A stretch of 64,000 nucleotides of DNA, taken from positions 102,159 through 166,158 of the forward strand of contig JAFSOR010000009.1 of assembly GCA_017446885.1 (NCBI GenBank), read 5' to 3'. The translations under genes and the position numbers were made by a program. The DNA comes from Spirochaetia bacterium (GTDB lineage: Bacteria > Spirochaetota > Spirochaetia > CADAEX01). How positions within the stretch are numbered: the first letter of the stretch is position 1; every line of letters begins with the position of its first letter. Shown here piece by piece: positions 1 through 64,000 of this stretch. The notes below the pieces were generated by a model. The model was not told where the DNA came from and made no database searches. It worked only from the letters and a program-made list of their open reading frames with translations.

Positions 1-174
1 CTCGGCAGTGAATATGATGTCGAATTCCGGGGCTCTGTCAAGCAGTCTGGCTGCCGCAGCCTGTGTAATCTCCACATCTCCGAACATTATGAACGCAGCG
101 ATGCATGTGGTGTCGTTTATCGGGAAAAGCTCAAGCTTCCGTTTAACCCCTGCAATCTCCATCTCGTAATACAT
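1..174 (-). CDS. hypothetical protein, 5' part only (gene starts at 174 and runs off the window start); weak resemblance to a phosphoribosyltransferase-type fold
   Basis: ATG (revcomp at 172-174) preceded by GGAGGA RBS; open frame to position 1; translation MYYEMEIAGVKRKLELFPIND... Confidence 0.3.
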   Translation of the reverse strand, partial: MYYEMEIAGVKRKLELFPINDTTCIAAFIMFGDVEITQAAAARLLDRAPEFDIIFTAE

Positions 175-227
175 AGTATCCTCCTGAACTCTTTGATTGT
201 ACTGTAGAAAACCGCTGTTTGCAACAG

Positions 228-1793
228 TTATCCCAGAATTTTCTTCAGATCTTCCTCCGGTGTAGTAGTTGGGCCGATATTGAAGGTATCCACCAGAACT
301 TTAAGAACATTAGGTGAGACAAATGCCGGCAGTGATGGCCCCAGCAGAATGTTCTTGATTCCCAGGTGGAGCAAGGTAAGGAGTACACATACTGCTTTCT
401 GCTCATACCAGGACAGGACGATTGAGAGCGGCAGGTCATTGACACCGCAGTTGAATGCCTTTGATAGGGCTACTGCCACCTGTATTGCACTGTATGCATC
501 ATTGCATTGTCCCATATCAAGGATTCTTGGTAGACCTCCTATAGTGCCAAGGTCCAGGTCGTTGAACCGGAACTTCCCGCAAGCCAGGGTCAGAACGATA
601 GAATCAGCCGGTGTCTGCTTGACAAATTCGGTGTAATAGTTGCGGCCCGGCTTTGCACCATCGCAGCCTGCAACCAGGAAGAAATGCTTTATAGCTCCGC
701 TCTTTACACCTTCAATTACTTTGTCTGCTACAGAGAGAACAGTGTTCCGTGCAAAACCGGTCATTGTACTCTTTCCACCGTTGATTCCGGTAAACTGTGT
801 ATCCTCTTTATATCCGCCCAGTTCAAGTGCCTTGTTGATGACAGGGGTAAAGTCCTTATCCTCGCCTATGTGCACCAGTTCTGGATAGGAAACCATCTCG
901 GTGGTGAATACCCGATCTGCATAGCTTGCTCTTGGTGGCATCAGACAGTTGGTGGTGAAGATGACAGGAGCAGGGATATCGGCAAACTCTTTCTGCTGGT
1001 TCTGCCATGCGGTTCCAAAGTTGCCTTTAAGGTGTGAGTACTTCTTGAGTTCTGGATATCCATGGGCAGGAAGCATCTCGCCATGAGTATAGATATTGAT
1101 TCCTTTTTTCTCTGTCTGGATGAGGAGCTGCTTAAGGTCGTACAGGTCGTGGCCTGAGATGACGATGAAAGGTCCTTTCTCCACCATAAGTGGAACCTGT
1201 ACAGGAACAGGATGGCCGAAGCTTTCTGTATTTGCTTTATCCAGAAGTGCCATGCAGGTAAGGTTTTTTTCTCCAACCTCAAGGACTACAGGGAGCAGCT
1301 CATTAAGACCGTATGTTTCGTTTCCGATTGCTGACAATGCTTTGTAGAAGAATATCTCCATGTCATTATCCCTGTAACCGAGAACCATTGCATGGTATGC
1401 ATATGCGGCCATTCCCCGGATACCAAAAAGGATAAGTGATTTAAGAGAGCGGATATCCTCATTGCAATCCCATACCTTGTTCATATCGTATTCAGTAAAT
1501 GAGATACCTGCCTTAAAGGCTTCTCCTTTGATTTTATCGGCAAGAGCACCAATGTTATCGTTGTTGAAGTTCACATTTGTGATGGTGGTGAAAAGTCCGC
1601 TGATAATAAGTTTGGAAAGCTCTTTAGTCACCTTTGATGCATCTATGGCAGAACCGATTCCCACCATAACTCCTGTAAGTTTATCCTGAAGCTGTGCAGT
1701 ATCTGCTTTCTTTCCACATACTCCTGCCATTCCTGTGCATCCTTTGCAGAGCGCTGTCTGCTCGCACTGGAAACAAAACATTTTCTTTTCCAT
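228..1793 (-). CDS. hcp: hybrid cluster protein / hydroxylamine reductase
   Basis: 521 aa; N-terminal Cys cluster CFQCEQTALCKGC typical of Hcp; full-length ORF. Confidence 0.9.
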   Translation of the reverse strand: MEKKMFCFQCEQTALCKGCTGMAGVCGKKADTAQLQDKLTGVMVGIGSAIDASKVTKELSKLIISGLFTTITNVNFNNDNIGALADKIKGEAFKAGISFTEYDMNKVWDCNEDIRSLKSLILFGIRGMAAYAYHAMVLGYRDNDMEIFFYKALSAIGNETYGLNELLPVVLEVGEKNLTCMALLDKANTESFGHPVPVQVPLMVEKGPFIVISGHDLYDLKQLLIQTEKKGINIYTHGEMLPAHGYPELKKYSHLKGNFGTAWQNQQKEFADIPAPVIFTTNCLMPPRASYADRVFTTEMVSYPELVHIGEDKDFTPVINKALELGGYKEDTQFTGINGGKSTMTGFARNTVLSVADKVIEGVKSGAIKHFFLVAGCDGAKPGRNYYTEFVKQTPADSIVLTLACGKFRFNDLDLGTIGGLPRILDMGQCNDAYSAIQVAVALSKAFNCGVNDLPLSIVLSWYEQKAVCVLLTLLHLGIKNILLGPSLPAFVSPNVLKVLVDTFNIGPTTTPEEDLKKILG

Positions 1794-1808
1794 TTCATTT
1801 CTCCTTTT

Positions 1809-2444
1809 TTAATCAATTATTTTTCCATCTCTTGAAATTGTGACCACCTGCCATGGAATGAATTTGCCGCTGGCCTTAAGTGCATTCTCGGCAGCCCGTT
1901 GCAATCCACCACAGCATGGTACTTCCATACGTACAATTGAGACGCTTTTTATATCATTGTTTTTAATTATCTCTGTAAGCTTCTCTGAATAATCTACTGA
2001 ATCAAGCTTGGGACAGCCGATAAGTGTTATTTTCCCTTTCATGAAATCCTCATGCATATTTGCATAAGCATAGGCTGTGCAATCAGCTGCTACAAGCAGC
2101 TTTGCTCCATCATAAAGCGGTGCTTGAATTGGAAGAAGCTTTATCTGGCATGGCCACTGCCTGAGCTGGCTCATGACTGGAACAGAGGACTCTTGAACAA
2201 TCTGGCTCTGTCTCTTAGCCTGCTGCACCGCCTTTTCATCGTAAGCGGGGGCCTCCCTTTCCTCAAAGGTAATAGCGCCTGTAGGGCAGGCAGGGAGACA
2301 ATCGCCGAAGCCATCGCAGAAGTTCTCCCGCACCAGCTTTGCCTTGCCATTTATCATCTCAATAGCACCTTCGTTGCATGCATTGGCACAAAGTCCGCAT
2401 CCGTTGCATTTTTCCTCATCTATTTTGATAATCTTACGTACCAT
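1809..2444 (-). CDS. ferredoxin-like 4Fe-4S protein co-transcribed with hcp (FrdX-like)
   Basis: two CxxCxxCxxxCP ferredoxin motifs (CNGCGLCANACNEG, CDGFGDCLPACP); 14 bp from the hcp start. Confidence 0.7.
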   Translation of the reverse strand: MVRKIIKIDEEKCNGCGLCANACNEGAIEMINGKAKLVRENFCDGFGDCLPACPTGAITFEEREAPAYDEKAVQQAKRQSQIVQESSVPVMSQLRQWPCQIKLLPIQAPLYDGAKLLVAADCTAYAYANMHEDFMKGKITLIGCPKLDSVDYSEKLTEIIKNNDIKSVSIVRMEVPCCGGLQRAAENALKASGKFIPWQVVTISRDGKIID

Positions 2445-2495
2445 AGTTTCTCCTTGACTACAATTTCTTTCTACGATACTTTAGAGTAAAAGTAT

Positions 2496-2509
2496 GTTGA
2501 ATTTTCAAC
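2496..2509. promoter_or_regulatory. candidate Crp/Fnr-family (HcpR-type) operator: perfect 6+6 inverted repeat GTTGAA-TT-TTCAAC in the divergent hcp/hcpR intergenic region
   Basis: palindrome read directly; located between the frdX-hcp operon (minus) and the Crp/Fnr regulator (plus). Confidence 0.35.
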
Positions 2510-2522
2510 AAATTATGAAAAA

Positions 2523-3209
2523 ATGAAGAAAAATGAATTATTTTTAAAAGAGTGCAATCTTTTTTCAAATATCGACAGCACACATCTGCAAGCTATGCTG
2601 GTCTGTCTCGGGGCACGGGAAAAAACTTTCAGAAAAGGAAGTGTGATTTTTGCCTGTGGAGAAAAGGCAGAGACATTAGGTATTGTTCTTTCGGGGAAAG
2701 TTCAGATGATCCGTATAGATTACTATGGGAACCGGAGCATAGTAGCCGAGATGGGGAACGCACAGATTTTCGGCGAGGTCTTCGCATGCTCCGATATTGA
2801 CACATTGCCAGTAGATTTTTTGGCATCAGAGGAATCTTCCGTTCTGTTAATAAATGCCAGGCGGATAACCAAGACCTGTTCTCATGCTTGTGCTTTTCAT
2901 AGGCAGATTATTTTCAACCTTCTTAAGTTAGTTGCGACAAAGAGCCTGCTTTTTGGTCAGAAGATTGATATTGTCTCCCGGCGTACCACCAGAGAAAAGC
3001 TCCTTGCATATCTGGGGACTGTGGCAAGACAGACAGGAAAAAAATCATTCACAATCCCTTACAGCAGGCAGGAACTGGCAGATTATCTGGATGTGGAACG
3101 AAGCGGATTATCGGCCGAGATAGGAAAGATGTGTCGTGATAATATAATAAAATGCCACAGGAGCGAGTTTACTCTTTTACATAATCCACCAGACAACGGT
3201 GGCGCTTAA
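2523..3209 (+). CDS. Crp/Fnr-family transcriptional regulator (probable HcpR)
   Basis: 228 aa; cNMP-binding-like N-terminal domain and C-terminal HTH (RQELADYLDVERSGLSAEIGKM); divergent from hcp. Confidence 0.75.
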   Translation: MKKNELFLKECNLFSNIDSTHLQAMLVCLGAREKTFRKGSVIFACGEKAETLGIVLSGKVQMIRIDYYGNRSIVAEMGNAQIFGEVFACSDIDTLPVDFLASEESSVLLINARRITKTCSHACAFHRQIIFNLLKLVATKSLLFGQKIDIVSRRTTREKLLAYLGTVARQTGKKSFTIPYSRQELADYLDVERSGLSAEIGKMCRDNIIKCHRSEFTLLHNPPDNGGA

Positions 3210-4454
3210 TACAGCCCCGGCAGCTATGAACAGGCATGGCTTGGCTATAAAGAATGTGTTCTTGAACAGATTTGTGCCAAAGAACCGGTTGGTCACCACG
3301 TTGCACACATGGACAGGGGATAACAGCTGACCAATCTGTCCGAAAGCGTAGCCGATTATAACCATTATAAGGATGCTTTTGAGTGACGGGTCGGGGCCTA
3401 AGAGCGAGAATATGATAGGAAAGCTGGTTCCCACAAAGCCCAGCGCAATTCCTGTGGCTATGCCGCTTAACAGAGGCAGTATGGCAAACAGGAGCAGAGG
3501 GGGAATTCCGCTCTGGCTAAGCTCCTGCCGCATTATATCCATAATATGGGAACCGTCTGCAAGTGGTGAACCGATAAAGCCGCTGTAGATAGTGATTACA
3601 ACTACTATAAGCACCATGCGCCAGCTGTTCTTGGCCAGAAGCAGCCTTTTCCAGGTACCTGTACTCAGCGGCTTCCAGATTTGCGATGTTATTATTGCCG
3701 CAAGAATGCTTAGAATCAGCGGCAGGTACTTGGATGCTTTTTTAAGGGCAGGGCACAGACCCGAAAGCAGGAAAGAGCCACCTATAATTATTATGATAGG
3801 CAAAAGATACCGCCACACTGGCTTTTTAGCTCCAGATTCAGGCGGTGTGCCGGGGATTTCAAGCCCTTTAAGAATGCACACATACCCTGCAAAGATATGG
3901 ACAAATGTCATAAAGACATTGGCCAGGAACATCTGGTAGAATTCAAGCCCTGTTATCTGCAGTGCCATGATTACGCCGGCATAAAGGGGAAACCAGTACT
4001 CCCACATATGCCTGAACCAGTAGTTTATCCGTGTCTTTGTATCGCTGTCCAGCTTATGAGCTGTATCGCAGGCATCAACCAGCGGGGCAGAGAACAGGGC
4101 ACCTCCCGGCATTGGGATAAGGCCTATCAGGGCGGCAACCGACACCAGTAGAGTCTTGCCCGAGAACCGCCCCTTCAGCCCTTCGGTCATAAAGCCCATT
4201 ATATTGTTCTCTTTAATCTGGTTGCTCATAGTTATCATAAGGAAGATAAGGAGAAACAGCATGCAGGAATCAAAGTTCCATACCCTTTGTACCGCTATCT
4301 TAAAGGTTTCAAGCAGGGTGCGGTTTGACAGCATGGAAAGGAGGAAGGACCCGGCCAGGATAGAGACTGCCAGATTCTTTATAAAGCGGTCTGCTATAAG
4401 TATAGCTCCTAGTGAGATGAAAATTACTGCAATTACTGGAATATTCCACAGCAT
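3177..4454 (-). CDS. polytopic integral membrane protein (DUF401-like)
   Basis: 425 aa, more than 10 hydrophobic segments; no recognisable catalytic motif. Confidence 0.45.
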   Translation of the reverse strand: MLWNIPVIAVIFISLGAILIADRFIKNLAVSILAGSFLLSMLSNRTLLETFKIAVQRVWNFDSCMLFLLIFLMITMSNQIKENNIMGFMTEGLKGRFSGKTLLVSVAALIGLIPMPGGALFSAPLVDACDTAHKLDSDTKTRINYWFRHMWEYWFPLYAGVIMALQITGLEFYQMFLANVFMTFVHIFAGYVCILKGLEIPGTPPESGAKKPVWRYLLPIIIIIGGSFLLSGLCPALKKASKYLPLILSILAAIITSQIWKPLSTGTWKRLLLAKNSWRMVLIVVVITIYSGFIGSPLADGSHIMDIMRQELSQSGIPPLLLFAILPLLSGIATGIALGFVGTSFPIIFSLLGPDPSLKSILIMVIIGYAFGQIGQLLSPVHVCNVVTNRFFGTNLFKNTFFIAKPCLFIAAGAVLSATVVWWIM

Positions 4455-4565
4455 AAGATGAGTGTATCACGGCATAAAAAGAAAAAAAAGAGATTTTTTA
4501 TAACCTTAAGACTGTTGGCTTGTTTATATTTTGTGAGTATATTTTAATTATCAGGAGATAAATCA

Positions 4566-6047
4566 ATGCAGTTTAAAAGATTTTCACTTGTTCTTTTAGT
4601 TTTAATTTTCTCTGCTTCCATGATTTTTGCCTTAGGTTCTGCGGAACAGGCAAAGCCTGAAAGCGGAATCACAGAAGCTCAGCCATCCCAGGAACAGCGG
4701 GTGGCCCCCAGCTCTAAAGGCGAGCTTTTCTATTCTTTCAGCGGAATTACAAAAAAAGTTCTTCCATCTGTAGTAGAGCTTGATGTTGTTGAGGTTGTCC
4801 GTCAGGAGACCTTCAACTTCTTCAATCCGTTCGAATTCTTCTTTGGCGGCGGCCGGGGCGGAGACAATAACAATGGCAAGACCTACAAGGAATATGAGCG
4901 CCCAGGCCTTGGCTCAGGCATCATGATCAAGCAGGATGGCGACACAGTATATGTCCTTACTAACAGCCATGTTGCAGGAAAAGCAGACCAGATTACTGTA
5001 AAGCTTGCCGACGGACAGAAGTTCGATGCTACAAAAGTAGGTGCCGACGACAGGATGGACCTGGCTCTGGTATCGTTCAAGTGCTCCGACAAAGTTCCTG
5101 TTGCGACATTCGGCGATTCCGATTCCTTGGAGGTAGGCGACATTGTTCTTGCAATAGGTTCTCCTTATGGCTATGAATCTTCAGTTACAATGGGTATTGT
5201 AAGCGGTCTTAAGAGAAAGAGCACCGGGCAGATTTCTAACTACACCGACTATATCCAGACCGATGCATCCATAAACCCAGGTAACTCTGGCGGTGCCCTT
5301 GTCAACATGAAAGGCGAGGTTGTGGGAATAAACACCTGGATTGCAACCCAGAGCGGCGGCAGCATAGGACTTGGCTTTGCCATTCCATCCAACAACGCAA
5401 AACGGGTTGCCAACGACTTTATCACCAAAGGAAAGGTTGAATACGGCTGGCTTGGTGTATCTATAGACACAGTGGATGAGAACAGCTATCCGGACCTGCG
5501 CAAGGATTTAGGCCTCGGAAACAAGGGTGGTGGACTTATACTTGGTGTATTCAAGGGTTCTCCGGCAGACAAGGCAGGCATTCTCCCTGGCGACTTTATC
5601 ACCAAGATAAATGGAACTGTAATCACCGATTCTTCGCAGCTTACCAAGGTCATTGGAACTATTCCTCCTAAGGAGAAGGCATCATTCACCCTTATAAGGA
5701 ATAAGAAGGAGATGACCTTGAATGTAGTCCTCGAGGCACGTGATGATGAGGACAAGGTTCAGTCCAACCGCGACATCTATCCGGGCTTCCTTGCTATCAA
5801 TATCGACGAGAAGATGAGGACAAAGGGCGAGCTTGGCGATATCAAGGGTGTTATGATTGTGGCAGTATCGCAGGGTACAGCTGCCGAGCAGGCAAACCTT
5901 AAGGTTGGCGACATAATCCAGGAGATAAACGACAAGCCTGTAACCAACATGGCAGAGTTCTACAGTGCGCTGAATGATAAATCCAGCAAGAAGATGTTCC
6001 AGATTAGCAGAAATGGACAGAAAATAATTGTTGGATTTGTAAAATGA
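4566..6047 (+). CDS. htrA: periplasmic serine endoprotease DegP/HtrA with PDZ domains
   Basis: signal peptide; catalytic motif GNSGGALVNMKGEVVGINT; two PDZ-like C-terminal segments. Confidence 0.85.
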   Translation: MQFKRFSLVLLVLIFSASMIFALGSAEQAKPESGITEAQPSQEQRVAPSSKGELFYSFSGITKKVLPSVVELDVVEVVRQETFNFFNPFEFFFGGGRGGDNNNGKTYKEYERPGLGSGIMIKQDGDTVYVLTNSHVAGKADQITVKLADGQKFDATKVGADDRMDLALVSFKCSDKVPVATFGDSDSLEVGDIVLAIGSPYGYESSVTMGIVSGLKRKSTGQISNYTDYIQTDASINPGNSGGALVNMKGEVVGINTWIATQSGGSIGLGFAIPSNNAKRVANDFITKGKVEYGWLGVSIDTVDENSYPDLRKDLGLGNKGGGLILGVFKGSPADKAGILPGDFITKINGTVITDSSQLTKVIGTIPPKEKASFTLIRNKKEMTLNVVLEARDDEDKVQSNRDIYPGFLAINIDEKMRTKGELGDIKGVMIVAVSQGTAAEQANLKVGDIIQEINDKPVTNMAEFYSALNDKSSKKMFQISRNGQKIIVGFVK

Positions 6048-6877
6048 GGCGTATTACATGCCTTGCAGTTTTCTTCATTCTGGCTTTAAGCTCAGCTTGG
6101 AGCCAGGAGAAGGTATATCTCTGGAAGGACGTTCATTCCATGCGGAATGAGCGTTCTTGCTTTTATTATTATGCTCCAGCTAAAGACGAAGATACCCATA
6201 TCGCAGTCATAATTTGCCATGGCGGAAGCTATCATCACAGGAGCATGGGAACCGAAGGGCGCGATGTTGCAGCCTGGTTTGCCGAACGGGGCTACCATGC
6301 CTTTGTCCTTAAATACAGGGTTGCAATGGATGGATATCACCACCCGGCTATGATACAGGATTTCCAGCGTACTATGCAGCTGGTGCGCGAGAATGCCTCA
6401 GAATATGGCATAGAAAACGATAGGGTTGGAGCCATTGGCTTTTCGGCCGGTGGGCATCTGGTGACTATGGCCGGTGCTTTCGGAGAAGAAAGCTATCTTA
6501 AACCGCTGGGCATAGAGACCAGTGTAAGCCTTAAACCAGATTTTGTAATTCCTGTATATCCTGTTGTTACCATGCTGGAGCCATATGAGCACCGCTGGTC
6601 CAGGCTTAGCCTTCTGGGGCGGAGTGCCGACGAGGATACGCGTAAAAAATTTTCCATGGAATGCCAGATTACAAGTGCTATGCCCCCAGTTTTCCTGCTT
6701 GCCTGCAAAGATGACGCCACAGTGGACTACCATAACAGCGTATTGCTGGACCAGGCACTTACAGATGCCGGGGTGGAGCACCAGTTTGTCCTTAGGGAGA
6801 CAGGCGACCACGGTTTTGGAATGAATTATGGATGGGGAGATGCCCTTTACAGTTGGCTTAAAAAATTATACCATTGA
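6044..6877 (+). CDS. alpha/beta-hydrolase esterase (acetyl-esterase/lipase-like), secreted
   Basis: HGGSYHH oxyanion motif and GFSAGGHL nucleophile elbow; signal peptide. Confidence 0.7.
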   Translation: MRRITCLAVFFILALSSAWSQEKVYLWKDVHSMRNERSCFYYYAPAKDEDTHIAVIICHGGSYHHRSMGTEGRDVAAWFAERGYHAFVLKYRVAMDGYHHPAMIQDFQRTMQLVRENASEYGIENDRVGAIGFSAGGHLVTMAGAFGEESYLKPLGIETSVSLKPDFVIPVYPVVTMLEPYEHRWSRLSLLGRSADEDTRKKFSMECQITSAMPPVFLLACKDDATVDYHNSVLLDQALTDAGVEHQFVLRETGDHGFGMNYGWGDALYSWLKKLYH

Positions 6878-6880
6878 AGA

Positions 6881-8071
6881 ATGGAACTTTTATCCCCGGC
6901 CGGTAATATAGAAAAACTCTACTATGCATATGAATATGGTGCCGATGCCGCATATATAGGCATAAAAAACTTCTCGCTCCGTGCAAAGGCAGACAACTTT
7001 TCGGCCGATGAATATGAGGCTATCCGCCGTGTAAAGGGGAATAAAAAACTTTATACTGCACTGAACATCTACTTCCATGACTCTGATATCGCAAACCTTG
7101 AGAAAGAATCTGATTATATACATCAGTATCCGCTGGACGGGTTTATTGTAAGCGATATAGGCATATTGGGCTTTTTAAAAAAGAATTTTCCAGACAATGA
7201 GCTGCACTTAAGCACTCAGGCCAACTGTGTGAACACCGAGGCGGCCAGAATGTACCGCGACATGGGAATAAAGCGCATAGTGCTGGGGCGGGAGCTTTCC
7301 TTGAAAGAGATTGAGGCTATAAAGAACAGTGTTCCAGACCTTGAGATCGAGGTGTTTGCCCACGGTGCCATGTGCCTGGCTTATTCGGGCCGCTGCTTTT
7401 TAAGCAAATACCTGGCAGACCGCAGCGCAAACCAGGGCGACTGTGCCCATTCCTGCCGCTGGCAGTACCGTGTGCTTGAGGAGTCGGAGCGGCCTGGTGA
7501 ATATTTTCCTGTGGTGCAGGGCGAGAATTTTACATCTATCCTTTCCTCCAAAGATTTATGCATGATAGATCATCTAAAAGAGCTTAAGGATGCCGGCGTG
7601 GACTCTATAAAGATAGAAGGCCGTATGAAGTCCATATACTATACAGCAGTTATTACCCGTGCCTACCGCAAGCAGCTCGATTATATCGAGGGTATCTCAA
7701 AAGCGGATCCCAAGCCATATGTGGACGAGATTTTCAAGGTCAGCCACAGGGAATTCTCAACCGGCTTCTACTATGGCAAAGACGAGATAGAGATGCCCAC
7801 ATTCAAGTCTTATATGTCCGAGGCTCAGTTTCTGGGCAGCATAGAGGAAGAAGTGGGCGAGGGGATATATAAGCTTGATGTCAAGAACCAGATACTTGCA
7901 TCCGACCCGATTGAATATATAGGCCCAGACCTGCTTTATCTTAAGGATGAAGGCTTTTCTCTGCTTGATGAGGATATGAATATTGTCCCCAAGACAGATC
8001 ATGGTAAAATTGCTTATATAAAGACAGACAAAAAGCTGAAAAAGGGATATATTATAAGAAAGAAGGGATGA
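6881..8071 (+). CDS. peptidase U32 family protein (collagenase-like)
   Basis: 396 aa; N-terminal MELLSPAGNIEKL...YGADAAYIG and E..HGAMC...SGRC motifs typical of U32. Confidence 0.8.
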   Translation: MELLSPAGNIEKLYYAYEYGADAAYIGIKNFSLRAKADNFSADEYEAIRRVKGNKKLYTALNIYFHDSDIANLEKESDYIHQYPLDGFIVSDIGILGFLKKNFPDNELHLSTQANCVNTEAARMYRDMGIKRIVLGRELSLKEIEAIKNSVPDLEIEVFAHGAMCLAYSGRCFLSKYLADRSANQGDCAHSCRWQYRVLEESERPGEYFPVVQGENFTSILSSKDLCMIDHLKELKDAGVDSIKIEGRMKSIYYTAVITRAYRKQLDYIEGISKADPKPYVDEIFKVSHREFSTGFYYGKDEIEMPTFKSYMSEAQFLGSIEEEVGEGIYKLDVKNQILASDPIEYIGPDLLYLKDEGFSLLDEDMNIVPKTDHGKIAYIKTDKKLKKGYIIRKKG

Positions 8072-8937
8072 TGCTTAAAAAGAAAGCTCTTTTATTTTTA
8101 TCTTTTTTCCTCATAATATGCCAGGCTTCATTTGCTGCCATCAAGAATCCTATCCAGTCTGTGTTCAACAAACCCGATGTCACAACCGAAGGTCTTGAGA
8201 TAACAGCCCTGGATTTTGATAAGATCGAGGGCATCCTCCGTCTTAAGGTAAACAATCTTAACTCTATCTCAATCGATTATCCGCAGATAAGCTGGACATT
8301 GAAACTGGGCGAGATTCTCTATAAAACCGAGACAATGCCAGATGACGGCAAGATTGGCCCGAACAAGGTGGAGGAGATTCAGATTCCAGTATCTATACCA
8401 TACCAGGAACTGTACGAAAAACATCCTTCTCTGCTGCGTCTTGATATTATTCCATATACGGTGACTGCCGATTTAAGCTTTAAGCTTCCTATTTTCGGAA
8501 AATCAAGCAACTCTGTAGTTGCAACCGGCGAGCTTCCTCTTCTTAAAAAGCCTGTTGTAAGCCTGGATTCAATACTCCTTAACAGCATGGAGCCAGAGCA
8601 GGTGGTGTTTGCAGTTACTGCATCTTTACAGAACAGGAATGGTTTTGATATCCAGATTGAGCGTGTCGATTATACACTTATAATAAACAACACAAAATGG
8701 GCAACCGGAAATACACGCCGTCAGATACTTGCACGTCCTGCACAGAAGAGCGACATACCGCTCAATATTGCGCTAAGGACCAGCAGCATGGTATCCGAGG
8801 CATATGCACTTGTCCTGAGCGAGCAGGATGTGCGTTTCGATTTCAAGGGTACTCTGTATTGCAAGAGCAGCTCCCCGTATCTTAAGAATTTTGAGCTTCC
8901 TTTCCAGCTTATAGGGAAAAAACGGATAAAGCTTTGA
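8068..8937 (+). CDS. exported protein with two LEA-2/WHy-like repeats
   Basis: signal peptide; two internally similar ~110-aa beta-rich segments. Confidence 0.35.
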   Translation: MMLKKKALLFLSFFLIICQASFAAIKNPIQSVFNKPDVTTEGLEITALDFDKIEGILRLKVNNLNSISIDYPQISWTLKLGEILYKTETMPDDGKIGPNKVEEIQIPVSIPYQELYEKHPSLLRLDIIPYTVTADLSFKLPIFGKSSNSVVATGELPLLKKPVVSLDSILLNSMEPEQVVFAVTASLQNRNGFDIQIERVDYTLIINNTKWATGNTRRQILARPAQKSDIPLNIALRTSSMVSEAYALVLSEQDVRFDFKGTLYCKSSSPYLKNFELPFQLIGKKRIKL

Positions 8938-8946
8938 TATAAGGAA

Positions 8947-10314
8947 TTGAACATGGCTAAACTGTGGTTTAAAAACTATGATTTAAATGAGCTTCTTGAG
9001 AAGTTCACTGTAGGAAACGATTATATTCTGGACAAGAACCTGGTGGTTTCAGACTGTCTGTGCACCATTGCACATATCCAGATGCTCTCTTCAATCGGAA
9101 TTCTTACCAAAGCTGAATTCAAAGCGCTAAAGGCTGTGCTCCTTGAGATTATAAAGCTTGACAGAGAAGGAAAGTTCGAGATAAAGATGTCGGACGAAGA
9201 TTGCCACACCGCTATAGAGGGCTACCTTACTGCCAAGCTGGGCGATGCCGGAAAGAAAGTGCATACGGGACGCTCACGCAATGATCAGGTGCTTACAGCT
9301 ACCCGTTTCTTTGCCAAGGCCCGGATTCTTGATATTATGGATAAGGCTCTTGGTCTGGTGGATTCCTTATCTGCATTTGCCGAAAAATATAAAAATGTCC
9401 CTATGCCGGGCCGTACCCACATGCAGATTGCCATGCCTTCTTCTGTAGGCCTTTGGGGTGCTGCATTTGCCGAGGAGCTTTTGGACGACATAGCATTCCT
9501 TAAATCAGCGTATGACCTTAATAACAGATGCCCACTGGGTTCTGCCGCAAGCTATGGGGTTCCGCTGCCGCTGGACAGGGAGCTTACAGCATCGCTTTTA
9601 GGTTTTGGCGGAATACAGAACAACGTCCTTTATGCTAACAATTCTCGCGGAAAGATAGAATCCATGATTGCCGATGCCCTTGAGCAGCTGACCCTTACAT
9701 ACAGCAAGATGGCACAGGATCTGATTATTTTCTCCATGCCCGAATTCGGCTATTTCTCGCTTCCTGCATCGCTATGCTCGGGTTCAAGCATAATGCCGCA
9801 GAAAAAGAACCCAGACGGCCTTGAGCTTTTGCGCGGAAAAGCTGCGTCGCTTTCCGGTTACTGCGCTGGAATGAAGAACGTGGTACGTGCCCTGCCAACC
9901 GGCTACAACCGTGATTTCCAGGAGACCAAGGAACTATTTATCAAGATTCTGGATACAGCTGACATAAGCACACAGGTGGCCAAACTTACCATAGATGAGC
10001 TTAAAGTGAACAAAGAAAAGCTTAAAGCTGGCTTTACTCCCGATATTTTTGCAACCGACGAGGCACTCCGCTTAGTAGCCTCGGGAAAGAGCTTCCGCGA
10101 TGCTTACAAAGAGGTTGGCCTTAACCTGGACAAGCTTAAGAACGAGGATCCTGCATCTTCCATTAAAAAGCGCACCTCAACCGGTACATCTGGAAATCTT
10201 AACCTAAAGTATGCCAAGAAAGCGGCTGCCTCATTAAGAGATTTTGCTATGGGTGAGCATACTTTGCTTCTTGATGCGATAAAAAAACTTACAGGAAAAA
10301 AGATACTGCTTTAA
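8947..10314 (+). CDS. argH: argininosuccinate lyase (fumarate-lyase superfamily)
   Basis: class-I lyase signature GSSIMPQKKNPD; SRNDQV motif; 455 aa. Confidence 0.8.
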   Translation: MNMAKLWFKNYDLNELLEKFTVGNDYILDKNLVVSDCLCTIAHIQMLSSIGILTKAEFKALKAVLLEIIKLDREGKFEIKMSDEDCHTAIEGYLTAKLGDAGKKVHTGRSRNDQVLTATRFFAKARILDIMDKALGLVDSLSAFAEKYKNVPMPGRTHMQIAMPSSVGLWGAAFAEELLDDIAFLKSAYDLNNRCPLGSAASYGVPLPLDRELTASLLGFGGIQNNVLYANNSRGKIESMIADALEQLTLTYSKMAQDLIIFSMPEFGYFSLPASLCSGSSIMPQKKNPDGLELLRGKAASLSGYCAGMKNVVRALPTGYNRDFQETKELFIKILDTADISTQVAKLTIDELKVNKEKLKAGFTPDIFATDEALRLVASGKSFRDAYKEVGLNLDKLKNEDPASSIKKRTSTGTSGNLNLKYAKKAAASLRDFAMGEHTLLLDAIKKLTGKKILL

Positions 10315-12275
10315 AGGCTTTCCAGGTCTTTTCTTATTCTTTTTACCAGCTCTATATCCTCAAAAATATCGGCCAGACGGAAGTTCATAAACCCAGACTG
10401 CTCCACCCCGGCTATATCCCCGGGGCCGCGCAGCTTAAGGTCCCGCTCTGCAATCTCGAAGCCGTCGTTGGTCTCTTTCATAATGCGCAGGCGCTCCTTG
10501 GCATGGTCGGTAAGCTCGTTTGAGAACACCAGGAATGTATATGCCTGAAGCTCGGAGCGTCCCACGCGGCCCCGCAGCTGGTGCAGAGAGGAAAGGCCAA
10601 ACCGTTCGGCGTGCTCAATAACCATGCAGGTTGCAGTCTTTACATCAACTCCTACCTCCACAACGCTGGTGGCTATAAGAATCTGTATCCTGTTTGCGGC
10701 AAAGTCGCTCATTATCTGCTCTTTATCCTCCTCTTTCATCTTTGAGTGGATAAGGGCACATTTATATTCTGGAAAGACCTCTTTGCTAAGCTTTTCGTGC
10801 ATCTGGCTTGCATTCTTAAGATTCATCTTCTCAGATTCATCTATAAGAGGGTAGACAAAATAGGCCTGATGCCCCATTGCAAGCTCCTTGCGGACCCATG
10901 TGTAGATTTTTTCCTCGTTTCCTTCCTTTACAGTATAGGTTATTACAGGCTTTCTTCCAGGGGGCATGGTGCGCACAGTAGAAATCTTAAGCTCGCCGAA
11001 AAATGCCATTTCCAAAGAGCGTGGAATAGGGGTGGCAGACATCATTATATAATCTATCTGACGCCCTTTCTCCAATAGGGCAGACCGCTGTATTACGCCG
11101 AAACGCTGCTGCTCATCTATAATGGCAAACTCAAGGTCCTTGAACACCACATTGCTTGAAAGTACTGCGTGGGTGCCTATCAAAAGGTCAATCTCTCCTT
11201 TGGCCAGCGCAGAAAGCAGCAGCTCCCGCTTCTTGCCTGTAAGCTTGCCCGAAAGGAATGCCAGCCGCACACCGGTTCCTTCGAATATGCGCGATGCTGT
11301 CTTTACATGCTGCTCTGCAAGAAGCTCGGTAGGGGCTATGAATGCAGTCTGCATTCCTGCTTCAATATAGGGCAGTGCTGCAAGGAAACCTATCAAAGTC
11401 TTTCCACAGCCTACATCGCCCTGGATAATCCGTGATATGCTCTCGTCAAGGTTTGAATCGGCATAGATCTGGTCTATGACTGATATCTGATCGGCTGTAA
11501 GCTGGAAAGGGAGGCTTGATGCCACTTCGCGCTGCAGATTTCGAGGCAGTTTGACAGTGCGTTTTTTAATCACTTTGCGCTTTTTGACTGCATCTTTTAT
11601 ATTCTGCTCAAAAAGGAGTATCTCTTCATACTTCAATGTGCGTATTGCATCCTCAAGCTTTTCCCTGCTCTCCGGAAAGTGGATGTTCCTTATGGCATCC
11701 CGTCTCTCCATAAGGCCGTTAAGCTGCCTTAGCTTCTCTGGAATTATATTCTCTTCATACTGTCCCTGCAGCGTGTATGCCTGCATTACGCTTTTGCGCA
11801 GGAAGTTCTGGGTAAGTTTCCCCGAAAGGGGATATATAGGCAGTATTTTGCCGAAAAACTGCGGATGTTCTGAATAGAGCTCGTAGTCGAAGTTTGAGCT
11901 CTGCAGCTCGCCGAACCTCACCTGGAAAACGCCAGATAGGAATATCTTTCTGCCCACCTTGAGTGTGTTTGCCAAAAAATTGCGGCCAAAGCATATAAGG
12001 GAGGCAAATCCAGTGCCATCATCTACAGTTATTTTAAGGGTTTGCTTGAAAGTCTGCCCAAAGTATTCATGGCCTGTGACAGTGCAAATTGTGTTTATCT
12101 TTATCTGCTGGGCCCCGAATGTGAATCCATCCTTGAACCGAATCAAGGTGTCGCGGAATTCATAATCCCTGGGAAAATACCCCATAAGGTCATCCAAAGT
12201 GGCTATTCCAGCCCCTTTAAGCTCCTTGAGCGAAGCCTGTCCGACACCTTTTAAAGACTCAAGTGTAGCCATCAC
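10311..12275 (-). CDS. recG: ATP-dependent DNA helicase RecG
   Basis: 654 aa; wedge domain plus helicase motifs (GDVGCGKT, DEQQRFG, HQLRGRVGR). Confidence 0.9.
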   Translation of the reverse strand: MMATLESLKGVGQASLKELKGAGIATLDDLMGYFPRDYEFRDTLIRFKDGFTFGAQQIKINTICTVTGHEYFGQTFKQTLKITVDDGTGFASLICFGRNFLANTLKVGRKIFLSGVFQVRFGELQSSNFDYELYSEHPQFFGKILPIYPLSGKLTQNFLRKSVMQAYTLQGQYEENIIPEKLRQLNGLMERRDAIRNIHFPESREKLEDAIRTLKYEEILLFEQNIKDAVKKRKVIKKRTVKLPRNLQREVASSLPFQLTADQISVIDQIYADSNLDESISRIIQGDVGCGKTLIGFLAALPYIEAGMQTAFIAPTELLAEQHVKTASRIFEGTGVRLAFLSGKLTGKKRELLLSALAKGEIDLLIGTHAVLSSNVVFKDLEFAIIDEQQRFGVIQRSALLEKGRQIDYIMMSATPIPRSLEMAFFGELKISTVRTMPPGRKPVITYTVKEGNEEKIYTWVRKELAMGHQAYFVYPLIDESEKMNLKNASQMHEKLSKEVFPEYKCALIHSKMKEEDKEQIMSDFAANRIQILIATSVVEVGVDVKTATCMVIEHAERFGLSSLHQLRGRVGRSELQAYTFLVFSNELTDHAKERLRIMKETNDGFEIAERDLKLRGPGDIAGVEQSGFMNFRLADIFEDIELVKRIRKDLESL

Positions 12276-12850
12276 AATCCTAACAGAAAGCCAGTCAGAT
12301 ATGTAATGCAGAAGCTGCCCACAGTAAGTATGACAGCAACCACAATTATCGATATTATAAGATTAAGCTGATAGCTGGATGACTCATTCTTTATAAAAAC
12401 CGATGCAATGCGGCTTGAAAGTGGTATAAAGAAGGCATCGCACATATTGGCGAACGAGTTCATCTTGTTGGTTGTAAACATAAGGAAAAGATACCGAACC
12501 ACAGCTACTATGAGCACAGCTAAAAGCAGAGTCATTATAACATTCCAGACCGAGGAGATAATTATTGCTATTACGGCCCAGATTGTTATGGTGCCAAGCT
12601 CCCGTATCCTTCCAAGTATCTGGTTTATGATTGATAGAACCATCACGGCCAGAAGGGGAGAGATATCGATGTACCCTATGTGAGAGATCCGCAGTTTTCT
12701 GAAAAAGTTAAGGAAAGGGTCTGTGACCTGGAAAATCATCCTGCTTCCTCTGCCGTTTGAGTTGGGATAAAGCCATTTAAGGATAATATTCACAACAATA
12801 AGCATAGTGTAGAGCGAGAAGATAAATGCAAGCATTTCTAAGAACTTCAA
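12272..12850 (-). CDS. YggT-family small membrane protein
   Basis: 192 aa, 4-5 TM segments, internal duplication typical of YggT. Confidence 0.45.
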   Translation of the reverse strand: MKFLEMLAFIFSLYTMLIVVNIILKWLYPNSNGRGSRMIFQVTDPFLNFFRKLRISHIGYIDISPLLAVMVLSIINQILGRIRELGTITIWAVIAIIISSVWNVIMTLLLAVLIVAVVRYLFLMFTTNKMNSFANMCDAFFIPLSSRIASVFIKNESSSYQLNLIISIIVVAVILTVGSFCITYLTGFLLGL

Positions 12851-12863
12851 CTGAAAACCTCCC

Positions 12864-15800
12864 TTATTCTGTCCAGAATTCTGTTATAAACTGCCTGAGC
12901 TCCGAATCCTGGGGTATATCAAAATCGCTTTTTACCTTTATCTGGTGGTTCACCAGTATCACAGTCTCATTCCCGGCATCGTTTATATGTAAAAATACCG
13001 AGCAGCCACCCTCGTGGTCAAGCATATATTCCCTAAGTTTCTCAAGCTGCTGCTCTGTAAAGGGCTCGTCAAGCCTTATATGAACCTGGTTTGCACCGTG
13101 GTGCTTCTTGTCAAGAGTTTCTATCTCTTCCACAGAATCGCACCTGAGCTGTGGAGAATCGGGATTCCTCAGGTCTATCTGCCCTATGAAAGCCAGAGCC
13201 TTGTCCTCGGCTATTATAGGCTGGAATTCCTTCCAGGCATTCTTGAAAAGGACTATGCTGAGGTCGCCGTCAAAGGTCTCTATAGTTACCACACCCATGT
13301 TTGAATTGCTCTTTGTAATAATGCTGCGTACATTCTTTACAAGACCTATTATGATATATTTTCTTCCTGGTGTGGCATGCTTGAGGTCATTCATGGGCAG
13401 GCTTACATGTTTCTGGTAAGCTTTTTTATACTTATCAAGTGGATGCCCCGACACATAGAAGCCAAGCCGCTCCTTCTCAAAAGCCAGCTTCTCTTTTATA
13501 TCCCAGTCGGGAACTTCCTCCATGGCCAGAGGCTGCATAGCCACATCGTCATCGCCGAACAGGGATATCATTCCCATCTTCTCTTTCTCCTGCTCGGCCG
13601 AGTAGTAGTCTATAAGGCGTTCTGCATTGTAGGCAAGCTTGGCCCTGTTTTTCTCAAGCTCATCAAAAACACCTGCCTTGATAAGAGAGTCTATGACCCG
13701 CTTGTTCAGAACCCTTAGGTCTATCCGCTTAAGGAAATCGTCAAAGCTCTTGAAACTGCCACCTTCCTTCCTTGCCCTGACTATCTCGTCCACCACAGCG
13801 TCGCCGGTATCCTTTATTCCCTGTATGCCATAGACAATCTTCCCCTGGTCGACTGTAAAGAACTTCTCCGACACATTGATGGTAGGTGGCAGCACCTTGA
13901 GCTTCATGGCCTTGGTCTCTGCCAGATACTTTTTGAAGTTATCGGGGTTTCCTATCTCGTTGGTCAGGTTGGCTGCCATGAACTCGGCAGGGTAGTGACA
14001 CTTAAGGTATGCTGTCCTGTATGCCACCACAGAATAGGCGGCCGCATGGCTTTTGTTGAAGCCGTACCGGGAGAATGGTTTCAGATGTTCAAATATTTCA
14101 TTTGCAATCTGTTCAGAATATCCCCTCCGCTTTGCTCCTTCTACGAATTCCTTCTGCTGGGCCAGAAGCTTGTCCTCCTTCTTCTTGGACATGTTGCGCC
14201 GCAGGATGTCGGCGTTGCCCAGAGAAAAGTCGCCTATTACCTGGGCGACCTTCATCACCTGCTCCTGGTAGACGATTACACCGTATGTGTTCTTGAGCAC
14301 CGGCTCCAGGTCCGGGTGAGGATAATGTATAGGCTCTTTGCCATTCTTGCAGTTGCAGAACTGGGGGATATAATCCATAGGACCTGGCCGGAACAGGGCG
14401 TTCAAGGCTATCAGGTCTTCTATACAGGTCGGCTTTGCATCCCGCAGGACTTTCTGCATGCCAGGACTTTCAAACTGGAACACAGCTGAACTCTTTCCTG
14501 CACTCAGCATCTGGTAGGTTTTTTTATCGTCCATAGGGATGTTGCTGGAATCAAAGTCGACTCCACGCTTGCGTATAAGCTCCTCGGTATGCTTGATCAC
14601 ATCAAGGGTCTTGAGCCCCAGGAAGTCCATCTTGACCAGGCCGCAGTTCTCTATCTTGTCCATGGTGTACTGGGTGGCTACGCTGTTTGCCTTGTCATCC
14701 TTGGTCCCCTTGAACAGCGGCACATACTCGGAAAGCTCTTTCTCGCCTATGACTATGCCGGCAGCATGGAGAGATGCATGGCGGGCCATGTTCTCAAGGT
14801 ATTTGGATTCCTTGAATAGGCGCTCATAGACGCCCCCTTTCTCCTTTATGGCGATAAGCTCCGGGATTCCCACCAGTTCAGGCACTTTGCAGAGCTCTGG
14901 ATCCTGCTTGAACTTTTCCACTTCCCCCAGCATTGTGGCAAGAGAGGCCTTTTTATGTGGCATGTCAGGGATAAGCTTCGCAATATCATTTGCCTCGGCA
15001 AAGGGAATCTCAAGCACCCGGGCCACATCCTTGATGACAGCCTTGGCCTTGAGGGTACCGAATGTTATTATCTGGCCGACTTTCTCGGCACCATATTTTC
15101 TGGTGACATAGTCAATAACCTGCTGCCGCCCCTCGTTGGCAAAGTCGACATCAAAGTCGGGCAGGGAGACACGTTCGGAGTTCAGGAACCGCTCGAACAA
15201 AAGGTCATACTTAAGAGGGTCTATGTCGGTTATCTTGAGGCAGTATGCCACAATTGAGCCGGCACCCGAACCACGCCCGGGTCCCACCGGAATGCCGTGG
15301 TCCTTAGACCAGTTGATGAAGTCTGCCACAATAAGGAAATAGCCCGGAAATTCCATTCCTATGATTGTATTCAGCTCGTATTCCACCCGCTGCTTTATCT
15401 CATCGGTAATAACTGGATACCGCTTCTTAAGCCCCTCATATGTCAGGTGCCGCAGGTAGTCGCCCTGGGTGGGGAACTCAGGCGGAATCTCGAAGATAGG
15501 GAACTTCGGCCCCGGGAACTCTATCTCCAGGTTGCACATCTCCTCGATAAGCTTTGTGTTCTTTATGGCCTCGGGCACGTTCGGGAACAGCGCCGCCATC
15601 TCGTCCGGGCTCTTCATATAGAACTGGTCGTTGTAGAATGTCAGGCGGCCGGGTGAGTTTATAGTCTTCTGGGTGCCTATGCAGATTAAGAGCTCCTGGG
15701 CTGTGGAGTGCTCCCTGTTCAGGTAGTGGATATCGTTGGTGGCAATAAGTGGAATGCCTGTCTTTTTTGAAATCTCTATGAGCCCGTGGTTCGATATCTT

Positions 15801-16352
15801 TTCCTCGGGGATTCCGTGGTCCTGCAGCTCAAGGAAGTAGTTGCCCCTGCCGAATATGTCATTGAACCTCATGGCCATGGCTGCTGCCTCATCCAGCTTG
15901 CCGTTTATTATAAGCTTGGGGACAACCCCGGCTATGCAGGCGCTTGAGCACACAAGCCCCTCGTGATACTGCTCCAGCACCTCGAAGTCGATCCTTGGTT
16001 TGTAGTAATAACCGTCGATATATGCGGTGGAGTTAAGCTTCATCAGGTTCCGGTAGCCGGTGTTGTCCTTCGCCAGCAGGATAAGGTGGTAGTACTTGTT
16101 TCCGAACTCGGTGCCTGTCTTTATCTTGCGTGAGTCCTCTGCCATGTAGAACTCGCACCCTACGATGGGCTTTATTTCGTTCTTACGGCACTTCTCGTAG
16201 AAGTTCAGGGCTCCGAACATGTTGCCGTGGTCTGTTATGGCTATGGAAGACATGCCCAGGCTCTTGGCCTTGGCCACCATGTCGTCTATCTTCATTGCTC
16301 CGTCTAAGAGCGAGTAGTCTGTATGGTTATGTAAATGGACAAATTCAGTCAT
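12864..16352 (-). CDS. dnaE: DNA polymerase III alpha subunit
   Basis: 1162 aa; N-terminal PHP domain HLHNHTDYSLLDG; polymerase core motifs. Confidence 0.95.
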   Translation of the reverse strand: MTEFVHLHNHTDYSLLDGAMKIDDMVAKAKSLGMSSIAITDHGNMFGALNFYEKCRKNEIKPIVGCEFYMAEDSRKIKTGTEFGNKYYHLILLAKDNTGYRNLMKLNSTAYIDGYYYKPRIDFEVLEQYHEGLVCSSACIAGVVPKLIINGKLDEAAAMAMRFNDIFGRGNYFLELQDHGIPEEKISNHGLIEISKKTGIPLIATNDIHYLNREHSTAQELLICIGTQKTINSPGRLTFYNDQFYMKSPDEMAALFPNVPEAIKNTKLIEEMCNLEIEFPGPKFPIFEIPPEFPTQGDYLRHLTYEGLKKRYPVITDEIKQRVEYELNTIIGMEFPGYFLIVADFINWSKDHGIPVGPGRGSGAGSIVAYCLKITDIDPLKYDLLFERFLNSERVSLPDFDVDFANEGRQQVIDYVTRKYGAEKVGQIITFGTLKAKAVIKDVARVLEIPFAEANDIAKLIPDMPHKKASLATMLGEVEKFKQDPELCKVPELVGIPELIAIKEKGGVYERLFKESKYLENMARHASLHAAGIVIGEKELSEYVPLFKGTKDDKANSVATQYTMDKIENCGLVKMDFLGLKTLDVIKHTEELIRKRGVDFDSSNIPMDDKKTYQMLSAGKSSAVFQFESPGMQKVLRDAKPTCIEDLIALNALFRPGPMDYIPQFCNCKNGKEPIHYPHPDLEPVLKNTYGVIVYQEQVMKVAQVIGDFSLGNADILRRNMSKKKEDKLLAQQKEFVEGAKRRGYSEQIANEIFEHLKPFSRYGFNKSHAAAYSVVAYRTAYLKCHYPAEFMAANLTNEIGNPDNFKKYLAETKAMKLKVLPPTINVSEKFFTVDQGKIVYGIQGIKDTGDAVVDEIVRARKEGGSFKSFDDFLKRIDLRVLNKRVIDSLIKAGVFDELEKNRAKLAYNAERLIDYYSAEQEKEKMGMISLFGDDDVAMQPLAMEEVPDWDIKEKLAFEKERLGFYVSGHPLDKYKKAYQKHVSLPMNDLKHATPGRKYIIIGLVKNVRSIITKSNSNMGVVTIETFDGDLSIVLFKNAWKEFQPIIAEDKALAFIGQIDLRNPDSPQLRCDSVEEIETLDKKHHGANQVHIRLDEPFTEQQLEKLREYMLDHEGGCSVFLHINDAGNETVILVNHQIKVKSDFDIPQDSELRQFITEFWTE

Positions 16353-16408
16353 GCATATAGTATATCACAAAGATTGAAATTTTTAAAGATTCTATATATT
16401 ATATTGTT

Positions 16409-17608
16409 ATGGATAGATTTGAATTCAGCCGATTCTATCAGTTAATCCCTGCCCAGAAGTATTATGCCTGGGGTTCAGAGACCAAGATACAGGCTCTTAC
16501 CGGGCTTAAGACCAATGGAAAACCGCTTGCCGAGATATGGATGGGAAGCCATCCCAATGGTATGTCCTTTCTCGATATAGAAGGCAAGAGTATTCCAGTA
16601 TCCGACTTTATAGCAGAAAATCCCGAAAAAGCCCTTGGTAAAGAGTGCATGGAAAAGTTCGGCTTTCTGCCGTTTTTGTTCAAGGTGCTGGCTGCCGAAA
16701 AGCCTCTTTCTATCCAGGCACACCCCGATTCCGAGACAGCACAGTTCGGCTATGAGAGGGAAGAACGCAACCAGATTCCCATGGATCATTTTACACGAGT
16801 CTATAAAGACCCGAACCATAAAAGGGAAATGATTTATGCAATTTCTACATTCTATGCTTTAAAAGGTTTTAGAAATATAGAAGAAATTAAAGCCAACTTT
16901 AAAAATTTCTTTCCTTTCAGCGGCAATGCATTTGTCGATTTCCGATATTCTGGCGAGGCTGATTTCTACAAAAAGTTCTTTACAAGGCTTCTTTCCATGG
17001 ATCAGACCCTGCGCAAAGCCATGCTCCGCGAGCTTGAGACCACTGCGTCGGGCATGGGCCAGGTTGAGCAGTTTATTTTCCGTAAACTTCTGTATGATTT
17101 CCCCGAGGACAGGTGTGTGTTTTCTCCACTCTTCCTCAACTGCATAAGGCTTGAGCCCGGCGAATGCATGTCGATAGACGAGGGGCAGCTCCATTCCTAT
17201 GTGGATGGCCTCTGTTTCGAGGTCATGTCTTCATCTGACAATACAATACGGGGCGGGCTTACCGAAAAGTTCATAGATGTTCTTGAGCTTTTCAATATAA
17301 TGAAGTTTGTCCATGGCTCCAAGGTGTGTGTCGAGCCTGTTGCAAAGGGGAAAGAAGAGCTTTATTGCCCGGGCTGGGATGAGTTCTGTTTCTCTGCTGT
17401 CGCCACCGGTGGAATGCCGTACTCAGGTCCAGGTGAGCACAGCCTTGAGATACTTTTTGTCTATTCCGGCACAGGAAAGATAGAAAACAACAGCTATAGC
17501 TTCGATTTAATGCAGGGAATGGCTATCCTTATTCCAGCTGCTGCAGGTTCTTATACAGTATCGGGCAGCCCGGATCTGGTGTTCTACAAGGCGGCAATGC
17601 CGTTATGA
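16409..17608 (+). CDS. manA: mannose-6-phosphate isomerase, class I
   Basis: 399 aa; EIWMGSHPNG and QAHPD motifs of type I PMI. Confidence 0.8.
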   Translation: MDRFEFSRFYQLIPAQKYYAWGSETKIQALTGLKTNGKPLAEIWMGSHPNGMSFLDIEGKSIPVSDFIAENPEKALGKECMEKFGFLPFLFKVLAAEKPLSIQAHPDSETAQFGYEREERNQIPMDHFTRVYKDPNHKREMIYAISTFYALKGFRNIEEIKANFKNFFPFSGNAFVDFRYSGEADFYKKFFTRLLSMDQTLRKAMLRELETTASGMGQVEQFIFRKLLYDFPEDRCVFSPLFLNCIRLEPGECMSIDEGQLHSYVDGLCFEVMSSSDNTIRGGLTEKFIDVLELFNIMKFVHGSKVCVEPVAKGKEELYCPGWDEFCFSAVATGGMPYSGPGEHSLEILFVYSGTGKIENNSYSFDLMQGMAILIPAAAGSYTVSGSPDLVFYKAAMPL

Positions 17609-18072
17609 GGATATTTGTGGACTCTGATTCCTGTCCTTCACAGGTACGGGAAATAATAGTAAAGGCAGCAGAACGTACTAAAAGCCTCTCTTTTTTTGTG
17701 GCAAACCATAAAATTCCGCATGGTACAAATGCCTATACCCATGATATAATAGTAGAAGAGGGAAAGGACAAGGCCGACAACTACATAGCAGAGCATGCCA
17801 CAGAGCATGATATTGCTGTTACCCGCGACATACTGCTTGCCGAGCGCCTGGTGCAGAAAAATGTGGCAGTTGTAAACGACCGTGGAAACCTTTATACTGC
17901 CGAGAATATCAGGGAGCGGGTCTCTATAAGGAACTACATGCTTGAGCTTGCGCAGAACGGCCTTAAGACCGAGGAGTCCGGCACTTTCGGCAAGAAGGAG
18001 CTGTACCTTTTTGCCAATGCCTTTGATTCCTTGATTACCCGTAAGCTGAAAGGAGAAAAAGATGAAAGTTAG
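17605..18072 (+). CDS. YaiI/YqgE-like DUF188 family protein
   Basis: 155 aa; N-terminal MRIFVDSDSCP motif characteristic of UPF0178. Confidence 0.65.
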   Translation: MRIFVDSDSCPSQVREIIVKAAERTKSLSFFVANHKIPHGTNAYTHDIIVEEGKDKADNYIAEHATEHDIAVTRDILLAERLVQKNVAVVNDRGNLYTAENIRERVSIRNYMLELAQNGLKTEESGTFGKKELYLFANAFDSLITRKLKGEKDES

Positions 18073-18991
18073 ACATATTATTTTAGTTTTGTTTGCAATA
18101 GCTCTTTTTTCCTCCTGTTCGGTCAAGAAGATGGCAGTAAACTCCATGGCCAAGAATATGTCTGGCGATGCCACGGCAGTGTTCATGGAGGATAACGATC
18201 CAGAACTGGTTGGCGATGCTTTCCCTGTAATACTCAAGATGATGGATATGCTGGCTGCAACATCGCCTGACAACAGCACTCTTAAATCGACAGCCGGCAG
18301 CCTGTATGTGATGTATGCCAACGTCTACCTGCAGGGCAAAGGCTCTATGCTTCCATACGAAGAATGGGAGACCCAGAAAGAGCTTTACGACAGAGCTAAA
18401 AAACATTACAGGCGTGGTTACGATTATATTATAAAGGCACTTGAGCTTAAGCATAAAGGGTTTTATGCCGCCTTTGCCGCATCTGACTACGATGCAGCTT
18501 TTGCAGGCTTTAAGAAAGAGGATGCAGCAGACCTTTACTGGGGCGGGGCCGCAATTCTGGCAGGTGTCTCTGTAGATATTCTGGATCCCGACTTTGCAGC
18601 CGACCGCGATGGCGCCATAAAGATGCTGTTCAAGGCTCTGGAGTTTGACCCAGACTTTGGCAATGGCATGCTTGATGAGATAATGATGCAGTATTATGCA
18701 TCGCTTCCCGAGGGGATGGGCGGAAGCATGGAGAAAGCACTTTACCATTATAAGCACGGCGTAGAGCTTTCCAAAGACAGCATGGTGTCGATTCATGTAT
18801 CATATGCCAGCACAATCTGCACCAAGAATCAGAGCCAGGAAGGCTACGACGAGTTCACAGCTGTGCTTGAGGATGTGCTTGGGCGCGATGTGGAAAGTGT
18901 GCCGGAGAACCGGCTTGCCAATATAATAAGTCAGCGGAAGGCTATGTGGCTTTTAGAGAACCGGGATGATTATTTTTTGTTTGGATTTTAA
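18062..18991 (+). CDS. TRAP-transporter-associated TPR-like lipoprotein (TatT-like)
   Basis: lipoprotein signal (LFSSCS); helical/TPR-like; immediately upstream of TRAP DctP and DctQM genes. Confidence 0.6.
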   Translation: MKVRHIILVLFAIALFSSCSVKKMAVNSMAKNMSGDATAVFMEDNDPELVGDAFPVILKMMDMLAATSPDNSTLKSTAGSLYVMYANVYLQGKGSMLPYEEWETQKELYDRAKKHYRRGYDYIIKALELKHKGFYAAFAASDYDAAFAGFKKEDAADLYWGGAAILAGVSVDILDPDFAADRDGAIKMLFKALEFDPDFGNGMLDEIMMQYYASLPEGMGGSMEKALYHYKHGVELSKDSMVSIHVSYASTICTKNQSQEGYDEFTAVLEDVLGRDVESVPENRLANIISQRKAMWLLENRDDYFLFGF

Positions 18992-19000
18992 GGTGACTGT

Positions 19001-19984
19001 ATGAAAAAGTTTTTTATCTTTGTTTTTATGTTCTGTACACTTATTTCTTCCTTTGCAGGAACAGTAATAAAGCTGGGCACCATAGCCCCTGCCGGCTCCC
19101 TGTGGGATATAAAGCTGCGCGAGATGGCCTCGGAATGGAACCGGATAACTGGAGGCGAGGTACAGCTTAAGCTTTATATGGGCGGCACAGTAGGGGACGA
19201 GGACAATATGATCCGTGCCATGAAGGTGGGCGGCCTTAATGCCTGCGCCATAACTGCCCAGGGTATGAAGGAGATTGCATCCGATACATTTGCCTTGTGC
19301 CTGCCATATATTGTCAAGGATGACGATGAGTTTGATTATGTCTTTGAAAATGTTAAGGGTGATTTTGAGCTTGCTTTTGAGAAACAGGGCTTTGTTACCC
19401 TGGGTTGGGCCATGACAGGCTGGGTTAACTTTTTCTCAAGGGATCCTGTAGTCAGCCCCGATGACCTAAGGAAGGAAAAAATCGCCATAGATACAGACAG
19501 CAGGCTAAGCAAAATATGGACCGAGCTTGGTTTCCGTGCTATACCGCTCTCTTTCAACGACCTGGTGGCATCGCTTTACAGCGGTATGGTGGATTCTATT
19601 TATGTCACACCCCTTGCTGCATCGGCCATGGGCATGAACAAGATAGCACCCAATATGTGCGACTACAGGATTGCACCTGTCTACTGTGCTGTGATTGTGG
19701 ATAAAAGAGCCTGGAACCGTGTTCCTGCCAAGTATAAGGAACCTCTTAAGCAGCGTACTGCCGAGATTGCGGGGGAGTTCTACGAAATAATAAAGGTGGA
19801 CGAGGCAAAGGCTATAGAGGTTATGAAGAAGAACGGCCTTCAGGTCCACGAGGTGTCTGACCAGGTTGCCCAGGAATGGCTTAAACTTAGCCGCGACGGC
19901 AGCGACGCCTTTTCCAGGGAGCTTATCTCCAAGGAAATATATGATAAGATAATTGCAATTGTAGATGAGTACAGAAAGAAATAA
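19001..19984 (+). CDS. dctP: TRAP transporter substrate-binding protein (DctP family)
   Basis: 327 aa with signal peptide; DctP-like fold motifs. Confidence 0.8.
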   Translation: MKKFFIFVFMFCTLISSFAGTVIKLGTIAPAGSLWDIKLREMASEWNRITGGEVQLKLYMGGTVGDEDNMIRAMKVGGLNACAITAQGMKEIASDTFALCLPYIVKDDDEFDYVFENVKGDFELAFEKQGFVTLGWAMTGWVNFFSRDPVVSPDDLRKEKIAIDTDSRLSKIWTELGFRAIPLSFNDLVASLYSGMVDSIYVTPLAASAMGMNKIAPNMCDYRIAPVYCAVIVDKRAWNRVPAKYKEPLKQRTAEIAGEFYEIIKVDEAKAIEVMKKNGLQVHEVSDQVAQEWLKLSRDGSDAFSRELISKEIYDKIIAIVDEYRKK

Positions 19985-21824
19985 ACCGCTGTTTGAGATT
20001 TATATATCTGCTTTTCTCATAGTGCTTCTGGCCGGTATTCCAACAGCCGAGATTCTTGTCCGCAAGCTGTTGGGGACAGGGCTTAAAGGGGGCTATGACT
20101 ACACGCGTCATATCGTCCTATGGCTCACACTGCTGGGAGCTTCGGTAAACTCTTTCACAGACCGTCATATGAAGATAGAATTCTGCACCAAGTTCCTTTC
20201 GGAAAAAGGTAAAAAGTTTGCAGATTCTTTATCGCTTTTCGTAGTAGTCCTGGTTTCTGGGGCATTCTTTATAGTTTCTGCTGTATTCTTAAAGATGGGC
20301 TTTACCGCTGATGATAAGGTTGGAATTATAAGCCAGCGCCTTGTCACTGTAATAATGCCTGCAGGCTTCCTCCTTATCATAATAAGGGAAATTCAGCGGA
20401 AAGCTTTCTCTAAAGGGCGTATTATAGCCTTGTTCTTGGGTGTTGCAGCAGCCCTGTGGGTGTCGGTTTCTCCGCTTGTAAACTGCATATCTGATATAGC
20501 ATCTGATGTGCCGGAATGGTGCTGGGTTCTTTCCGATTCCTCGGTTGCCTCTATAGGAGCCATCAAGATTCCACTTCTTTTTCTGCTTATAGCTTCTGGC
20601 GTGCTGGGCGCTCCTATCTTTGCTGTGCTGGGCGGGATAGCCTATATGCTTATATCTGCCTCTGGCACTTATGCCGAGATTTCGGCCAACGAATTTTACA
20701 CTATGCTCATAGGCAATACTGTGCCGGCCATTCCACTCTTTACCCTTACAGGCTTTATACTGTCAGAAAGCAAGGCAGGGGACAGGCTTATACGGACGTT
20801 CAATGCCTTCTTCGGCTGGCTGCCTGCAGGAATAATCATAGCCACAGTCATAATCTGTGCTTTTTTCACCGTATTCACCGGAGCATCGGGGGTAACTATA
20901 CTGGCAATAGGGGGGCTTCTTTCTGCCATCCTGGAAAAGAACGGCATAGAGGAACGCTACCGGAACGGGCTTTTATGCTCTGCAGGCAGCATAGGGCTTC
21001 TGTTTCCCCCAAGCCTCCCCATGATTCTTTACGGCATAATCGCCCAGCTTGATATCAAGGCCATGTTCCTTGGTGGCATTATTCCTGGGCTTCTTCTGGT
21101 GCTTTCGCTTATCATAACAGGCGTCATCTATATATCTAAGCATCCTGTTAAAAGGAGCAGGACCTCGGTCTCGGAGTGTGTCTCAAGCTTTAAAGGCTCT
21201 TTCTGGGAGATTATGCTGCCGTTCATAATCATATTCTCCTATTTCTCGGGACTTACAACATTGGTCGAGACCGGTGCTGTGGCAGTACTGTACACTATGC
21301 TGGTGGAGTTTGTCATAAAGCGCGAGCTCCATTTCAAGGATATGTTCACCATAGCCCGCAAGAGTGTTCCTATTATTGCAGGAATCCTTATTATACTGGG
21401 CATGGCCAAGGTTCTTTCGTACTATATGATAGACGAGATGATTCCACAGCGTTTTGCAGACTGGATTGCCCTCCATATCCATTCCAAGATACTGTTCCTG
21501 TTCCTTCTTAATATTGCGCTGCTTCTGGTAGGCTGTTTCATGGATATCTATTCTGCAATAATGGTGGTGGTGCCTCTTATTATCCCGCTTGGAGAGATTT
21601 TTGGCATAAATCCTATCCACCTGGGAATAATATTTCTGGCAAACCTTGAGCTGGGCTATATAACACCACCTGTAGGACTTAACCTGTTCCTGGCAAGCTA
21701 CCGGTTCAATGTGCCGCTTGACAAAATGTACAGGGCAGCCTTCCCGTTCTTCCTTATAATGCTTCTTACAGTCTTTATAATAACCTACGTGCCTGGCTTT
21801 ACAGTCTGCTTAGGAACTCGGTGA
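19965..21824 (+). CDS. TRAP transporter fused permease DctQ-DctM
   Basis: 619 aa; 4 TM small (DctQ) part followed by 12 TM DctM part. Confidence 0.8.
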   Translation: MSTERNKPLFEIYISAFLIVLLAGIPTAEILVRKLLGTGLKGGYDYTRHIVLWLTLLGASVNSFTDRHMKIEFCTKFLSEKGKKFADSLSLFVVVLVSGAFFIVSAVFLKMGFTADDKVGIISQRLVTVIMPAGFLLIIIREIQRKAFSKGRIIALFLGVAAALWVSVSPLVNCISDIASDVPEWCWVLSDSSVASIGAIKIPLLFLLIASGVLGAPIFAVLGGIAYMLISASGTYAEISANEFYTMLIGNTVPAIPLFTLTGFILSESKAGDRLIRTFNAFFGWLPAGIIIATVIICAFFTVFTGASGVTILAIGGLLSAILEKNGIEERYRNGLLCSAGSIGLLFPPSLPMILYGIIAQLDIKAMFLGGIIPGLLLVLSLIITGVIYISKHPVKRSRTSVSECVSSFKGSFWEIMLPFIIIFSYFSGLTTLVETGAVAVLYTMLVEFVIKRELHFKDMFTIARKSVPIIAGILIILGMAKVLSYYMIDEMIPQRFADWIALHIHSKILFLFLLNIALLLVGCFMDIYSAIMVVVPLIIPLGEIFGINPIHLGIIFLANLELGYITPPVGLNLFLASYRFNVPLDKMYRAAFPFFLIMLLTVFIITYVPGFTVCLGTR

Positions 21825-22653
21825 ACATATTGGTCAGCGCTTTCTGAACATAGGGTGAGAAAAACGTATATTTCTCGGTGAACAGCTGTACAAACTTCTC
21901 TGTCCAGCCCTCGATAATTTTTTCTGGAATAGGGAGTTTCTGCTCGGCAAGGCCGCTTTCTATCTCGGTCTCGCGGATAATTTCTTCGCCCCAGTTGCCG
22001 ATAGCGAATTTGCATATTGATATGCTGCTCTTGAATGTAGAGGCTGTTCCTACAAACGTTATTGAAGTCCCCTTGTCCTGAATCTCGTTGAAGTAGTCCA
22101 CATCATATTCCTCGTACGGAATCCTTATCTTTAAGATCATCTCTCCAGGCTTTATATCAAGGTAACCATCCCTGTATAACTGCTGGACCGGTATAAGGAA
22201 CTTCAGGTTGGCGGTGGTGAATGAGACAACCTCTGCCTTGGCATTGAGTATGGAAAGTGCCGCAAAAACGCTGTTTCTGATTTTTGGGGCGCAGATAAGC
22301 CCTCCTATGGTCAATATGTTACGAACATTCGGAGGACCGCATTCGGTCAGGGCCCGGATCAGGATAGGGGGAAGCACTGTGGCACCTTTCTTAAGCAGCT
22401 CGTTTACCCTCAGCTCGGGACCTATCTCAAAGAACTTCTCACTCCGTTTAAGGGCCGAAAGCTCTTGGATATAACCTGGATAGATAGCTTTTGTAGGCGT
22501 GGTGGCATTTTCTCTTTTGTCCAGAATATCTACGCTGTTAAGGTCATCAAAGCATAGCCTGTAGGACTTGCATGTGTTCATAGTCTTTAATAGGCCGTTA
22601 ACATTGTCTGGGGTATAGTATATGAGCTTTGTGGTTCTGTCACTTCCGTTCAT
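21799..22653 (-). CDS. molybdenum-hydroxylase family FAD-binding subunit (CoxM/XdhB-like), divergent
   Basis: 284 aa; FAD-binding PCMH-type fold pattern; last gene of an overlapping three-gene operon. Confidence 0.6.
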   Translation of the reverse strand: MNGSDRTTKLIYYTPDNVNGLLKTMNTCKSYRLCFDDLNSVDILDKRENATTPTKAIYPGYIQELSALKRSEKFFEIGPELRVNELLKKGATVLPPILIRALTECGPPNVRNILTIGGLICAPKIRNSVFAALSILNAKAEVVSFTTANLKFLIPVQQLYRDGYLDIKPGEMILKIRIPYEEYDVDYFNEIQDKGTSITFVGTASTFKSSISICKFAIGNWGEEIIRETEIESGLAEQKLPIPEKIIEGWTEKFVQLFTEKYTFFSPYVQKALTNMFTEFLSRL

Positions 22654-23125
22654 TGCGTTTACCTCGCTTTATGGCGTTAAGGGCCAGCCTGACACCGATA
22701 CACATGGACTGGAAATCGGTACAGTTGCAGATATTTCCAGAAAGAGCTTCGTATACATCTTTTTCTGTAAGCTGTGCCGAGCTTAATACCAGCGAATATA
22801 TGGAGACCATTTTGCCATGCTTGCAGAAATCGCAGAAGTTGCAGCCCATGGCTTTCAGAACCTTGGTAATAGTCTCAAATTCCTTTGTTGTGGAAATGTA
22901 TTCGTAGGTGAGTATGTTGGAGTTACGTACCGAGAACATGCGCACCATGCATGCAGGCACCGGAATGTTGTCTTTAAGCACGGTGCAGCCTCCGCAGCGG
23001 CCTGTGTTGCAGCTGCTGTTCACCGACAGCAGGCCGAAATCGTTCCGGAGCACATCCGAAAGCCTGTCAGAAGGATCTGCATCCAGGTTCTTTTTCATAT
23101 TGTTCAGCATGAATTTTATTATCAT
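22640..23125 (-). CDS. [2Fe-2S]-binding small subunit of a molybdenum hydroxylase (CoxS-like), divergent
   Basis: 161 aa; ferredoxin-type CxxGxCGxC (CNTGRCGGC) and second cluster CNFCDFC...CNCTDF. Confidence 0.6.
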   Translation of the reverse strand: MIIKFMLNNMKKNLDADPSDRLSDVLRNDFGLLSVNSSCNTGRCGGCTVLKDNIPVPACMVRMFSVRNSNILTYEYISTTKEFETITKVLKAMGCNFCDFCKHGKMVSIYSLVLSSAQLTEKDVYEALSGNICNCTDFQSMCIGVRLALNAIKRGKRNERK

Positions 23126-25113
23126 TGTTCCTCCACCATACGGTAAAGTTTCTCGGGAGTAACAGGCATATCGGTTATAACTTTACCTACAGCCTGGCTT
23201 ATGGCGTTGCAGTAGGCTGCAGGAATAATTCCAAATGGTATGTCGCCGCAGTAGTTGACAGTATCGGCACCCTTGCTGTTTATAAGGCTTATGCTTATAG
23301 GCAGGTTTGCATATTTCCAGGATGACAATTCATCCTCGCCCTGGCTGTTGCACCAGTAAAGGCTGTTTATGATACGCTGCATCAGGTAGCGTTTTGAGAT
23401 ATCCTCGTCAATGGTGTCGCCCACATCAAAGCAGGTCCAGATTCCCTTTATCGACGGCTTGTAGGTGATTATATCAACCGAAACCTCGACTATGGCAGCA
23501 CCCCATACAGCAGCATTGATGTCGTCGGTAGGGTCGTAGCTTTCTTCTACTTTTATAGGGAGCGGAGTGCTTATTCTAAGTTCCTGCAGCTTACGGCAGC
23601 ATTTCTGGACCAGCTGTATAGGTCCCTTGGTCATCTCGCCCAATATATCGGGAATAGAATCCTCGTTCGATGCTGTGTCGTGTGGCATAATGTGAATGCT
23701 GGCCTCTTCAAGCTCTGTTGCCTTATGGATAACCTTTTTCCAAAGAGTGTACTCAAAGAAGTTCTGAGGCACAGTTGCTGTGGAGTAGTGGATCTGCCAG
23801 TTGTCGTTCAGTGTAAGAGTGCCTGTGAAAGGGGTGGCAATCTTTTTGGAAAAGCCGCTTGTAGCCTTGTATGTTGCAAAGGCAAGACCTATGCCGCGGT
23901 AGTAGCGGTCTGAGCTTATGCCCTTTATACGGTTCTGCTTTGCCAGGTCATATGCCGAGAACTTCCGCTGAAAGTCAGAGTTCCGGGTAACTTTTTCTAT
24001 AACTATGTTTCCTGCCTTGGCCGAAGTTTCAACCGTATTCTCAAGACGCCATTCGTCGGGGAACTGCTCGGTCTGGGAGATGATATTGTTGATATGGGTC
24101 TCTATGCCCACCAGCATCTGGGTGAATTTGTTTCCTGTAATAAAGAACATAGGTGGATAGCTGGTCTTGATAAGCTGCTCGCGTATAATGACCTTGTTCA
24201 CCTTATAGGGACCCATTATGCTTATAAGGGCATTCTCCATTACTTCGTCGGCAAACAGAGGATAAGCCCCTGCGTTTATAGACAGGTCCACGGTGCACTG
24301 GAGAATAGCACCAGTATTCTTGTCCACCATAGATGTATGCTTTATCTTGAACGGATATTGGGCTCCGATATACTGCTGTACCTCTTCTTTGGTCAGTATA
24401 AGGTTGACCGATTCCCCAGGCCGCAGGGCCATGACCGAGGCGGCCAGAGCTGCCAGATAGGATGGGAACCAGAGTCGCCCCTCAAGCGGGGATGCAATCT
24501 GCGGCACATTCACCTTTACATCTTCTTCCGGCATATTGAGTATACTGCTTACTGTGGAGCGGACATGATGCGGCCACTGGGTGGATGTGCATACCGATAC
24601 AGACCCTGCACCTGAGTAGATAGCAACTCCTATGGGGTCGTTGTATACCGGCTTATACAGGTCGCCCGATGTGGTGGTCGCCACTGTAAGCACCTGTTCA
24701 GGGTCTATCGGTTTGTCATCGTAGGTCCAGGTCTCGTTCCGTTCCTTTATCACCTGGTTCTCTTTAAGGTCGTTGTCAAAGAAAAACGGAGTGCTGGGCT
24801 GGTATTCGACCTGTATCAGCTTAGATACAGCCTCTGCATCGCTTCTGCTCTTGGCTGCAATTATAAAAATAGGCTCGCCCTGGTAGTTGACATATCTGTC
24901 GCACAGAAGAGGAATCTTGCTTCCAAGTATATCAAATTCTTTCTGGGGCAGGTCCTGGTACGATATTACGCTGCATCCTGCAGGCAATTCCTCCGGTATC
25001 TTTACATTCTTTATTTCGCCGCAGAATATGGGGGAGCGGTACAGCAGAAGGAAGAGAGAGTTCCTAAGGTTTAAATCTCTATCTTTAAGGTCATCCCACA
25101 TTGTCCACTCCAT
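23122..25113 (-). CDS. xanthine-dehydrogenase-family molybdopterin-binding large subunit (divergent, 663 aa)
   Basis: a/b-hammerhead-like N-terminus; size and operon context with 2Fe-2S and FAD subunits. Confidence 0.55.
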   Translation of the reverse strand: MEWTMWDDLKDRDLNLRNSLFLLLYRSPIFCGEIKNVKIPEELPAGCSVISYQDLPQKEFDILGSKIPLLCDRYVNYQGEPIFIIAAKSRSDAEAVSKLIQVEYQPSTPFFFDNDLKENQVIKERNETWTYDDKPIDPEQVLTVATTTSGDLYKPVYNDPIGVAIYSGAGSVSVCTSTQWPHHVRSTVSSILNMPEEDVKVNVPQIASPLEGRLWFPSYLAALAASVMALRPGESVNLILTKEEVQQYIGAQYPFKIKHTSMVDKNTGAILQCTVDLSINAGAYPLFADEVMENALISIMGPYKVNKVIIREQLIKTSYPPMFFITGNKFTQMLVGIETHINNIISQTEQFPDEWRLENTVETSAKAGNIVIEKVTRNSDFQRKFSAYDLAKQNRIKGISSDRYYRGIGLAFATYKATSGFSKKIATPFTGTLTLNDNWQIHYSTATVPQNFFEYTLWKKVIHKATELEEASIHIMPHDTASNEDSIPDILGEMTKGPIQLVQKCCRKLQELRISTPLPIKVEESYDPTDDINAAVWGAAIVEVSVDIITYKPSIKGIWTCFDVGDTIDEDISKRYLMQRIINSLYWCNSQGEDELSSWKYANLPISISLINSKGADTVNYCGDIPFGIIPAAYCNAISQAVGKVITDMPVTPEKLYRMVEEQ

Positions 25114-25624
25114 TTGCCTCTTCTAAAAGCTCAAATCCAAAATCTATAAGATATGCGTTGTTATAAAGCGAAAGCCGTACTTTTGCCCGCCTTTTCCGCC
25201 TGTCCACCTTGACTATCTGTCCTTCAAGCCCTTTCATAGGACCTTCTACAACCACTATCCTGTCCTGTTCATTGTATACGACCTTGGACTGTCCTATGAC
25301 ACGGCCATACTTGGCCAGTTCATATATTTTCTTTGCCTCGTCCAGCGGAAGGGGAGAAATTTTCTCATCTGCCTTAAGGAAACGGTTGAAGAAATGGATA
25401 CGCCTGAACTCCTGATAGGTGGCAGCATCGACATCATCGGCCTCCAGAAACAGGTAGCCAGGGAAAATCGACTTAAGCCCTTTGTGGGTATGGCCGTTTT
25501 TCCGTATCATAAGTTCTTTCCGCAGCCAGAATAACTTTAGGGGCAGGTGTCCTTTCTTGCTCTCCCAAAGTTTTATATATGTATCTTCTTTTCCAGTATT
25601 AACCTGAATAACGTATAAATTCAT
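25091..25624 (-). CDS. NusG paralog (NGN + KOW), UpxY/LoaP-like specialised antiterminator
   Basis: 177 aa; NGN domain then KOW motif GQIVKVDRRKRRAKVRL; overlaps the start of the downstream Mo-hydroxylase gene. Confidence 0.7.
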   Translation of the reverse strand: MNLYVIQVNTGKEDTYIKLWESKKGHLPLKLFWLRKELMIRKNGHTHKGLKSIFPGYLFLEADDVDAATYQEFRRIHFFNRFLKADEKISPLPLDEAKKIYELAKYGRVIGQSKVVYNEQDRIVVVEGPMKGLEGQIVKVDRRKRRAKVRLSLYNNAYLIDFGFELLEEANGVDNVG

Positions 25625-25727
25625 TATTTATATATTAATCTTTATATGGCTGATTTTCAATAGAAAAAATTTTTAAGAATTTTTCAGAAATTTGAAGCAA
25701 AATTGATTTTTTTCTTGTAGATACAGT

Positions 25728-27005
25728 ATGAAAAGTACAAGTATCTTAATTTTTTTGCTTTTTATTCCCCTCTTGTGCCAGGCCGATCTGGACATGGAGA
25801 TAAAGTCGGAATGTTCCTCTGAAAAGCTGATTAAAAGGCGCTTGGATATTAAAGGGGAGTCTATGGAGGTATGTGCAGTCTCTGAAAAAGGGGAGGATGA
25901 TGAATTCTGCACAGGCTCTGTTGTTACTCCTTGGTTCGGTTTCGGACACCTTAGGACCCGTGGACTTTTGACCGAATCTTTAAACCCGTGCGGTTATTCC
26001 CCGACATCCGAGGTGTTTTTCGAGCCAGCCCGCCTGGTTCTTGACCGGAGTATAGAGGAAAGTGGCACCTATGGCCTTTTTGTCAAACCTATAGATTGGC
26101 TTACATGTTTTTCATTGGGGAATAAAGATGAGCAGTATATCCGCGGTTTTCTCTCAAGTTTTGCAATCAATGATTTCTCGATCTATCTGCTTCTTGAGAA
26201 CAGCGATATACAGGGCTATTCCAGCCAATCAAGCTGGTATTTGTCAAGGCCCGAGGCCGAAAGCGGGGCAGAACTGTGGAATATGCTGTTAAACTGCATT
26301 TACGAGAAAGATTGGTTACTTATATCGCTGTCGGCAGGTTCCTGCTTGGGAAAGTATGCGGATAGGGGCTTTTTCTCAAGGGATTATGTAACATTTTTCT
26401 ACAAGAGCCTGTTCGAGCTTAACTTTATGTTTGCAGGGACCACAGACTATTATCTGGCTCCCGGAGGCTCAATCCCGGCATCCCAGTATAAGTATGGGCT
26501 TGATGTCTGGTTCAGGCCATCTCGTATGCTTAAGCTTTCTGGGGTATGGTACACCGACTATAAGAGACCCGACTATAAAGACTTATACTACAACGACTTT
26601 GCCCGGCATCTTTCCCTTAAATCAACCCTATATGCCGGCGATTTTACCATTGCAGCCTCCTATGATTCCGACACCGAGTTCTATAACACTTCAGAGACTA
26701 CCGAAAAAAGGGAGTTTCAGGGCAGTATAGTCTACGATGCCGATTTTATAAGGCTTTCGATTGCAGACCATTGGTATATGAAGGATGACCGCTATTACCG
26801 CAATGCTTTTAGTGCAGGCTGCAAGCTCTATTTCGAGTATGTGCGGTTAAGCTTTTCCTGGAAGCGTGATATCCAGGAAGATATCACAGATTCTTTTTCC
26901 GAGGAGCTTGCTTTAAGGCTTAACTATTTTTCCCTTACACTCAGCCATAAGAAAAACGGAGACAAACCTTCGGTATTTACTGTGACAGGGATAATCAACT
27001 ATTGA
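25728..27005 (+). CDS. Tyr-rich exported protein, possible outer-membrane beta-barrel
   Basis: signal peptide; alternating aromatic/polar pattern; C-terminal ...GIINY. Confidence 0.4.
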   Translation: MKSTSILIFLLFIPLLCQADLDMEIKSECSSEKLIKRRLDIKGESMEVCAVSEKGEDDEFCTGSVVTPWFGFGHLRTRGLLTESLNPCGYSPTSEVFFEPARLVLDRSIEESGTYGLFVKPIDWLTCFSLGNKDEQYIRGFLSSFAINDFSIYLLLENSDIQGYSSQSSWYLSRPEAESGAELWNMLLNCIYEKDWLLISLSAGSCLGKYADRGFFSRDYVTFFYKSLFELNFMFAGTTDYYLAPGGSIPASQYKYGLDVWFRPSRMLKLSGVWYTDYKRPDYKDLYYNDFARHLSLKSTLYAGDFTIAASYDSDTEFYNTSETTEKREFQGSIVYDADFIRLSIADHWYMKDDRYYRNAFSAGCKLYFEYVRLSFSWKRDIQEDITDSFSEELALRLNYFSLTLSHKKNGDKPSVFTVTGIINY

Positions 27006-27015
27006 ATTTTTAGCC

Positions 27016-28626
27016 TTGGAGTTTTATTATGAAAATATGAACACATTCAAAGGCAGAAGTTTTACCGTAATAGATGATTTCTCGTTTGACGAGAAAATGT
27101 ATCTGTTTGAGAGGGCAAGAGAGCTTAAAAGCTATATAAAATCGAATGACAAGGCAGGGATGGACAAGTTCCGTATAAACGACCCCGACTTCGGTGTCTA
27201 CGAGGTCTTTATCGAGGACAGCACCCGTACCAAGGAGTCTTTCAAGAATGCGGCAGAGTTCCATAGAGTCAAGCTGTCAAACCTTGATACTTCCCATTCT
27301 TCTATAAATAAGCAGGAGAGCTTTGCCGACACATTCAACACACTCTCTGGCTACTACAACAAGATTTTTATAGTGCGGAGCCGTCAGGAAGGACTTTGCC
27401 GATATCTGGCAGAAAATGCCAAAGGTTATGCACTGCGTAACGGGCTTGATATCACACCTGCATTTATAAACGCCGGCGACGGCAAACACGAGCATCCAAC
27501 CCAGGAGCTTCTGGACGATTTTACATTCCTTGAGCATAACGGCTGGAATACCGAAAGCATCCATATTGCATTGGCCGGCGACCTGTACCATGGCCGCACA
27601 GTCCATTCCAAGGCCGATGGCTTAAAGATATTCAAAAAAGTTACAGTTGACCTTATAGCACCGCCCGAGCTTGCCATGCCGGAATTCTATGTAAATAAAA
27701 TGATTGCAAATGGTTTTAAGGTCAATTTTTATTCTTCCATCGAGGAATATATAAATTCGGGCAAAATGGCCAAGATATGGTATTTTACCAGGCCTCAGCT
27801 TGAGCGGATGGGCGATGCTATACTTAAGAAACAGGATCAGCTGCGGGAAAGCATAACATTCCAGCGCCAGTACATGGAAAGGCTTCCAGAAGGAACTATA
27901 TTCTATCATCCTCTTCCACGGCATAAAGTTTATCCGTCAATCCCTACATTCCTAGATTCCACACCGCTCAACGGCTGGGAAGTCCAGTCTGCCAACGGCA
28001 TGATTATCAGAATTATCCTCCTGGCCCTCATAGCAGGTAAGATAGGCGAAGACTTCAAGGGAACGGTCAAAGTGCCACAGAGCTTCGAAGATTCCGAGGA
28101 TTTCATAGTGCCGGTGCCAACCCATGGCAATGCACCTATCAAGGATTGCTCCGAAGGGGTAAAGCCTATTTCCGACGGCCTGGTCATTGACCACATTCTG
28201 CGTGGCCATACCGAGACTGAGATAAGGGAGCAGCTTATAAGGATAATCAGAACCCTTAAGCTCTATGGAAAGGGGGGCGAATGGGTAACAGCTTCCCATA
28301 AGAATCCAGGTCAGATGAAAGGTATCATCTTCCGCCCGGGACACGGAGAGTTCGGAATAAAGAGCATGAAACGCCTGGCCGCCCTGGCACCTGGCTGCAC
28401 TGTCAACATAATAAAGGATAAGCATGTGATAAAGAAAATGCGCCTTTATATGCCTCCGGCCATCTACAACTTCGACGATATAGAGTGTTCCAACCCCGAC
28501 TGCATCTCGAACCACGAGCAGGGCGAGGGTATTCCTGCCGAATTCTACAGGACTTCCGAAGATAAGTTCATCTGCAAGTACTGCGAGAAAATTCATACAT
28601 TCATGGATATCTGGAAATGGAACTGA
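27016..28626 (+). CDS. pyrB: aspartate carbamoyltransferase, fused catalytic (PyrB) and regulatory (PyrI) domains
   Basis: N-terminal carbamoyltransferase fold, then a PyrI-like domain with a C-terminal Zn motif CSNPDC...CKYC; start may instead be the ATG at 27037. Confidence 0.8.
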   Translation: MEFYYENMNTFKGRSFTVIDDFSFDEKMYLFERARELKSYIKSNDKAGMDKFRINDPDFGVYEVFIEDSTRTKESFKNAAEFHRVKLSNLDTSHSSINKQESFADTFNTLSGYYNKIFIVRSRQEGLCRYLAENAKGYALRNGLDITPAFINAGDGKHEHPTQELLDDFTFLEHNGWNTESIHIALAGDLYHGRTVHSKADGLKIFKKVTVDLIAPPELAMPEFYVNKMIANGFKVNFYSSIEEYINSGKMAKIWYFTRPQLERMGDAILKKQDQLRESITFQRQYMERLPEGTIFYHPLPRHKVYPSIPTFLDSTPLNGWEVQSANGMIIRIILLALIAGKIGEDFKGTVKVPQSFEDSEDFIVPVPTHGNAPIKDCSEGVKPISDGLVIDHILRGHTETEIREQLIRIIRTLKLYGKGGEWVTASHKNPGQMKGIIFRPGHGEFGIKSMKRLAALAPGCTVNIIKDKHVIKKMRLYMPPAIYNFDDIECSNPDCISNHEQGEGIPAEFYRTSEDKFICKYCEKIHTFMDIWKWN

Positions 28627-29276
28627 AAGGCGTTATCTTTGATATGGACGGCGTTATCGTAAACAGCGAGGCGCTCCATGTGGCTTTTGAATGCGATATT
28701 CTTAAAAGCCTTGGAATAGATTTCCCCAAGGAAGGTTTTCCTGAATATGCCGGGCTTGCAATGGACAAGTTCTGGAGCTCGCTCAAGGAAAGGTATAATC
28801 TGAATCAGCCGGTAGAGGAGCTTTTAGCCTACGATACAGCAATGAGGGCCAAAGCCTTTAAGCAGCAGGAACATTTTGACACCCCTGCCGGAGTTTTAAA
28901 CCTTATAAAGAGCCTTAAAAGGGCCGGAATACCTCTGGCGCTGGCCAGCTCTTCGCACACTATGGTGATTGATGCAATAATTGACAAACTGCGTTTCCGC
29001 CGGTACTTTGATGTTATTGTAAGCGGTTTTGAGCTTGAGAACGGAAAGCCGGCCCCAGATATCTTCCTTTATGCGGCAGACCTTCTGGGCACACCCCATG
29101 CCGACACATTGGTCATAGAAGATACTGCCAATGGGGTTATGGCCGCAAAGAGTGCAGGGATGAAGTGCCTTGGGTACCAGAATCCTGAAAATCCCACCAG
29201 GCAGGACCTTTCCATGGCCGACATGGTTACCGGAAACTTTGAGTCTGTTACTGTGGAAATGCTTCAGCGGGTCTGA
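28617..29276 (+). CDS. HAD-superfamily hydrolase (beta-phosphoglucomutase-like)
   Basis: motif I GVIFDMDGVIVNSE; motif IV EDTANGV. Confidence 0.8.
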   Translation: MELKGVIFDMDGVIVNSEALHVAFECDILKSLGIDFPKEGFPEYAGLAMDKFWSSLKERYNLNQPVEELLAYDTAMRAKAFKQQEHFDTPAGVLNLIKSLKRAGIPLALASSSHTMVIDAIIDKLRFRRYFDVIVSGFELENGKPAPDIFLYAADLLGTPHADTLVIEDTANGVMAAKSAGMKCLGYQNPENPTRQDLSMADMVTGNFESVTVEMLQRV

Positions 29277-30589
29277 AGCAGCTCGTCAATCTGGTCTTCC
29301 TCGTATATAGCCTTTAAGAAATCTTTTCTGGTAAGAATTCCTACCAGCATAGAGTTGTCATCAATCACAGGCATGTGGTTGTACTTGTTCTCAAGGAAAA
29401 CTTTCTCGATATCCCGCATGGTGCTCCTGGCATTTATGGATACCACCTTGGAGTTCATATAAGTTCTTATAGGTGTGTTCAGACAGTTTGCCTTTTCTGC
29501 GTTGCGTACATTCTTGTTGCCCATCATTCCCACCATCTTGCCTTCGCTGTCAACAACAGGGGCGGCAGTGTGCCCTATGGCCTCAAGGTACTCCTTGGCC
29601 TGTGCATTGGTAGAATCCAGTGGAATAGTCTTGACCGGGGTAGTCATTATACTTTCGGCTGTCCTGTCTGGAGGCAGTTTCTGCAGTTCCTCTTTAAGCA
29701 TTAGCGGCACATTCATGCTTCCAGTCTTTTTTATGGTGGCAGAAGCTGCCTTCTCGTGCCCGCCACCGCCCCAGGCCGCCAGTATCCTGTTTACAGGAAC
29801 CGCCTTTTTCCTGCTGCGGGCTATTATGGAGGTGGAGTCGTCGGAGGTGCAGTAGAACATGGCAAAAATAGCATCTGATTTCTCGACTGCAAAAACCTGT
29901 TCCACCACAGCAGCCAGGCCGTTGACCCTCTTGGGCAGCTCCACATAGCTTATACAGACCTCGTGCCCCTTAAGATTGTGGAAATCGAGCCTGTTGAGCA
30001 TGGTGTGGAAATAGGATATCTGGTAGTCGTTCTTAAGGGGCTGCAGGAAAAAGCGTGCAAGCTTCATGGAGGCACCCTGGCTTATCAGATATGAGGCGGC
30101 CTTGAAATCGTCTTCGGTTATGGCATCTATGGTAAAATTCAAGGTGTCAGCATATATGCCGGTCAGGATTATAGTGGCCAGAGCCTCGTCCAGTTTTATG
30201 TTCCTTTCCATAATCTTTAAGACCATGGTAGAGGAATTTGCTCCGTTTTTTACAAAGTTGATCTCTGCTCCCGGAATATCAAAGCCATCGGTAGGGTGAT
30301 GGTCAAATACAGTTATCTTTCCATTCACATGCCCGATTACAGACATATACTCCTTTATACGGTTGGAGGATCGGGTATCCACTACAATCATGTTGTCGAC
30401 ACTCTTATCTTTAAGATCTGTGGTGTGCAGGAACGAAAGCCTGGTTATATAGTACGATACAACGTTGCTGGTCAGTGGATTAAGTATGTCGCTGAGCACT
30501 ATTTCGTAATCGGGGTAGAGCTGCTTGGCCGCAAGCATGGATGCAAGACAGTCTAAGTCGGTGTTGGTATGGCCTACGATGATGTTCAT
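29264..30589 (-). CDS. DHH/DHHA1 phosphoesterase with tandem C-terminal CBS domains
   Basis: N-terminal HTNTDLDCLAS and DHH motif (FDHH); GGGH of DHHA1; two CBS-like repeats at the C-terminus. Confidence 0.7.
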   Translation of the reverse strand: MNIIVGHTNTDLDCLASMLAAKQLYPDYEIVLSDILNPLTSNVVSYYITRLSFLHTTDLKDKSVDNMIVVDTRSSNRIKEYMSVIGHVNGKITVFDHHPTDGFDIPGAEINFVKNGANSSTMVLKIMERNIKLDEALATIILTGIYADTLNFTIDAITEDDFKAASYLISQGASMKLARFFLQPLKNDYQISYFHTMLNRLDFHNLKGHEVCISYVELPKRVNGLAAVVEQVFAVEKSDAIFAMFYCTSDDSTSIIARSRKKAVPVNRILAAWGGGGHEKAASATIKKTGSMNVPLMLKEELQKLPPDRTAESIMTTPVKTIPLDSTNAQAKEYLEAIGHTAAPVVDSEGKMVGMMGNKNVRNAEKANCLNTPIRTYMNSKVVSINARSTMRDIEKVFLENKYNHMPVIDDNSMLVGILTRKDFLKAIYEEDQIDELLQTR

Positions 30590-30654
30590 TATAACAAGTA
30601 TAGATTCCGTATCTTTCGGTTGTCAAGGTTCAATAATTGATTTAGTATGATGAT

Positions 30655-31038
30655 ATGAGAAAGATTTTACTCATCTTTTCTGTATTTCTTGCTCTTTCCG
30701 GCTGTTCAAAAGCTAAACGGACATCCGAATTCCCAGACATCAGGCTGCCGCTTTCTTCAGACCTGGTCACCAGCTTATCCTACGGCTCTCCAAAAGGGGA
30801 TTTCATTAGGGTCAGAGAGAACCCCGACCGGGACTCAAAGGCTATTACAATGCTTTGGCATGGCAACATCTTCGAGATATTCACCAAGACAGGCGACAGC
30901 GAAGTAATAGATGGGATAGAGGATTTCTGGTACATGATAAAGTACGAAGGAATCGAGGGCTGGGTCTTTGGTGCAGAGATTGAGCTTTTTGAGGATTTAC
31001 AAAAAGCTGAAAAGTGGGTAAAATTGACACATGAGTAG
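30655..31038 (+). CDS. SH3-domain lipoprotein
   Basis: lipobox LALSGCS; bacterial SH3-like segment (GWVFGAEIE). Confidence 0.5.
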   Translation: MRKILLIFSVFLALSGCSKAKRTSEFPDIRLPLSSDLVTSLSYGSPKGDFIRVRENPDRDSKAITMLWHGNIFEIFTKTGDSEVIDGIEDFWYMIKYEGIEGWVFGAEIELFEDLQKAEKWVKLTHE

Positions 31039-32128
31039 AAAAATCTGTTTTACTGGGGGAGGGACAGCAGGACATGTTTTTCCAGGCATCTCTGTCATAG
31101 AATCTCTCTGCTCCCGATATAATTACAAAAAAGAAGACTTTATTTGGATTGGCTCCAAGTCAGGAATGGAGCGGAAACTGGTCGAAGAGGCTGGAATCGA
31201 GTTTAAAGGAATACTTTCGGGAAAGCTTAGGCGCTACTTCTCCCTGCAAAATTTTGTTGATATTTTTAAAATTACACTTGGAATAGTACAGGCATTTTGC
31301 ATACTTTTTAAAGTACACCCACAAATAATCTTTTCGAAAGGGGGATATGTAAGTGTTCCTCCAGTACTGGCTGGAAAACTTTTAGGAATACCTGTAATTA
31401 CCCATGAATCAGATTATACCCCTGGTCTTGCAACTAAAATAAACGCTAATTTCTCAAGAAAAATACTCCTTTCTGTGGAAGAGACACGCAAGTACTTAAA
31501 GCCCAAATTCCATGATAAATGCGTTGTGGTCGGAAACCCTGTCCGGAGCAAGTTCTATAATGGAGATGCCCAGAAAGGGCTTGCATTCTTGGGATTCGAC
31601 ACACGTAAGCCTCTAATTTTTGTTGTAGGCGGAAGCCAGGGAAGCGGCGAGATAAACCAGCTTATATGGGAAATACGCAAACCTCTTGCCGAAAAGTACT
31701 ATATAGCTCATCAGGTGGGGGCTAATTCCACCATAGGAAAACCCGATGTGCCAGGCTATGTCCAGATTCCTTTTATAAAAGAGGAGATGGCCGACGTAAT
31801 AGCTGCATCTTCCCTGGTTGTCACCAGGGCGGGTGCCGGCTCCCTGTGGGAGCTTTCTGCCGTGGGCAGAGCTGCCCTCTTAATTCCATTAAGGGGCAGT
31901 GGCACCCGGGGCGACCAGGTAAAGAATGCACTCTATTTCAAGGAGCAGAATGCTGCCGCTGTACTTATGGAAGACACAATCAAAAGTCAGGACCTGCTGG
32001 CCGAGATAGAGAGCATCGTTGGAACAGAGAGAGGCAGGGAGCTTAGTGTCAAAATGGCCCAGATGGCCAAAAAAGACTCAGCTGACTCTATAGCGTATCA
32101 AATTGTCACACTTATTGGTAAGGATTGA
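31031..32128 (+). CDS. murG: UDP-N-acetylglucosamine--N-acetylmuramyl-(pentapeptide) pyrophosphoryl-undecaprenol N-acetylglucosamine transferase
   Basis: N-terminal G-loop GGGTAGHVFPG; 365 aa GT28 architecture. Confidence 0.9.
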   Translation: MSRKICFTGGGTAGHVFPGISVIESLCSRYNYKKEDFIWIGSKSGMERKLVEEAGIEFKGILSGKLRRYFSLQNFVDIFKITLGIVQAFCILFKVHPQIIFSKGGYVSVPPVLAGKLLGIPVITHESDYTPGLATKINANFSRKILLSVEETRKYLKPKFHDKCVVVGNPVRSKFYNGDAQKGLAFLGFDTRKPLIFVVGGSQGSGEINQLIWEIRKPLAEKYYIAHQVGANSTIGKPDVPGYVQIPFIKEEMADVIAASSLVVTRAGAGSLWELSAVGRAALLIPLRGSGTRGDQVKNALYFKEQNAAAVLMEDTIKSQDLLAEIESIVGTERGRELSVKMAQMAKKDSADSIAYQIVTLIGKD

Positions 32129-32131
32129 ACT

Positions 32132-32644
32132 ATGAACTTTGCTGACCTTTTATTTCTGCTTATTGCTTTATTTTTTGTTATCAAAGGATTTTTCAGAGGC
32201 TTTATCTCTGAATTCATGTCCATGGCTGCCCTGATTTTAGGTCTTTTGGCCGCAATGCTCTTAAGAGCACAGGTCTCTGGGTTTCTCAAGGATATGATTA
32301 AAAACGATACTTTGCGTCTAATAGTTGCATTCTTCCTTGTCTTTATAGGCACATACATCCTGGTCAAGCTTTTGGAGATGCTGCTCCATAATGCTATAGA
32401 GGCAATAAAGATGAACAGCCTGGATCGGCTTCTGGGGCTTGTGTGGGGGCTTTTGGAGACTTCGGTCATAGTCCTGATTGCCGTTTACTTTATCTATTCC
32501 TTGAAATTCAAGGCCGGCATCTCGTTCCTCGAGGACAGCGTAGTTGCCAAGTATGCCAGGGATTTCCTTGAGGGGCTGAATATCGGAGACTTTAACCTTG
32601 ATAAGGTGAAGGATCTGCCAGGAGTGATTAAGAAAAATGTTTGA
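32132..32644 (+). CDS. cvpA: CvpA-family membrane protein
   Basis: 170 aa, 4 TM; conserved position downstream of murG. Confidence 0.65.
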   Translation: MNFADLLFLLIALFFVIKGFFRGFISEFMSMAALILGLLAAMLLRAQVSGFLKDMIKNDTLRLIVAFFLVFIGTYILVKLLEMLLHNAIEAIKMNSLDRLLGLVWGLLETSVIVLIAVYFIYSLKFKAGISFLEDSVVAKYARDFLEGLNIGDFNLDKVKDLPGVIKKNV

Positions 32645-33815
32645 GAACATAATAGGGCATAGACAGACTGTAGAGCTACTTAAAGAGCAGGTTTCCCATA
32701 ACCAGCTGCCCGGCTCCATACTTATAGAGGGCCCCCGGTATGCAGGAAAGCTTACTCTGGCCCTTGAGCTGGCCCGTGCTCTGACCTGCACCGGGGACAG
32801 AAGCTGGAACTGCCGCTGCCCCAGCTGCCGCAGCCAGAAGCTCCTTGTCCATCCCGATACCCTGATTCTTGGATACGACAATTTTATGGAAGAGATATCG
32901 GTAGCTCACCAGCTTCTGTCTAATAACGACCAGATATATACCCGATACCTTTTCATTCGTAGCGTGCGAAAGCTCTTACGGCGGTTTGACCCTGTATTCT
33001 ACGACGAGAAAGAGACCAAGTTTAAAAAGGTACAGCCACTCCTTTCATTCTTGGAAGAGGCCCTTGGCAGCATAAATCCAGATGATCTTTCTGCCTCTTT
33101 GAAACCCAAGCTTCTGGACAGCATTGCAGATAATGCGGCAGACCTGGCCAAAGAGCTTAACCTTTCAACCATACCTGTAAACCAGATACGTAAGGTTACA
33201 TTCTGGGCTCATACAAGTACAACAGAAAACCGCAAGGTGGTAATTATCGAGAATGCCGAGAAGATGAACGACAGTGCCCGTAACAGCATGCTCAAGATTT
33301 TAGAGGAACCCCCGGCCAATTGTTTCTTCATATTCCTCTCTTCCCGTACTGGCGAGATTATACCTACAATCCGCTCCAGGCTCCGCAGTTATCCTTTAAA
33401 GGAGCGCACCGCCGAGGAAGATGGCAAGGTGCTCAGCCTTATATTCCGTGAGAACAGCGGCCTATTCAGCTCTATCTCAAGCTATTTCGACAGCTTTGAC
33501 CCCGATGTGGAAAAGCTTTCAGAGCTTGCAGGGCAGTTCCTTTCTTACTATCTGGCCGATTCTAAATCAGATGAGCTAAAAAACCAGCTTATTCTGGCTT
33601 TAAGGGATATAAAAGGGGAGTCGGTAAAAGTCTTTCTGGAAAAACTGCTGGAACATGCTCGCGCAGCTCTTACAGGGGCTGTATTCGGCACAACGCATAA
33701 ATTAGAAATGCTTTCAAGACGCCTTGACCAGATATGGTTCGACTTTGAAAGCCTAAACATGAATCCTCAGCTTCTGTTTGAATATCTTCTGTATGATAAA
33801 GGGGGGAATATATGA
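32637..33815 (+). CDS. holB: DNA polymerase III delta-prime subunit
   Basis: AAA+ clamp-loader motifs (GPRYAGK, Zn-module CTGDRSWNCRCPSC, SRC-like SRL). Confidence 0.75.
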   Translation: MFENIIGHRQTVELLKEQVSHNQLPGSILIEGPRYAGKLTLALELARALTCTGDRSWNCRCPSCRSQKLLVHPDTLILGYDNFMEEISVAHQLLSNNDQIYTRYLFIRSVRKLLRRFDPVFYDEKETKFKKVQPLLSFLEEALGSINPDDLSASLKPKLLDSIADNAADLAKELNLSTIPVNQIRKVTFWAHTSTTENRKVVIIENAEKMNDSARNSMLKILEEPPANCFFIFLSSRTGEIIPTIRSRLRSYPLKERTAEEDGKVLSLIFRENSGLFSSISSYFDSFDPDVEKLSELAGQFLSYYLADSKSDELKNQLILALRDIKGESVKVFLEKLLEHARAALTGAVFGTTHKLEMLSRRLDQIWFDFESLNMNPQLLFEYLLYDKGGNI

Positions 33816-35005
33816 GAAATTTTGTGACAGCAGCACTCAGAAAGACCCGTAACCTGGCTCCCGAGGAAAAAGTTGCAATCTACGAAGAGCTCCTTAAGAA
33901 CATAGCACTTGATGATGACATGATGATAATGGTGCTGGATGCCCTTTCCACCGGCGTGGCAGTGGCAGACCAGGAACATAAGGTTTTTTTCATGAACCGC
34001 TATCTTGCAAACCTTGTGCGCTCTAAAAAGCCCGAGCAGTCTGTCCTGGTGTGGGATATCTTTGCACATCAGGATATATCTGATTTCATACGGAGCACTG
34101 TTTTAGCAGGGAAAAAACGGACATCAAGCATATTCGATTACAGCATAGAAGATAAGCATTTTTTCATCGAGGTTACTGTCTCTATGCTCCAGCATCCCGA
34201 CGGCAGGACTGGCCATATAATAAACATTGCCAATGTTACAGAACGGGAGAGGGAAAAAAGCGACAAGAAAAGAAAAGAGAGCTTTGCCTCCCTTACAGCC
34301 CTTACTGCAGGTGTTGCCCACGAGCTTAAGAACCCGCTGGGCAGCATGAGCATATATCTTCAGCTTATGGAGAGACAGCTTCAGAAACCGTCTGCCTTTG
34401 AAGATATCCAGGCCTGCCGCGACAGCCTTATATCCAAGATTAAGGTGCTTGAGGGAGAGGTTGAGCGGCTTAACAGCATTGTGGTGGACTTCCTTTCCAC
34501 AGTGCGCCCGCGTAATGCAAATCTTATGGAAGAAGACCTTAACCAGATAATAAAGGATTCTGTCGAGATAATGATTCCAGACCTTGAGCAGCATAATATT
34601 GTCCTTAAGATGGATCTTGAGGAGAACCTGCCGTACCTTATGCTGGACCGGGGCTTTATCCGTCAGGTGCTTACAAACCTGGTTGCCAATGCAAAGGATG
34701 CCATGAAAGAGCTTGGCAGCGGTACACTGACTATCTCCACCAAGAAAAACAGCGACTTTGTCATACTGAGCGTGGCAGACACAGGAACCGGAATTCCGCA
34801 GGAAAACCTTACCAAGATTTTCGACCCGTACTTTACAACCAAGAAGAGCGGCACAGGAATAGGCCTTACCCTGGTCTACAAGATAATACGCGGGATGGGC
34901 GGTGACATAAGCGTAAATTCTAAGCAGGGTGCAGGAACCACCTTCAGTATTACATTGCCGCGCATGGAAAAAGAGATTAAACAGATTGAATGGGAGACAA
35001 AATGA
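33812..35005 (+). CDS. sensor histidine kinase (PAS-like + HisKA + HATPase_c)
   Basis: H-box AHELKNPL; N/G1/G2 boxes (NLVANAKDA, DTGTGI, GTGIGL). Confidence 0.8.
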   Translation: MRNFVTAALRKTRNLAPEEKVAIYEELLKNIALDDDMMIMVLDALSTGVAVADQEHKVFFMNRYLANLVRSKKPEQSVLVWDIFAHQDISDFIRSTVLAGKKRTSSIFDYSIEDKHFFIEVTVSMLQHPDGRTGHIINIANVTEREREKSDKKRKESFASLTALTAGVAHELKNPLGSMSIYLQLMERQLQKPSAFEDIQACRDSLISKIKVLEGEVERLNSIVVDFLSTVRPRNANLMEEDLNQIIKDSVEIMIPDLEQHNIVLKMDLEENLPYLMLDRGFIRQVLTNLVANAKDAMKELGSGTLTISTKKNSDFVILSVADTGTGIPQENLTKIFDPYFTTKKSGTGIGLTLVYKIIRGMGGDISVNSKQGAGTTFSITLPRMEKEIKQIEWETK

Positions 35006-36351
35006 AGTTCAATATCCTGGTTGCAGACGATGAAGCCAATATCCGCCGTGGTCTTGCCATGGGGCTTACAGACGAAGGCTATAATGTATATGAGGCTGGA
35101 GACGGTCTTGAGGCGCTTAAGATAATAGGGGCCAAAGATGTGGATCTGGTCATAACCGACCTTAAAATGCCCGAGATGACAGGCGAGGAGCTTCTGAAGC
35201 ACATAACCGCAAACTATAAGAATATCCCTGTCATTATCCTTACAGGACACGGAACTATAGAGACTGCCGTGCAGATGATGCATGACGGAGCCTACGACTT
35301 TATGACCAAACCCCTAAATCTGGACCACCTTTTCCTGATTATAAAACGGGCTCTTTCCAACAGGCAGCTTGTTCTTGAGCACGATGCCCTGCAGGCTCAA
35401 CTTGATAAGATGAAGGCCTCAAGCCGGATGATTGTGGGAAAAAGCCCCAAGATGCGCCAGATTATGGAGACCGTTGAGCAGGTGGCTGGAACCCGGGCAT
35501 CAATCCTGCTTACAGGCGAGAGCGGTGTCGGAAAAGAGGTTATAGCCGATGCTATACAGGCTCTTTCGGACCGGCGTGACAAACCTTTTATAAAGGTGCA
35601 CTGTGCTGCCCTTGCAGAAGGGGTTCTTGAAAGCGAGCTGTTCGGCCACGAGAAAGGATCGTTCACCGGTGCCATTGCCCGAAAGAAAGGAAAGTTCGAG
35701 CTTGCCGACAAAGGAACTATCTTTTTGGACGAGATTGGCGAGATAAACCAGAGCATTCAGGTCAAGCTGCTACGCATAATACAGGAACGCGAGTTTGAGC
35801 GGGTAGGTGGCGAGGAGACTGTAAAGGTCGATGTCAGGATAATATCTGCCACAAACAAGAACCTGCAGCAGGAGGTCCAGAAAGGCAACTTCCGCGAAGA
35901 CCTGTTCTACCGCCTTAATGTAGTCAATATAGAGATACCGCCGCTAAGAGAACGCAAGGAGGATATTCTCCTTATGGCCACCGCATTCTTAAACCGGTTT
36001 GCAAAGGAGAATGGCAAAGAGATATCCGGCATGGACTCTAAGGTCATGGCAATTCTTTATAACCATCCGTGGCGTGGCAATATAAGGGAGCTTGAGAACT
36101 GCATGGAGAACGCTGTCATAATGTGCAAGGGCAATATTATTTCGGTAGACGACCTGCCATTTGCAATGCGTAAAGAAGCTGGCGACAACTTTGTTAAGAT
36201 AAAGCTTGGCACCACGCTGGACAATGCAGAAAAAACCCTTATTATGGCTACACTTGATATGTGCAAGGGGAATAAGAGCAAGGCGGCCGAGGTGCTGGCT
36301 ATAGGAAGAAAGACACTGCACCGCAAGCTGGACGAATATGCAGAGAATTGA
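34990..36351 (+). CDS. sigma-54-dependent response regulator (NtrC family)
   Basis: REC domain; AAA+ sigma54-activation domain GESGVGKE and GAFTGA-like motif; C-terminal Fis-type HTH. Confidence 0.9.
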   Translation: MGDKMKFNILVADDEANIRRGLAMGLTDEGYNVYEAGDGLEALKIIGAKDVDLVITDLKMPEMTGEELLKHITANYKNIPVIILTGHGTIETAVQMMHDGAYDFMTKPLNLDHLFLIIKRALSNRQLVLEHDALQAQLDKMKASSRMIVGKSPKMRQIMETVEQVAGTRASILLTGESGVGKEVIADAIQALSDRRDKPFIKVHCAALAEGVLESELFGHEKGSFTGAIARKKGKFELADKGTIFLDEIGEINQSIQVKLLRIIQEREFERVGGEETVKVDVRIISATNKNLQQEVQKGNFREDLFYRLNVVNIEIPPLRERKEDILLMATAFLNRFAKENGKEISGMDSKVMAILYNHPWRGNIRELENCMENAVIMCKGNIISVDDLPFAMRKEAGDNFVKIKLGTTLDNAEKTLIMATLDMCKGNKSKAAEVLAIGRKTLHRKLDEYAEN

Positions 36352-38761
36352 AGACTACTTTACCCCCGAGATGATACGTTTCCTCCGCACCTCCATAGAG
36401 GAGGCCGAAGGGAATGAGGTCCTTTTCTCAGGCAAGGCCAACAAGGATGGCATTGTAGATGAGATTATCCTGGCTGCCCGGGGCAAGGAGGACACTGTCC
36501 CTGTCATAGAATCGGTGATAGATTTTGGCGATGTCCTTATACACAACCATCCAAACGGCTATCTTAAGCCCAGCGAGGCAGACCTGGATGTGGCAGGGCG
36601 TCTGGGGCGGCACGGAATAGGGGCATACATAATAGACAACCAGGCCACCAGGCTATATGTGGTGGCAGAGATAATAAGGAGCAACAAGACACAGCCCCTG
36701 GATATAGACAAGACAGCATCGTACCTGGAAGATGGCGGTGCTTTATCACAGAGTGTGGAAAACTATGAATCAAGACCCCAGCAGATAGACTTCCTAAAGG
36801 CTGTGTGCAGCTCTTTCAACAAAGACAACATAACAATAGCCGAGGCTGGAACCGGTGTGGGCAAATCCTTTGCATATCTTATCCCGGCATTCAAATGGGC
36901 CGAAAAAAACAAAGAACGAGTAATCATATCAACCGGCACCATAAACCTGCAGCACCAGCTATTAGAGAAAGATATTCCTGTCATTCAAAAATTGCTGGGA
37001 AGCAAACTTAAAGCTGTCCTTGTAAAAGGAAGGCAGAACTATATATGTCTTAGGCGGTTCAACGACAGAGCACAGGAGGCAAGCCTCTTTGACACTGAGG
37101 ATGATTTCAAGGCGATTGAGAAGTGGCTTACTGTGACCAAGACCGGCGAGCGTAGCGATCTTTCATTCTTTCCAAGCTGGGAGCTGTGGAGCGACATTTG
37201 CTCCGAAAGCGAAAGCTGCCTGGGTATAAAGTGTCCGTACAGGGAAAAGTGTTTTGTAATCCGAAGCCGCAAAGAGGCCACCGGAGCCAGCATAATAGTG
37301 GTGAACCATCATCTTCTGTTCTCTGATATGGAGGCAAGGATGGAGGATGACTTCAACGGAACCAGCATTCTGCCTAATTATTCAAGGGTAATTTTTGATG
37401 AGGCCCATAACCTTGAGAACGCGGCCACATCCTACTTCTCGCAGAGCGTTAACAAGGGCTATATACTCAAGATAATGCACCAGATATACCGCAGGATAAA
37501 GGACCGGGTTTTAGGACTCTACCGATTCTGGAGCTACTATACCGAGCAGAAGGATAAACTTGAGAGCATTCCTCAGCAGATAGCTGTAATACTGTCCAGA
37601 ACCGATGACCTTGAGAAAGTGGTTCAGGCCAATGTGCTTATGAACGACAACTCATCTGTCCTTGATATGAGGAGTGATGCCATAAATGCTTCCGATATCT
37701 ACGCTGCTGTAGCCAATGTACGTAACGAGATAAATGACCTTTTCAACACAGTCACCGATATCCAGGAGGAGCTTTCCAAGATTCCCGATAAAGAGGTCAA
37801 GAACGACAAGCGTATGTACGAGTCCTCCATAGTCAAGAACAAGCTCAGCGGCATAATAAGCATGCTCAATGACTTTATTGCAAACCAGGACACCTGCATC
37901 AACTATATAGAGAAAGGAAAAAAGTATTCATCCCTGTTCATAGCACCCCTTTCGGTATCCGAGACACTGCGCGAGATTATATTCAACAAGCTGTCTAACG
38001 TGGTGCTGGTATCTGCCACACTGAGCGTGAACAAGAGCTTCGAGTTCTATGCCACACGGATAGGGCTGCATGATGTTGAGCGGCCTGTTGCTAGGTTTAT
38101 CTTTGACTCTCCGTTTGAGTATAAGAAGAACGTGCTGCTTTCCATTCCATCGGATCTGCCAGAACCCAAGAGCGCCGATTACAGCCATAAGCTTTCTGAC
38201 CTTATAAAGAATGTTCTTATAATCTCGGAAGGCAAGGGGCTTGTGCTGTTTACATCCTATTCTATGCTCAAGACAGTCTACGACCTGGTGCGGGACGATT
38301 TTTCGCAGGCAGGAATAACACTTTTCAAACAAGGGGACGATGACAACAAGAAGCTTTTGGGAAACTTCTTTATAAATAAAAACAGCGTCCTGTTCGCCAC
38401 CGACTCATTCTGGGAAGGGGTGGATGTGCCTGGCGAATCCCTTTCTGTCCTTATAATCTGCCGGCTTCCTTTCAAGGTACCGTCTGACCCCGTAATAAAG
38501 GCCAGGATGGAGCTTATAGAGAAAAACGGGGGCAACTCATTTATGGAGTATTCGCTTCCAGAGGCTGTAATAAAGCTGCGTCAAGGGTTCGGCAGGCTTA
38601 TACGCCGTAAAAGCGACAGGGGGGTGATTCTTATCACCGACACCCGGATATTGACTAAATTTTATGGTAAGATTTTCTTCAATTCTCTCCCGGAAACCAG
38701 GAGAGATATTACATCATCAGATAGGATTTGTCTTAAGATAGAGGATTTCCTCTATCCATAA
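36338..38761 (+). CDS. DinG/XPD-family Fe-S DNA helicase with N-terminal RadC-like JAB/JAMM domain
   Basis: JAMM motif HNHPNGYLKPSEADL (HxHx7Sx2D) in the first ~110 aa; then Walker A AGTGVGKS, DEAHNL box, and an Fe-S module with four Cys (CLRRF...CSESESCLGIKCPYREKC). Confidence 0.8.
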   Translation: MQRIEDYFTPEMIRFLRTSIEEAEGNEVLFSGKANKDGIVDEIILAARGKEDTVPVIESVIDFGDVLIHNHPNGYLKPSEADLDVAGRLGRHGIGAYIIDNQATRLYVVAEIIRSNKTQPLDIDKTASYLEDGGALSQSVENYESRPQQIDFLKAVCSSFNKDNITIAEAGTGVGKSFAYLIPAFKWAEKNKERVIISTGTINLQHQLLEKDIPVIQKLLGSKLKAVLVKGRQNYICLRRFNDRAQEASLFDTEDDFKAIEKWLTVTKTGERSDLSFFPSWELWSDICSESESCLGIKCPYREKCFVIRSRKEATGASIIVVNHHLLFSDMEARMEDDFNGTSILPNYSRVIFDEAHNLENAATSYFSQSVNKGYILKIMHQIYRRIKDRVLGLYRFWSYYTEQKDKLESIPQQIAVILSRTDDLEKVVQANVLMNDNSSVLDMRSDAINASDIYAAVANVRNEINDLFNTVTDIQEELSKIPDKEVKNDKRMYESSIVKNKLSGIISMLNDFIANQDTCINYIEKGKKYSSLFIAPLSVSETLREIIFNKLSNVVLVSATLSVNKSFEFYATRIGLHDVERPVARFIFDSPFEYKKNVLLSIPSDLPEPKSADYSHKLSDLIKNVLIISEGKGLVLFTSYSMLKTVYDLVRDDFSQAGITLFKQGDDDNKKLLGNFFINKNSVLFATDSFWEGVDVPGESLSVLIICRLPFKVPSDPVIKARMELIEKNGGNSFMEYSLPEAVIKLRQGFGRLIRRKSDRGVILITDTRILTKFYGKIFFNSLPETRRDITSSDRICLKIEDFLYP

Positions 38762-38765
38762 ATAA

Positions 38766-39911
38766 TCAACTTTTGCTGCAGATAAAATCGCGGTATTTGT
38801 CTGGATCTGTTTTCAAGGCAACTATGTTCTCGTCGTCTGTGCACTTGAAAAGGGCAGCCTTGGTCTCGGTCATAAGGCGCTCCGAATCCATTTCGCGGCC
38901 ATTTCTGGAGGAAAGACCTGCATAAAGCATGTTCTTGCCAGACATAACGCTGAACGATTTTACAAAGTTCTGGCAAATGGCAAGTCCTTCCTGCAGATTT
39001 TTTTCAGGGAATATGACTGTGAACTTGTCTTCGGATAATGCAAAGCGCAGGTCGTTAAGTGTAAAGCATTCGCCAGCAACCTCGCCTGCAAGTTTCCACA
39101 GGTCTGCACCAGGGGTAGATGTAAACTTGAACTCTGCAAGAACCAGGTCTTTTTTTAGAGAGATTGACTCGGCAAGGCAATCGGTGAGTGCTATGTCAAA
39201 AAATTTAATGTCTGCAAACCCGAAGTCTGTAGGCTTATGCTCAATCCTCATCTCGGCCTGTGGAACTGGTTCTGATTCTGGCTCGTACAATGTTGCCTCA
39301 GGGCTCATCTCCTTTAATTCAGGTGCAGCATCCCCAGTTTCGGCAGCAGAAACCTTTGCTGCTTTTGGGAGGAACTTTAATCCCTTGCTTGATGATACAG
39401 CCAGGGCCAGAGCAGTAATTATTATGAACACCAGTGTGTATACCATAAGGGATTTGAATACATATACAGCCTGTGACCTGTCAGAAATCTTATAAAGAAT
39501 CTCTATATTAAGGACTGGTGGTGTGGCAGTGACCTTTACAGGCCCTTTGTAGAGCATAAAGTTGCGGCTTGTAGTGTACTTTGCCTCGTTCTTGTCGGGG
39601 TAGAACTGCACTGAGTCAGGATTGGAGGAATAATAGTAGAGGACAGCGTTGTCGCTGTTCTTGATTACCAGGGACTGAAGCCTTCTGTCGTAGTTGAACA
39701 GTGCCTTCACATTCTTGCTGAATGCAGGAAAAAACCTGTCTCCAGCCAGATATCCGTTTCGGATTACCTTGCTCATCTGGGCAAACATGTCATCGCCACG
39801 CTGGGCATTTGCCTTCTGGATTCCATAAATTCTGATTGTGAACAATGTGGTGATAAGCAAAAAAATAGCCAGTGCTGAAACAGCATATACGACAATAATA
39901 TTCTTTTTCAT
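38766..39911 (-). CDS. membrane protein with a degenerate GGDEF-like C-terminal domain
   Basis: N-terminal TM, periplasmic segment, second TM, then a weak GGDEF-like pattern (YAGLSSRNG in place of GGDEF); low-confidence assignment. Confidence 0.35.
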   Translation of the reverse strand: MKKNIIVVYAVSALAIFLLITTLFTIRIYGIQKANAQRGDDMFAQMSKVIRNGYLAGDRFFPAFSKNVKALFNYDRRLQSLVIKNSDNAVLYYYSSNPDSVQFYPDKNEAKYTTSRNFMLYKGPVKVTATPPVLNIEILYKISDRSQAVYVFKSLMVYTLVFIIITALALAVSSSKGLKFLPKAAKVSAAETGDAAPELKEMSPEATLYEPESEPVPQAEMRIEHKPTDFGFADIKFFDIALTDCLAESISLKKDLVLAEFKFTSTPGADLWKLAGEVAGECFTLNDLRFALSEDKFTVIFPEKNLQEGLAICQNFVKSFSVMSGKNMLYAGLSSRNGREMDSERLMTETKAALFKCTDDENIVALKTDPDKYRDFICSKS

Positions 39912-39927
39912 AATATTATTATCGGTA

Positions 39928-40764
39928 TTATAAAATAATCTTTGAGATAATTCTGATTATAAAATCAGCAAACAGGTGACGTTTGGCATTGGCTGTAACC
40001 AGAACCTCGTTCTCGTCAAGCTTGGTTTCAGATACACCTGCCGCAAGGTTGGATATAACAGATATAGCCAGAACCTTTAATCCTGCATGTACTGCTATTA
40101 TAGTCTCGGGCACAGTGGACATCCCCACGGCATCGGCTCCTAAAATCCTGGCCATGCGTATTTCGGCAGGTGTCTCGTAACTGGGGCCCATGAACCATAT
40201 GTAGACACCTTCCTTAAGGTCTATATCAAGCTCCTGCGCAGCCTTGCGGGCATTCTGCTGCAGTACCGGGTCGTAGCATTCAGACATGTCTGGAAACCTG
40301 GGGCCGAAGTCGGAATTGTTCTTGCCTATTAGAGGGTTTGTCCCCGAGTTGTTTATATGGTCGGTTATAAGCATAAAGTCGCCAGGCCTGAAATCTTTGT
40401 TTATTCCACCTGCCGCATTGGTCTGTATAAGGTATGTCACTCCCAGCACCTTAAGGCTACGCAGCACAATAGCAATATCCTGACCGTTGTAGCCTTCGTA
40501 GAAATGGAAGCGGCCGTCCAGCAGTATTACATCTTTTTTATCAAGTTTTCCAAATATCAGACGCCCTATGTGGCCCGGAGCAGTGGAGACTGGAAAGTAG
40601 GGTATATCTTTGTATGGAATCTCAACATCTATCTTTACCTGGCTGGTAAGAGGCCCCAGTCCTGAGCCCAGTATGATTGCAATCTTAGGCTGGCCGCGAT
40701 ACTTGCTCTCAAACAAAACCTTGTTTATGTGGTTGGTAGCCTTTATGATTGTATCATCTCTCAT
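39928..40764 (-). CDS. purine nucleoside phosphorylase (PNP/MTAP family)
   Basis: 278 aa; phosphate-binding GSGLG near the N-terminus; family-typical VGMSTVPE motif. Confidence 0.8.
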   Translation of the reverse strand: MRDDTIIKATNHINKVLFESKYRGQPKIAIILGSGLGPLTSQVKIDVEIPYKDIPYFPVSTAPGHIGRLIFGKLDKKDVILLDGRFHFYEGYNGQDIAIVLRSLKVLGVTYLIQTNAAGGINKDFRPGDFMLITDHINNSGTNPLIGKNNSDFGPRFPDMSECYDPVLQQNARKAAQELDIDLKEGVYIWFMGPSYETPAEIRMARILGADAVGMSTVPETIIAVHAGLKVLAISVISNLAAGVSETKLDENEVLVTANAKRHLFADFIIRIISKIIL

Positions 40765-40808
40765 ATCTATATTTTACAATTAATTCAAAAAATTGTATAC
40801 TCTCAACT

Positions 40809-41891
40809 ATGAATAAGATTTTAGCCCTTGGAATGAGCGGTGGAGTGGACTCTTCAATGGCCCTTGAATATCTTAAGAAGGATTGGCCTGTAATAGTGGG
40901 GGCAAACCATGTGGTATGGCACGGTGTCAGGTGCTCAAGCCCCGAGGTTATAGCCCGGGCCGCTGACCTGTGTGCCAGGGAGAATATACCTTTCTACTGC
41001 CTCGATGTCTCCGATGAGTTTAACAGACAGGTGGCATCGGCATTCGTAAAGGACTATCTTGACGGCCTGACACCTAATCCCTGTGTTATCTGCAACAGGT
41101 TCATAAAGTTCACTTTCTTCTATGACAGGCTTAAGGAACAGCTGATAAAGGACCATATTATGAATCCCGATGACCAGCTGTACTATTCCACAGGGCACTA
41201 TGTACGCATAGTAGAGCGCGCAGGCCGCCTGTACCTGGCCAAGGCCAAGGACCTTTCCAAAGACCAGAGCTACATGCTCTACCGCCTGCCCCAGAAGCTC
41301 CTTTCAAGATGCATCTTTCCGCTGGGCGACAAGCTCAAGGCCGATATCAAGAAAGAAGCTGCCAATATGGGCGTTCCAGCCAGCAGCGTTAAGGAAAGCC
41401 AGGATATTTGCTTTATCGAAGGCTCCTATGGCGAATTTATAGAACAGTATTCAGGCAGACAGTTCAAGCCTGGCTTTATTTACGATATGCAGGGGAACAG
41501 GCTTGGGCAGCACCGCGGCTATATCCACTACACCATAGGCCAGCGGAAAGGGCTGGGCCTGGGCAGCGGCCCCTGGTATGTCACTCAGGTTATTCCCGAA
41601 AAGAACTGCGTTATAGTGGGGCGCGAGGATGAACAGGGGCAGTACAGCTTTAAAGTCAGGGATCTTAACTGGTTTATAGAGCCAGATTCCCTTAAGGGGC
41701 CCCTTTCCTGCAATGTCAGGGTACGCTACAACTCGGGCGAGCACCCATGCACCGTTACTCTGACACCAGGTACCCCGCCCGAGGAGGCCACCGCCTATGT
41801 AATGCTTGAGGAAAAGACTGTAATTACACCGGGGCAGAGCGCAGTATTCTACGATGGCGACATAGTGCTTGGTGGAGGCATAATAGCATGA
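40809..41891 (+). CDS. mnmA: tRNA-specific 2-thiouridylase
   Basis: PP-loop LGMSGGVDSS; start moved to the ATG at 40809 (the ORF-track start at 40749 would overlap the upstream gene). Confidence 0.85.
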   Translation: MNKILALGMSGGVDSSMALEYLKKDWPVIVGANHVVWHGVRCSSPEVIARAADLCARENIPFYCLDVSDEFNRQVASAFVKDYLDGLTPNPCVICNRFIKFTFFYDRLKEQLIKDHIMNPDDQLYYSTGHYVRIVERAGRLYLAKAKDLSKDQSYMLYRLPQKLLSRCIFPLGDKLKADIKKEAANMGVPASSVKESQDICFIEGSYGEFIEQYSGRQFKPGFIYDMQGNRLGQHRGYIHYTIGQRKGLGLGSGPWYVTQVIPEKNCVIVGREDEQGQYSFKVRDLNWFIEPDSLKGPLSCNVRVRYNSGEHPCTVTLTPGTPPEEATAYVMLEEKTVITPGQSAVFYDGDIVLGGGIIA

Positions 41892-42592
41892 TTATCCACA
41901 TGGAAACAGTCTCAAGCACTATGGATATAGCCCGTTCGCTCATACCCCAGAACCCCGAGGATGGCACTGCAGTCTATGCCGACTACCAGGAAAAGGGGCG
42001 GGGGCGTGTAGAGGGGCGCAGGTGGGTATGCCCAAAAGGAGAAAGCCTTCTTGCCACATTCCTTTTCAAGACAGGCAGTATCGCATTCCCGTTACCTGCA
42101 TTTCCGCTCTATGCCGGCTATGTCACAGCCCAGTGCCTTAAAAAACTCTATGGTATAGAGTGCCAGGTCAAATGGCCCAACGATGTCCTTGTAAATGGTG
42201 CAAAAATTGCTGGCATCTACTGCGAGTGCATAGACAGCTATATCTCCTGCGGCATTGGCATAAACCTTATGCAGACAGAGTTCGGTTCATCATACAGGCG
42301 CAATGCAACCTCGGTTAAGATGGTTACAGGTCTTATGCCAGACAGGGAAGAACTTCTGAAAAAAATGATAGAAAATTTCATTTTAAACTTAAAAAACTTT
42401 AGCTGGATAAAAGATTTTCAAAATATACTTTATAAAATTAATGGAAAAATTACAGTTTTGGAAGGGCTGGCAGACTCAGGGACAGCAGTTACAGGAATCC
42501 TTTCAGGCATAGGCCAGTATGGACAGATGCTTGTAAGACTGCCCGATGGAACAGTTAAAGAAATCTTCACCGGCGAACTCCAGGTGGAATGA
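41888..42592 (+). CDS. birA: biotin--[acetyl-CoA-carboxylase] ligase (BPL family, no N-terminal HTH)
   Basis: KWPNDVLVNGAKIAGI motif; 234 aa. Confidence 0.75.
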   Translation: MIIHMETVSSTMDIARSLIPQNPEDGTAVYADYQEKGRGRVEGRRWVCPKGESLLATFLFKTGSIAFPLPAFPLYAGYVTAQCLKKLYGIECQVKWPNDVLVNGAKIAGIYCECIDSYISCGIGINLMQTEFGSSYRRNATSVKMVTGLMPDREELLKKMIENFILNLKNFSWIKDFQNILYKINGKITVLEGLADSGTAVTGILSGIGQYGQMLVRLPDGTVKEIFTGELQVE

Positions 42593-42595
42593 CCT

Positions 42596-42644
42596 ACGTC
42601 ATCCTGACGAATGACATCCTAATACGTCATCCTGACGAATGACA
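42596..42644. repeat. two copies of a 21-bp direct repeat ACGTCATCCTGACGAATGACA separated by 7 bp, between birA and groEL
   Basis: read directly; each unit contains short hairpins (CGTCA-tcc-TGACG); no CIRCE found upstream of groEL. Confidence 0.6.
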
Positions 42645-42724
42645 GAAAATTTTTATCAAAAATATTGATGATTTCATTTATTATTAGTATCTTATAGAAA
42701 AAGTTTGAAAACTAAAAAAATTAA

Positions 42725-44386
<1,662 letters not shown>

Positions 44387-44390
44387 TTAA

Positions 44391-45023
44391 ATGAACAAGC
44401 TTGAAGAGATTTTCAATGCTATAACCCACGGTGTCGGCTTTCTGGCCAGCATCGTGGGTCTTGTTTTTCTATGCCTGTTTTCGGCCAGGACCGGAGATGC
44501 CGCAGTAATCACAGGCTGCATCCTTTTCGGCTGCTCCATGATACTTCTGTACCTGTTCTCAAGCCTTTATCACAGCCTGGTGTTCACCAGGGCAGGCAAT
44601 GTGTTCCAGATTTTTGACCATTCTGCCATCTTTATCCTGATTGCAGGCACATATACGCCAATACTGCTCAACTTTCATTCAGTATTCGGCCTGGTCACCT
44701 TCATTATAATGTGGAGTGTGGCTGCACTGGGGATAACGCTGGAGTCGGTCTTCAAGTACAGGATAAAGAAAATCTCCATGATATTGTACTTTCTTATGGG
44801 GTGGATTATAGTTGTTGCATGGAAGCCGCTTCTGGCCAGTGTGGACAGGGGTTTTCTGTGGTGGGTCTTTGGCGGCGGATTGTTATACACTTTGGGCGCC
44901 ATATTCTATGTTTTCCAGCATATAAAGGGTTTTCATGTAATCTGGCACCTTTTTGTTCTGGGCGGCACAGTTATGCACTACCTGGGAATTATGTTCTACA
45001 TTGCTATACCGAGGGGAATCTAA
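44391..45023 (+). CDS. hemolysin-III/PAQR-family membrane protein
   Basis: 210 aa, 7 TM; PAQR-family topology and conserved HW motif (FHVIWHLFVLGG). Confidence 0.75.
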   Translation: MNKLEEIFNAITHGVGFLASIVGLVFLCLFSARTGDAAVITGCILFGCSMILLYLFSSLYHSLVFTRAGNVFQIFDHSAIFILIAGTYTPILLNFHSVFGLVTFIIMWSVAALGITLESVFKYRIKKISMILYFLMGWIIVVAWKPLLASVDRGFLWWVFGGGLLYTLGAIFYVFQHIKGFHVIWHLFVLGGTVMHYLGIMFYIAIPRGI

Positions 45024-46103
45024 ATGCTGATTGTTCAGATAGCCATAAACATTTCTATAATAATTCTGGCAATATATATCATCCACCTTATTTACCATAA
45101 AATTGTATATTTCGGCTATTCTCCAAAGCAGGTGGCATTCCTTATAGGACAGCAGAAGATGGTGCTTGACAACCTTAAGGTCGGCATCATATACACAGAC
45201 ATCAGGGGCAAGATAATACTCCTGAATGCGGCAGGAAAAAGCCTTCTGCAGCTGGATGACAGCGCCATAGGGACCAATGTCAAAAACTATTTTTTCAAAG
45301 AGCCTTTCCTCGATATTATAGAGCAATCCGAGAATATACAGTCCAGAGAGATAAGGGTGTCGGCGGGCAACACAATACTGTTCCGTTTCCATGTGGTGCG
45401 GAATCCAGACCTTGAGCAGACTATAGGAATAATAGCCAGCATAGAGGACCTTACCATAGTCAAGCAGAGGGCCGAGGAGCTTACAGGCATGCGCAAGCTT
45501 ATGGGCGAGGTAAGGGCACAGAACCACGAGTTCATGAACAAGCTGCACACAATATCGGGTCTTATACAGCTTGAGGAGTATCAGGAGGCCATAGACTTCA
45601 TAGAACGCTCTTCCCGGGCAAGCCAGAAGCTTATTGGTATAATTAGTTCTAAAATCAAGGAACCCAGCGTGGCAGGACTTTTGCTTTCCAAGTGCAACAA
45701 GGCCAGCGAGAAAAAGGTGCGCCTTATCATAAACGAAGAGACTTATATGAGCTCGCTGCCAGAGAAGATGCATAAGGATGAGTTCTGCTCAATCGTGGGT
45801 AACCTTATAGAGAATTCGCTTGACGAGCTGGCCGGCCGCACCGACGGAATTATAGAGGTTGGCCTTTTCCAGGGCGAGGAAGAGATGAATATAACTGTAT
45901 TTGACAACGGCCGTGGTATTCCCGAGGAGATGCAGAAGAAGATATTCGAGAAAGGGCACAGTTCCAAAGGGGAAAACCGCGGATTCGGCCTTTATATCAT
46001 CAAGGAAATAGTTGACACCTACGGCGGAAAAATACGATTATGGTGTGAGTCTGGCACTATGATAGTAATAACCATTCCAATGAGGCAGGAGAAAGATAAA
46101 TGA
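45024..46103 (+). CDS. sensor histidine kinase, CitA/DcuS-like
   Basis: N-terminal TM, PAS-like region, SpoOB-type HK core with H-box ([14 protein letters not shown]), HATPase G-boxes (DNGRGIP, GFGLY). Confidence 0.7.
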
Positions 46104-46783
46104 AGATTCTGATAGTAGAAGATGACCCTATGGTAGCTCATATAAATCTGAAGTTTGCAAACAAGGCAGGCTACGATGATGTTGACACAGTATCTGACAT
46201 AGAAAGCGCAAAGGAGCGTATTCTTAATGGCAATGTAGACCTGGTCCTTCTGGATGTCTATCTGCCTACAGGCAAGGGTACCGACCTTTTAAAGTGGATA
46301 CGGCAGGAAAACCTTAGCACCGATGCAATCCTTATTACAGCAGACCACAGTTCCGAGACTGTTGAGATGGCAATGAACTTCGGTGCTGTGGACTACCTGA
46401 TAAAACCATTTGATTTTGCCAGGTTCCAGCTTGCCATGGACAAGTTCGAGCGCAAGAAAAGTGGCATTGTAAGCAAGAAAAGTGTAGAACAGGACGACAT
46501 AGACAGTATCTTCTTTGACTATGCGACAAAGAGCGATAAAATCAAGTCTGTGCTGGACAAAGGGATGAGCGAGAAAACCTATACAACAATCCTGGATGCA
46601 ATAAAGTCAATCAATGCACCCACAACAGCCGAAGAGCTGGGCGACAGGCTTGGAATATCCAGAGTCTCTGTGCGCCGGTATCTTGAGTTCATGGAGACCC
46701 AGGGGATACTTGAGATGAAGCCTGTATATGGCAAGAAGGGAAGGCCTCAGCATCTGTTTAAATATGTACAAGAGGGTAATTGA
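46100..46783 (+). CDS. response regulator, CitB/DcuR-like (REC + C-terminal HTH)
   Basis: REC with D-D-K residues; C-terminal wHTH; overlaps the kinase stop by 4 bp. Confidence 0.7.
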
Positions 46784-46822
46784 CCTTAATTTTATTATTT
46801 GATAAAGTGTTTTGCGTTAATT

Positions 46823-46895
46823 GGTGGCGTAACTCAGTCGGTAGAGTAAGCGGCTCATATCCGCTCTGTCAGGGGTTCGAGTCCCTTCGCCACTA
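46823..46895 (+). tRNA. tRNA-Met (anticodon CAU; elongator Met or Ile-lysidine type, cannot distinguish)
   Basis: manual cloverleaf fold: acceptor GGTGGCG/CGCCACT, D-stem ACTC/GAGT, anticodon stem AGCGG/CCGCT with loop CTCATAT, T-loop TTCGAGT; 73 nt, no encoded CCA. Confidence 0.85.
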
Positions 46896-46900
46896 AAAAA

Positions 46901-48337
46901 ATGAAAAGATATTATTTCATTTTTCTTTTTTTTGTCCTTGCAATTGCTGGCTGCGGAGGCAGTGGCGGAAGCAGCAGTGATGACAACGGCGGAGGCGGAT
47001 GAGGCGATGGTGATACGGCTGGCCTCTGCTTTACTTCTTCTGGATCAACTGTTGTCTCAATCAGAATAAATGGAACTCTTGATAATATTCCGACCCTTGA
47101 CTATTCAAAAGATGGTTCAACTTGGACTCCAATTGTTCTGAAAAATGACGATACAGTTAAAGTTTCTGATCTTTCAGATGGTGAAAAGGTATATTTAAGG
47201 GCACATAATACTAATAACTCTTTCTCTGAAAGTGTTTCTAAATTCATACAATTCGTATTCACTGGTACAGGTTCTATCTCAGCCAGTGGTAATATAATGA
47301 GTCTTCTTGATAAGACACTCAGTTCAACTAAAATACCTTGTGACAGATGTTTTTGCAGGCTTTTTGAGAATTGTACAGCATTAACCAGAGCCCCAATTTT
47401 GCCAGCAGTAACATTGACAAGTGGCTGCTATCAAAATATGTTCGATGGATGCACTAACCTTAAGACAGCTCCGATCCTTCCTGCATTGACAATGAAGAAT
47501 CAATGTTATTGTAGAATGTTTGAAGGCTGTACAAGCCTAGTGACAGCCCCGGCTCTTCCTGCAACAACATTAGCAGATACGTGCTATACAGAAATGTTCT
47601 CTGGATGCACAAGCCTTGTAACACCTCCAGTTCTACCCGCAGAAACTTTGGCAAGTGAATGTTATTCGGGGATGTTCGCTGGCTGTACAAGCCTTGCGAC
47701 AGCTCCATCTCTTCCTGCGACAGCATTGGCAGATAGTTGTTATTCAGAAATGTTCTCTGGATGCACAAGCCTTGCGACAGCTCTATCTCTTCCTGCGACA
47801 GCATTGGCAGATAGTTGTTATTCAGAAATGTTCTCTGGATGCACAAGCCTTACGACAGCTCCGGCTCTGCCCGCAGAAACTTTGGCAAGTGAATGTTATC
47901 ATTCTATGTTCACTGGCTGTACAAGCCTAGTGACAGCCCCGGCTCTTCCTGCAACAACATTAGCAGATACGTGCTATTATGGTATGTTCAGTGTTTGTAT
48001 AAACCTTTTAAATGCCCCAACTCTTCCTGCAACAGTATTAAAAACTAATTGTTATCATTCTATGTTCTATAACTGTACAAGCCTTGTGACAGCTCCTGAT
48101 CTTCCAGCAATAACGTTGGTAGATGGTTGTTATTCATTAATGTTTAACAGCTGTACAAACTTAAATTATATTAAAGTTTCTTTTACCAGTTGGGGTCCAC
48201 AGACTAATGGCTGGGTCTATAATGTAAAAAAGGATGGAACATTCGTTTGTCCTGAGTCGTTAGCAATGGAGCCAGGAAGTAGCGGAGATAGAGGTGTAAA
48301 CAAGGTCCCAATAAGTTTTTTCGTCGAAAACCCCTGA
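46901..48337 (+). pseudogene. BspA/LrrA-type leucine-rich-repeat surface lipoprotein gene interrupted by a single in-frame TGA at 47000..47002
   Basis: lipoprotein signal MKRYYFIFLFFVLAIAGC plus Gly/Ser linker in the same frame as downstream ORF 47297..48337; about eleven 26-aa repeats LPxxTLxxxCYxxMFxGCTSLxTAPx. Confidence 0.55.
47390..48170 (+). repeat. tandem 78-bp (26-codon) Cys-containing LRR units with several near-identical copies
   Basis: units at 47711..47788 and 47789..47866 are about 90 percent identical; a 43-nt string (agccccggctcttcctgcaacaacattagcagatacgtgctat) occurs at both ~47539 and ~47935. Confidence 0.75.
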
Positions 48338-48339
48338 TA

Positions 48340-49356
48340 CTACTTTTTCCCTGCTTTATAAGCAAGCTGACCACAGGCTCCGGAGACTCCGAAGCCTTTT
48401 CTTTTTCTCAGGGTGTAGTTTATTCCCAGCTTGTCAAGCTTTGAGCAGAATACATTGATATCCTTGCGGTCGGGAGTCTGGAAGGGCTTTCCCTCCACTG
48501 TATTCCATGGAATAAGATTCACCAGCACCGAGAGGCCGCTTGTGAAGTGCCTCAGTGCTTTTATATCCTCGTCTCCCATATTGAAGTCTTTTATAAGCAC
48601 ATACTCGAAGGTGAAGCGCTTGTTCTTGTCCTCTTGGAACGCCTTAAGTGCCTCCTTGAGTTCTGCAAGAGGGTAGCGGGCAGTGATAGGCATTATCTGG
48701 CGCCGTTTATCCTCTATGGCACTGTTGAGCGACACCGCAAGCCTTATCTCCAGCTTGCTCTGGGCCAGGGCCTGTATGCCAGGGATAACACCGCAGGTGG
48801 ATATAGTCATCCGCCGGGCCCCAAGTCCTATTGCATTCTTGTCGTTAAGTATTGTTATTGCCTTCTTCAGGTTGTCGATGTTGTCGAAGGGTTCACCCAT
48901 CCCCATGAATACTATGTTGGAGAGCTTGCCTGCAATTCTGGAGCCTATAAGGTACTGCTCCAGTATCTCCCCGGCGGTCAGGTTCCGCTTAAAGCCCATG
49001 TCGGCAGTGCGGCAGAAGGCACAGCCCATCTTGCAGCCCAACTGGCTTGATATGCAGATAGTTTTCCTGTCGGTGCCGTCAGAAAGTATGACGCACTCGG
49101 TGAAAAGCCCGTCGGCAAGCTCAAGGCGCAGCTTGCAGTTTCCGCCATCGTCATCAAGGGCTGTATCAACTTTCATGGTAAAAAGTGAATAGTTCTGGCT
49201 TAAAGTCTGCCGCAGTGAAAGGGGCAGGTCTGTGATTGCATCAAAGCTCTCTATGCAGGAATAAAGGGCATGGTAGATCTGTTTGCTGCGGAACTTTTCC
49301 TTGACCTGGATAAGCTCCTGTATCTCGTCGGGAGTCAGTCCTAAAAGGCTTTTCAT
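48340..49356 (-). CDS. rlmN: 23S rRNA/tRNA adenine-C2 methyltransferase, radical SAM
   Basis: radical-SAM CxxxCxxC (CKMGCAFCRT), MGMGEP and downstream family-typical Cys (STCG); start placed at the internal Met (MKSLLGLTPDEIQ) to avoid overlap with hisB. Confidence 0.8.
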   Translation of the reverse strand: MKSLLGLTPDEIQELIQVKEKFRSKQIYHALYSCIESFDAITDLPLSLRQTLSQNYSLFTMKVDTALDDDGGNCKLRLELADGLFTECVILSDGTDRKTICISSQLGCKMGCAFCRTADMGFKRNLTAGEILEQYLIGSRIAGKLSNIVFMGMGEPFDNIDNLKKAITILNDKNAIGLGARRMTISTCGVIPGIQALAQSKLEIRLAVSLNSAIEDKRRQIMPITARYPLAELKEALKAFQEDKNKRFTFEYVLIKDFNMGDEDIKALRHFTSGLSVLVNLIPWNTVEGKPFQTPDRKDINVFCSKLDKLGINYTLRKRKGFGVSGACGQLAYKAGKK

Positions 49357-49360
49357 GGTA

Positions 49361-49945
49361 TCAGATAAGGCCTTTGGTGGAAAGCACCTGGTCTGAATCT
49401 GCAGCTGCATAGGACTGGGCAATTGCTTTGCCAAGAGCCTTGAAAAGGGCTTCTGCCATGTGGTGGCTGTTCTGGCCGTAACGGCAGGTGCAGTGCAGTG
49501 CTATCTGTGCTCTGTTTGAAAGGGCTATAAGGAATTCCCTTATAAGGCACATATCGAAGGTGCCGGAATAGGGCTGTGGAAAATCGGCATTAAGCACCAT
49601 GGAAGGGCGGCCGCAGATATCGATGACAGCCTCGGACACAGCCTCGTCCATAGGGATGATGGAATAGCCGTAGCGCTTGACGACACCTGCTTTCTCAGCA
49701 GACTTGGCAAGGGCATCACCCAGTACAAGACCGATGTCCTCAATCAGGTGGTGAGGGTCTACATCTATATCGCCGTCTGCCTTTATCTTAAGGGCAAAAC
49801 TGCCATGGAATGCCATTGCTGTAAGCATGTGGTTGAAGAAAGCCACAGGGGTATCAATCTCAACACCCTTTGCATCCATATCAAGAGTCAGCTTTATGTC
49901 TGTCTCCTTGGTCTTTCTCTTTAATACAACAGTACGGTTTCCCAT
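49361..49945 (-). CDS. hisB: imidazoleglycerol-phosphate dehydratase
   Basis: N-terminal RKTKETDIKLTLD and HHLIED metal-binding motifs; start at MGNRTVV rather than the longer ORF. Confidence 0.85.
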   Translation of the reverse strand: MGNRTVVLKRKTKETDIKLTLDMDAKGVEIDTPVAFFNHMLTAMAFHGSFALKIKADGDIDVDPHHLIEDIGLVLGDALAKSAEKAGVVKRYGYSIIPMDEAVSEAVIDICGRPSMVLNADFPQPYSGTFDMCLIREFLIALSNRAQIALHCTCRYGQNSHHMAEALFKALGKAIAQSYAAADSDQVLSTKGLI

Positions 49946-50035
49946 GTTGCGCCTCCTATTTGTATTATTTATCGGCACCTTATATATATTCCTATACTAT
50001 ACAAATAGAGTTTTTTCAGTTATAGTGTCAGAACA

Positions 50036-50075
50036 GCGGTCGTTCCGTTTACCCGCTTGAACAAAACAAGGGAGT
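50036..50075 (+). promoter_or_regulatory. probable preQ1-I riboswitch (translational) in the yhhQ leader
   Basis: hairpin AGCGG-[UCGUUCCGUUUAC]-CCGCU followed by tail UGAACAAAACAAGGGAG, closely resembling the T. tengcongensis preQ1-I aptamer ...CCCAGUUAACAAAACAAGG; tail overlaps the SD GGGAG. Confidence 0.6.
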
Positions 50076-50080
50076 TAAAC

Positions 50081-50782
50081 ATGCATTTCGGATTCAATGA
50101 GATGATGTGGTTTGCTGTGCTTATAGTGAACTTCATCATAGTATTGGCTGTCTACCGTTTCATGGGAAAGACAGGTCTTTTCGTATGGATGGCTATTGCC
50201 AGCATCCTGGCAAATATCCAGGTACTTAAATTGGTGGAATTCTTCGGGTGGAATATAACTTTGGGCAATGTGCTCTATGGCACATCATTCCTGGCTACTG
50301 ATATTATCTCGGAGAACTATTCCAAGGAGCTGGCCCATAAATCGATATGGGTAGGGTTCTTTGCCATGATCTCCATGATCATACTCATGACACTCTCCTG
50401 CCTTTTCATACCTGCTGCCGATGACTTTATCTCGGAGCCTATGAAGGCTATTTTCACCGTAATCCCACGGGTATCATTCGCAAGCCTTATCGCTTATCTG
50501 GTATCTCAGAACTTCGATGTATGGGCATACCATTTCTGGAAAAATAAGTTTCCTGATACTAAGTTCATTTTTATACGGAACAACCTGAGCACCATGACAA
50601 GCCAGCTTATAGACAGCGCAATATTCACCACTATAGCTTTTGCCGGGATGTATCCTTTCAAGGTGCTGGTTCAGATTATCATCTCCACCTATGTGCTCAA
50701 ATGGCTGGTGGCTTTCTTTGACACCGGATGTGTATACATAGCTGCCAGCTGGTTCAAGAACAGTAAAGTCCGGGAGATGTGA
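50081..50782 (+). CDS. queuosine-precursor transporter (YhhQ/COG1738 family)
   Basis: 6-7 TM protein with family-typical motifs; start placed at the ATG at 50081, 6 nt downstream of GGGAG (the ORF-track start at 50057 lies inside the riboswitch). Confidence 0.75.
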   Translation: MHFGFNEMMWFAVLIVNFIIVLAVYRFMGKTGLFVWMAIASILANIQVLKLVEFFGWNITLGNVLYGTSFLATDIISENYSKELAHKSIWVGFFAMISMIILMTLSCLFIPAADDFISEPMKAIFTVIPRVSFASLIAYLVSQNFDVWAYHFWKNKFPDTKFIFIRNNLSTMTSQLIDSAIFTTIAFAGMYPFKVLVQIIISTYVLKWLVAFFDTGCVYIAASWFKNSKVREM

Positions 50783-51411
50783 TGGATAAAGGCTTTAAGG
50801 AATATCTTGACCAGTTTGTTGAGTTCACCAGCCAGTATAATAAAGAGATTTATTATGCAAATCAGGGACGGGATGATATACAGTCGCCAGTAGAGCCTGA
50901 GATAGGGCGTTTTCTGGCATTCCTCATCAAGAGTACTGGTGCAAGGAAAGTTCTGGAGCTGGGAACCGGGGTAGGAAACTCGACTATATGGCTTGCTGAG
51001 GCAGTAAAGGAAATTGGCGGCAATGTCACCACTGTTGACAACCATCCCCGCACCTGGAAGGAAGCCTGCGGGAATATAGAGAAATCGGGGCTTAAAGATT
51101 ATGTTGTCATGATACATTCCGACGTGGATGAAGCCACACGCAAGCTTAAAGAAGAAGGAGCAGTATTTGACATAATCTTCCAAGACTGCGGAAAATATAC
51201 CTACACAGTTATCTACGAGGATGTGGCAGCTTTGGTTAGAAAGGGCGGTATAATTGTTGCCGACGACACCATGTTCCCTGTATGCCAAGGGGTCAGACCC
51301 AACCTGGGCCGCCACATGGACCGGTACAACAGGCTGGTTTTTGCAGACCAGCGCTTCTTCTCCACCATGCTTCCAGTGGGTCACGGTCTGACCTTAAGCT
51401 GGAAAAAATAA
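50779..51411 (+). CDS. class I SAM-dependent O-methyltransferase (family 3, TrmR/YrrM-like)
   Basis: SAM motif VLELGTGVGNST; overlaps the yhhQ stop by 4 bp (co-transcribed). Confidence 0.7.
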   Translation: MMDKGFKEYLDQFVEFTSQYNKEIYYANQGRDDIQSPVEPEIGRFLAFLIKSTGARKVLELGTGVGNSTIWLAEAVKEIGGNVTTVDNHPRTWKEACGNIEKSGLKDYVVMIHSDVDEATRKLKEEGAVFDIIFQDCGKYTYTVIYEDVAALVRKGGIIVADDTMFPVCQGVRPNLGRHMDRYNRLVFADQRFFSTMLPVGHGLTLSWKK

Positions 51412-51443
51412 TAACAATTGATGAGAACTCCGGAGAATAAATT

Positions 51444-53105
51444 ATGAAAAAGAATTTGAAACGGTTGATTATTGCTGTTCTCGCACTTTGCCTTTTCAGC
51501 CTTGCAACATGTAAAAGCCCATCTTCTTTAACCGGAACGGAAGATGGTGCGAAGGGTAACGAGGCAGTGAGAGTCGTCTGTGAAAACGGCATCATGCTGG
51601 GAAAGTCCTCAGATGGAGTCATATCCTTCAAGGGTGTCCCGTTTGCAAAACCGCCTGTGAATGAACTTCGCTGGAAAGCGCCTCAGGCTCTGGCCCCGAG
51701 TGATCAGGAGATCAAATGCTACGATTTCGGATACACCGCGCTGCAGTATGAGTGGCCGTCTGAACTGGCGTCATATTCACCTAAAAGCGAAGACTGTCTG
51801 ACGCTGAACATCTGGGAGAAAGAAGGGATCATCGGCAGTGAAGAACAAAAACCCGTGATGGTATTTTTTCACGGAGGCGCTTACGGATGGGGAGGAACTA
51901 CAGATCCTGTATATAACGGACAGAATTTTGCAAAGGCACACGACGATGTTATTATAGTAACTTGTAATTATCGTCTCGGGCTTATGTCGTTTGCAGATTT
52001 TTCCAAGGTCGAAGGGGGAGAAGAATACACTGATATCAATCTCGGAATCCGTGATCATATCGCTGCGTTGCAGTGGATACAAAAGAATATAAGCGGATTC
52101 GGGGGAGATCCTGATAATGTTACTATATTCGGCGAATCGGCAGGCGCATGGTCCACTACCGCTCTGACAATCTCGCCTAAGGCAAGAGGACTGTTTAAGA
52201 GAGCTATCGCCCAGAGCGGACAGGTTGCGCCAAAAAGCAGAGAAGATGCTCAGAAGTATGCGGAGTTCATCATGCAATCAAGCGGCGCCAAAAATATGAA
52301 AGAGCTAATGGCTATTTCGGGAGAAGAGTGGATGAAAATCGACGCCGAGAAGATGATAGCCGACGAATGCTGTTATGTGGTTGCCGATGGGGATATCATT
52401 CCCGAAGATTTCGACAAGGCAATCGAGGATGCTGCAAAGAGGGGGATACAGCTGCTCATTGGGACAAATAACGATGAATGGAATTACTTTCAAGAGGATT
52501 CCATAGGAAAAACCACACAGGAGAAATTCAATTCCTGGGTAGAAGGAATGGATGGTATAATCGCCGGAGCCCGCGACATGACGGATAATGAAGGAAAAGC
52601 GGCAATCGAAGAACTTATCCAATACGAAGAGAATATTGTTCCTGAGGAATATGCAGGCGATGAAAAGGTTAAGTCTGCCCTGACCAAGTCTGGGGTTGTA
52701 TCAGAACTGTGGAGATACGAGATACTGAATTTTGCTGACAAGTTCGCAGACGCCGGAGGAGATACATACGTATATCTTTGGAATGTTCCTTCAACCAGAG
52801 ATGATATGTATAAGAGCGCGGTTCACGCTGTTGAACTGCCATATATATTCAATAATATGGAGACAGATCAATGCGCCGGAGAAGTTGCCCCCAATGTAGC
52901 CGCAAAAGCACAGAAATCATGGATCAGCTTTGCAAAGACAGGAGACCCGACCGTCCAGGGGGTGGACTGGAAGAAATACAACACAGCCGAAAGAGATATA
53001 ATGGTCATAGAAAAGGATAAGTGGGATTGTATTCCCGATCCTTCAAACACAGCGCGTGAGCTTCTATGGAAGGCGTTTAAAGACGAGCCATACCATGTAT
53101 GGTGA
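51444..53105 (+). CDS. carboxylesterase type B (para-nitrobenzyl-esterase-like), lipoprotein
   Basis: lipobox SLATC; nucleophile elbow GESAGA; HGGAY oxyanion region; 553 aa. Confidence 0.85.
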   Translation: MKKNLKRLIIAVLALCLFSLATCKSPSSLTGTEDGAKGNEAVRVVCENGIMLGKSSDGVISFKGVPFAKPPVNELRWKAPQALAPSDQEIKCYDFGYTALQYEWPSELASYSPKSEDCLTLNIWEKEGIIGSEEQKPVMVFFHGGAYGWGGTTDPVYNGQNFAKAHDDVIIVTCNYRLGLMSFADFSKVEGGEEYTDINLGIRDHIAALQWIQKNISGFGGDPDNVTIFGESAGAWSTTALTISPKARGLFKRAIAQSGQVAPKSREDAQKYAEFIMQSSGAKNMKELMAISGEEWMKIDAEKMIADECCYVVADGDIIPEDFDKAIEDAAKRGIQLLIGTNNDEWNYFQEDSIGKTTQEKFNSWVEGMDGIIAGARDMTDNEGKAAIEELIQYEENIVPEEYAGDEKVKSALTKSGVVSELWRYEILNFADKFADAGGDTYVYLWNVPSTRDDMYKSAVHAVELPYIFNNMETDQCAGEVAPNVAAKAQKSWISFAKTGDPTVQGVDWKKYNTAERDIMVIEKDKWDCIPDPSNTARELLWKAFKDEPYHVW

Positions 53106-53230
53106 TATATATATCCTGACCCTCAGCTGGAAAAGATAATATATCTTATAAAATATATTGCTGTCTCTATTTATTTTTGCATTATTATATGATAATCTTT
53201 ATAATTGGAGGCATAATTATTCCAATCGAT

Positions 53231-53896
53231 ATGACAAAAATTACAAAGGAAATGGCTGCTAAAGCATTGGAGTGCAAGACAGCCGATGACCTGGTTTCCC
53301 TTGCTAAGGCCAACGGTGTCACGCTTACAAAGGAAGAGGCTGAGGCCTACTTGGCTGACCTTGAGGATGTTGAACTTGACGAGAAAGCTCTTGATAAAGT
53401 GGCAGGAGGATCCTGTTACACTCAAACGTCTTGCGATAATAATGAATGTAATCCCGCCCACCCCAAGTGCTTTACAGGCGATTCAGAGGTGGCTGTGCCT
53501 GGCGGTGTAAAGTGCATCAAGGATTTGCAGCTTGGAGACAAAGTTATTACCTTGGATGCATCTGGGAAGGAGATTGTAGGCGTGGTGACCGAAGTGGTTC
53601 CGCCGACAGAAGAGGATATTGTGGAGGTCACTTTCTCCAATGGCACACTTTGGCGGACAACCGAAAGCCAGACCCTGTATCTGGGACATGAGCAGAATTA
53701 TATGGTAAAGGATGCGAAAGGAAAGAAAGCCCTTTTACGTGATGGCGGAACTGCCACTGTGACAGATGTCAAGTTCACAGGAAAGCGGGAGACAGTATAT
53801 GACGTTCTGGTTGGCGAGGAGGAGGATGAGGATGTCATCTTCGTCTCTGGAATTGCTGCCGAAGGATATTTTACCAAGGGTGAGCGAGGACTGTAA
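53231..53896 (+). CDS. leader-peptide precursor: Nif11-like double-glycine leader (60 aa) + 19-aa Cys-rich core + C-terminal Hint (hedgehog/intein-like) domain
   Basis: leader ...ELDEKALDKVAGG; core SCYTQTSCDNNECNPAHPK; Hint block A CFTGDSEVAV, GDKV, block F-like VYDVLV...VIFVSGIAAEG; possible ATT start at 53219 at ideal SD spacing. Confidence 0.7.
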   Translation: MTKITKEMAAKALECKTADDLVSLAKANGVTLTKEEAEAYLADLEDVELDEKALDKVAGGSCYTQTSCDNNECNPAHPKCFTGDSEVAVPGGVKCIKDLQLGDKVITLDASGKEIVGVVTEVVPPTEEDIVEVTFSNGTLWRTTESQTLYLGHEQNYMVKDAKGKKALLRDGGTATVTDVKFTGKRETVYDVLVGEEEDEDVIFVSGIAAEGYFTKGERGL

Positions 53897-53914
53897 TGAA
53901 AAAGAGGAGGAAAA

Positions 53915-54145
53915 ATGCCTATCGATAAGACAAAAATTTCAAAGGCAATGCTTGAAAAAGCGAGAGAGTGCAAGACAGCCGATGAGCTGATGATCCGGGC
54001 AAAGGCCGAAGGTTTCATACTGACAAAAGAAGAGGCCGAGGCTTACATGGACGAGCTGGATGACATTGAACTGGACGAGAAAGCACTTGATAAAGTGGCA
54101 GGTGGAAACTGTTATACAAAGTGTGCTTTAGAAGGCCCGATGTAA
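53915..54145 (+). CDS. small Nif11-like double-glycine-leader precursor peptide, core NCYTKCALEGPM
   Basis: strong RBS GAGGAGG; leader MPIDKTKISKAML...LDEKALDKVAGG; 76 aa. Confidence 0.7.
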   Translation: MPIDKTKISKAMLEKARECKTADELMIRAKAEGFILTKEEAEAYMDELDDIELDEKALDKVAGGNCYTKCALEGPM

Positions 54146-54166
54146 GATTATACAAGGAGGAAAAAT

Positions 54167-54400
54167 ATGAAAATTGACAAGACAAAAATTTCAAAAGCAA
54201 TGATTGATAAAGCTTTGAAGTGCGAATCTGCTGAGGAGCTGATGGCTATTGCTAAGGCTGAGGGTCTTGAAATCACCAAAGATGAGGCAGAGGCATACAT
54301 GGCAGAGCTTGACAACATGGAACTGGACAATGCTGCTCTGGATAATGTGGCTGCTGGTTATTGTCATCGTACCACCCCATGCACGGAAGTATTTCGTTGA
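54167..54400 (+). CDS. small Nif11-like leader precursor peptide (leader ends VAAG), core YCHRTTPCTEVFR
   Basis: RBS AGGAGG; leader MKIDKTKISKAMI...LDNAALDNVAAG; 77 aa. Confidence 0.65.
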   Translation: MKIDKTKISKAMIDKALKCESAEELMAIAKAEGLEITKDEAEAYMAELDNMELDNAALDNVAAGYCHRTTPCTEVFR

Positions 54401-54451
54401 TCGGCATTCACTGCATAATAATCAGTGAACCACGAGTAGTATTAGGAGACA

Positions 54452-54691
54452 ATGAATACGGCAAACATCAACAAAAATGACCTGACAAAGGAACAGGTTG
54501 CTAAGGCGATGGCCTGCAAAACTGCGGAGGAACTGATGGCTCTGGCAAAATCCGAGGGCATGGAACTTACGAAAGAAGAGGCCTAGGCTTACATGGCAGA
54601 GATTGAGGACGTTGAACTTGATGAGAAAGCTCTTGATAAAGTGGCCGGCGGTGGCTGTTACTCAGATTGTAAAGCTGAAGCTTGGCTTTAA
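54452..54691 (+). pseudogene. fourth leader-peptide precursor copy with an in-frame TAG at 54584..54586 (core GCYSDCKAEAWL)
   Basis: RBS AGGAG; MNTANINKNDLTKEQVAKAMACKTAEELMALAKSEGMELTKEEA-stop-AYMAEIEDVELDEKALDKVAGGGCYSDCKAEAWL; GAG-to-TAG relative to the paralogs. Confidence 0.55.
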
Positions 54692-54705
54692 TTTAGGGGG
54701 AATAT

Positions 54706-54813
54706 ATACCGATTGATAAATCAAAAATCACCACAGAGATGATCGAGAGGGCCAAGCAGTGCGAGAATGCCGATGAACTGGTGGCTCTTGCCAAAAAAAG
54801 GAGAACAATATGA
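54706..54813 (+). pseudogene. fifth leader copy remnant: start codon ATA, leader truncated after ...ELVALAKK, runs into the next gene's RBS
   Basis: translation IPIDKSKITTEMIERAKQCENADELVALAKKRRTI aligns with the N-termini of copies 1-3. Confidence 0.4.
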
Positions 54814-55202
54814 AGTCAGTATATGAATTCATAAAGAAGTGCGGTGTATATTACCTGGCCACAGTGGAAGGGGACCAGCCCCGGGTGAGGCCATTCGGCA
54901 CTATAAATATCTTCGAGGGAAAGCTCTATATCCAGACAGGGAAGGTGAAGCCCGTATCCAAGCAGATTGCTGCTGATCCGAAGGTGGAGCTCTCATGTTT
55001 TGACGGCGCTACATGGTTAAGGCTTTCCGGCACACTGGTCAACGACGACCGTATTGAGCCTAAGATTGATATGCTTGTGCATTTCCCTGAGCTCAAATCT
55101 ATCTATGCAGCTGACGATGACAACACCCAGGTGCTCTATTTCAAGGATGCCAAGGCTGTGTTCTCCACCTTCACAGCACCACCAAAAGTAGTAGAGTTCT
55201 AA
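54810..55202 (+). CDS. pyridoxamine-5'-phosphate-oxidase-family (split-barrel FMN-binding) protein
   Basis: 130 aa; PNPOx-like pattern (VYYLATVEGDQPRVRPF...). Confidence 0.55.
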   Translation: MKSVYEFIKKCGVYYLATVEGDQPRVRPFGTINIFEGKLYIQTGKVKPVSKQIAADPKVELSCFDGATWLRLSGTLVNDDRIEPKIDMLVHFPELKSIYAADDDNTQVLYFKDAKAVFSTFTAPPKVVEF

Positions 55203-56320
55203 ACCAGTTTTGCAATATCCTGGCAGCAGCGCTCTATCACATGCCGGGCAGGAGGGAAAGTATCTATCTGCCTGCTCATGTAGCTGATGATGCGCACACA
55301 GCCTAAAAGCTGGGCCTTTTGTGCTGTCTCCTTAAGTATTGCCTGGTCTTCGGTGCCCAGATACAGCCTTAGGCTTTTATCCCAGATGTAGCTGGCAGTC
55401 TTAACAGAAATGCCTAAGAAGGCGGCAGCGTTGGGGTCTATGTCCGGGAACTCCTTGTAGGAGTTGTACAGTGTTGCCAGCTCGAAGATGGGGTCTCCTG
55501 TGCATATTGTGTCCATATCTATGAGCATAGGCTCGCCGTCGCAGATCAGGAAGTTCTTCAGGTGAGTGTCGGCATGGAGCAGGCTTAGGCTGTCCGGCAC
55601 ATCGTTTATGGCCTTTATAAGCTTTCCATATATCTCCTGGGAGAAATAATCTTTTATTCCCTGGGCCCAGGATAGGGTTTTTTCCTTCATGTCAGGCAGT
55701 TCCCCGGGCTTCATCTGGATCGAATGGATCTGCTTTATCAGAACCACCGATTTTTCTATGAAGTCATCCAGCTCCTTCTGTCCACGATTCACATATTCCG
55801 ATGACATTTCTGCATTTATAAGCTCGAAGACTGCGCCGTACTGGTCGCCTACCATGACTATGTCGTAGGGGATGGCGGTGGGAACCCCTTTGACAAAGGC
55901 CTTCCGGGAAAGCTCCCGCTCCCTGTCCACCGTCTCCATTGCAGTCCCTTTGTTGTAGACCTTCACAATGGTGTCCGGTGCGATGCGGTATACTGCGCCA
56001 TGGGCACCCCGTCCCAGCTCCCTGCATCCCTCTATGCTTATCTTCCTCAGGGCCTTCTGCACCTTGAGGATCTCCACAAACCCGGTCATGTCGAATATCT
56101 CGTAGACAGCGGGCTGGGCGTTGATCACCTGCACATCTTTGTATTTCTGTGCCAGGCGGAGGAGGATACGGAGTCCTGCGCTGGATATGTATTCAAGCTT
56201 CTCTGCGTCAAGGACAATGGTGCCGGGAATCCCGCTGCCTACAGCCTGCAGTATCTCCTTTTCCCACTGGGCTGAGTTTGTGCTGTCTATATGGCCGGAA
56301 AGGGGGATGGTCTTTGTCAT
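55199..56320 (-). CDS. STAS-domain fused to an aminoglycoside-phosphotransferase/choline-kinase-like kinase
   Basis: N-terminal ~100 aa STAS-like; Brenner-type catalytic loop HADTHLKNFL and metal-binding IDMD. Confidence 0.55.
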   Translation of the reverse strand: MTKTIPLSGHIDSTNSAQWEKEILQAVGSGIPGTIVLDAEKLEYISSAGLRILLRLAQKYKDVQVINAQPAVYEIFDMTGFVEILKVQKALRKISIEGCRELGRGAHGAVYRIAPDTIVKVYNKGTAMETVDRERELSRKAFVKGVPTAIPYDIVMVGDQYGAVFELINAEMSSEYVNRGQKELDDFIEKSVVLIKQIHSIQMKPGELPDMKEKTLSWAQGIKDYFSQEIYGKLIKAINDVPDSLSLLHADTHLKNFLICDGEPMLIDMDTICTGDPIFELATLYNSYKEFPDIDPNAAAFLGISVKTASYIWDKSLRLYLGTEDQAILKETAQKAQLLGCVRIISYMSRQIDTFPPARHVIERCCQDIAKLV

Positions 56321-58119
56321 ACTGTCCGCTCTAAAAGCTGGTAAAGCTTATCCTTGGTCAGCTTCCAGTAGAGCGGCCTGCCGTGAGGACAGCGCGGCAT
56401 AGGCATTGCAAATACTTTCTTTATCAAGTCTATTGCCTTGTCGTAGTCTATGGCGTCTCCAGCTTTCAGAGCTTTTTTGCAGGCGGCCCTGGCATAAAGC
56501 TCTGTCTTTATGTTCTCAAAGTCCCCTGTCTGGGTAACCAGCAGGTTAAGCACATCATTTTTAAGCTCAAAGAATGATGATGGCATGGCATCGATATATA
56601 GCTGGCCTGTCTCATCTTTTTTAATTATTACCCCAATCTCTGCATACTTTGGAATCTCTTTCTCGATAAGCTCTGCCACCTGGCTTTCACACTCGATATT
56701 ATAAGGGATAAGAAGCTGATGAACCTCTGGCTTCTGGCTTAAGAACAGGTCAAAGTAGAACCGCTCCTGACTTGCGTGCTGGTCTATGATGTACAGGGAG
56801 TCATCCCGCTCGCACAGAAGGAAGCTGTCAAAAATCTGCCCCAGGTAGCGGAAATCTCCATGGTACTCTGGGCTTGGCTGGAAGCTGACCACATCGGGCT
56901 TGTCCTTGAGCAGGTTTGAGAAACTGCGGCTTGCCGGTGCTGAGGATTGGGAAGAAGGGGCAGAGGCAGGGGAGAAGGTCATCTGAGTCTTCTCAGGTCC
57001 GAAGAGGGTCTTGTTCACCGGCTCGGATGGCCGGTATGACGGTATGATTTCTGCCGGTTTCTGGATGCCTGTGTCGATATCCTCATCCTTGGGATAAAGG
57101 GCATCTGAACTTCCTGCTGGCTTCTGCAGCTGGCCCATGTGCTGCTTTAGAGCTTCCACCACAGTTCGGTGGATCATTGGCAGGTTGTTAATCTTGACCT
57201 CACGCTTGGCAGGATGGATATTGAAGTCCACCAGTGAGGGATCTATCTGTATGAAAAGGAAGGCGGCTGGGTAGGTTCCCCCTGGGAAATAGGCTGAAAG
57301 GCCGTAGCACACAGCCTGCACCAGGGCAAACTCCTGGATTGGCCTTGAGTTCACGTAAATATGGATGTCCCGGCGGTCCCGGCGGACAACCTCCACCCCT
57401 GGGAACAGAATGGTGACAGAATAGCCCTCGCACTTGGCCTCCACCTGATGATAGAGCTTCTCGGGGGCCAGGGAGGGGTATGCATCGGCAATCCTCTTCT
57501 TAAGGCTTCCTGCCGGAAGGAATGATGTGAGCTTGCCATCCAGGAACAGCTTGAATGTTATGTCAGGGAAAGCCAGGGCCTTCTCGTAGAACACAGTGCG
57601 GCAGCTGGAAGTCTCGGCAGCAGGGCTTTTAAGGAACTTACGCCGGGCAGGGAGGTAGCAGAACAGTTCCCTTACACTTACCACAGTCCCTTTGTTTGCC
57701 TTCACAGCCCCCAAGTCGGTGACCTTGCCTCCGTCTATGGAGATGCCGTAGCCTATCTCGCCGGTCTCTGATGTTGTTATCTCTACCTTGGCCGATGCCG
57801 CTATGCTTGCAAGAGCCTCCCCCCGGAAGCCCATGGTCATTATGTTGAAAAGGTCATCTGCCGAAGAAAGCTTTGAGGTGGAATGAGGAAGAAAACAGAT
57901 ATCCAGGTCTTCTTTGGACATTCCGCATCCGTTGTCTATGACACGGATCTCCTTGATTCCGCCACCTGTAAGGTATACTGCAATCTCGGTGGCTCCAGCA
58001 TCAATGGCATTGTCCAGAAGCTCCCTCACCACACTTGATGTGCGGTCTATAACCTCGCCGGCAGCAATCTTGGATGCTGTGACCTTGTCTAATACATGGA
58101 TTTTTCTCTCTTGGCTCAT
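56317..58119 (-). CDS. mutL: DNA mismatch repair protein MutL
   Basis: GHKL ATPase N-terminus (ELLDNAIDAGA, DNGCGM); 600 aa. Confidence 0.9.
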   Translation of the reverse strand: MSQERKIHVLDKVTASKIAAGEVIDRTSSVVRELLDNAIDAGATEIAVYLTGGGIKEIRVIDNGCGMSKEDLDICFLPHSTSKLSSADDLFNIMTMGFRGEALASIAASAKVEITTSETGEIGYGISIDGGKVTDLGAVKANKGTVVSVRELFCYLPARRKFLKSPAAETSSCRTVFYEKALAFPDITFKLFLDGKLTSFLPAGSLKKRIADAYPSLAPEKLYHQVEAKCEGYSVTILFPGVEVVRRDRRDIHIYVNSRPIQEFALVQAVCYGLSAYFPGGTYPAAFLFIQIDPSLVDFNIHPAKREVKINNLPMIHRTVVEALKQHMGQLQKPAGSSDALYPKDEDIDTGIQKPAEIIPSYRPSEPVNKTLFGPEKTQMTFSPASAPSSQSSAPASRSFSNLLKDKPDVVSFQPSPEYHGDFRYLGQIFDSFLLCERDDSLYIIDQHASQERFYFDLFLSQKPEVHQLLIPYNIECESQVAELIEKEIPKYAEIGVIIKKDETGQLYIDAMPSSFFELKNDVLNLLVTQTGDFENIKTELYARAACKKALKAGDAIDYDKAIDLIKKVFAMPMPRCPHGRPLYWKLTKDKLYQLLERTV

Positions 58120-58202
58120 ATTTACAGTTTACCCGATACTGGACAAATTTCAAGCCTTCACTATATATTTAATTATGATGTGTGTTAAAACAAGGAGATG
58201 AT

Positions 58203-59405
58203 ATGAGTTTGAATGACACTCCAAGCGGTGAAAGGCTCCATATAGCACTTTTCGGCAGAAGAAATGCCGGAAAATCCAGCCTTATAAATGCAATTACAGG
58301 GCAGGATCTTGCAGTGGTGTCCGATATAAAAGGAACAACAACCGACCCTGTATCCAAAGCTATGGAACTGCTTCCATTAGGCCCAGTGGTCATGATAGAC
58401 ACCCCGGGACTGGACGATTCCGGCACATTGGGAGACCTGCGGGTCAAGAAGGCATATCAGGTGCTTAACAAGAGCGACATTGCCCTTTTGGTGGTCGATT
58501 CGGCCGAAGGCTTCAAGAACGAGGATCAGCTGATTCTGGACAGGATAAAGGCCAAGAACATTCCATATATCATTGTCTACAACAAGTGTGACCTGATTCC
58601 AGAACCAGGGAAATCCGATGACCATACCATCTATGTAAGCAGCACCGCAAAGACTAATATAAATGAGCTTAAGGAGCTGATTGCCCATTCTGTAAAGCCT
58701 GAAGGCGAGATAAAGAGAGTTGTTGGCGACCTTATAAAAGAGGATGACATAATAGTCCTGGTTGTTCCTATAGACAAGGCTGCACCTAAAGGGCGACTTA
58801 TCCTGCCTCAGCAGCAGACTATACGGGATATTCTGGATTCCCAGGCTACCGCAGTAGTATGCCAGAACACAACTTTGGAGAAAACACTTAAGAATCTGGG
58901 CAAGAAACCTGTAATGGTCATAACCGACAGCCAGGTGTTCGACCAGGTCTCAAAGATTGTTCCTGCCGATATTCCCCTGACATCATTCTCTATCCTTTTT
59001 GCACGGTACAAGGGCAATCTGGCACTTGCAGTACAGGGGGTGGCAAGCCTTAAAAACCTTAAGGATGGCGACACAGTGCTTATTGCCGAAGGCTGCACCC
59101 ACCACAGGCAGTGCAACGACATAGGAAGCGTAAAAATTCCAAACTGGATACTCAAGAACACAGGAAAGAAGATTAATTTCGAGTTTTCAAGCGGCACCGA
59201 GTTCCCGGCAGAGCTTTCAAAGTATGCTCTGGTGGTGCACTGCGGAGGATGCATGCTTAACGAACGGGAGATGAAGTTCCGCCTGCGCTGTGCCCAGGAC
59301 GAAGGGGTTCCAATTACCAACTACGGCATACTTATTGCCTATGTTACAGGTATTCTTAAGCGGAGTGTTGCCCTTTTCCCCGATATTGCCGCTCTATTGG
59401 ACTGA
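58203..59405 (+). CDS. hydF: [FeFe]-hydrogenase maturation GTPase HydF
   Basis: GTPase G1 GRRNAGKSS, G3 DTPG, NKCD; C-terminal CxH...HCxxC cluster-binding region; start at the ATG at 58203 after AAGGAG. Confidence 0.85.
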   Translation: MSLNDTPSGERLHIALFGRRNAGKSSLINAITGQDLAVVSDIKGTTTDPVSKAMELLPLGPVVMIDTPGLDDSGTLGDLRVKKAYQVLNKSDIALLVVDSAEGFKNEDQLILDRIKAKNIPYIIVYNKCDLIPEPGKSDDHTIYVSSTAKTNINELKELIAHSVKPEGEIKRVVGDLIKEDDIIVLVVPIDKAAPKGRLILPQQQTIRDILDSQATAVVCQNTTLEKTLKNLGKKPVMVITDSQVFDQVSKIVPADIPLTSFSILFARYKGNLALAVQGVASLKNLKDGDTVLIAEGCTHHRQCNDIGSVKIPNWILKNTGKKINFEFSSGTEFPAELSKYALVVHCGGCMLNEREMKFRLRCAQDEGVPITNYGILIAYVTGILKRSVALFPDIAALLD

Positions 59406-59415
59406 CAGACCGCAT

Positions 59416-61215
59416 TCAGTAGCAGTTTTCTTTAATTATAGCCTCAGGGTAGTAGTGCTTAAGTATATCCTTGAAGCCTATACCTGATACAGCCATGCCG
59501 GCAGCACCGGTCTGGTCAAGGCCTACACCGTGTCCCCAGCCGCCCCCTATAAAAAGGAACTTGTCGGGCAGGCCGTTACGTGCCAGCTGATATTCGCACA
59601 CAAACATGGCGCTTTTAAGTCCGCCCAGCCTGGTCCTCATATCCCGGCTTCCGATAACGATTACACCCAGTGTCCCCTGGACTGTGAGGCTGGTGACACG
59701 TCCGCTTATGTCCCGGCTGTTGACAGTTATCCCTTTTATGTAGCCTATAGTGTGGCCAGGATCCACAATATCCTCAAGCTCCTCCCTGGAATACTGGACA
59801 GCCCATCTGTACGATGGATACGATGCGTATGGAGACACATAGCAGTACATAGGGGGCGGGCTCTTTATGAACTTGGCCATCTGGGCAGAGCTGGGGGCAC
59901 TTTTGTTAGCCTTTATCTTCTTATCGGGAACTGCTGAAAGGAAACCCTGGTTCTGGCTTCCCCAGGCGGTGGCGGGGGATGATGAATATCCCCCGCTATT
60001 GGTGCAGAAAAGTGCATCAATAGGGCTGCCCAGAGGAGTAAACAGGGCTATGCCGAAAGTCTCTGCCACAGCTGCGGTGGTCTGAGGTTTTTCACGGTTA
60101 TAGCCGCGGTAGGCAGTATTTTTGCCCACATAGACATCGTATTCTGCTTTGGCCGAGATCTGCATCCTAAGGAGTATGTAGCTCCGGGCAGCCACCGCCT
60201 GGGCTTTGAGCGATTCGATATGCCAGGTGTCAAACATCTCGGATGGAACTACACCGTAAAGGTATTCCTCAAGGTCTATATGGTTTATAAGCATTAAAGA
60301 GCGGTCTTTTATTAGTACTTCTATATCGCCACGGAATTCGCTTCCTTCGGGAATATTGCTTTTGACACTTGGTTTGGTCCTGATTCCTATAAATTTGATT
60401 GTCCCATCTGTATTCGAAAACCTGTAGGAAGAACTTGCACCTTTTATAAGCTTATTTTTATTATATACTAAAATTGTACCTTTTTCATAGTTTACATTAA
60501 AAATATCATTAGTTTTGCTGGTTGTAATTGAAAAGGAAGAAATGCCTTCTGCAAGACAGGCTCTGACAATTCTGCCCGATTTCTTAACCTTAAAGTCAGC
60601 AGGAAGTGTTTTTAAAGGCTTTACAGGAGGTGGCATAAAACTCTTTTCGCCACGGGCCATAGTTGAATACATTCCTCTTTTTACCTTTTCAGCTTCTTCT
60701 TTCTTTCCTAGAATCTCCTTTACTCTTGCCAATGCTGGAAGTGCAGAAGAGAAAGTGCGTTCTGTTGCCAGTGCCAGGTCGTAATAGATTTCAGCTTTCA
60801 AAAAGTCATCTTTCAGCTCTGCACAGCATCCTGCCTGGTAGTAGCTTGCTGCGGCAAACATGTTGTCGCCCTGATAGCTGGTATAAAAATCAATTGCCTT
60901 GGTAAGGTTTCCCATCTCCTCGTAGTAACGGCCAATATAGTAGTTCAGCTCGGCATCGGGTTCATTGAATGGTAAAAGACGTTCGGCATACCGTGTGTTG
61001 CCAGATTTGACCGCAGCAATGAATGCAAGACGCTTGAATGCAGGGTTTTTATCTTTGAGTGAGTTTGCCAGGTTCAATGCTTTCTGGGGCTGCCCGCTCT
61101 GGAAATACTCCTGAACAGTCATCTCTGCCTCTTCTGCAGTCATTCCGAAGAGAACAGTCTGAGCAAAAAGGGCAAATACAAGCATTAATAGGGCTTTTTT
61201 CATCAGCACTCCCAT
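59416..61215 (-). CDS. SpoIID/LytB-domain protein with N-terminal TPR-like region
   Basis: signal peptide; C-terminal SpoIID-type motifs (FCTNSGGYSSS, GHGVGL). Confidence 0.7.
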   Translation of the reverse strand: MGVLMKKALLMLVFALFAQTVLFGMTAEEAEMTVQEYFQSGQPQKALNLANSLKDKNPAFKRLAFIAAVKSGNTRYAERLLPFNEPDAELNYYIGRYYEEMGNLTKAIDFYTSYQGDNMFAAASYYQAGCCAELKDDFLKAEIYYDLALATERTFSSALPALARVKEILGKKEEAEKVKRGMYSTMARGEKSFMPPPVKPLKTLPADFKVKKSGRIVRACLAEGISSFSITTSKTNDIFNVNYEKGTILVYNKNKLIKGASSSYRFSNTDGTIKFIGIRTKPSVKSNIPEGSEFRGDIEVLIKDRSLMLINHIDLEEYLYGVVPSEMFDTWHIESLKAQAVAARSYILLRMQISAKAEYDVYVGKNTAYRGYNREKPQTTAAVAETFGIALFTPLGSPIDALFCTNSGGYSSSPATAWGSQNQGFLSAVPDKKIKANKSAPSSAQMAKFIKSPPPMYCYVSPYASYPSYRWAVQYSREELEDIVDPGHTIGYIKGITVNSRDISGRVTSLTVQGTLGVIVIGSRDMRTRLGGLKSAMFVCEYQLARNGLPDKFLFIGGGWGHGVGLDQTGAAGMAVSGIGFKDILKHYYPEAIIKENCY

Positions 61216-61946
61216 TTGCCCTGGTCTATCTTGCTTTTAATTCCTGCGACTTTGGTGAAAATCTTGTCAAGCTTGTCGGCCTCTTCCCTGCACATCATAG
61301 CTCTGGAGAAAATATCGCGGAAAAACCTCTGCATCTCCTCGGAGCCGTCTATCTTGAAGAATCCTATGCTCCTGAAGTTCTCTATCAGGTGGCTGCATAT
61401 CTGGTCCATATGGTCAGATGACAGCGGGGTAAAGGTGCGTTTGGGCATTCTTTCAAGGCTGGAACGGAAAAGGTGGTAGCACATTATCTGCACAGCGTGT
61501 GAAAGGTTAAGGGAAGGAAAGTCGTCGGATGTCGGTATAGAAACTACAGCGTTGCACTCGGCAAGTTCATCGTCGGTAAGGCCGTGCTCCTCGTTTCCGA
61601 ACACTATGGCTGCTGTGCCGTCTGTCATCTGGCAGAGAGTGTCGCACATCTCTTCGGGCAGGAATGTCCTGTATTTGCGTTTTCTCCCGGCCCGGCGGCT
61701 GGTTCCCACCGAAAGTGCAGTTCCGGCAAGGGCTTCCTTAAGGTTAGGAAAGAACTGGGCGTTCTGGTAGATATCGAAGGCGTGGACAGAGCGGACCTCT
61801 ATGATATGCTCATCGTATTCCTGAGGATCTGCAATTATAAGCTGATGTATGCCCATGGTCTTCATGCTGCGGCACACTGCACCTATGTTTCCACTGTCGT
61901 CAGGGTGCACCAGCACTATCTTTGTCCTTTCCTTTATATCGCTCAT
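61203..61946 (-). CDS. trmJ: SpoU-family tRNA 2'-O-methyltransferase (TrmJ-like)
   Basis: N-terminal IVLVHPDDSGNIGAVCRSMKTMG; 247 aa. Confidence 0.75.
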   Translation of the reverse strand: MSDIKERTKIVLVHPDDSGNIGAVCRSMKTMGIHQLIIADPQEYDEHIIEVRSVHAFDIYQNAQFFPNLKEALAGTALSVGTSRRAGRKRKYRTFLPEEMCDTLCQMTDGTAAIVFGNEEHGLTDDELAECNAVVSIPTSDDFPSLNLSHAVQIMCYHLFRSSLERMPKRTFTPLSSDHMDQICSHLIENFRSIGFFKIDGSEEMQRFFRDIFSRAMMCREEADKLDKIFTKVAGIKSKIDQGKWEC

Positions 61947-62040
61947 ATTAAGAAAAGTATACTAAATCGGTGGTTTTAGCAATGAGTTGCCACCCTTGAC
62001 AGACTAAAATATAATAAATATAAATAATTAAGGATTTATT

Positions 62041-62985
62041 TTGCAAAATAAATATATTTGTGTCCTGGACGACACCGATTTAATTCCAGAACTATGCGGT
62101 TATGGCGACCGCAATCTCAAAGCTATAGAGGAAAAACTGCAGGTGCCGGTCTATTGCCGTGGCAACGAGATACTGCTTGAATCCGATGACAAGGCTAAGC
62201 AGGAGCTTTTCAGCCGGGTGATATCTCAGATGCGCAGCTATGCTCAGAAGGGTGTTTCCCCAGACCAGGACATGATTATAACTCTGTTCAACGAAGCGGA
62301 ATCGGGTTCTGCTGACTCAAAAAAAGACTATTCCATTACAATTCCAGGCTCAAGCCGCCGTGTTTTCCCGCGGAACAAGAACCAGATGAGGCTTCTTGAG
62401 CTTTTTGATACCAAAGACCTTGTGTTTGCCATAGGGCCGGCCGGAACTGGAAAGACTTACTTGGCGGTAGCCAAGGCGCTGTGCGAGATTATGCAGAAGA
62501 AGTACCGAAAGCTGGTAATAACCCGGCCGGTGGTAGAGGCGGGCGAGAGCCTTGGGTTCCTGCCCGGCGACCTGGCCCAGAAAATAAGCCCGTATTTGCG
62601 CCCTTTGTACGATGCCATGGAAAGCCTCCTTTCATTCGAGGCTGTGACAAAGCTGGAGGAGACCGGTGTAATAGAGGTTGCACCTTTGGCATATATGCGG
62701 GGCCGGAGCCTGTCTGACTGCTACATTATCCTTGACGAGGCTCAGAACACGACACGGGAACAGATGAAGATGTTCCTTACACGGATAGGGGAGCATTCCA
62801 GGGCTATTGTGACCGGCGATGTTACCCAGATAGACCTGCCTAATAAATCGGCTTCCGGCTTGGTGGAGGCTTCAAAGATACTTAAAGACATAGATGACAT
62901 CGGTTTTTTGGAATTTTCTCCCGGTGACATCGTGCGAAACCGTCTTGTAAAGAAAATTATAGATGCGTATGAAAAAAATAAATGA
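62041..62985 (+). CDS. phoH: PhoH-family ATPase
   Basis: Walker A GPAGTGKTYLAV; 314 aa. Confidence 0.9.
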   Translation: MQNKYICVLDDTDLIPELCGYGDRNLKAIEEKLQVPVYCRGNEILLESDDKAKQELFSRVISQMRSYAQKGVSPDQDMIITLFNEAESGSADSKKDYSITIPGSSRRVFPRNKNQMRLLELFDTKDLVFAIGPAGTGKTYLAVAKALCEIMQKKYRKLVITRPVVEAGESLGFLPGDLAQKISPYLRPLYDAMESLLSFEAVTKLEETGVIEVAPLAYMRGRSLSDCYIILDEAQNTTREQMKMFLTRIGEHSRAIVTGDVTQIDLPNKSASGLVEASKILKDIDDIGFLEFSPGDIVRNRLVKKIIDAYEKNK

Positions 62986-64000
62986 ACTGCTGCGGTACAT
63001 AAAGAACCAGAAGCATAAGGTTTTAAAGATTGCGCTTCTTATCTCTTTTATCCTTGACCTGCTTTTCATAGTTCTTTTAAGCCGTATGGAGAATTTCTCG
63101 GACCAGGCAAACCAGATTCAGGCCGGAATGGTGGCCGAGAAAGACATTGTGGCAGACAAGGACATCCAGTACATAGACAGCAATGCCATGTCAAAACTCA
63201 AGTACGAGGCAGAGAAGAAGATTCTTCCAATATTCAAGGTAGACTCAAGCATCACAGCCAATGTCACTTCAGCCTTCGATGAGTTCAGCACCACGCTTCA
63301 GAATTACTTTGCCGAGAACCTGGATTATGATGCTTTTGCCGCTTTAAGCGAGAAACTCAAGGGCGACGGATACTCCATAAGCACCGACTTTTTGTACGGT
63401 ATGGGCAAAAGCCCAGCTGCAAGCCAGATACTTGAGACAAGCCGCAAGGCTCTTGAGGATCTTATGACTTTAGGCGTCATGGACAATACTGCGGCAGGGT
63501 ACGACAAGAACCAGGTTGCCGAGGTGTGGAGATGGAGAGAGAATCTGCGTGAGAAAGAGGATATCGCCCTTACCGACCTGATGACCAAGTCCAGGATTCC
63601 AGACTTTATCAAAAGCAGGTACAGCTCGCTCCTGGACAAGAACGACATGCAGACTGTGGTGCTTTTTGTCCAGCAGTTTGCCAAGGAAAACCTTTTCTTC
63701 GACTATAACGAGACAAATAAAAAGAAAGAGACCCTGCTTGCCAACCTTGAGCCTGTATACAAGACACTTATGCAGGGTGATGTGATAGTGAAGAAGGGCT
63801 TTATAATCTCCGACACCGACATGGAGAAGATAGATGCACTCAAGCAGAATTCTTCCAAGATGGACCTGGGCGGGGTTATTGGAACTATTATATTCCTTTT
63901 AGGACTTTTCCTATTGGGAATGGAAATTGTCCCATACAGCATGCCGCATAACGAGGCCCGAAAGAACAGCTATACACTATTCTTCCTTATCCTGATAGAG
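62969..64000 (+). CDS. 7TM-receptor-HD (HDIG) phosphohydrolase, N-terminal part (continues beyond the window)
   Basis: overlaps the phoH stop; N-terminal TM then extracellular-type region; conserved PhoH-HD gene pair. Confidence 0.55.
   Translation, partial: MKKINELLRYIKNQKHKVLKIALLISFILDLLFIVLLSRMENFSDQANQIQAGMVAEKDIVADKDIQYIDSNAMSKLKYEAEKKILPIFKVDSSITANVTSAFDEFSTTLQNYFAENLDYDAFAALSEKLKGDGYSISTDFLYGMGKSPAASQILETSRKALEDLMTLGVMDNTAAGYDKNQVAEVWRWRENLREKEDIALTDLMTKSRIPDFIKSRYSSLLDKNDMQTVVLFVQQFAKENLFFDYNETNKKKETLLANLEPVYKTLMQGDVIVKKGFIISDTDMEKIDALKQNSSKMDLGGVIGTIIFLLGLFLLGMEIVPYSMPHNEARKNSYTLFFLILIE

Follow-up and report, generated by a model that had tools for sequence, protein, structure and literature searches.

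Among the NusG paralogs, the closest described relative of the protein considered here is LoaP of Bacillus velezensis, known from the dfn and mln polyketide operons. Bacillus LoaP requires a hairpin in the leader RNA, and members of the family have already been recognized in Spirochaetota, where they adjoin biosynthetic operons (PMC12691694). A second NusG paralog, UpxY, is encoded by the first gene of the long Bacteroides capsular polysaccharide operon that it is thought to serve. To our knowledge, the spirochaete LoaP proteins are uncharacterized.

The genes that follow loaP in the locus described below resemble those of the three-subunit molybdenum hydroxylases, such as PucCDE/XdhABC, the nicotinate dehydrogenase of Eubacterium barkeri (3hrd), quinoline 2-oxidoreductase (1t3q), and PaoABC. 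These enzymes are composed of a large (L), a small (S), and a medium (M) subunit, with S carrying two 2Fe-2S clusters. As far as we know, the GGxFGxK loop and the catalytic Glu are regarded as near-universal in this xanthine dehydrogenase (XDH) superfamily. The E1/E3 systems of 3,6-dideoxyhexose biosynthesis (DdhC/DdhD, AscC/AscD) combine a 4,6-dehydratase, a DegT-family PLP/PMP enzyme, and an electron-supplying [2Fe-2S] flavoprotein. A three-subunit XDH-like complex, Man6/Man7/Man11 of the manlipyrrolamide cluster, acts in a pathway derived from nucleotide sugars; its subunits are homologs of PucC/D/E, are encoded beside nucleotide-sugar-modifying enzymes and molybdenum cofactor (Moco) maturation genes of the PucA/PucB type, and act on a sugar-derived intermediate (PMC12983305). 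That complex belongs to a Gram-positive secondary-metabolite cluster with no reported link to LoaP (PMC12983305), whereas the one described here is part of a core-genome module.

Organization of the locus

The window, a stretch of 64,000 nucleotides from a Spirochaetia bacterium, contains the following features (positions are counted from its first letter).

25625 to 25727, no strand: A/T-rich divergent intergenic spacer of 103 bp, shared with the plus-strand gene at 25728
25632 to 25660, minus strand: sigma-70-type promoter-like site, TTGAAA-17-TAATAT, from a promoter scan
25091 to 25624, minus strand: loaP, 177 aa, first gene of the operon
23122 to 25113, minus strand: L, large subunit with an XDH fold, 663 aa (659 aa if translation starts at the ATG at 25101)
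22640 to 23125, minus strand: S, subunit with two [2Fe-2S] clusters, 161 aa
21799 to 22653, minus strand: M, FAD_binding_5 subunit, 284 aa
21730 to 21747, minus strand: weak terminator-like hairpin, 52 nt beyond the M stop codon and within the convergent DctQM gene

A reading of the sequence alone had described four overlapping minus-strand genes, and these were confirmed at its coordinates. By ORF coordinates, loaP/L/S/M overlap successively by 23, 4, and 14 bp, though the first overlap may be 11 bp, because close homologs of L (659 aa) begin at what is here the second Met (the ATG at 25101, preceded by GGAG). Between the genes, from 25624 to 21799 on the minus strand, no terminator-like site was found. 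Given the overlaps and the absence of an internal terminator, the four genes form a single operon, with a promoter abutting the loaP start codon, much as the sequence-only reading had it: tightly coupled and headed by a specialized NusG paralog, which can now be named as LoaP. The overlaps would allow translational coupling along the operon. The weak hairpin past M, the sole minus-strand terminator-like site in 21000 to 27000, may mark the operon end; such sites occur in the region at chance level (7 found against 6.0 ± 2.6 expected), the search being for intrinsic terminators, since Rho-dependent sites are not predictable. Counts of intrinsic terminators at two related loci (L016 and L047) were likewise not above those of shuffled sequences.

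Are these genes in use? In three species comparisons, dN/dS lies between 0.05 and 0.12 over all four genes (loaP, 0.08; L, 0.06 to 0.08; S, 0.08 to 0.12; M, 0.05 to 0.11), at a dS of about 0.8 to 2.2. All four are therefore under strong purifying selection and in use.

A LoaP protein at a probably leaderless operon

By curated sequence model, the first protein of the operon is LoaP. It scores 142.8 bits against the NCBIfam model NF033641 (cutoff, 125) and falls below the cutoffs of the competing models for NusG (57.6 against 135.7), UpxY (33.5 against 100), and RfaH (19.4 against 144.5). The NGN and KOW domains that the sequence-only reading had assigned to it were both recovered by Pfam (NusG NGN, 30.9 bits, residues 4 to 100; KOW, 25 bits, residues 121 to 149), and the same architecture characterizes B. 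velezensis LoaP and its family. A solved structure from that family, chain 8f5g_A (PDB 8f5g), itself reaches 175 bits on NF033641. This chain is also the best solved structure for the loaP product (E of 3e-17; housekeeping NusG structures reach 3e-08 at best), and the basic patch of the KOW domain reads RRKRRAKV in the window and KRKKRAKV in 8f5g. The LoaP model was matched by all 29 of the 29 aligned spirochaete relatives.

The end of the -10 hexamer lies 7 nt from the loaP ATG. The promoter element and this spacing are kept in five related loci (L007, L009 to L011, and L015), with the 7 nt themselves varying. Because the conserved promoter stops so close to the ATG, the loaP mRNA is probably leaderless, or nearly so, in the window clade. 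A TTG within the promoter element was considered as a start codon and ruled out here, as an in-frame TAA follows it.

Where might LoaP be recruited? It had been proposed from the sequence that a leader-RNA mechanism operates here, with an ops-like or structured element in the spacer. This proposal is not supported by the position of the promoter or by the spacer itself, which folds with an MFE of -5 kcal/mol (z = +1.10; 174 of 200 shuffles fold at least equally well) and has no Rfam match at E ≤ 1. Nor did UNCG hairpins from -200 to +600 of loaP across 81 loci show enrichment (16 sense and 17 antisense) or a consistent position, and no covarying RNA structure was found at the loaP loci. The RNA and terminator partners of a Bacillus-type LoaP are thus missing at the window operon. 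Unlike its B. velezensis counterpart, the window loaP opens a short operon whose mRNA is seemingly leaderless and at which neither a UNCG-tetraloop hairpin nor a NusA-type intrinsic terminator was found. Its cargo is an XDH-fold enzyme, joined in relatives by two sugar enzymes, and neither a polyketide synthase nor a long polysaccharide cluster. With UpxY it shares its place at the head of the operon and, in the ancestral six-gene module described below, a tie to sugar biosynthesis. It differs from UpxY in its low score on the UpxY model and in lacking an UpxZ partner, a long 5' UTR, and an invertible promoter. The operon, 3.8 kb in the window and 3.8 to 6.6 kb when the form found in relatives is included, is also far shorter than the capsular polysaccharide operons. 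Because it is short, terminator-poor, apparently leaderless, and without the Bacillus-type hairpin, the spirochaete LoaP would have either another mode of recruitment or targets elsewhere, and both alternatives are testable in cultivable Treponema.

An ancient module across Spirochaetota

The sequence-only reading treated a dedicated antiterminator on a small redox operon as a peculiarity of this locus. The pairing instead proved to be phylum-wide. Relatives occur in 428 GTDB species genomes, and the best 80 loci are all from Spirochaetota. Synteny was counted in the 58 Spirochaetota loci that were testable, each with at least 6.4 kb downstream, and in 51 of the 58 loaP precedes L-S-M. More fully, loaP is followed by DH-AT-L-S-M in 44, DH-L-S-M in 2, L-S-M in 5, DH-AT only in 4, and unrelated genes in 3. 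DH is a Polysacc_synt_2 UDP-sugar 4,6-dehydratase resembling PseB/FnlA, and AT is a DegT aminotransferase that scores best as PseC/ArnB-like, not RfbH-like. The two nucleotide-sugar enzymes follow loaP in 46 of the 58 related loci and are absent from the window locus; no glycosyltransferase, flippase, or PKS was found in the related loaP loci.

The linkage of loaP with L-S-M is ancient. The full module has six genes (loaP, DH, AT, L, S, and M). The window operon is a reduced version of it, DH and AT having been lost from the locus in the rumen/gut Treponema-like clade to which the window belongs; other lineages lost L-S-M instead (e.g., L055 and L060). Since the common form includes two nucleotide-sugar enzymes, the usual link between NusG paralogs and glycan biosynthesis would hold for the ancestral module. 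The gene dnaE comes next after the module at three loci (L047, L087, and L088) and lies downstream within the window as well; at L055 and L060, a large ORF directly after AT was taken as dnaE by size only. The occurrence of the module across Spirochaetota in a core-genome context, with dnaE adjoining in several lineages, points to vertical inheritance. That so widely kept a module sits in the core genome, beside dnaE in several lineages, also points to a conserved amino-sugar product that has gone unrecognized.

An XDH fold with altered cofactor sites

The assignment of the three downstream genes to the XDH superfamily was borne out by both profile and fold. Pfam matches were obtained for L (Ald_Xan_dh_C, 42.5 bits; MoCoBD_1, 87.7; MoCoBD_2, 29.0 against a cutoff of 27), S (Fer2_2, 43.8; Fer2, 21.4; Fer2_3 below its cutoff), and M (FAD_binding_5, 61.1). 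The profile of the L family aligns with human XDH over its full length (E of 1e-70), and the AF2 model of L (pLDDT, 87.5) retains the XDH fold, with a TM of 0.76 to 0.82 to 1sij, 3etr_C, and 1fo4 (XO/AOR) and about 0.8 to the three-subunit hydroxylases, whose L/S/M subunit set recurs here. As the sequence-only reading had noted, L is short for the family, at 659 to 663 aa against 743 to 798 aa in canonical references (about 100 residues fewer than in the three-subunit hydroxylases). Every NCBIfam equivalog model remains below 12% of its cutoff for L (PucD, for example, reaches 91 bits against 784), and because none comes near its cutoff, the enzyme is highly divergent.

Which of the Moco ligands remain? 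Four signatures of the canonical enzymes are lost from window L. (i) The GGxFGxK loop (bovine residues 795 to 801) reads IASPLEGR, and the motif occurs in 0 of 60 spirochaete L family members; among canonical proteins, it is present in all 10 references and in 75 of 77 others. (ii) The Arg of RGFG (bovine R912) is missing from the corresponding ITGNK and is kept in a minority of the family. (iii) The (E)xGQG loop (bovine residues 1038 to 1040) is replaced by TVPQNFFEY, and L035 and L066 are the only family members with a GQG loop, L049 having a related form. (iv) Where all 10 references have the catalytic Glu (bovine E1261), the window has Asp (CGDIPF), and the residue varies across the family (E, D, Q, A, M, T, or G). 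When the family profile is aligned to human XDH, GGGFGGK becomes g-s-h-L-E-G-K, RGFG becomes s-g-l-g, and MGQG falls opposite a nonhomologous stretch. What is kept is the Gln that contacts Mo=O (bovine Q767, STQ; STQWPHH in the window), which is Q in most of the family and H, R, T, S, A, or L in some, along with a DTDxVPDSGPSxLSR stretch resembling the canonical pterin-binding segment. Judged from these alignments, L lacks, family-wide, Moco-binding motifs that essentially all canonical members have. Many of the Moco contacts in XDH enzymes are made by the main chain, so the loss of motifs does not prove loss of the cofactor. Some family members may still bind Moco, given the GQG-like loop of L035, L049, and L066. 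No maturation gene of the XdhC/MocA type is present in the window locus, and no XdhC, PucA, or PucB gene is nearby, in contrast to the three-subunit hydroxylases.

The iron-sulfur subunit tells a different story. The second-cluster motif GNICNCTDF, flagged as atypical from the sequence, is indeed present at S residues 130 to 138, but the idea of a functional anomaly is not supported: only non-ligand residues differ, and S has the canonical ligands of the three-subunit hydroxylases. C39/44/47/59 occur in 53 of 53 family members and C98/101/133/135 in 51 to 52 of 53, each of the eight being at least 96% conserved. Clusters so strictly conserved need a redox partner site, which could be a pterin. 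In M, the AGGT loop for the FAD diphosphate, a feature of the three-subunit hydroxylases, is replaced by CFDDLN in the window clade (aligned to 4zoh_B, which has AGGHSL), and the TIGG motif is kept as TIGGL. Most M family members outside the clade retain both the AGGT and T(I/L)GGN loops.

The real anomaly of the locus, overlooked in the sequence-only reading, is this loss of cofactor signatures in L and in this clade's M. A whole clade is without the GGxFGxK loop and the catalytic Glu, yet the fold, the Fe-S chain, and purifying selection are kept, which suggests either that the XDH scaffold has been turned to a different chemistry or that it has a new manner of cofactor binding.

What might L-S-M and LoaP do?

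The explanation we favor, with somewhat better than even confidence, is that L-S-M is a noncanonical iron-sulfur redox module that derives from an amino-sugar pathway and shares a transcript with its own LoaP; the function is what we infer. L-S-M would be no classical molybdenum hydroxylase, its pterin site being altered or absent. It would have acted as electron-transfer partner or oxidoreductase for the 4-keto/4-amino-sugar chemistry encoded next to it; a loose parallel is 3,6-dideoxyhexose synthesis, in which the DegT-family dehydrase E1 relies on the Fe-S flavoprotein E3. This likeness to E1/E3 is our own suggestion, a functional analogy based on the gene logic of DH-AT-L-S-M; E3, unlike an XDH-fold heterotrimer, is one FNR-like protein, and AT, as mentioned, is not RfbH-like. 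Once made from the first cistron, LoaP would load onto RNA polymerase and sustain elongation along the operon that encodes it, perhaps at other loci too, with no need of the UNCG leader hairpin that Bacillus LoaP uses. Its role on its own operon is proposed by analogy only, and the shortness of that operon (3.8 kb), with no predicted intrinsic terminator to overcome, counts against it. A bolder version, which we hold only tentatively, is that L-S-M founds a spirochaete-wide, Moco-free family of XDH-fold Fe-S proteins, the redox partner of a core amino-sugar pathway, under a LoaP recruited without a leader hairpin from a leaderless transcript. If true, this would give elongation factors of this class a new way of being recruited.

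Could the complex still be a pterin enzyme? L-S-M may bind pterin in a remodeled pocket and oxidize an aldehyde or keto intermediate derived from the neighbors' 4-amino-6-deoxy sugar, like Man6/7/11 in pyrrolamide biosynthesis, a possibility that we rate well short of even. An XDH-like complex downstream of nucleotide-sugar enzymes has precedent (PMC12983305). The retained Gln of STQ and PDSGPSxLSR segment, the acidic residue at the catalytic position in most family members, and the intermediate motifs of L035, L049, and L066 are all consistent with such a pocket, and the strictly conserved 2Fe-2S chain implies electron flow to or from L. In all 60 members, however, bulky or charged residues (L-D/E for F-G) replace the superfamily's best-conserved Moco loop; several members have Q, A, M, T, or G at the catalytic position; and the module, unlike the man cluster, carries no PucA/PucB-type maturation genes.

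A slightly less probable alternative concerns LoaP, whose main targets might lie elsewhere and be reached in trans, for instance in glycan or cell-envelope operons, its position at the operon head reflecting co-expression or history. This reading is compatible with the favored explanation for L-S-M. It would account for an operon without recruitment element or terminator and for the persistence of loaP, alone among these genes, in lineages that lost one half of the module or the other (the window clade on one side, L055 and L060 on the other), and at three loci (L074, L080, and L082) the ortholog heads a STAS plus dcw-cluster context. On the other hand, in nearly every locus loaP and the next gene overlap or directly adjoin, which is the arrangement of the cis-acting UpxY, and the first 48 kb of the window yielded housekeeping genes only, with no candidate for a trans target.

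It is improbable that L-S-M is a true, if divergent, molybdenum hydroxylase of xanthine, aldehydes, or heterocycles, with a 5' UTR element, structured or ops-like, through which the NusG paralog licenses a small operon. The Pfam families of all three subunits, the predicted XDH fold, and the hairpin requirement of Bacillus LoaP (PMC12691694) favor this idea, but the lost motifs of L, its Asp for the catalytic Glu, the lost AGGT loop of M, and the missing XdhC/MocA-type gene speak against the enzyme, as the 7-nt distance from promoter to ATG, the unstructured spacer, the evenly split UNCG counts, and the lack of covariation or an Rfam match do against the leader element. Finally, the loss of two sugar genes at the locus and of the cofactor motifs of L and M might suggest that L-S-M of this clade is a decaying remnant, but this is highly implausible, as the reading frames are intact, the dN/dS of 0.05 to 0.12 contradicts decay, the Cys ligands are conserved, and the fold is confidently predicted.

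The loaP-L-S-M operon

The small redox operon consists of four overlapping genes on the minus strand, whose coordinates and overlaps are as the sequence-only reading had stated. Its subunit identities also stand, as the Pfam profile check agrees for all four proteins:

25624..25091, minus strand: loaP, NusG paralog, 177 aa; Pfam NusG NGN and KOW
25113..23122, minus strand: L, large subunit resembling that of xanthine dehydrogenase (XDH), 663 aa; Pfam Ald_Xan_dh_C, MoCoBD_1, and MoCoBD_2 (the last just above cutoff)
23125..22640, minus strand: S, 2Fe-2S subunit, 161 aa; Pfam Fer2_2 and Fer2
22653..21799, minus strand: M, FAD subunit, 284 aa; Pfam FAD_binding_5

The overlaps are 23 bp (loaP/L), 4 bp (L/S), and 14 bp (S/M). 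Close homologues of L are 659 aa long, starting at the second Met (the ATG at 25101, which GGAG precedes); the loaP/L overlap may accordingly be 11 bp. No terminator-like sites were found between the operon genes. An exact-match look-up located the operon in rumen and other gut metagenomes, as well as in the metagenome-assembled genome (MAG) GCA_017417265.1. Are the changes described below signs of pseudogene decay? They are not: all four genes have dN/dS values of 0.05-0.12 (measured against three related species, with dS of about 0.8-2.2), and decay is rejected on this basis. The observation behind the earlier reading is real, and its interpretation is partly right.

The NusG paralog qualifies as LoaP by the sequence-based definition. 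It scores 142.8 bits on the NCBIfam LoaP model NF033641 (cutoff 125) and falls far under the cutoffs of the housekeeping NusG, UpxY, and RfaH models. The closest solved structure is 8f5g_A (E 3e-17), which itself scores 175 bits on NF033641, and all 29 of the aligned spirochaete relatives match the model. LoaP is already known from Bacillota, Actinomycetota, and Spirochaetota (PMC12691694).

An old spirochaete module, of which the window keeps one half

When one genome from each GTDB species was scanned, 428 loci encoding a relative came up, and the best 80 of these are all from Spirochaetota. Gene order was read by tblastn of the window proteins, together with a UDP-sugar 4,6-dehydratase (DH) and a DegT aminotransferase (AT), against the related loci, 58 of which have 6.4 kb or more of sequence downstream of loaP.

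Table. Genes following loaP in 58 related loci
DH-AT-L-S-M: 44/58
DH-L-S-M: 2/58
L-S-M, as in the window (gut lineages, rumen and horse among them): 5/58
DH-AT only: 4/58
Unrelated genes: 3/58

To briefly describe the additional proteins, DH is a Polysacc_synt_2 protein of ~490 aa whose top matches, PseB and FnlA, are both below cutoff, while AT is a DegT-family aminotransferase of the PseC/ArnB-like type. The module genes are packed or overlapping in all gene orders. They do not belong to any larger glycan cluster, and dnaE comes next in several lineages. By tblastn, no DH or AT homologue lies within the 64-kb window. The window operon is a reduced form of the module, one half of it, the other half being nucleotide-sugar chemistry. 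Two of the four loci with DH-AT only, L055 (10001-18027) and L060 (9962-16862), lack L-S-M and form the mirror image of the window clade (gut Treponema-like relatives); there, loaP-DH-AT is followed by an ORF of 1138-1233 aa, taken as dnaE by size only. Either half can therefore persist alone with LoaP. The pairing of such a small redox operon with a NusG paralog had seemed unusual, but it is no local quirk: L-S-M follows loaP in 51 of the 58 loci and is half of an old module whose other half, nucleotide-sugar chemistry, is where NusG paralogs usually occur.

At another locus, L042 (9986-16050), loaP-DH-AT is followed by a phosphoglucomutase/phosphomannomutase gene and a type I phosphomannose isomerase gene. 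The window, too, has a phosphomannose isomerase gene near the module (16409-17608).

An XDH fold with most cofactor motifs gone

Is L-S-M a molybdenum hydroxylase, as the earlier reading had suggested? By fold, it belongs to the XDH superfamily. A profile built from 24 members of the L family matches human and bovine XDH from end to end (E 1e-70), and the confident AlphaFold model of the window L (pLDDT 87.5, pTM 0.88) superposes on xanthine oxidase and Desulfovibrio gigas aldehyde oxidoreductase with TM scores of 0.76-0.82 at 15-18% identity. The motifs associated with the molybdenum cofactor (Moco) are another matter.

Table. Cofactor-site motifs of L compared with canonical large subunits (bovine numbering)
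GGxFGxK loop (795-801): window, IASPLEGR; spirochaete family, 0/60; references, 10/10; other canonical proteins, 75/77
RGFG Arg (R912): window, ITGNK; spirochaete family, a minority; references, 10/10
(E)xGQG loop (1038-1040): window, absent; spirochaete family, L035 and L066, with a related form in L049; references, GQG in 6/10 and a related loop in the rest
Catalytic Glu (E1261): window, Asp (CGDIPF); spirochaete family, E, D, Q, A, M, T, or G; references, Glu in 10/10
STQ Gln (Q767): window, kept; spirochaete family, mostly Q; references, Q in 10/10

The two canonical proteins outside the GGxFGxK count are near-variants. Judged by these motifs, the Moco-binding signatures of the window L are mostly gone, and because L-S-M fails the Moco-motif tests, we do not class it as a molybdenum hydroxylase. 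Besides the STQ Gln, L keeps a PDSGPSxLSR segment similar to the pterin-binding stretch of canonical enzymes. Our reading is that an XDH scaffold here carries an Fe-S redox module whose pterin site has been lost or re-modelled. The loss of motifs does not prove that the cofactor is gone; we consider the rival view, in which L-S-M still binds a pterin in a re-modelled site, rather unlikely.

In L035, L049, and L066, a DMGQG or GGMG loop survives in L, as does the RGFG Arg in two of the three, while none has GGxFGxK. In evolution, these L subunits may stand between the canonical and the motif-less forms. Protein database searches with L matched MAG proteins only, and those scoring between the family and the canonical enzymes (e.g., P0164) proved to be canonical, with GGGFGGK and an unrelated context.

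What about the other two subunits? The second-cluster motif of S had been singled out as atypical. The departure is present, but a functional anomaly is not supported: CNCTDF differs from the usual motif at non-ligand residues only, which vary across the family, and each of the eight Cys ligands is found in 51-53 of the 53 S sequences. Most lineages have both FAD loops in M; in the window clade, CFDDLN or YFDDIN stands in place of AGGT.

The gene logic of the module recalls, by analogy only, the E1/E3 system, which combines a dehydratase, a DegT enzyme, and a 2Fe-2S flavoprotein. Treponema pallidum presumably carries a CapD/SpsC/“quinoline 2-oxidoreductase” cluster. Among XDH-like complexes encoded next to nucleotide-sugar enzymes, the nearest functional precedent for L-S-M is an aldehyde oxidase, Man6/7/11, from the pyrrolamide pathway, with which Moco maturation genes travel (PMC12983305). 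We found no literature on this module or on the motif-less L family in a search that covered the LoaP literature incompletely, and an earlier mention of the neighbourhood is possible.

Promoter, leader, and the action of LoaP

A leader-RNA-dependent mechanism had been proposed for this operon, and it finds no support in the leader searches, the promoter spacing, or the terminator counts. A promoter-like TTGAAA-17-TAATAT at 25660..25632 (minus strand) is conserved in the window clade. Only 7 nt separate the -10 hexamer from the loaP ATG in the window and in L007, L009-L011, and L015, the 7 nt themselves differing, a spacing that matches a leaderless mRNA. An upstream TTG, the start for some gene callers, is not coding in the window because an in-frame TAA follows it. 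The 103-bp spacer is unstructured (z = +1.1), and the fold of the first 150 nt of the mRNA is unremarkable (z = -0.8). Rfam gave no matches in the leader region at gathering and E-value thresholds, and RNAalifold detected no covariation among seven window-clade members. The element bound by Bacillus LoaP is a UNCG-tetraloop hairpin (PMC12691694); across 81 sequences (80 loci plus the window), such hairpins number 16 in sense and 17 in antisense, with no consistent position. All of these results speak against a structured or ops-like leader.

The 80 upstream regions have sigma-70-like promoters at varying distances from loaP and no shared leader element. In 16 of 68 loci, the promoter is only 5-9 nt from the start, a leaderless arrangement, and the rest have candidate leaders of up to about 150 nt. 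Internal terminator-like sites, considered as LoaP targets, occur at chance level in the window, L016, and L047. The window LoaP lacks the RNA and terminator partners by which the Bacillus mechanism is defined. By eye only, a small hairpin is visible ~100 nt upstream of loaP in a Sediminispirochaeta-like clade (L032, L039, L041, L044, L045, L047, L050, and L062). It has 4-5 bp, lies in the first ~20 nt after the predicted -10, and reads UUCA-loop-UGAA (UUCCA-loop-UGGAA in L062).

How might LoaP act? Because loaP is the first cistron, as with UpxY, LoaP would act in cis on its own operon. Action in trans is a live alternative, favored by LoaP being the sole constant whenever either module half is lost and by loci in which LoaP instead heads a STAS gene plus a dcw-cluster context. 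This STAS-type context is different and undescribed. Genes positive for the LoaP model precede a STAS-domain protein gene in L074, L080, and L082. In L080, mraW, a Mur ligase gene, and mraY (dcw cluster) follow, with a UDP-glucose dehydrogenase gene upstream; in L082, the genes after STAS include one for a SpoIIE-phosphatase/anti-sigma-kinase-like protein; L074 has a similar pattern, known from its ORFs alone.

Surroundings of the operon

A “TPAT”-type TRAP cluster, TatT (TPR), DctP, and a fused DctQM (18062-21824), converges on the operon, as it does in L012, L014, L016, and L023. The 3' end of M (minus strand) overlaps the DctQM permease gene (19965-21824, plus strand) by 26 bp (21799-21824), and these genes do not overlap in the related species L007, L009, and L010. 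In the window, dnaE (12864-16352, minus strand) lies downstream of the operon, after the TRAP/TatT transporter, a DUF188 gene, and the phosphomannose isomerase gene. The transporter, sitting between the operon and the DUF188, isomerase, and dnaE genes, looks like an insertion into old synteny because dnaE directly follows the module in other lineages.

MAG RGIG9769 contains two distinct loaP-L copies (L008 and L011; 85% and 81% identity to the window LoaP), either because the bin is mixed or because the locus is truly duplicated. On the other side of the operon, a divergently transcribed gene (25728-27005, plus strand) encodes a protein of 425 aa that starts with a hydrophobic segment and matches nothing in Pfam; the gene is syntenic throughout the window clade and also in L015 and L021, there at 34-37% identity. 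Next to it (27016-28626, plus strand) is a gene for an aspartate carbamoyltransferase whose catalytic (OTCace) and regulatory (PyrI) domains are fused in one 536-aa protein. Unrelated to the operon, genes for hybrid-cluster (prismane) and 4Fe-4S dicluster proteins (228-2444, minus strand) adjoin a Crp-family regulator gene (2523-3209).

Follow-up and report, generated by a model that had tools for sequence, protein, structure and literature searches.

The 64-kb window (the whole stretch of DNA analysed, 64,000 nucleotides) contains one unbroken 807-aa open reading frame at positions 36338-38761 of the forward strand in the ORF listing, which begins at the earliest possible start codon. The frame is intact between an N-terminal JAB part and a helicase part, and a frameshift or stop that would split the ORF into separate radC-like and dinG genes, which the initial annotation had named as a refutation, is not present here. 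The gene and its upstream neighbours are as follows.

32637-33815, + strand: DNA polymerase III delta'-like gene (Pfam), upstream of the helicase gene
33812-35005, + strand: histidine kinase gene (Pfam), overlapping the delta'-like gene
34990-36351, + strand: sigma-54 response regulator gene (Pfam), overlapping the kinase gene and directly upstream of the helicase gene
36338..38761, + strand: whole gene for a RadC-like JAB - DinG/XPD Fe-S helicase (ORF, domain searches, >100 full-length homologues, colinearity with published members)

The initial annotation had placed the gene immediately downstream of a sigma-54 two-component system, and the start of the JAB-DinG gene indeed overlaps the stop of the response regulator gene by 14 nt. 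No convincing internal promoter or terminator was found in the upstream cluster (32637..36351), and in this lineage these co-oriented, overlapping genes are probably cotranscribed with the helicase gene. Synteny of this cluster was also seen at loci L001, L002, L081-83, and L085; the adjacency to the two-component system is local, lineage-specific synteny of one gut/rumen clade and not a conserved functional link. Neighbouring genes are housekeeping in kind (delta', PNP, MnmA, BirA, GroEL), and no defence genes or CRISPR were found near the JAB-DinG gene, which follows spirochaete synteny, indicating vertical inheritance. The N-domain of the window protein is 97% identical to that of MAG RUG13243 (uncultured rumen/gut Spirochaetaceae lineage).

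Within the gene, the following features were located.

36338..36673, + strand: JAB/MPN+ domain, residues 1 to ~112, a minimal domain
36416..36418, + strand: codon of the JAMM general base, Glu27 (within the motif GNEV), which does not vary across alignments A1 and A2 or the 75 homologues
36542..36583, + strand: JAMM zinc motif HNHPNGYLKPSEAD, residues 69-82 (H69, H71, S79, D82), which aligns with the motif of RadC 2qlc
36674..36742, + strand: short linker, residues 113-135, with a conserved helix and a PGGxLS-type motif (G134 invariant)
36848..36868, + strand: Walker A GTGVGKS, residues 171-177, in helicase domain 1, invariant in 75 homologues
37046..37252, + strand: Fe-S module with Cys237, Cys294, Cys299, and Cys305 plus the non-universal Cys288, from conservation
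37397..37408, + strand: DEAH box (Walker B), residues 354-357, invariant in 75 homologues
37478..38017, + strand: Arch-type helical insertion, residues ~381-560, boundaries approximate, from the model, the conservation profile, and the DinG/XPD fold match
38207..38695, + strand: helicase domain 2, Helicase_C_2 at residues 624-786 (Pfam 3.8e-48), with the invariant motif VI QGFGRLIR at 749-756

The N-terminal part has a JAB (deaminase-like) fold, with helices at residues 10-22 and 80-90 and strands at 28-34, 40-48, 65-70, 95-99, and 105-110. Its active site follows the pattern E ... HxHx7Sx2D (E27, H69-N-H71, S79, D82), in agreement with the intact JAMM signature that had been proposed for the first ~110 residues. 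Among 75 aligned full-length homologues E27, H69, H71, and D82 are conserved at 100% and S79 at 99%, and the spaced motif is present in 147 of 148 representative clusters (50% identity), the remaining one keeping the residues around an insertion. In the six-frame translation of the window there is a single strict match to the JAMM pattern. Pfam RadC scores 19.9 bits against the whole protein and 22.9 bits against the N-domain alone (cut-off 22.1), with only the 26 residues around the motif aligning, and is matched by 23/23 aligned N-domains, which bears out the reading of a DinG/XPD helicase with a RadC-type JAB/JAMM domain at its N-terminus. Among active enzymes, those closest in structure are without exception (iso)peptidases. 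Across 186 members the JAB domain is acidic throughout (median pI 4.74, net charge -8). The E/HxH/S/D site is complete, and the N-terminus is predicted to carry a dedicated, catalytically intact minimal zinc-hydrolase domain.

The remainder of the protein was described by the initial annotation as a complete DinG-type helicase, and the domain searches bear this out, with Pfam matches to Helicase_C_2 (3.8e-48), DEAD, and DEAD_2. Walker A, DEAH, and motif VI of an XPD/DinG superfamily 2 helicase, spread over two RecA-like domains, are accompanied by a four-Cys module inserted in helicase domain 1 and by a fold that includes the Arch insertion. C237, C294, C299, and C305 are conserved at 100% and C288 at 75% in the 75 aligned full-length homologues; cluster binding is predicted, and the Cys spacing fits the '4C' class in Table S1 of the 2025 review (PMC11981726). 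For the full-length AF2 model (pLDDT 88, pTM 0.82), S. aureus DinG and E. coli DinG-ssDNA 6FWR (E 1.4e-41, TM 0.73 normalised by target) are the best Foldseek matches, and the solved structures matched include 9II8, XPD 4A15, and CasDinG. In this model the Arch-type insertion forms long helices at residues 405-435, 451-480, and 491-514, and it is the least conserved part of the protein. The XPD/DinG-type helicase motor is complete, with ATP-dependent 5'-3' unwinding as its predicted activity. A PADLOC match to typeIV_DinG reflects generic DinG similarity.

Iyer, Zhang, Rogozin and Aravind (NAR 2011, PMC3239186) described DinG fused to a RadC-type JAB domain in spirochaetes as well as in other phyla, and a 2025 review (Comput Struct Biotechnol J, PMC11981726) uses the name "RadC-like DinG" for the subgroup, with spirochaete proteins among the members it lists. 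Members named include Spirochaeta thermophila E0RQL2, Brachyspira hyodysenteriae A0A3B6VGN9, Desulfuromonas soudanensis A0A0M4DKS9, and Kuenenia stuttgartiensis A0A2C9CFG9. The window protein is colinear with E0RQL2 (47% identity, E 4e-128) and A0A0M4DKS9 (41% identity, E 1e-109), both of which Table S1 of PMC11981726 assigns to RadC-like DinG; both alignments start inside the JAB domain and cover ~390-400 residues, which is the reference part given in that table. The JAB domain lies N-terminal to DinG in one polypeptide and homology is colinear across both domains, without substantive difference from the subgroup; only the local gene order differs, with the sigma-54 regulator directly upstream here and PNP there. 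By identity and architecture, not chemistry, the gene is very probably a member of this subgroup and would encode a replication/repair helicase, chromosomal and inherited vertically, with an N-terminal JAB domain; among XPD-family 5'-3' Fe-S helicases it falls in the YoaA/DinG branch. With the fusion in print since 2011 and taken up again in 2025, the window contributes one more member and no new kind of system. The view in the initial annotation that DinG proteins either lack an N-terminal extension or have a DnaQ domain there is therefore out of date, and the novelty it implied for the RadC-JAB fusion does not hold. On RadC-like DinG, the review states that 'no research has been conducted' (PMC11981726).

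The survey of orthologues that had been suggested recovered the fusion in >100 full-length homologues and in at least 520 species genomes. The best 80 species loci are mostly from Spirochaetota, together with Geothermobacter, Acidobacteriota, Nitrospirota, and KSB1; all assessable loci among them encode JAB and helicase within one ORF, and the single ORF is kept in 78/80, the exceptions (L047, L078) being multiply frameshifted MAG assemblies. A profile of the N-domain retrieves ~750 clusters (50% identity). In each of the best 150 the domain either precedes a helicase or comes from a truncated fragment; none of these 150 shows this JAB subfamily standing alone, and the subfamily appears dedicated to such fusions. 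Between the window protein and L001, pN/pS is 0.024 for the JAB domain and 0.054 for the helicase, whereas the linker (0.124) exceeds both flanking domains. Purifying selection is strong on both parts, and JAB is constrained at least as much as the helicase.

Several known systems resemble parts of this protein. E. coli YoaA is a DinG-family helicase that partners the clamp-loader subunit chi/HolC and functions in azidothymidine tolerance (PMC4636137, PMC9826845). Of the NCBIfam models, that of YoaA scores highest on the helicase part (601.9 bits, residues 129-790), and YoaA shares the 4-Cys Fe-S layout, but the window protein stays below the equivalog cut-off of NF053712 (680 bits) and YoaA itself has no N-terminal JAB domain. 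Firmicute ExoDinG proteins, i.e., B. subtilis and S. aureus DinG, carry an N-terminal DnaQ-type 3'-5' exonuclease (PDB 9II8/8ZEF; PMC12345164). Their helicase core and that of the window protein are related (PRK08074 523.7 bits; E 3e-35 in Foldseek) and an accessory hydrolase occupies the same N-terminal junction, but theirs is an RNase H-like DEDD exonuclease, unrelated to the deaminase-like JAB in fold and chemistry. Identity with ExoDinG was rejected (PRK08074 523.7 vs 789, PRK07246 189.4 vs 794, TIGR01407 402.7 vs 547.7), the profiles aligning only from ~230 onward: position 232 of PRK08074 aligns to residue 117 and position 230 of TIGR01407 to residue 129.

For canonical RadC/YicR (PF04002; PDB 2QLC) the curated cut-offs give a mixed picture: the Pfam RadC score lies just above its cut-off for the N-domain alone and below it for the whole protein, and the NCBIfam RadC models (TIGR00608 / PRK00024) fall far below theirs (18.8 vs 180, 13.6 vs 133.85). 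HMM similarity is limited to the ~26-residue motif. Canonical RadC has a helix-hairpin-helix DNA-binding domain N-terminal to JAB (Iyer et al., 2011, PMC3239186), whereas Pfam, NCBIfam, and the model reveal no N-terminal helix-hairpin-helix in the window protein, in which JAB starts at residue ~1. The ~750 clusters of the N-domain profile do not include the large RadC family. Compared with the JAMM/MPN+ isopeptidases Rpn11, CSN5, AfJAMM, and PfJAMM1 (14-20% identity), the window domain is minimal (~110 aa), and no ubiquitin-like partner was recognised near its gene. A functional analogy may be drawn with FANCJ, a eukaryotic family member that unfolds DNA-protein crosslinks, probably before the metalloprotease SPRTN degrades them, according to the account of Yaneva et al. 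(2023) in PMC10175854. Both cases would pair an XPD-family 5'-3' Fe-S helicase with a zinc metalloprotease cooperating on DNA, but FANCJ and SPRTN are separate proteins, and the protease SPRTN is of the zincin type rather than a JAB domain.

In our working model, the helicase would load onto ssDNA where a gap or a stalled fork exposes it and translocate 5'-3', which would carry the hydrolase on a ~20-residue tether to blocks or to material exposed by unwinding; the Zn-hydrolase would sit where Firmicute DinG bears its 3'-5' exonuclease. For the chemistry of JAB, we tentatively prefer Zn-dependent hydrolysis of amide or peptide bonds in protein or peptide attached or bound to DNA (crosslink or road-block clearance). 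This preference rests on the full peptidase constellation, including Ser, on the (iso)peptidase nature of all nearest active structural neighbours, and on the consistent acidity of the domain, the acidic surface being weak evidence against DNA chemistry. To our knowledge no JAB domain acts as a general protease, which counts against the peptidase model. Characterised JAB domains cut after specific ubiquitin-like tails, and the neighbour families common to at least 17/80 loci include no recognisable gene for a ubiquitin-like protein, E1, or E2. The sister type S. aureus ExoDinG is needed for mitomycin C and formaldehyde resistance (PMC12345164), and this role, with the FANCJ/SPRTN analogy, also favours peptidase-type chemistry. 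The narrower proposal, a DNA-context zinc peptidase/amidase that the helicase delivers to adducts, protein or peptide, on the strand along which it translocates, is quite doubtful.

The main competitor, which we rank below amide- or peptide-bond hydrolysis and consider unlikely, is that JAB is a nuclease or DNA-end-processing enzyme in place of the DnaQ-type exonuclease, the non-homologous displacement proposed by Iyer et al. (2011, PMC3239186). Exonuclease-DinG profiles align from exactly where JAB ends, JAB-bearing and exonuclease-bearing helicases are closely related, and other fusions join RadC-type JAB to HhH, primase, and ArdC modules, each of them a DNA context (PMC3239186); endonuclease domains also occupy the same place in other DinG subgroups (PMC11981726; PMC13650095). 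The displacement argument (Iyer et al., PMC3239186) favours the nuclease and speaks against the peptidase model. Other or regulatory roles make up the remainder. Among these, a mainly non-catalytic protein- or DNA-binding module, which might replace the missing chi/HolC of YoaA or regulate or recruit the helicase, is improbable. The YoaA-like helicase core, the absence of HolC from organisms with RadC-like DinG (PMC11981726), the loss of JAB in a sister lineage with an otherwise unchanged locus, the loss of Zn ligands in some fusobacterial copies (Iyer et al., PMC3239186), and the frequency of scaffolds among eukaryotic MPN domains in the structural match list would all suit it. A pure scaffold, however, would not keep five catalytic residues so nearly invariant across clusters and full-length homologues, nor does the low pN/pS of JAB favour it.

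It is very improbable that JAB is a Cap3/BilC-type isopeptidase belonging to a bacterial system of ubiquitin-like conjugation or defence, with a defence or CRISPR-associated DinG as its helicase. The Csf4 model of type IV CRISPR CasDinG (TIGR03117) reaches 127.4 bits against a cut-off of 400, the window holds no CRISPR array, cas gene, or CRISPR-related Rfam match, and no Ubl/E1/E2 or CD-NTase family was recognised in the neighbour families common to at least 17/80 loci; the housekeeping neighbours and the synteny indicating vertical inheritance likewise argue against it. That radC-like and dinG genes were joined by a sequencing or annotation error is a general concern for MAG-derived sequence, and two related MAG assemblies hold broken copies, but the comparative data refute it: the same single ORF recurs in independent assemblies from >500 species and several phyla, N-termini and linker are conserved, and the best 150 of ~750 clusters lack a stand-alone form, leaving this explanation a negligible probability.

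What RadC-type JAB domains do has been an open question for decades, and a paper bears the title "RadC, a misleading name?". The DinG fusion is the clearest hint that such domains act on DNA-linked substrates, a hint published in 2011 and repeated in 2025. To this, the present analysis makes modest additions, namely the apparently dedicated JAB subfamily (among the best 150 of ~750 clusters), the strong constraint on JAB, its uniform acidity, and its clean loss in a sister lineage. If the peptidase/amidase reading is true, RadC-like DinG would be a one-polypeptide bacterial counterpart of the FANCJ-plus-SPRTN crosslink-repair pair, and a RadC-type JAB domain would for the first time have a biochemical function assigned to it.

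The loss of JAB with identical gene order is one small new point. In a close gut-spirochaete sister lineage the domain has been cleanly deleted, and this helicase, together with the fusobacterial copies that lack Zn ligands, indicates that JAB is not essential to the helicase. The deletion provides a natural domain-deletion control, which could guide comparative or genetic tests.

The gene at 36338..38761 (+) is a single ORF of 807 aa in the ORF list and opens at the first start codon past the preceding stop. Its translation contains the following features:

Residue 27 (+): upstream Glu27 of the JAMM site, in motif GNEV
Residues 69-82 (+): JAMM motif HNHPNGYLKPSEAD
Residues 171-177 (+): Walker A, GTGVGKS
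Residues 237, 288, 294, 299 and 305 (+): cysteines
Residues 354-357 (+): DEAH
Residues 749-756 (+): motif VI, QGFGRLIR

Translated in all six frames, the whole window contains a single match to the strict JAMM pattern. Pfam searches placed DEAD_2 and Helicase_C_2 (3.8e-48), together with DEAD and ResIII, on the helicase part, and RadC on the N-terminal part, where the match is confined to residues 66-91 and scores 19.9 bits in the whole protein and 22.9 bits in the N-domain alone (cut-off 22.1). Among NCBIfam models, the helicase part is nearest to YoaA (601.9 bits, residues 129-790), followed by the Bacillus-type exonuclease-DinG PRK08074 (523.7 bits, profile 232-925 on residues 117-801) and E. 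coli DinG (396 bits); none of these scores reaches the respective equivalog cut-off. The first 14 nt of the gene are shared with the end of the upstream sigma-54 response-regulator gene. The initial annotation, which had described one ORF carrying the JAMM motif, Walker A, DEAH and Fe-S cysteines with a start overlapping an NtrC-type regulator gene, is accurate, and its interpretation as a RadC-type JAB domain joined to a DinG helicase is correct.

The full-length model of the protein (pLDDT 88, pTM 0.82) best matches the fold of E. coli DinG with ssDNA (6FWR, E 1.4e-41), followed by S. aureus DinG (9II8/8ZEF, approximately 3e-35 to 3e-34) and then by XPD and CasDinG. As modelled, the helicase part bears all the hallmarks of an XPD/DinG-family 5'-3' Fe-S helicase. 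The N-domain, residues 1 to approximately 112, was compared separately with known structures.

Structural matches of the N-domain (match: score, percentage)
Rpn11: 9.3, 14%
Pyrococcus JAMM1: 9.2, 15%
CSN5: 9.1, 14%
Caldiarchaeum Rpn11: 8.6, 15%
AfJAMM: 8.3, 20%
RadC homologue 2QLC: 8.1, 24% (highest percentage)

Cap3, BilC and then deaminases are remoter matches. The N-domain profile aligns with 2QLC (E 6.7e-6) over the zinc motif only, which together with the structural matches indicates that the N-domain is a JAB/MPN+ domain of minimal size that carries the RadC-type HNHPxG...PSxxD signature and forms a subfamily of its own. Different from canonical RadC, it does not contain a helix-hairpin-helix domain. 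It is acidic (pI 4.76, net charge -8), as is its family in general (median pI 4.74 across 186 members).

JAB-fused helicases have been described as closely related to those fused to a 3'-5' exonuclease (Iyer et al., 2011; PMC3239186). The window protein is a member of this published RadC-like DinG subgroup, sharing 47% identity with E0RQL2 (E 4e-128) and 41% with a D. soudanensis protein (E 1e-109). The two alignments run colinearly from within the JAB domain over the first approximately 390-400 residues, the reference portion present in Table S1 of a 2025 review (PMC11981726). No experimental study of this subgroup, or of RadC as either a protease or a nuclease, turned up in our literature searches. 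Beyond the literature, the window makes the role of RadC-type JAB domains more testable in one respect, by pointing to a sister lineage in which the JAB domain is naturally absent.

Comparative data rule out a gene-fusion artefact. Searching 5.8 billion proteins gave over 100 full-length relatives (798-838 aa, 44-94% identity, approximately 100% coverage). Most come from Spirochaetia MAGs, and HNHPxGxLxPSxxD stands at about residue 68 in nearly all of them. Residues E27, H69, N70, H71, P72 and D82 are invariant in alignments of 23 N-domains and of 55 and 75 full-length proteins, and S79 and R48 are present in at least 90% of sequences in each of the three (approximately 99% in the 75-sequence set); C237/C294/C299/C305, Walker A, DEAH and motif VI are likewise invariant in the 75-sequence set. 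When one genome per species was scanned, at least 520 genomes proved to encode a relative of the N-domain; the best 80 of these belong mainly to Spirochaetota, with Geothermobacter, Acidobacteriota, Nitrospirota, KSB1 and others. Wherever the contig permits, the JAB domain and helicase share one ORF in these 80 loci. The sole exceptions are L047 (5998-8875) and L078 (6001-8528), from MAGs MFD04408 and MFD00991, in which frameshifts break the gene into three to four ORFs; these are more likely to be assembly errors than pseudogenes. When the window gene is compared with L001, the closest relative (rumen MAG RUG13243; 97% identity in the N-domain), 51 synonymous and 4 non-synonymous differences fall in the JAB part, giving a pN/pS of 0.024, against 0.054 for the helicase part.

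The N-domain profile retrieved 750 clusters at E <=1e-3 from 1.84 billion cluster representatives. Among the best 150 of these, the domain is N-terminal in a protein of approximately 800-920 aa or lies in a truncated fragment of such a protein, and no stand-alone form of the subfamily was seen. Short matches considered as stand-alone relatives proved to be truncated fragments or frameshift products still containing the helicase start.

Two protein clusters, P0048 from a close sister lineage and the related P0055, both of 676 aa, lack the JAB domain and align with the helicase part at 60% and 57% identity, respectively, the P0048 match spanning residues 141-807. The P0048 genes are located as follows:

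L081, 5001-7031: JAB-less DinG gene (GCA_045606105.1, JAZURI010000002.1)
L082, 4333-6363: JAB-less DinG gene
L083, 2757-4787: JAB-less DinG gene

These three independent contigs repeat the gene order of the window (CvpA, delta', kinase, regulator, helicase, hypothetical, phosphorylase, MnmA, BirA and GroEL), and the helicase start likewise overlaps the regulator stop. No JAB remnant was found within 5 kb of the P0048 helicase gene. In a neighbour-joining tree of the helicase core, the JAB-less proteins are nested within the JAB-bearing ones, beside the window group and the homologue P0046. The loss of the JAB domain in this lineage is therefore secondary and clean. A further apparent JAB-less form, P0047 (656 aa), was rejected: in one horse-faeces MAG, a contig break divides this gene, JAB domain included, between L002 (JAKSTW010000047.1) and L084 (JAKSTW010000051.1). 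P0046 itself (L085, 3170-5599; 56% identical) keeps the JAB domain, with the motif Ser changed to Glu (HNHPSGDLLPEGAD) and diverged flanking residues, which may reflect relaxed constraint in the gut clade.

In the window protein, a short linker of residues ~113-135 connects a complete predicted zinc-hydrolase site on a JAB fold with helicase domain 1 of a complete Fe-S helicase, and the profile alignment places the JAB domain at the junction where Firmicute DinG bears a DnaQ-type exonuclease. The helicase would move 5'-3' along ssDNA, either at gaps or at stalled forks, and would present a substrate to the tethered hydrolase. To our knowledge, all characterised JAB enzymes are (iso)peptidases. 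For this reason, and because the Ser of the peptidase site is retained, the domain is acidic and two helicases offer parallels, we tentatively favour, as a possible chemistry, the hydrolysis of amide or peptide bonds in a protein or peptide that is attached to DNA or bound on it. S. aureus needs the sister enzyme ExoDinG to resist mitomycin C and formaldehyde (PMC12345164), and FANCJ, of the same helicase family, unfolds DNA-protein crosslinks, likely ahead of their degradation by the metalloprotease SPRTN (PMC10175854). A nuclease, the idea of Iyer et al., is a serious rival, if in itself rather unlikely. A mainly non-catalytic role is improbable, because the site is invariant.

The upstream neighbours are housekeeping genes:

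32637-33815 (+): DNA polymerase III delta'-like gene
33812-35005 (+): histidine kinase
34990-36351 (+): sigma-54 response regulator, adjoining the helicase gene

Each of the three overlaps the next, and the helicase gene follows, which bears out its annotated position directly downstream of a two-component sigma-54 system. However, it is only within the gut/rumen clade of the window (L001, L002, L081-83 and L085) that the regulator and helicase genes stay adjacent, whereas in approximately 29 other spirochaete loci the phosphorylase gene lies immediately upstream of the helicase gene, often overlapping it, and the delta'-kinase-regulator block sits 1.3-3.6 kb away, further upstream. A functional link to the two-component system was therefore dropped. 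In the neighbour families present in at least 17 of the 80 loci, nothing but spirochaete synteny genes was recognised, and the window's own neighbours were not found beside the gene in the non-spirochaete loci among these 80. A promoter and terminator scan of 32000-40200 gave counts at or below shuffle expectation, that is, at chance level. A role as a defence or CRISPR helicase was also rejected: the PADLOC typeIV_DinG match (439 bits) reflects generic DinG similarity, the protein's score with the Csf4 equivalog model is far below that model's cut-off, and the window contains no CRISPR array or cas gene.

Many Spirochaetia (e.g., L003, L004, L008, L024, L034, L039, L064 and L081) keep the run of overlapping delta', kinase and regulator genes (32637-36351, +) together. 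It is unusual for the gene of a clamp-loader subunit to be paired with a two-component system.

Downstream of the helicase gene are a convergent gene without a Pfam match, a purine nucleoside phosphorylase, MnmA and a BirA-like ligase. The convergent ORF (38766-39911, -; 381 aa), whose stop codon is 4 nt from that of the helicase gene, has a hydrophobic N-terminal segment and no PADLOC match either; L001, the nearest relative, is the sole locus in which a homologue turned up, and L081 and L084 have hypothetical genes of 353 and 365 aa at the corresponding position. For mnmA, the listed TTG start (40749) lies within the 5' end of the divergent phosphorylase gene (39928-40764), so that the two share 16 nt (40749-40764), and the real start is probably a downstream Met (MNKILALGMSGG...). 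The only Rfam match in the 64-kb window at the gathering threshold is a tRNA gene (46823-46895, +). The ORF at 47297-48337 (+) contains a 78-bp tandem repeat at 47525-48144 (approximately eight copies, 71% matches) encoding 26-aa repeats, and Pfam assigns it a BspA-type leucine-rich repeat region (LRR_5, 3.2e-09), which points to a surface protein of the type usual in bacteria that live with a host.

Follow-up and report, generated by a model that had tools for sequence, protein, structure and literature searches.

A candidate class I preQ1 riboswitch of translational design upstream of a yhhQ-family transporter gene in rumen Spirochaetia

The element described here lies between a promoter candidate and a gene for a queuosine-precursor transporter. 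The window, by which we mean the whole 64-kb stretch of DNA that was analyzed, belongs to a rumen Spirochaetia MAG lineage. The locus has the following features:

49998-50026, + strand: sigma-70-like promoter candidate (TATACA at 49998-50003, a 17-nt spacer, TATAGT at 50021-50026; 9 of 12 consensus matches)
50035-50074, + strand: putative 40-nt aptamer, read directly from the window sequence
50081-50782, + strand: yhhQ-family queuosine-precursor transporter, 233 aa (TIGR00697 equivalog, Pfam Vut_1)
50782-51411, + strand: family-3 SAM-dependent O-methyltransferase (Pfam Methyltransf_3, 89.9 bits)

The first-pass annotation had called the downstream gene a YhhQ-family transporter and considered the context coherent, and the protein matched the 'queuosine precursor transporter' model TIGR00697 at 188.9 bits (cutoff 50.95) and Vut_1 at 155 bits. 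The O-methyltransferase is probably co-regulated with yhhQ because its start overlaps the yhhQ stop (UGAUG); the pairing of the two genes is conserved in L009-L015 and in a deeper relative, L037. The divergent hisB, whose true start is the ATG at 49945 (194 aa, as in orthologs), is separated from the transporter gene by 135 nt. Both promoter-like boxes, CTATACTAT and the TATAGT-like one, are retained at orthologous loci. The -10 box ends 8 nt before the first stem (P1) of the element, and a transcription start placed from this promoter candidate would put the aptamer at the extreme 5' end of the mRNA. There was no queuosine-pathway gene within about 10 kb.

The putative aptamer consists of a short stem, a 13-nt loop, and an A-rich tail that runs into the Shine-Dalgarno sequence (SD). 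We number its residues by the last two digits of their position (U40 is at 50040) and give the equivalent residues of the T. tengcongensis (Tte) aptamer, CUGGGUCGCAGUAACCCCAGUUAACAAAACAAGGG (PMC10639078).

50035-50039, + strand: P1 5' strand AGCGG, pairing with 50053-50057; the Rfam preQ1 model RF00522 aligns this stretch to its P1
50040-50052, + strand: loop UCGUUCCGUUUAC, 13 nt
50040-50042, + strand: L1, UCG, the same as Tte L1 and invariant in all orthologs; within it U40 is equivalent to Tte U6, which contacts the ligand, and C41 to Tte C7, a member of the ceiling triple
50043-50047, + strand: P2 5' strand UUCCG (anti-SD), complementary to C67 plus G70-A73 and invariant in the close lineage; G47 is equivalent to Tte G11
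50048-50052, + strand: L2, UUUAC; A51 is equivalent to the gatekeeper A14 of Tte and C52 to the specificity cytosine, Tte C15
50053-50057, + strand: P1 3' strand CCGCU
50057-50059, + strand: TTG, within the aptamer
50058-50074, + strand: tail UGAACAAAACAAGGGAG
50058-50066, + strand: L3, UGAACAAAA, A-rich, 9 nt; A66 is equivalent to Tte A29 (ligand contact)
50067-50074, + strand: P2 3' strand overlapping the SD (C67, bulged A68 and A69, paired G70-A73)
50070-50074, + strand: SD, GGGAG
50075-50080, + strand: spacer UUAAAC, 6 nt, between the SD and the ATG at 50081-50083

Direct reading confirmed the 5-bp stem AGCGG/CCGCU with its 13-nt loop and the 6 nt between SD and ATG, as first annotated; the SD had been placed at 50071-50075, which is off by one. 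The tail had also been described as nearly identical to the 3' tail of the Tte aptamer, and 13 of 14 positions match UUAACAAAACAAGG. The Tte tail with at most one mismatch occurs once in the window, compared with 0.03 occurrences expected from shuffles. Model R1 located the element nowhere else in the 64-kb window, its next best match scoring 11.3 bits (E about 1).

The loop can pair with the SD region of the tail. The proposed P2 helix has U43-A73, U44·G72, C45-G71, C46-G70 and G47-C67, with A68 and A69 bulged, and the resulting pseudoknot would cover four of the five SD bases. The energy of this loop-tail duplex was -4.7 kcal/mol, versus -0.1 kcal/mol for Tte; the Tte value agrees with the report that only two of its four P2 steps are canonical (PMC11625349). 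The first-pass annotation would have counted a loop unable to pair with the CAAGG/SD region as evidence against its call; the loop does have this complementarity.

The location of the SD bears on the level at which the element would act. Type II aptamers of class I include the B. subtilis queC switch, which works by transcription (PMC11625349), and a terminating switch of that kind could in principle be present here. However, from the aptamer to the ATG the leader had no terminator-like hairpin or U-run, and the SD is inside the P2 3' strand, just 6 nt from the ATG. We rejected transcription attenuation on the absence of a terminator, and consider a transcription-terminating preQ1 riboswitch very improbable at this locus.

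RF00522 recognized the leader, with a score well below its threshold. In a search of the 161-nt leader with permissive filters, RF00522 was the best Rfam family and aligned over its full length (model 1-45, window 50030-50075), placing the model stem, the U after the stem, ACCC, and AAAAC..AAGG. The score was 15.8 bits, short of the gathering score of 39 that marks curated membership, with E=0.44 when both strands of the 161 nt were compared with 4227 families. Treated as a single pre-specified family, the match has by our own arithmetic an expectation of about 1e-4 in the leader and about 0.04 in the whole window. The first-pass annotation had proposed this search and would have taken the lack of a covariance-model hit as a point against the riboswitch; the sub-threshold match is neither such a lack nor a clean hit. 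The preQ1-II (RF01054) and preQ1-III (RF02680) models gave no match in the leader at E<=10. At the gathering threshold, Rfam returned only a tRNA from the whole window and only tRNAs from 20 related loci.

We calibrated RF00522 by retrieving and scoring five natural aptamers. An exact copy of the validated B. subtilis (Bsu) type II aptamer, upstream of queC, scored 44.9 bits, about 29 bits above the window RNA, and three type I-like copies scored 47-52 bits. A type II-like copy from Staphylococcus with a 14-nt loop scored 35.8 bits, already below the gathering score; therefore a long loop is not unprecedented and the threshold excludes plausible members. The low score of the window RNA is attributable to indels in the loop and tail, which cost bits. 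Plasmid and phage collections contained no Tte-like natural sequence for calibration, the matches being chance ones inside genes, and a comparison of the leader with plasmid records likewise gave only chance matches.

The element is far more conserved than the sequence around it. By looking up genomes, protein contexts, and metagenomes we gathered more than 20 orthologous loci. The element recurs only before the same ortholog, with protein identity as low as 83% and CDS nucleotide identity as low as 78%. Among 11 full-length orthologs, 2 of the 40 aptamer columns vary: U48 (C in L029) and 50059 (G, U, C or A), the latter being the only variable position in L3. In the same orthologs, 181 of 233 third-codon positions vary (Fisher p=3.5e-19 against the aptamer), as do 98 of 466 first and second codon positions (p=0.012) and 43 of 45 columns of the upstream flank. 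This comparison indicates that the whole 40 nt, loop included, is under very strong purifying selection. Because the 13-nt loop and the A-rich tail are invariant, a tertiary fold or ligand pocket is favored over a simple hairpin. A metagenome scan for covariation or other gene contexts, in which P1, L3, and some loop positions were allowed to vary, returned 11 true matches, all from the same yhhQ lineage and with P1 invariant, along with one chance match (L023); these collections thus offered no covariation within the variant. The viral collection contained no match to the variant pattern or to a Bsu-like pattern.

A deeper relative carries the element with a matched change in loop and tail. 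L037 is 54-57% identical at the protein level, its gene order is likewise rlmN-hisB<>yhhQ-methyltransferase, and its copy reads AGCGG-UCGUCCGUUUAC-CCGCU-AUACCAAAACAAGGAG. RF00522 was again the top family, over its full length, at 14.3 bits. Relative to the window, one loop U and one tail G have been lost together, with P2 preserved in either plausible register: UCCG lies opposite C-AA-GGA, a matched loss of one pair. Covariation support for P2 comes from this one event. There was no P1 covariation within the spirochaete set, in which P1 is invariant. Three compensatory P1 pairs come only from Tte and Bsu, with homology assumed (alignment A2), a count that is supportive but not independent in that the structure tested was itself derived from the window. 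A51 and C52 are invariant in all spirochaete copies, Tte, and Bsu in the same alignment.

The leader can also adopt a hairpin that competes with the aptamer fold. P1 alone had an energy of -5.5 kcal/mol in the window versus -5.9 kcal/mol for Tte, and is 100% paired across alignment A2. The minimum free energy (MFE) fold prefers instead the following structure, together with a second, weak hairpin that covers the SD and depends on the non-conserved G59:

50035-50049, + strand: competing hairpin AGCGG/CCGUU with loop UCGUU, found in the MFE fold

The competing hairpin (-4.8 kcal/mol) is nearly isoenergetic with P1, and its formation would preclude P1 as well as P2. L037 could form it too, and U48C in L029, the only loop substitution seen, makes it perfect and strengthens it to -7.2 kcal/mol. 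It may be the ligand-free conformer or, equally, incidental. The nested MFE fold was no more stable than those of shuffled sequences (z=0.69), a value that is uninformative for a 34-40-nt pseudoknot aptamer, pseudoknots being outside the scope of the tool.

Some close relatives lack the element and retain everything around it. In alignment A1, three loci (L002, L003, and L004) are without a clean 38-nt block:

50033-50070, + strand: present/absent block of 38 nt, carrying P1, the loop, L3, and the first part of the P2 3' strand

These loci have 92-93% amino acid identity to the window protein, the same synteny, and the same promoter-like boxes. The 38-column gap falls between a conserved GTGTC-NNN and GGAG, and the three leaders keep GGAG (their SD) and ATGCATTTCGG. 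The element behaves as a discrete 38-nt module whose removal leaves promoter, SD, and ATG undisturbed. Among more distant orthologs, L016, L036, L033-35, and L038 are also without it. In a neighbor-joining tree of the coding sequences, drawn without bootstrap, the aptamer-less alleles nest inside the aptamer-bearing clade, with L002 beside L024 and L019. Because of this nesting, and because the deep relative L037 has the aptamer, one or two secondary losses are favored. Since natural aptamer-less alleles exist, the switch would be dispensable.

We considered two simple routes to the 38-nt difference. The leaders read GTGTC-GGAGGAG in L002 and GTGTC-TCAGGAG in L003 and L004, and these sequences do not fit a one-step simple deletion of the block. 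A mobile-element origin likewise found no support, there being no repeats resembling target-site duplications at the edges.

The transporter starts at the ATG at 50081. The ORF call had begun at the TTG at 50057, which the first-pass annotation judged to be almost certainly unused. This TTG lies inside the block that is absent from L002, L003, and L004, and its third base is the hypervariable position 50059, so that other alleles have TTT, TTC or TTA; for both reasons we assign the start to ATG 50081. That start, ATGCATTT, is conserved in all close orthologs, the aptamer-less ones included.

The loss of the element without replacement in some relatives is also what might be expected of a leader element that binds no ligand, such as an mRNA-stabilizing stem-loop, a device for a fixed level of translation, or a protein-binding site, with a superficial likeness to preQ1-I. 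The sub-threshold Rfam score, the nonsignificant MFE fold, and the lack of P1 covariation inside the lineage fit this explanation too. However, a protective hairpin needs neither an invariant 13-nt loop nor an invariant A-rich tail, and only 2 of 40 columns vary. The likeness to Tte reaches every ligand-contacting residue and the length of L3, RF00522 ranks first among Rfam families for both diverged copies (those of the window and L037), and the gene context is that expected for a preQ1 riboswitch. We think a ligand-independent element quite unlikely.

Based on these results, we consider it likely that 50035-50074 is a translational OFF riboswitch, a class I preQ1 aptamer of the type II, Tte-like design. 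The first-pass call of a probable preQ1-I riboswitch is thus supported by the anatomy, the conservation, the identity of the gene, and the matched change in L037, with a weak RF00522 score. We infer a transcription start, a ligand, a fold, and a direction of regulation that would give the following sequence of events. The mRNA probably starts a few bases upstream of P1. Without ligand, the 3' tail with its GGGAG would be exposed, the 5' part being in P1 or in the competing hairpin at 50035-49, and the transporter and the translationally coupled O-methyltransferase would be made. Accumulation of a 7-deazaguanine precursor (preQ1, possibly preQ0) would lead to its pairing with C52 and its recognition by U40 and A66; the L3 adenines would dock into the minor groove of P1, and U43-G47 would pair with C67 and G70-A73 to complete an H-type pseudoknot. 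This would bury four of the five SD bases and block initiation at ATG 50081, so that plentiful precursor would shut down yhhQ and the coupled methyltransferase. If the preQ1-I reading holds, this is fairly ordinary feedback control of precursor uptake.

Leaders of yhhQ genes of the Oceanispirochaeta type (L030 and L031/L032) resemble Bsu-type cores by eye. The L030 loop is UGCCAGAUUUUAC (Bsu, UUCUAGCUACAC) and its tail AAAACUGGGAG (Bsu, AAAACUAAGG). Hairpins are inserted in L3 in the L030 and L031 leaders and in L2 in L031, and the L031 fold had z=-3.2. The L030 and L031 leaders gave no Rfam match at E<=10, and model R1 with filters off gave 4.6 bits (E 2.8).

A broader and more tentative reading, which we regard as rather unlikely, is that Spirochaetota carry their own uncatalogued class I preQ1 subtype before yhhQ, with compact and expanded forms, a possible shift of ligand, and repeated gain and loss. 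The compact consensus may be AGCGG-UCG-(U)UCCG-UUUAC-CCGCU-N9-CAAGG(G)AG, which may join a type II pocket to full occlusion of the SD in the manner of type III, with a competing hairpin built in. The Oceanispirochaeta-like L030 and L031 may be expanded relatives, their L2 and L3 enlarged by entire hairpins. The changes in L2 and the linker might favor a different ligand, preQ0 or queuine for instance, and the switch may have been repeatedly gained or lost among near-identical rumen strains. Spirochaetota are absent from the phyla listed in a 2024 review (PMC11625349), and our literature search returned nothing specific on preQ1 riboswitches in spirochaetes.

The locus is of practical use in several ways. 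RF00522 misses this lineage by more than 20 bits, so that counts of preQ1-I riboswitches in Spirochaetota are probably too low. The element would also provide a natural type II scaffold in which the anti-SD helix is extended and fully Watson-Crick and a hairpin competes, which would be useful for comparing partial with full SD occlusion. Alleles with and without the aptamer share promoter and gene at more than 92% protein identity and amount to an isogenic-like pair, which could gauge the contribution of the switch in the rumen community. The correction of the transporter start codon is a reminder that ORF callers run through riboswitch leaders, as they do in L030.

Among characterized aptamers, the window RNA is closest in design to that of Tte. 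Type II preQ1-I aptamers are defined by 'AC' ahead of the P1 3' strand, and the ligand is contacted by the specificity cytosine, the L1 uridine, and the last L3 adenine (PMC11625349); in Tte the ceiling is G11-C30 with C7, and A14 is the gatekeeper (PMC10622847). The correspondence from Tte to window is U6 to U40, C7 to C41, G11-C30 to G47-C67, A14 to A51, C15 to C52, and A29 to A66, so that by position all pocket and ceiling residues named in those two papers have equivalents here. Both RNAs have a 5-bp P1 with two G-C pairs beside the pocket (AGCGG/CCGCU in the window), L1 UCG, and 'AC', not UC, before the P1 3' strand (A51 and C52, preceding C53). In both, the loop opens with U-C (U40-C41) instead of UU after the P1 5' strand, and a 9-nt L3 (U21-A29 in Tte) ends in an adenine, A66 just before C67, that would be placed with U40 to read the ligand. 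The SD is within the P2 3' strand and a terminator is lacking in both, and the tails compare as UUAACAAAACAAGGG in Tte and UGAACAAAACAAGGG in the window, those of L009 and L014 being identical to Tte (14/14). The helix of UUCCG with C(AA)GGGA, backed by the single event in L037, would complete an H-type pseudoknot, and the queuosine association is seen in the TIGR00697 gene downstream, the 20+ copies all preceding the same ortholog. Judged in this way, the window RNA has every defining feature of the type II subgroup that can be read from sequence.

The differences from Tte lie in the loop, which has 13 nt in the window versus 10 in Tte. The extra nucleotides are two U between L1 and the C-C-G segment and one U in L2, and they are confined to the linkers (G42-C46 versus G8-A10 in Tte, and U48-U50 versus U12-A13). 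Tte A10 is replaced by C in the window, with the consequence that P2 can form 4-5 standard pairs covering G70-A73 of the SD. The possible competing hairpin is a further difference, as is the host phylum, Spirochaetota for the window and Bacillota for Tte.

These loop differences raise the question of the ligand. Two of the three extra nucleotides fall in the G42-C46 linker and the third in L2; if they remodel the pocket wall opposite the 7-substituent, the same fold and logic could serve another natural 7-deazaguanine, such as preQ0, queuine base, or a rumen-derived analogue. Only the guanine-like face and the minor-groove edge common to these compounds are read by the specificity C, the U of L1, and the A of L3 (PMC11625349); in solved structures it is L2 and the backbone that contact the 7-aminomethyl group (PMC10622847), and the window differs in L2 and the linker. 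YhhQ salvages and transports both preQ0 and preQ1 (PMC10622847), and the lack of de novo queuosine genes nearby is a further, weak point. All pocket residues are nevertheless the same as in the preQ1-binding Tte aptamer, natural type II aptamers with 12-14-nt loops exist, such that loop length alone is not indicative, and we found no positive support for a different ligand. We think this alternative unlikely.

The Bsu queC aptamer, also type II, shares with the window RNA an H-type pseudoknot, a P2 made up entirely of Watson-Crick pairs, an L3 rich in A, and the AC ahead of the 3' strand of P1, and differs in acting by transcription termination, in its L1 (UUC), and in its tail (AUAAAAAACUAAGG). 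The E. coli type III aptamer resembles the window RNA in the extensive burial of the SD in P2 (full occlusion) and in having AC at the specificity position. However, in type III RNAs UU follows the P1 5' strand, the loop is smaller and rich in pyrimidines, and the turns are tighter; they are almost confined to Pseudomonadota (PMC11625349, PMC10622847), whereas the window RNA has UC after the P1 5' strand and a larger loop. Taken together, these comparisons suggest that the window RNA is a lineage-specific sequence variant in Spirochaetota, set apart by a loop of 13 nt, an anti-SD helix with a longer run of Watson-Crick pairs, and a hairpin that may compete with the aptamer fold.

The preQ1-I riboswitch-like block upstream of yhhQ (50033-50070) was polymorphic for presence or absence. 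It was missing from the close relative L002 (about 1480-1500) and from the L003 and L004 alleles. Alleles with and without the block had >92% protein identity and had promoter-like boxes, the Shine-Dalgarno sequence, and the start in common. The aptamer-less alleles were placed within the aptamer-bearing clade, and this nesting suggests that they have lost the block. A simple one-step deletion does not account for them. Separately, the yhhQ loci L001 (first bases CAAGGGAG) and L005 are both from the metagenome-assembled genome RUG13243, in which two contigs cover the same gene and the assembly breaks within the aptamer tail. The break and the duplicate contigs may reflect strain heterogeneity at exactly that spot.

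Within the loop lies the segment CCGUU, which nearly repeats the 3' strand of P1 (CCGCU). A competing hairpin (50035-50049 in the window, with equivalents in L029 and L037) that would exclude both P1 and the pseudoknot helix P2 is therefore possible. The only loop substitution that we saw, U48C in L029, renders this hairpin perfect.

Genes near the element were as follows.

46822-46896: tRNA-Met (CAT)
47297-48337: BspA-type leucine-rich-repeat protein
49361-49978, (-) strand: hisB, longest ORF, from GTG 49978
50782-51411, (+) strand: family-3 SAM O-methyltransferase, translationally coupled to yhhQ via UGAUG
53177-53896: small Hint-domain protein

The pairing of yhhQ with the methyltransferase was kept in L009-L015 and L037. 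Because the relatives of the methyltransferase in the PDB include a tRNA 5-hydroxyuridine methyltransferase (8k1f, 1e-14) and YrrM (5zw3), it may be a second tRNA wobble-modification gene under the same control as yhhQ. The tRNA, the BspA-type protein, and the Hint-domain protein had no obvious link to queuosine.

Several starts were miscalled. Gene callers carried yhhQ upstream through the structured leader in L030 (called ORF 1001-1849, 282 aa; real ATG at 1151), and the TTG call at 50057 in the window is the same kind of error. In L017, an ortholog with 63-64% identity, the called start was too far downstream (real start ...gaacgATGCATTTTTGC). For hisB, orthologs (194 aa) and a GGAGG Shine-Dalgarno sequence indicate ATG 49945 as the true start.

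The curated threshold of RF00522 misses some evident members, since a natural preQ1-I aptamer of type II-like form whose loop is 14 nt long (L043, 146-192; OR844990.1, labelled 'Staphylococcus phage', the record's organism being unverified) scored 35.8 bits, below the gathering score of 39. The L017 leader (about 1100-1190) was distinct, GGCGG-UUGUUUCUCU-CCGCC-UGUUUUG, and is terminator-like or possibly a decayed aptamer. The Oceanispirochaeta-type yhhQ leaders (L030, 1074-1140; L031/L032, about 895-995) had no Rfam match at E<=10 and reached only 4.6 bits with R1, our own model of the element. They resemble Bsu-type preQ1-I cores (Bacillus subtilis queC) with whole-hairpin insertions, in L3 in both and in L2 in L031, and may be an unrecognised, as yet unproven, expanded form of preQ1-I.

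What the first reader, a model, noticed from the sequence alone, without database searches (positions are those of the whole stretch)
53219..54813. Tandem array of five Nif11-like leader-peptide genes with hypervariable short Cys-containing cores in a spirochete
Five consecutive same-strand genes share a ~58-60-aa leader (consensus ..IDKTKISKAM..KA..CKTA.EL..LAKA.G..LTKEEAEAYM..L.D.ELDEKALDKVAGG). Its pattern (AKA-G-x-x-LTKEE...ELSDEELDKVAGG) matches the Nif11-like (N11P) RiPP leaders known from prochlorosin-type clusters that end in a double-glycine cleavage site. The cores differ completely: SCYTQTSCDNNECNPAHPK+Hint, NCYTKCALEGPM, YCHRTTPCTEVFR and GCYSDCKAEAWL. All keep a C-[YH]-x(2-4)-C motif. 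Leader nucleotide identity is high (e.g. gttgaacttgacgagaaagctcttgataaagtggc shared almost exactly by copies 1 and 4), indicating recent duplication and a constant-leader, variable-core cassette logic. Nif11-type leaders are mainly reported from cyanobacteria and proteobacteria, so an array in a Treponema-like genome is itself unusual. Each intact copy has its own strong SD.
Basis: partly seen in the sequence, partly recalled or inferred. Interest (0 to 1): 0.85.

Follow-up and report, generated by a model that had tools for sequence, protein, structure and literature searches.

The report
Satellite array of Nif11-type peptide precursors
A rumen spirochete carries a row of five small genes (three intact) for peptides that share a Nif11-type leader but end in different short cysteine-containing cores. 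One is fused to a self-cleaving Hint domain. They belong to a large undescribed peptide family whose radical-SAM tailoring enzymes are encoded elsewhere in the genome.

Summary
Window 53219-54813 (+) has five tandem copies of a ~60-64-aa leader ending in a double-glycine motif. Only three are intact: c1, c2 and c3. c4 has an in-frame TAG, and c5 is a start-less 31-codon stump.

All four testable copies hit TIGR03798 (Nif11-like leader) as the best family, but below its cut-off. Close homologues pass it, and NCBI already names some of them as such.

Leaders within the window are only 65-78% identical in DNA, so this is not a recent duplication. The cores are a finite set of conserved types, nearly all starting x-C-[Y/W/H], and they are shuffled between leaders.

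The 64-kb window holds no maturase or exporter. The same organism has a separate gene cluster with two radical-SAM/SPASM enzymes, a DUF7005 protein, at least 12 more precursors and further Hint fusions. This rests on shared samples and adjacent NCBI accessions. Related loci carry the NHLP-type C39 ABC exporter pair and an ECF sigma factor. A cultured rumen Selenomonas has the complete homologous cluster.

c1 is the unusual part: leader, core, then a C-terminal Hint domain. It represents 208 clusters, and I found no literature on it.

Verdict: a known kind (N11P precursors) in a new variant.

The parts
53176..53205 (+). Sigma-70-like promoter match (TTTGCA-18-TATAAT) upstream of the array. No terminator-like site lies on the + strand inside the array, which fits a single transcript.
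   Evidence: This is a consensus match only (10 of 12 positions), not evidence of function.
53207..53211 (+). GGAGG Shine-Dalgarno site of c1. It lies 7 nt before ATT 53219 (homologous to the ATG of 'MPID' in the other copies) and 19 nt before ATG 53231, so the c1 start codon is ambiguous.
   Evidence: Sequence. The same 'GGIIIPID' upstream context occurs in homologues P0005, P0008, P0009, P0012 and P0013.
53231..53410 (+). c1 leader (60 aa counted from ATG 53231), Nif11-type, ending in ...LDKVAGG.
   Evidence: TIGR03798 E = 1.1e-5, 25.6 bits. Leader HMM E = 4e-33. The AF2 model shows four helices. The exact protein is NCBI MBR0318244.1.
53411..53467 (+). c1 core, SCYTQTSCDNNECNPAHPK. This is a conserved core type, SC[YW]xxxxCDxNE[CT]NPAHP[KH].
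   Evidence: The segment is disordered in the AF2 model.
53468..53896 (+). c1 C-terminal Hint (intein-like / Hedgehog-like) autoprocessing domain, starting at the invariant Cys. Block B reads T-E-S-Q, with Gln in place of His. There is no C-terminal Asn (the end reads ...GIAAEGY). The stop codon is at 53894-53896.
   Evidence: Pfam Hint_2, 33.9 bits against 28.4. Foldseek matches BIL2, mini-inteins and Hedgehog at E = 1e-9 to 1e-7. The Cys aligns on the Hedgehog catalytic Cys. hhalign against Npu DnaE. Clade alignment.
53915..54145 (+). c2: intact precursor with a 64-aa leader and core NCYTKCALEGPM (54107-54142). Its SD is GAGGAGG.
   Evidence: The exact protein was found on 5 contigs.
54167..54400 (+). 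c3: intact precursor with a leader ending in AAG and core YCHRTTPCTEVFR (54359-54397). Its SD is AGGAGG.
   Evidence: The exact protein is NCBI MBR0318246.1, a hypothetical protein of a Spirochaetia bacterium. Its orthologue in L015 has 90% leader DNA identity.
54452..54691 (+). c4: precursor with a second leader subtype (MNTANINKNDLTKEQ...), interrupted by TAG at 54584-54586 (GAG changed to TAG). Its core is GCYSDCKAEAWL (54653-54688). It is a probable pseudogene. A downstream ATG at 54593 could still give a 32-aa mini-precursor.
54706..54813 (+). c5: remnant with ATG changed to ATA and leader codons 1-31 only, truncated at the ribosome-binding site and ATG of the next gene. It is orthologous to the DCYAECNKD-type gene at the same position in L015.
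51444..53105 (+). Upstream flank: a carboxylesterase (COesterase) with a lipoprotein-like N-terminus. It is part of the variable segment between the conserved O-methyltransferase (50779-51411) and the PNPOx-like gene, and is not conserved next to the arrays in other species.
54810..55202 (+). Downstream flank: a PNPOx_N-like small protein. It is the conserved right border of the variable hot spot.

Best explanation
The region is a satellite ('orphan') array of precursor genes for a ribosomally made, post-translationally modified peptide (RiPP) family that is widespread in rumen Spirochaetia.

Each intact gene encodes a structured, helical Nif11-type leader of about 60-64 aa. The leader ends in a double-glycine site and is followed by a short core (12-19 aa here) that almost always starts x-C-[Y/W/H].

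Inferred steps:
1. The leader recruits radical-SAM/SPASM maturases encoded in trans, in a separate cluster of the same organism. That cluster has two paralogous rSAMs, a DUF7005 HExxH protein, at least 12 more precursors and more Hint fusions.
2. The maturases most likely make Cys-derived thioether cross-links. A three-residue cyclophane at the [Y/W/H]-x-x site is the alternative.
3. An NHLP-type pair of ABC transporters, one carrying a C39 peptidase domain, cuts after GG and exports the product.

The first gene, c1, additionally carries a C-terminal Hint domain. Its invariant Cys directly follows the core. It should convert the core-Hint peptide bond into a thioester and release the core from the domain.

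The array sits in a strain-variable hot spot that holds restriction and other defence genes in related species. Its cores are exchanged as cassettes between leaders and between species. This fits peptides used in competition or signalling in a dense community. Three copies are likely functional and two are decayed.

Shown: the anatomy, family membership, the co-occurring enzymes, the cassette shuffling and the Hint fold. Inferred: the chemistry, the cleavage, the export and the biological role.
For: Leader family:
- TIGR03798 is the top hit for all four copies. A family member scores 43.5 bits, above the 32.3 cut-off.
- There are 530 homologous clusters, some named 'Nif11-like leader peptide family RiPP precursor [Spirochaetia bacterium]'.
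- The leader profile matches the solved 'Nif11 domain-containing protein' 9zn4.

Nothing in cis:
- There is no rSAM maturase, DUF7005 or ABC signature in the 64 kb.

Enzymes in trans in the same organism:
- rSAM P0244 is NCBI MBR0318381.1, 135-137 accession numbers after the exact c1 and c3 proteins (MBR0318244.1 and MBR0318246.1).
- A second rSAM, MBQ3319765.1, lies 683 numbers after a GroEL identical to the window's.
- P0244 contigs come from the same two samples as the window locus, ERZ28019070 and ERZ28654179.
- Those contigs carry rSAM - precursor - DUF7005 - precursors - rSAM - precursor - Hint fusions.
- The same architecture occurs in L012-L014, L017-L019 and L027-L029.

Type of rSAM:
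- The best models are the thioether/Cys-rich-peptide maturases TIGR04463, CefB, Clo7bot and PapB.
- The closest solved structure is 5wgg/5why, which from my own knowledge is CteB.

Export:
- L025 has a TIGR03797 ABC at 732.9 bits, above the 709 cut-off, and a truncated TIGR03796 C39-ABC, next to an ECF sigma factor and 5-9 kb from a c1-type gene.
- Selenomonas sp. AB3002 has MFPs, a C39-ABC, a second ABC, an ECF sigma factor, precursors with the same leader, an rSAM and a homologous 617-aa protein.

Cores:
- 39 of 44 distinct cores have CY at positions 2-4.
- Cassette shuffling.
- Core DNA is 45/45 nt identical between genomes that are 85.6% identical in the flanks.

Hot spot.

Hint domain.
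Against: - The window copies score below the curated TIGR03798 cut-off.
- The same-genome link rests on metagenome sample identity and consecutive accession numbers, not on a closed genome.
- No C39 exporter was found for this organism itself, nor inside any of the spirochaete rSAM clusters whose borders were seen (L012).
- The rSAMs are far below every equivalog cut-off (157 bits against 525 for the best), so the reaction type is only a superfamily-level guess.
- None of the window's c2-c4 core types was seen next to an rSAM.
- Two of the five copies are defective.
- The Hint domain lacks the otherwise near-universal block-B histidine.
- There are no expression or peptide data.
Confidence: 0.7

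Rival explanations
1. The maturation chemistry is not thioether formation. Instead it is a three-residue cyclophane (aromatic ring to the beta-carbon of residue +2) at the conserved [Y/W/H]-x-x site that follows the first Cys, or a mixture of chemistries made by the two or three paralogous rSAMs.
For: The residue after the first Cys is almost always Tyr, Trp or His. Some family cores have no Cys at all but do have Tyr, for example GNGYAGDY, SSYSDGYGDEP and RTQIGAFTY. The cyclophane and C-C-forming models YhhB, FxsB and DynA also hit the rSAMs. The clusters hold 2-3 rSAM paralogues that are only 68-71% identical.
Against: Thioether-type models score higher: TIGR04463 157 bits, CefB 150 and PapB 108, against DynA 107, YhhB 69 and FxsB 57. 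The closest solved structure by sequence is 5wgg/5why. The Cys itself is the most conserved core residue.
Confidence: 0.25
2. The peptides are unmodified double-glycine (class II type) bacteriocins or pheromones. They would only be cleaved after GG and exported, with the two Cys of the CxxxC motif forming a disulfide. The array needs no maturase.
For: There is no modifying enzyme within 64 kb. Weak hits to double-glycine leader models occur: Bacteriocin_IIc, ComC and TIGR01847 at E = 0.03-3. The C-x(3-5)-C spacing would allow a disulfide.
Against: The leader is a long, structured Nif11 domain, not a 15-30-aa GG leader. The same leader is embedded next to rSAM/SPASM genes in every cluster examined, including in the same organism. 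The x-C-[Y/W/H] dyad is conserved even in single-Cys cores such as GTCYTAY and ALCYSNLGIAGER, which cannot form an internal disulfide.
Confidence: 0.12
3. The array is a decaying relic with no present function, made of leftovers of cassette traffic at a recombination hot spot.
For: c4 has a nonsense codon fixed in three near-identical strains, and c5 is a start-less stump. In a sister strain a deletion removes c4, c5 and two flanking genes. c1 lacks a canonical start at the SD-optimal position.
Against: c1-c3 are intact, with SD sites. The c1, c2 and c3 cores are conserved in strains at 93% flank identity and in a species at 85.6%. The c1-type core is conserved with 9 synonymous against 5 non-synonymous codon changes in distant homologues. 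The exact proteins recur on many contigs.
Confidence: 0.1
4. The genes are prochlorosin-like class II lanthipeptide precursors processed by a LanM enzyme elsewhere in the genome.
For: They have a Nif11-type leader with GG, and many scattered paralogues far from any enzyme, as in Prochlorococcus.
Against: No LanM-like gene appears in any of about 30 loci with these leaders. The enzymes that consistently co-localise are rSAM/SPASM proteins. Several cores have no Ser or Thr to dehydrate, or no Cys.
Confidence: 0.02

Closest known systems
N11P (TIGR03798) Nif11-derived RiPP precursors, e.g. prochlorosin ProcA peptides
   Same: A Nif11-related leader. [quoted passage not shown] The cores are variable and Cys-containing. 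The paralogous families are large, and many members lie far from the modifying enzyme. They are linked to the TIGR03796/TIGR03797 ABC export pair.
   Different: The partner enzymes are radical-SAM/SPASM proteins, not LanM or cyclodehydratase. The cores are very short (7-22 aa) and form a finite set of conserved types starting x-C-[Y/W/H]. The host is a rumen spirochaete. The window copies fall just below the model's cut-off. Some precursors carry a Hint domain.
Thioether-forming SPASM radical-SAM RiPP systems (ranthipeptides and sactipeptides: CteB/SCIFF, PapB/freyrasin, CefB 'Cys-every-fifth', TIGR04463, Clo7bot)
   Same: A SPASM-domain rSAM of about 500 aa lies next to several short Cys-rich precursors. 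These families are the best-scoring models and the closest solved structure.
   Different: Scores are 3-6 times below every family cut-off, so this is a separate subfamily. The leader is Nif11-type. The clusters hold 2-3 paralogous rSAMs plus DUF7005 and an ECF sigma factor. The chemistry is untested.
Hedgehog C-terminal domain, bacterial intein-like (BIL) domains and the Tetrahymena BUBL BIL domains
   Same: A Hint fold with an N-terminal catalytic Cys placed directly after a cargo. There is no C-terminal Asn, so only the N-terminal (thioester-forming) step is possible. The domain ends the protein. From my own knowledge, these systems use the thioester to release the cargo or to ligate it to a nucleophile.
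   Different: The cargo is a leader-bearing RiPP core of 10-22 aa. Block B reads TxxQ instead of TxxH throughout the clade. The terminal motif AAEG[YF] is distinctive. Part of the family adds half a Nif11 leader after the Hint domain.
Class II double-glycine bacteriocins and pheromones exported by C39 peptidase-containing ABC transporters
   Same: The ...ELDxxxLDKVAGG motif resembles the GG-leader consensus, and strain-variable tandem genes are typical.
   Different: The leader is 60-64 aa and folded, not 15-30 aa. The genes are linked to rSAM maturases.
Homologous cluster in the cultured rumen isolate Selenomonas sp. AB3002 (GCA_000702545.1, JNIO01000008.1)
   Same: The leader family is the same (HMM E = 1e-26 to 1e-29). 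The rSAM is 49% identical. The roughly 600-aa unknown protein is homologous (47%), and so is the ECF sigma factor (37-43%). The cluster also has the C39-ABC/ABC pair and MFPs in one locus.
   Different: The phylum is different. No Hint fusion or DUF7005 was seen in the 21 kb examined. The cluster has not been characterised experimentally as far as I could find.

Membership tests
N11P / TIGR03798 (Nif11-like leader peptide family RiPP precursor) | Match to the TIGR03798 model at or above its curated cut-off (32.3 bits) | tested here: inconclusive
   The window copies score 25.1-27.9 bits (E = 2e-6 to 1.5e-5). TIGR03798 is the top family in each case but the scores are below the cut-off. Members of the same tight family score 31.4 and 43.5 bits. 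NCBI names P0059, P0081, P0086 and P0092 with this family name.
N11P / TIGR03798 | [quoted passage not shown] | tested here: met
   Similarity ends at ...LDKVAGG (AAG in c3). The cores are unrelated to one another and contain Cys.
N11P / TIGR03798 | Paralogous expansion within a genome | tested here: met
   There are five copies in the window, and at least 12 more on L031/L032 from the same samples and MAG.
N11P / TIGR03798 | Co-occurrence with a peptide-modifying enzyme in the same genome (LanM, cyclodehydratase or rSAM) | tested here: met
   rSAM/SPASM proteins are linked to the window's organism in two ways. NCBI accessions are adjacent (MBR0318381.1 against MBR0318244.1/246.1, and MBQ3319765.1 against MBQ3319082.1). 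The contigs come from the same samples. There is no closed genome, so this is strong but indirect.
N11P / TIGR03798 | Association with the NHLP-type export cassette (TIGR03796 C39-ABC plus TIGR03797 ABC) | tested here: inconclusive
   This is met in the related loci L025 (TIGR03797 732.9 bits against 709.4, and a truncated TIGR03796 at 606 bits) and L030. The cassette is absent from the 64-kb window and was not located for this organism.
N11P / TIGR03798 | The leader is actually removed after GG and the core is modified | not testable with these tools
   This needs peptide chemistry.
Prochlorosin-type class II lanthipeptides | A LanM synthetase in the genome and Ser/Thr plus Cys pairs in the cores | tested here: not met
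   No LanM appears in any fetched locus, and the co-localised enzymes are rSAM/SPASM proteins. The whole genome was not available.
Ranthipeptide / sactipeptide maturase families (PapB NF047865, SCIFF TIGR03974, CefB NF038107, TIGR04463) | Maturase match above the equivalog cut-off | tested here: not met
   TIGR04463 scores 157 bits against 525, CefB 150 against 600, PapB 108 against 340 and SCIFF 67 against 425. The SPASM domain itself is present (TIGR04085, 49 bits against 27).
Ranthipeptide / sactipeptide | A Cys sulfur-to-carbon thioether in the product | not testable with these tools
   This is inferred only from superfamily-level similarity and the conserved Cys.
Hint superfamily (inteins, BIL, Hedgehog C-terminal domain), for c1 | Hint fold and profile match | tested here: met
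   Pfam Hint_2 scores 33.9 bits against 28.4. The AF2 Hint part has pLDDT of about 85-95. Foldseek matches BIL2, gp41-1 intein, C. thermocellum BIL and Hedgehog at E = 1e-9 to 2e-7, with target TM-scores of 0.72-0.87.
Hint superfamily | Nucleophilic Cys/Ser as the first residue of the domain | tested here: met
   Cys80 is invariant in the 24-sequence alignment and in 119 of 120 listed homologues (the exception could not be parsed). It aligns on the Hedgehog catalytic Cys.
Hint superfamily | Block B T-x-x-H motif (the His assists the N-S acyl shift) | tested here: not met
   The Thr is conserved. The His position is an invariant Gln (T144-E-S-Q147) in this family and in the wider C-terminal Hint clade.
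Inteins (protein splicing) | A C-terminal Asn/Gln plus a +1 Cys/Ser/Thr for branch resolution and ligation | tested here: not met
   The domain ends ...GIAAEGY-F-T with no His-Asn. The protein ends 8 residues later. It is therefore not a splicing intein.

The most novel reading that the evidence does not exclude
The Hint domain fused to c1, and to about 200 related precursor clusters, is a built-in activating module. After the radical-SAM enzymes have cross-linked the core, Cys80 would turn the core's C-terminal peptide bond into a thioester. That thioester would then be captured intramolecularly (by a Cys thiol, the N-terminal amine or a Lys) or by an external nucleophile. The result would be a macrocyclic or C-terminally ligated peptide without any separate cyclase. 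This would be a natural counterpart of intein-based peptide cyclisation and of Hedgehog cholesteroylation, inside a RiPP pathway. It would use an unusual TxxQ catalytic variant shared by a small clade of C-terminal Hint domains.
Probability: 0.3. Interest if true: 0.85.

Novelty: new variant of a known kind. Interest (0 to 1): 0.62.

Why it matters
The array is one visible piece of a large RiPP system in ruminant gut bacteria that, as far as I could find, is undescribed. The system has more than 500 precursor clusters and about 300 rSAM clusters. It spans Spirochaetia and Selenomonadales.

Its features make the enzymology worth testing:
- multiple paralogous SPASM radical-SAM enzymes
- an HExxH protein of unknown function
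- an almost universal x-C-[Tyr/Trp/His] dyad at the start of the core
- precursors that carry their own Hint autoprocessing domain

If the Hint domain makes a thioester on a modified peptide, that would be a new biosynthetic logic for RiPPs and a potentially useful tool for peptide cyclisation or ligation.

The strain-level turnover of cassettes, in a hot spot that otherwise collects restriction and defence genes, suggests a role in competition among rumen bacteria. A cultured Selenomonas isolate with the homologous complete cluster makes the system experimentally reachable.

Tried and rejected
1. I looked for a maturase or exporter in cis. tblastn with the rSAMs and DUF7005, Pfam scans of the ten largest ORFs, and motif scans for LSGGQ and CX3CX2C found only housekeeping genes and RlmN.
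2. I tested the idea that the 3' end of the leader is a nucleotide-level recombination anchor. Across 49 unique leaders, codon identity at same-residue positions is not higher in the last 11-16 codons (0.48-0.50) than elsewhere (0.53-0.67). I rejected the idea as a general rule, although the break point between w_c4 and L015_g4 does lie in that region.
3. I tried to show that the rSAM lies on the window's own contig by matching 'longest contig' lengths (201,267 or 563,829 bp). No rSAM cluster had those values. The link was made instead through NCBI accession adjacency and sample identity.
4. The single genome-contig scan with the rSAM alignment used poorly chosen N-terminal patterns. It returned only three relevant loci, all short rumen MAG contigs.
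5. I considered the nearby histidine kinase and response regulator (45024-46783) as a sensor for the peptides. The pair is conserved in all species regardless of array content and is of the CitA/DcuS-like type, so I found no support.
6. I considered DUF7005 as an alpha-ketoglutarate HExxH hydroxylase. It has no NCBIfam match, and oxygen-dependent chemistry is unlikely in a rumen anaerobe. Its role is left open, either peptidase or other.
7. Seven literature searches combining Nif11 with Hint, intein, Treponema, rumen or ranthipeptide, or combining Hint or intein-like with RiPP or radical SAM, found nothing describing this system.


Full report
**1. What is in the sequence**

Between a carboxylesterase gene (51444-53105) and a PNPOx-like gene (54810-55202), the + strand carries five tandem copies of one leader sequence.

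- c1 (53231-53896) encodes a 60-aa leader ending LDKVAGG, a 19-aa core SCYTQTSCDNNECNPAHPK and a 142-aa Hint domain.
- c2 (53915-54145) has the core NCYTKCALEGPM and is intact, with its own SD site.
- c3 (54167-54400) has the core YCHRTTPCTEVFR and a leader ending in AAG. It is also intact, with its own SD site.
- c4 (54452-54691) has the core GCYSDCKAEAWL. It carries an in-frame TAG at 54584-54586, which is also present in two 99.5%-identical strains from other samples.
- c5 (54706-54813) has ATA in place of the start codon. It stops after leader codon 31, where it runs into the next gene.

The start of c1 is ambiguous. Its SD site is 7 nt from an ATT at the position homologous to the ATG of the other copies, and 19 nt from ATG 53231. 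A promoter-like site lies upstream of c1, and no terminator-like site lies inside the array.

**2. The leader**

All four testable copies have TIGR03798 (Nif11-like leader peptide family RiPP precursor) as their best NCBIfam family. E-values are 2e-6 to 1.5e-5, but scores are 25-28 bits against a cut-off of 32.3. Pfam Nif11 is also sub-threshold.

A search of 5.8 billion proteins gave 530 homologous clusters. Those with a name are from 'Spirochaetia bacterium' MAGs, and several are already called Nif11-like leader RiPP precursors by NCBI or JGI. A member of the same family reaches 43.5 bits. A profile of the family matches the solved 'Nif11 domain-containing protein' 9zn4. The AF2 model gives a four-helix leader and a disordered core.

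The defining features listed by Haft et al. 2010 are met: GG at the end of the similarity, a variable Cys-rich core, and paralogous expansion.

The window's GroEL is identical to that of NCBI Spirochaetia MAGs. Sample names and the genome scan point to ruminant gut metagenomes.

**3. Not a recent duplication, and not hypervariable**

Leader DNA identity among the window's copies is 65-74% global and 72-78% local.

Among the 120 closest homologues there are only 44 distinct cores. Many recur unchanged on many contigs, and 39 of the 44 have Cys-Tyr at positions 2-4. In the clusters the dyad is C-[Y/W], and c3 has C-H.

Leaders and cores are shuffled. Leaders that are 100% identical carry unrelated cores (GTCYTAY against ALCYSNLGIAGER). 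Identical cores sit on leaders only 67% identical.

Between the window and a species with 85.6% flank identity (L015):
- The GCYSDCKAEAWL core DNA is 45/45 nt identical although the leaders it is attached to are 64% identical.
- The c4 leader (91% identical to L015 g6) carries a different core there.

A general nucleotide-level anchor at the leader's 3' end was tested and not found.

**4. Where the array sits**

The segment between the O-methyltransferase and the PNPOx-like gene is a variable hot spot.
- A sister strain has an extra precursor and a deletion reaching mutL.
- L015 has eight precursor genes split by a type I restriction system and a Fic gene.
- L009 and L010 have one precursor amid KilA-N, ORF6N, type I R-M or GmrSD genes.
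- Another c1-type gene lies among Cas2, primase, KAP NTPase and WYL genes.

**5. Partners**

The 64-kb window contains no maturase or ABC exporter. Elsewhere the same leaders are embedded in clusters of the following form: [ECF sigma] - precursors - rSAM/SPASM (about 505 aa) - precursor - DUF7005 - precursors and Hint fusions - second (and third) rSAM. These are L012-L014, L017-L019 and L027-L029.

Such a cluster belongs to the window's organism, on two lines of evidence:
- rSAM P0244 is NCBI MBR0318381.1. The exact c1 and c3 proteins are MBR0318244.1 and MBR0318246.1. Another rSAM, MBQ3319765.1, follows a GroEL identical to the window's (MBQ3319082.1) by 683 numbers.
- P0244 contigs come from the same two samples as the window locus. 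They carry two rSAMs, DUF7005, at least 12 precursors and two Hint fusions.

The rSAMs resemble Cys-rich-peptide and thioether maturases most closely (TIGR04463, CefB, Clo7bot, PapB), but far below their cut-offs. The closest solved structure by sequence is 5wgg/5why. DUF7005 has a conserved HExxH motif. Such proteins in RiPP clusters may be hydroxylases rather than peptidases.

The NHLP/N11P export pair (TIGR03796 C39-ABC plus TIGR03797 ABC), with an ECF sigma factor, lies 5-9 kb from a c1-type gene in L025.

In the cultured Selenomonas sp. AB3002 one locus unites MFPs, the C39-ABC, a second ABC, an ECF sigma factor, precursors with the same leader, an rSAM (49% identical) and a homologous roughly 600-aa protein.

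**6. The Hint fusion**

c1 represents 208 clusters of leader - core - Hint proteins. The leader and the Hint domain are constant (about 70% identical or more), while the 10-22-aa core between them varies. c1's own core type is widely conserved. These genes typically follow an rSAM gene directly.

- The fold matches BIL domains, mini-inteins and the Hedgehog C-terminal domain.
- The first Cys aligns with the Hedgehog catalytic Cys.
- The block-B His is an invariant Gln, and there is no C-terminal Asn, so splicing is excluded.
- The Hint domain alone has only 152 relatives among 1.84 billion representatives. These form a clade that is always C-terminal, with CF.., TT.[ST]Q and AAEG[YF] motifs. 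It includes other double-glycine-leader + short peptide + Hint proteins.
- Part of the family carries half a Nif11 leader after the Hint domain.

I found no literature on this architecture.

**7. Most likely mechanism, and verdict**

The array supplies extra substrates to a trans-acting rSAM pathway. The Nif11 leader is the handle, the x-C-[Y/W/H] start of the core is the likely modification site, and GG is cut by a C39 ABC exporter. c1 is additionally processed at its core-Hint junction.

The reaction type, export in this organism and the biological role are inferred. Rivals are cyclophane chemistry, unmodified GG bacteriocins, a decaying relic and lanthipeptides. They are weighed in their own sections.

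The finding is real. Its basic reading is right, but the kind (N11P precursors) is known and auto-annotated. The novelty lies in the rSAM system behind it and in the Hint-fused precursors.

Noticed in passing
window 53207-53233: The first gene of the array has its SD site at optimal spacing from an ATT codon, homologous to the ATG of the other copies, rather than from the annotated ATG 53231. The same 'GGIIIPID' context recurs in first-in-array genes of other strains. This suggests a non-canonical or weak start.
   Followed up: partly
window 54584-54691: Downstream of the TAG in c4, an ATG at 54593 opens a 32-aa ORF (MAEIEDVELDEKALDKVAGG|GCYSDCKAEAWL). It keeps only the GG-proximal part of the leader and has a weak SD-like GAAGAGG 11 nt upstream. 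It could still be an exportable mini-precursor.
   Followed up: no
window 54653-54691 vs L015 10193-10231: The core-plus-stop DNA of GCYSDCKAEAWL is 45/45 nt identical between genomes whose flanks are 85.6% identical. Two other shared core types differ only by non-synonymous changes (0 synonymous). This suggests recent cassette transfer between species rather than purifying selection alone.
   Followed up: partly
window 47297-48337: A BspA-type leucine-rich-repeat gene has internal tandem repeats. Its length differs between strains (346, 320 and 481 aa), and it is missing in a sister strain.
   Followed up: no
window 51412-54809 compared with L009, L010 and L015: The interval between the O-methyltransferase and the PNPOx-like gene is a hot spot. 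In related species it holds type I restriction systems, GmrSD, Fic, KilA-N/ORF6N and AAA_14 genes, together with one to eight Nif11-type precursor genes.
   Followed up: partly
L031 5254-5556 (also L032, L034): A 100-aa hybrid gene encodes a signal-peptide-like N-terminus, then leader positions 33-64 with GG, then the core SRVCYAVDNCASKIRKNDCVHMF. It may be a Sec-dependent variant of the precursor.
   Followed up: no
L012 10216-10557: The first 30 residues of a Hint domain (MECSKCFAGDSQVAVPGGVKYIKDFKVGDK) are fused in frame to a complete new leader and core. This looks like a recombination scar. Four Hint fusions in the same locus end in half a Nif11 leader (...EAEVYIA).
   Followed up: partly
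P0465-P0508: A small clade of C-terminal Hint domains has Gln in place of the block-B His and an AAEG[YF] end motif. It terminates proteins of 500-1700 aa, preceded by a '...NTMYSGRMGTGSTTTT...' linker. It also terminates other double-glycine-leader peptides with unrelated leaders.
   Followed up: partly
L012 6168-6275, L017 1669-1760, L025 5433-5705, L030 9521-9805: A short ORF or N-terminal extension with the motif ADF[SA]xENxGLxxR follows the cluster's ECF sigma factor gene in spirochaete and Selenomonas loci. It may be an anti-sigma element.
   Followed up: no
L027 13624-15348 and L030 11860-13713: A protein of about 570-617 aa with no Pfam match is conserved at 47% identity next to the rSAM in both spirochaete and Selenomonas clusters. 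It is an uncharacterised core component of the system.
   Followed up: no
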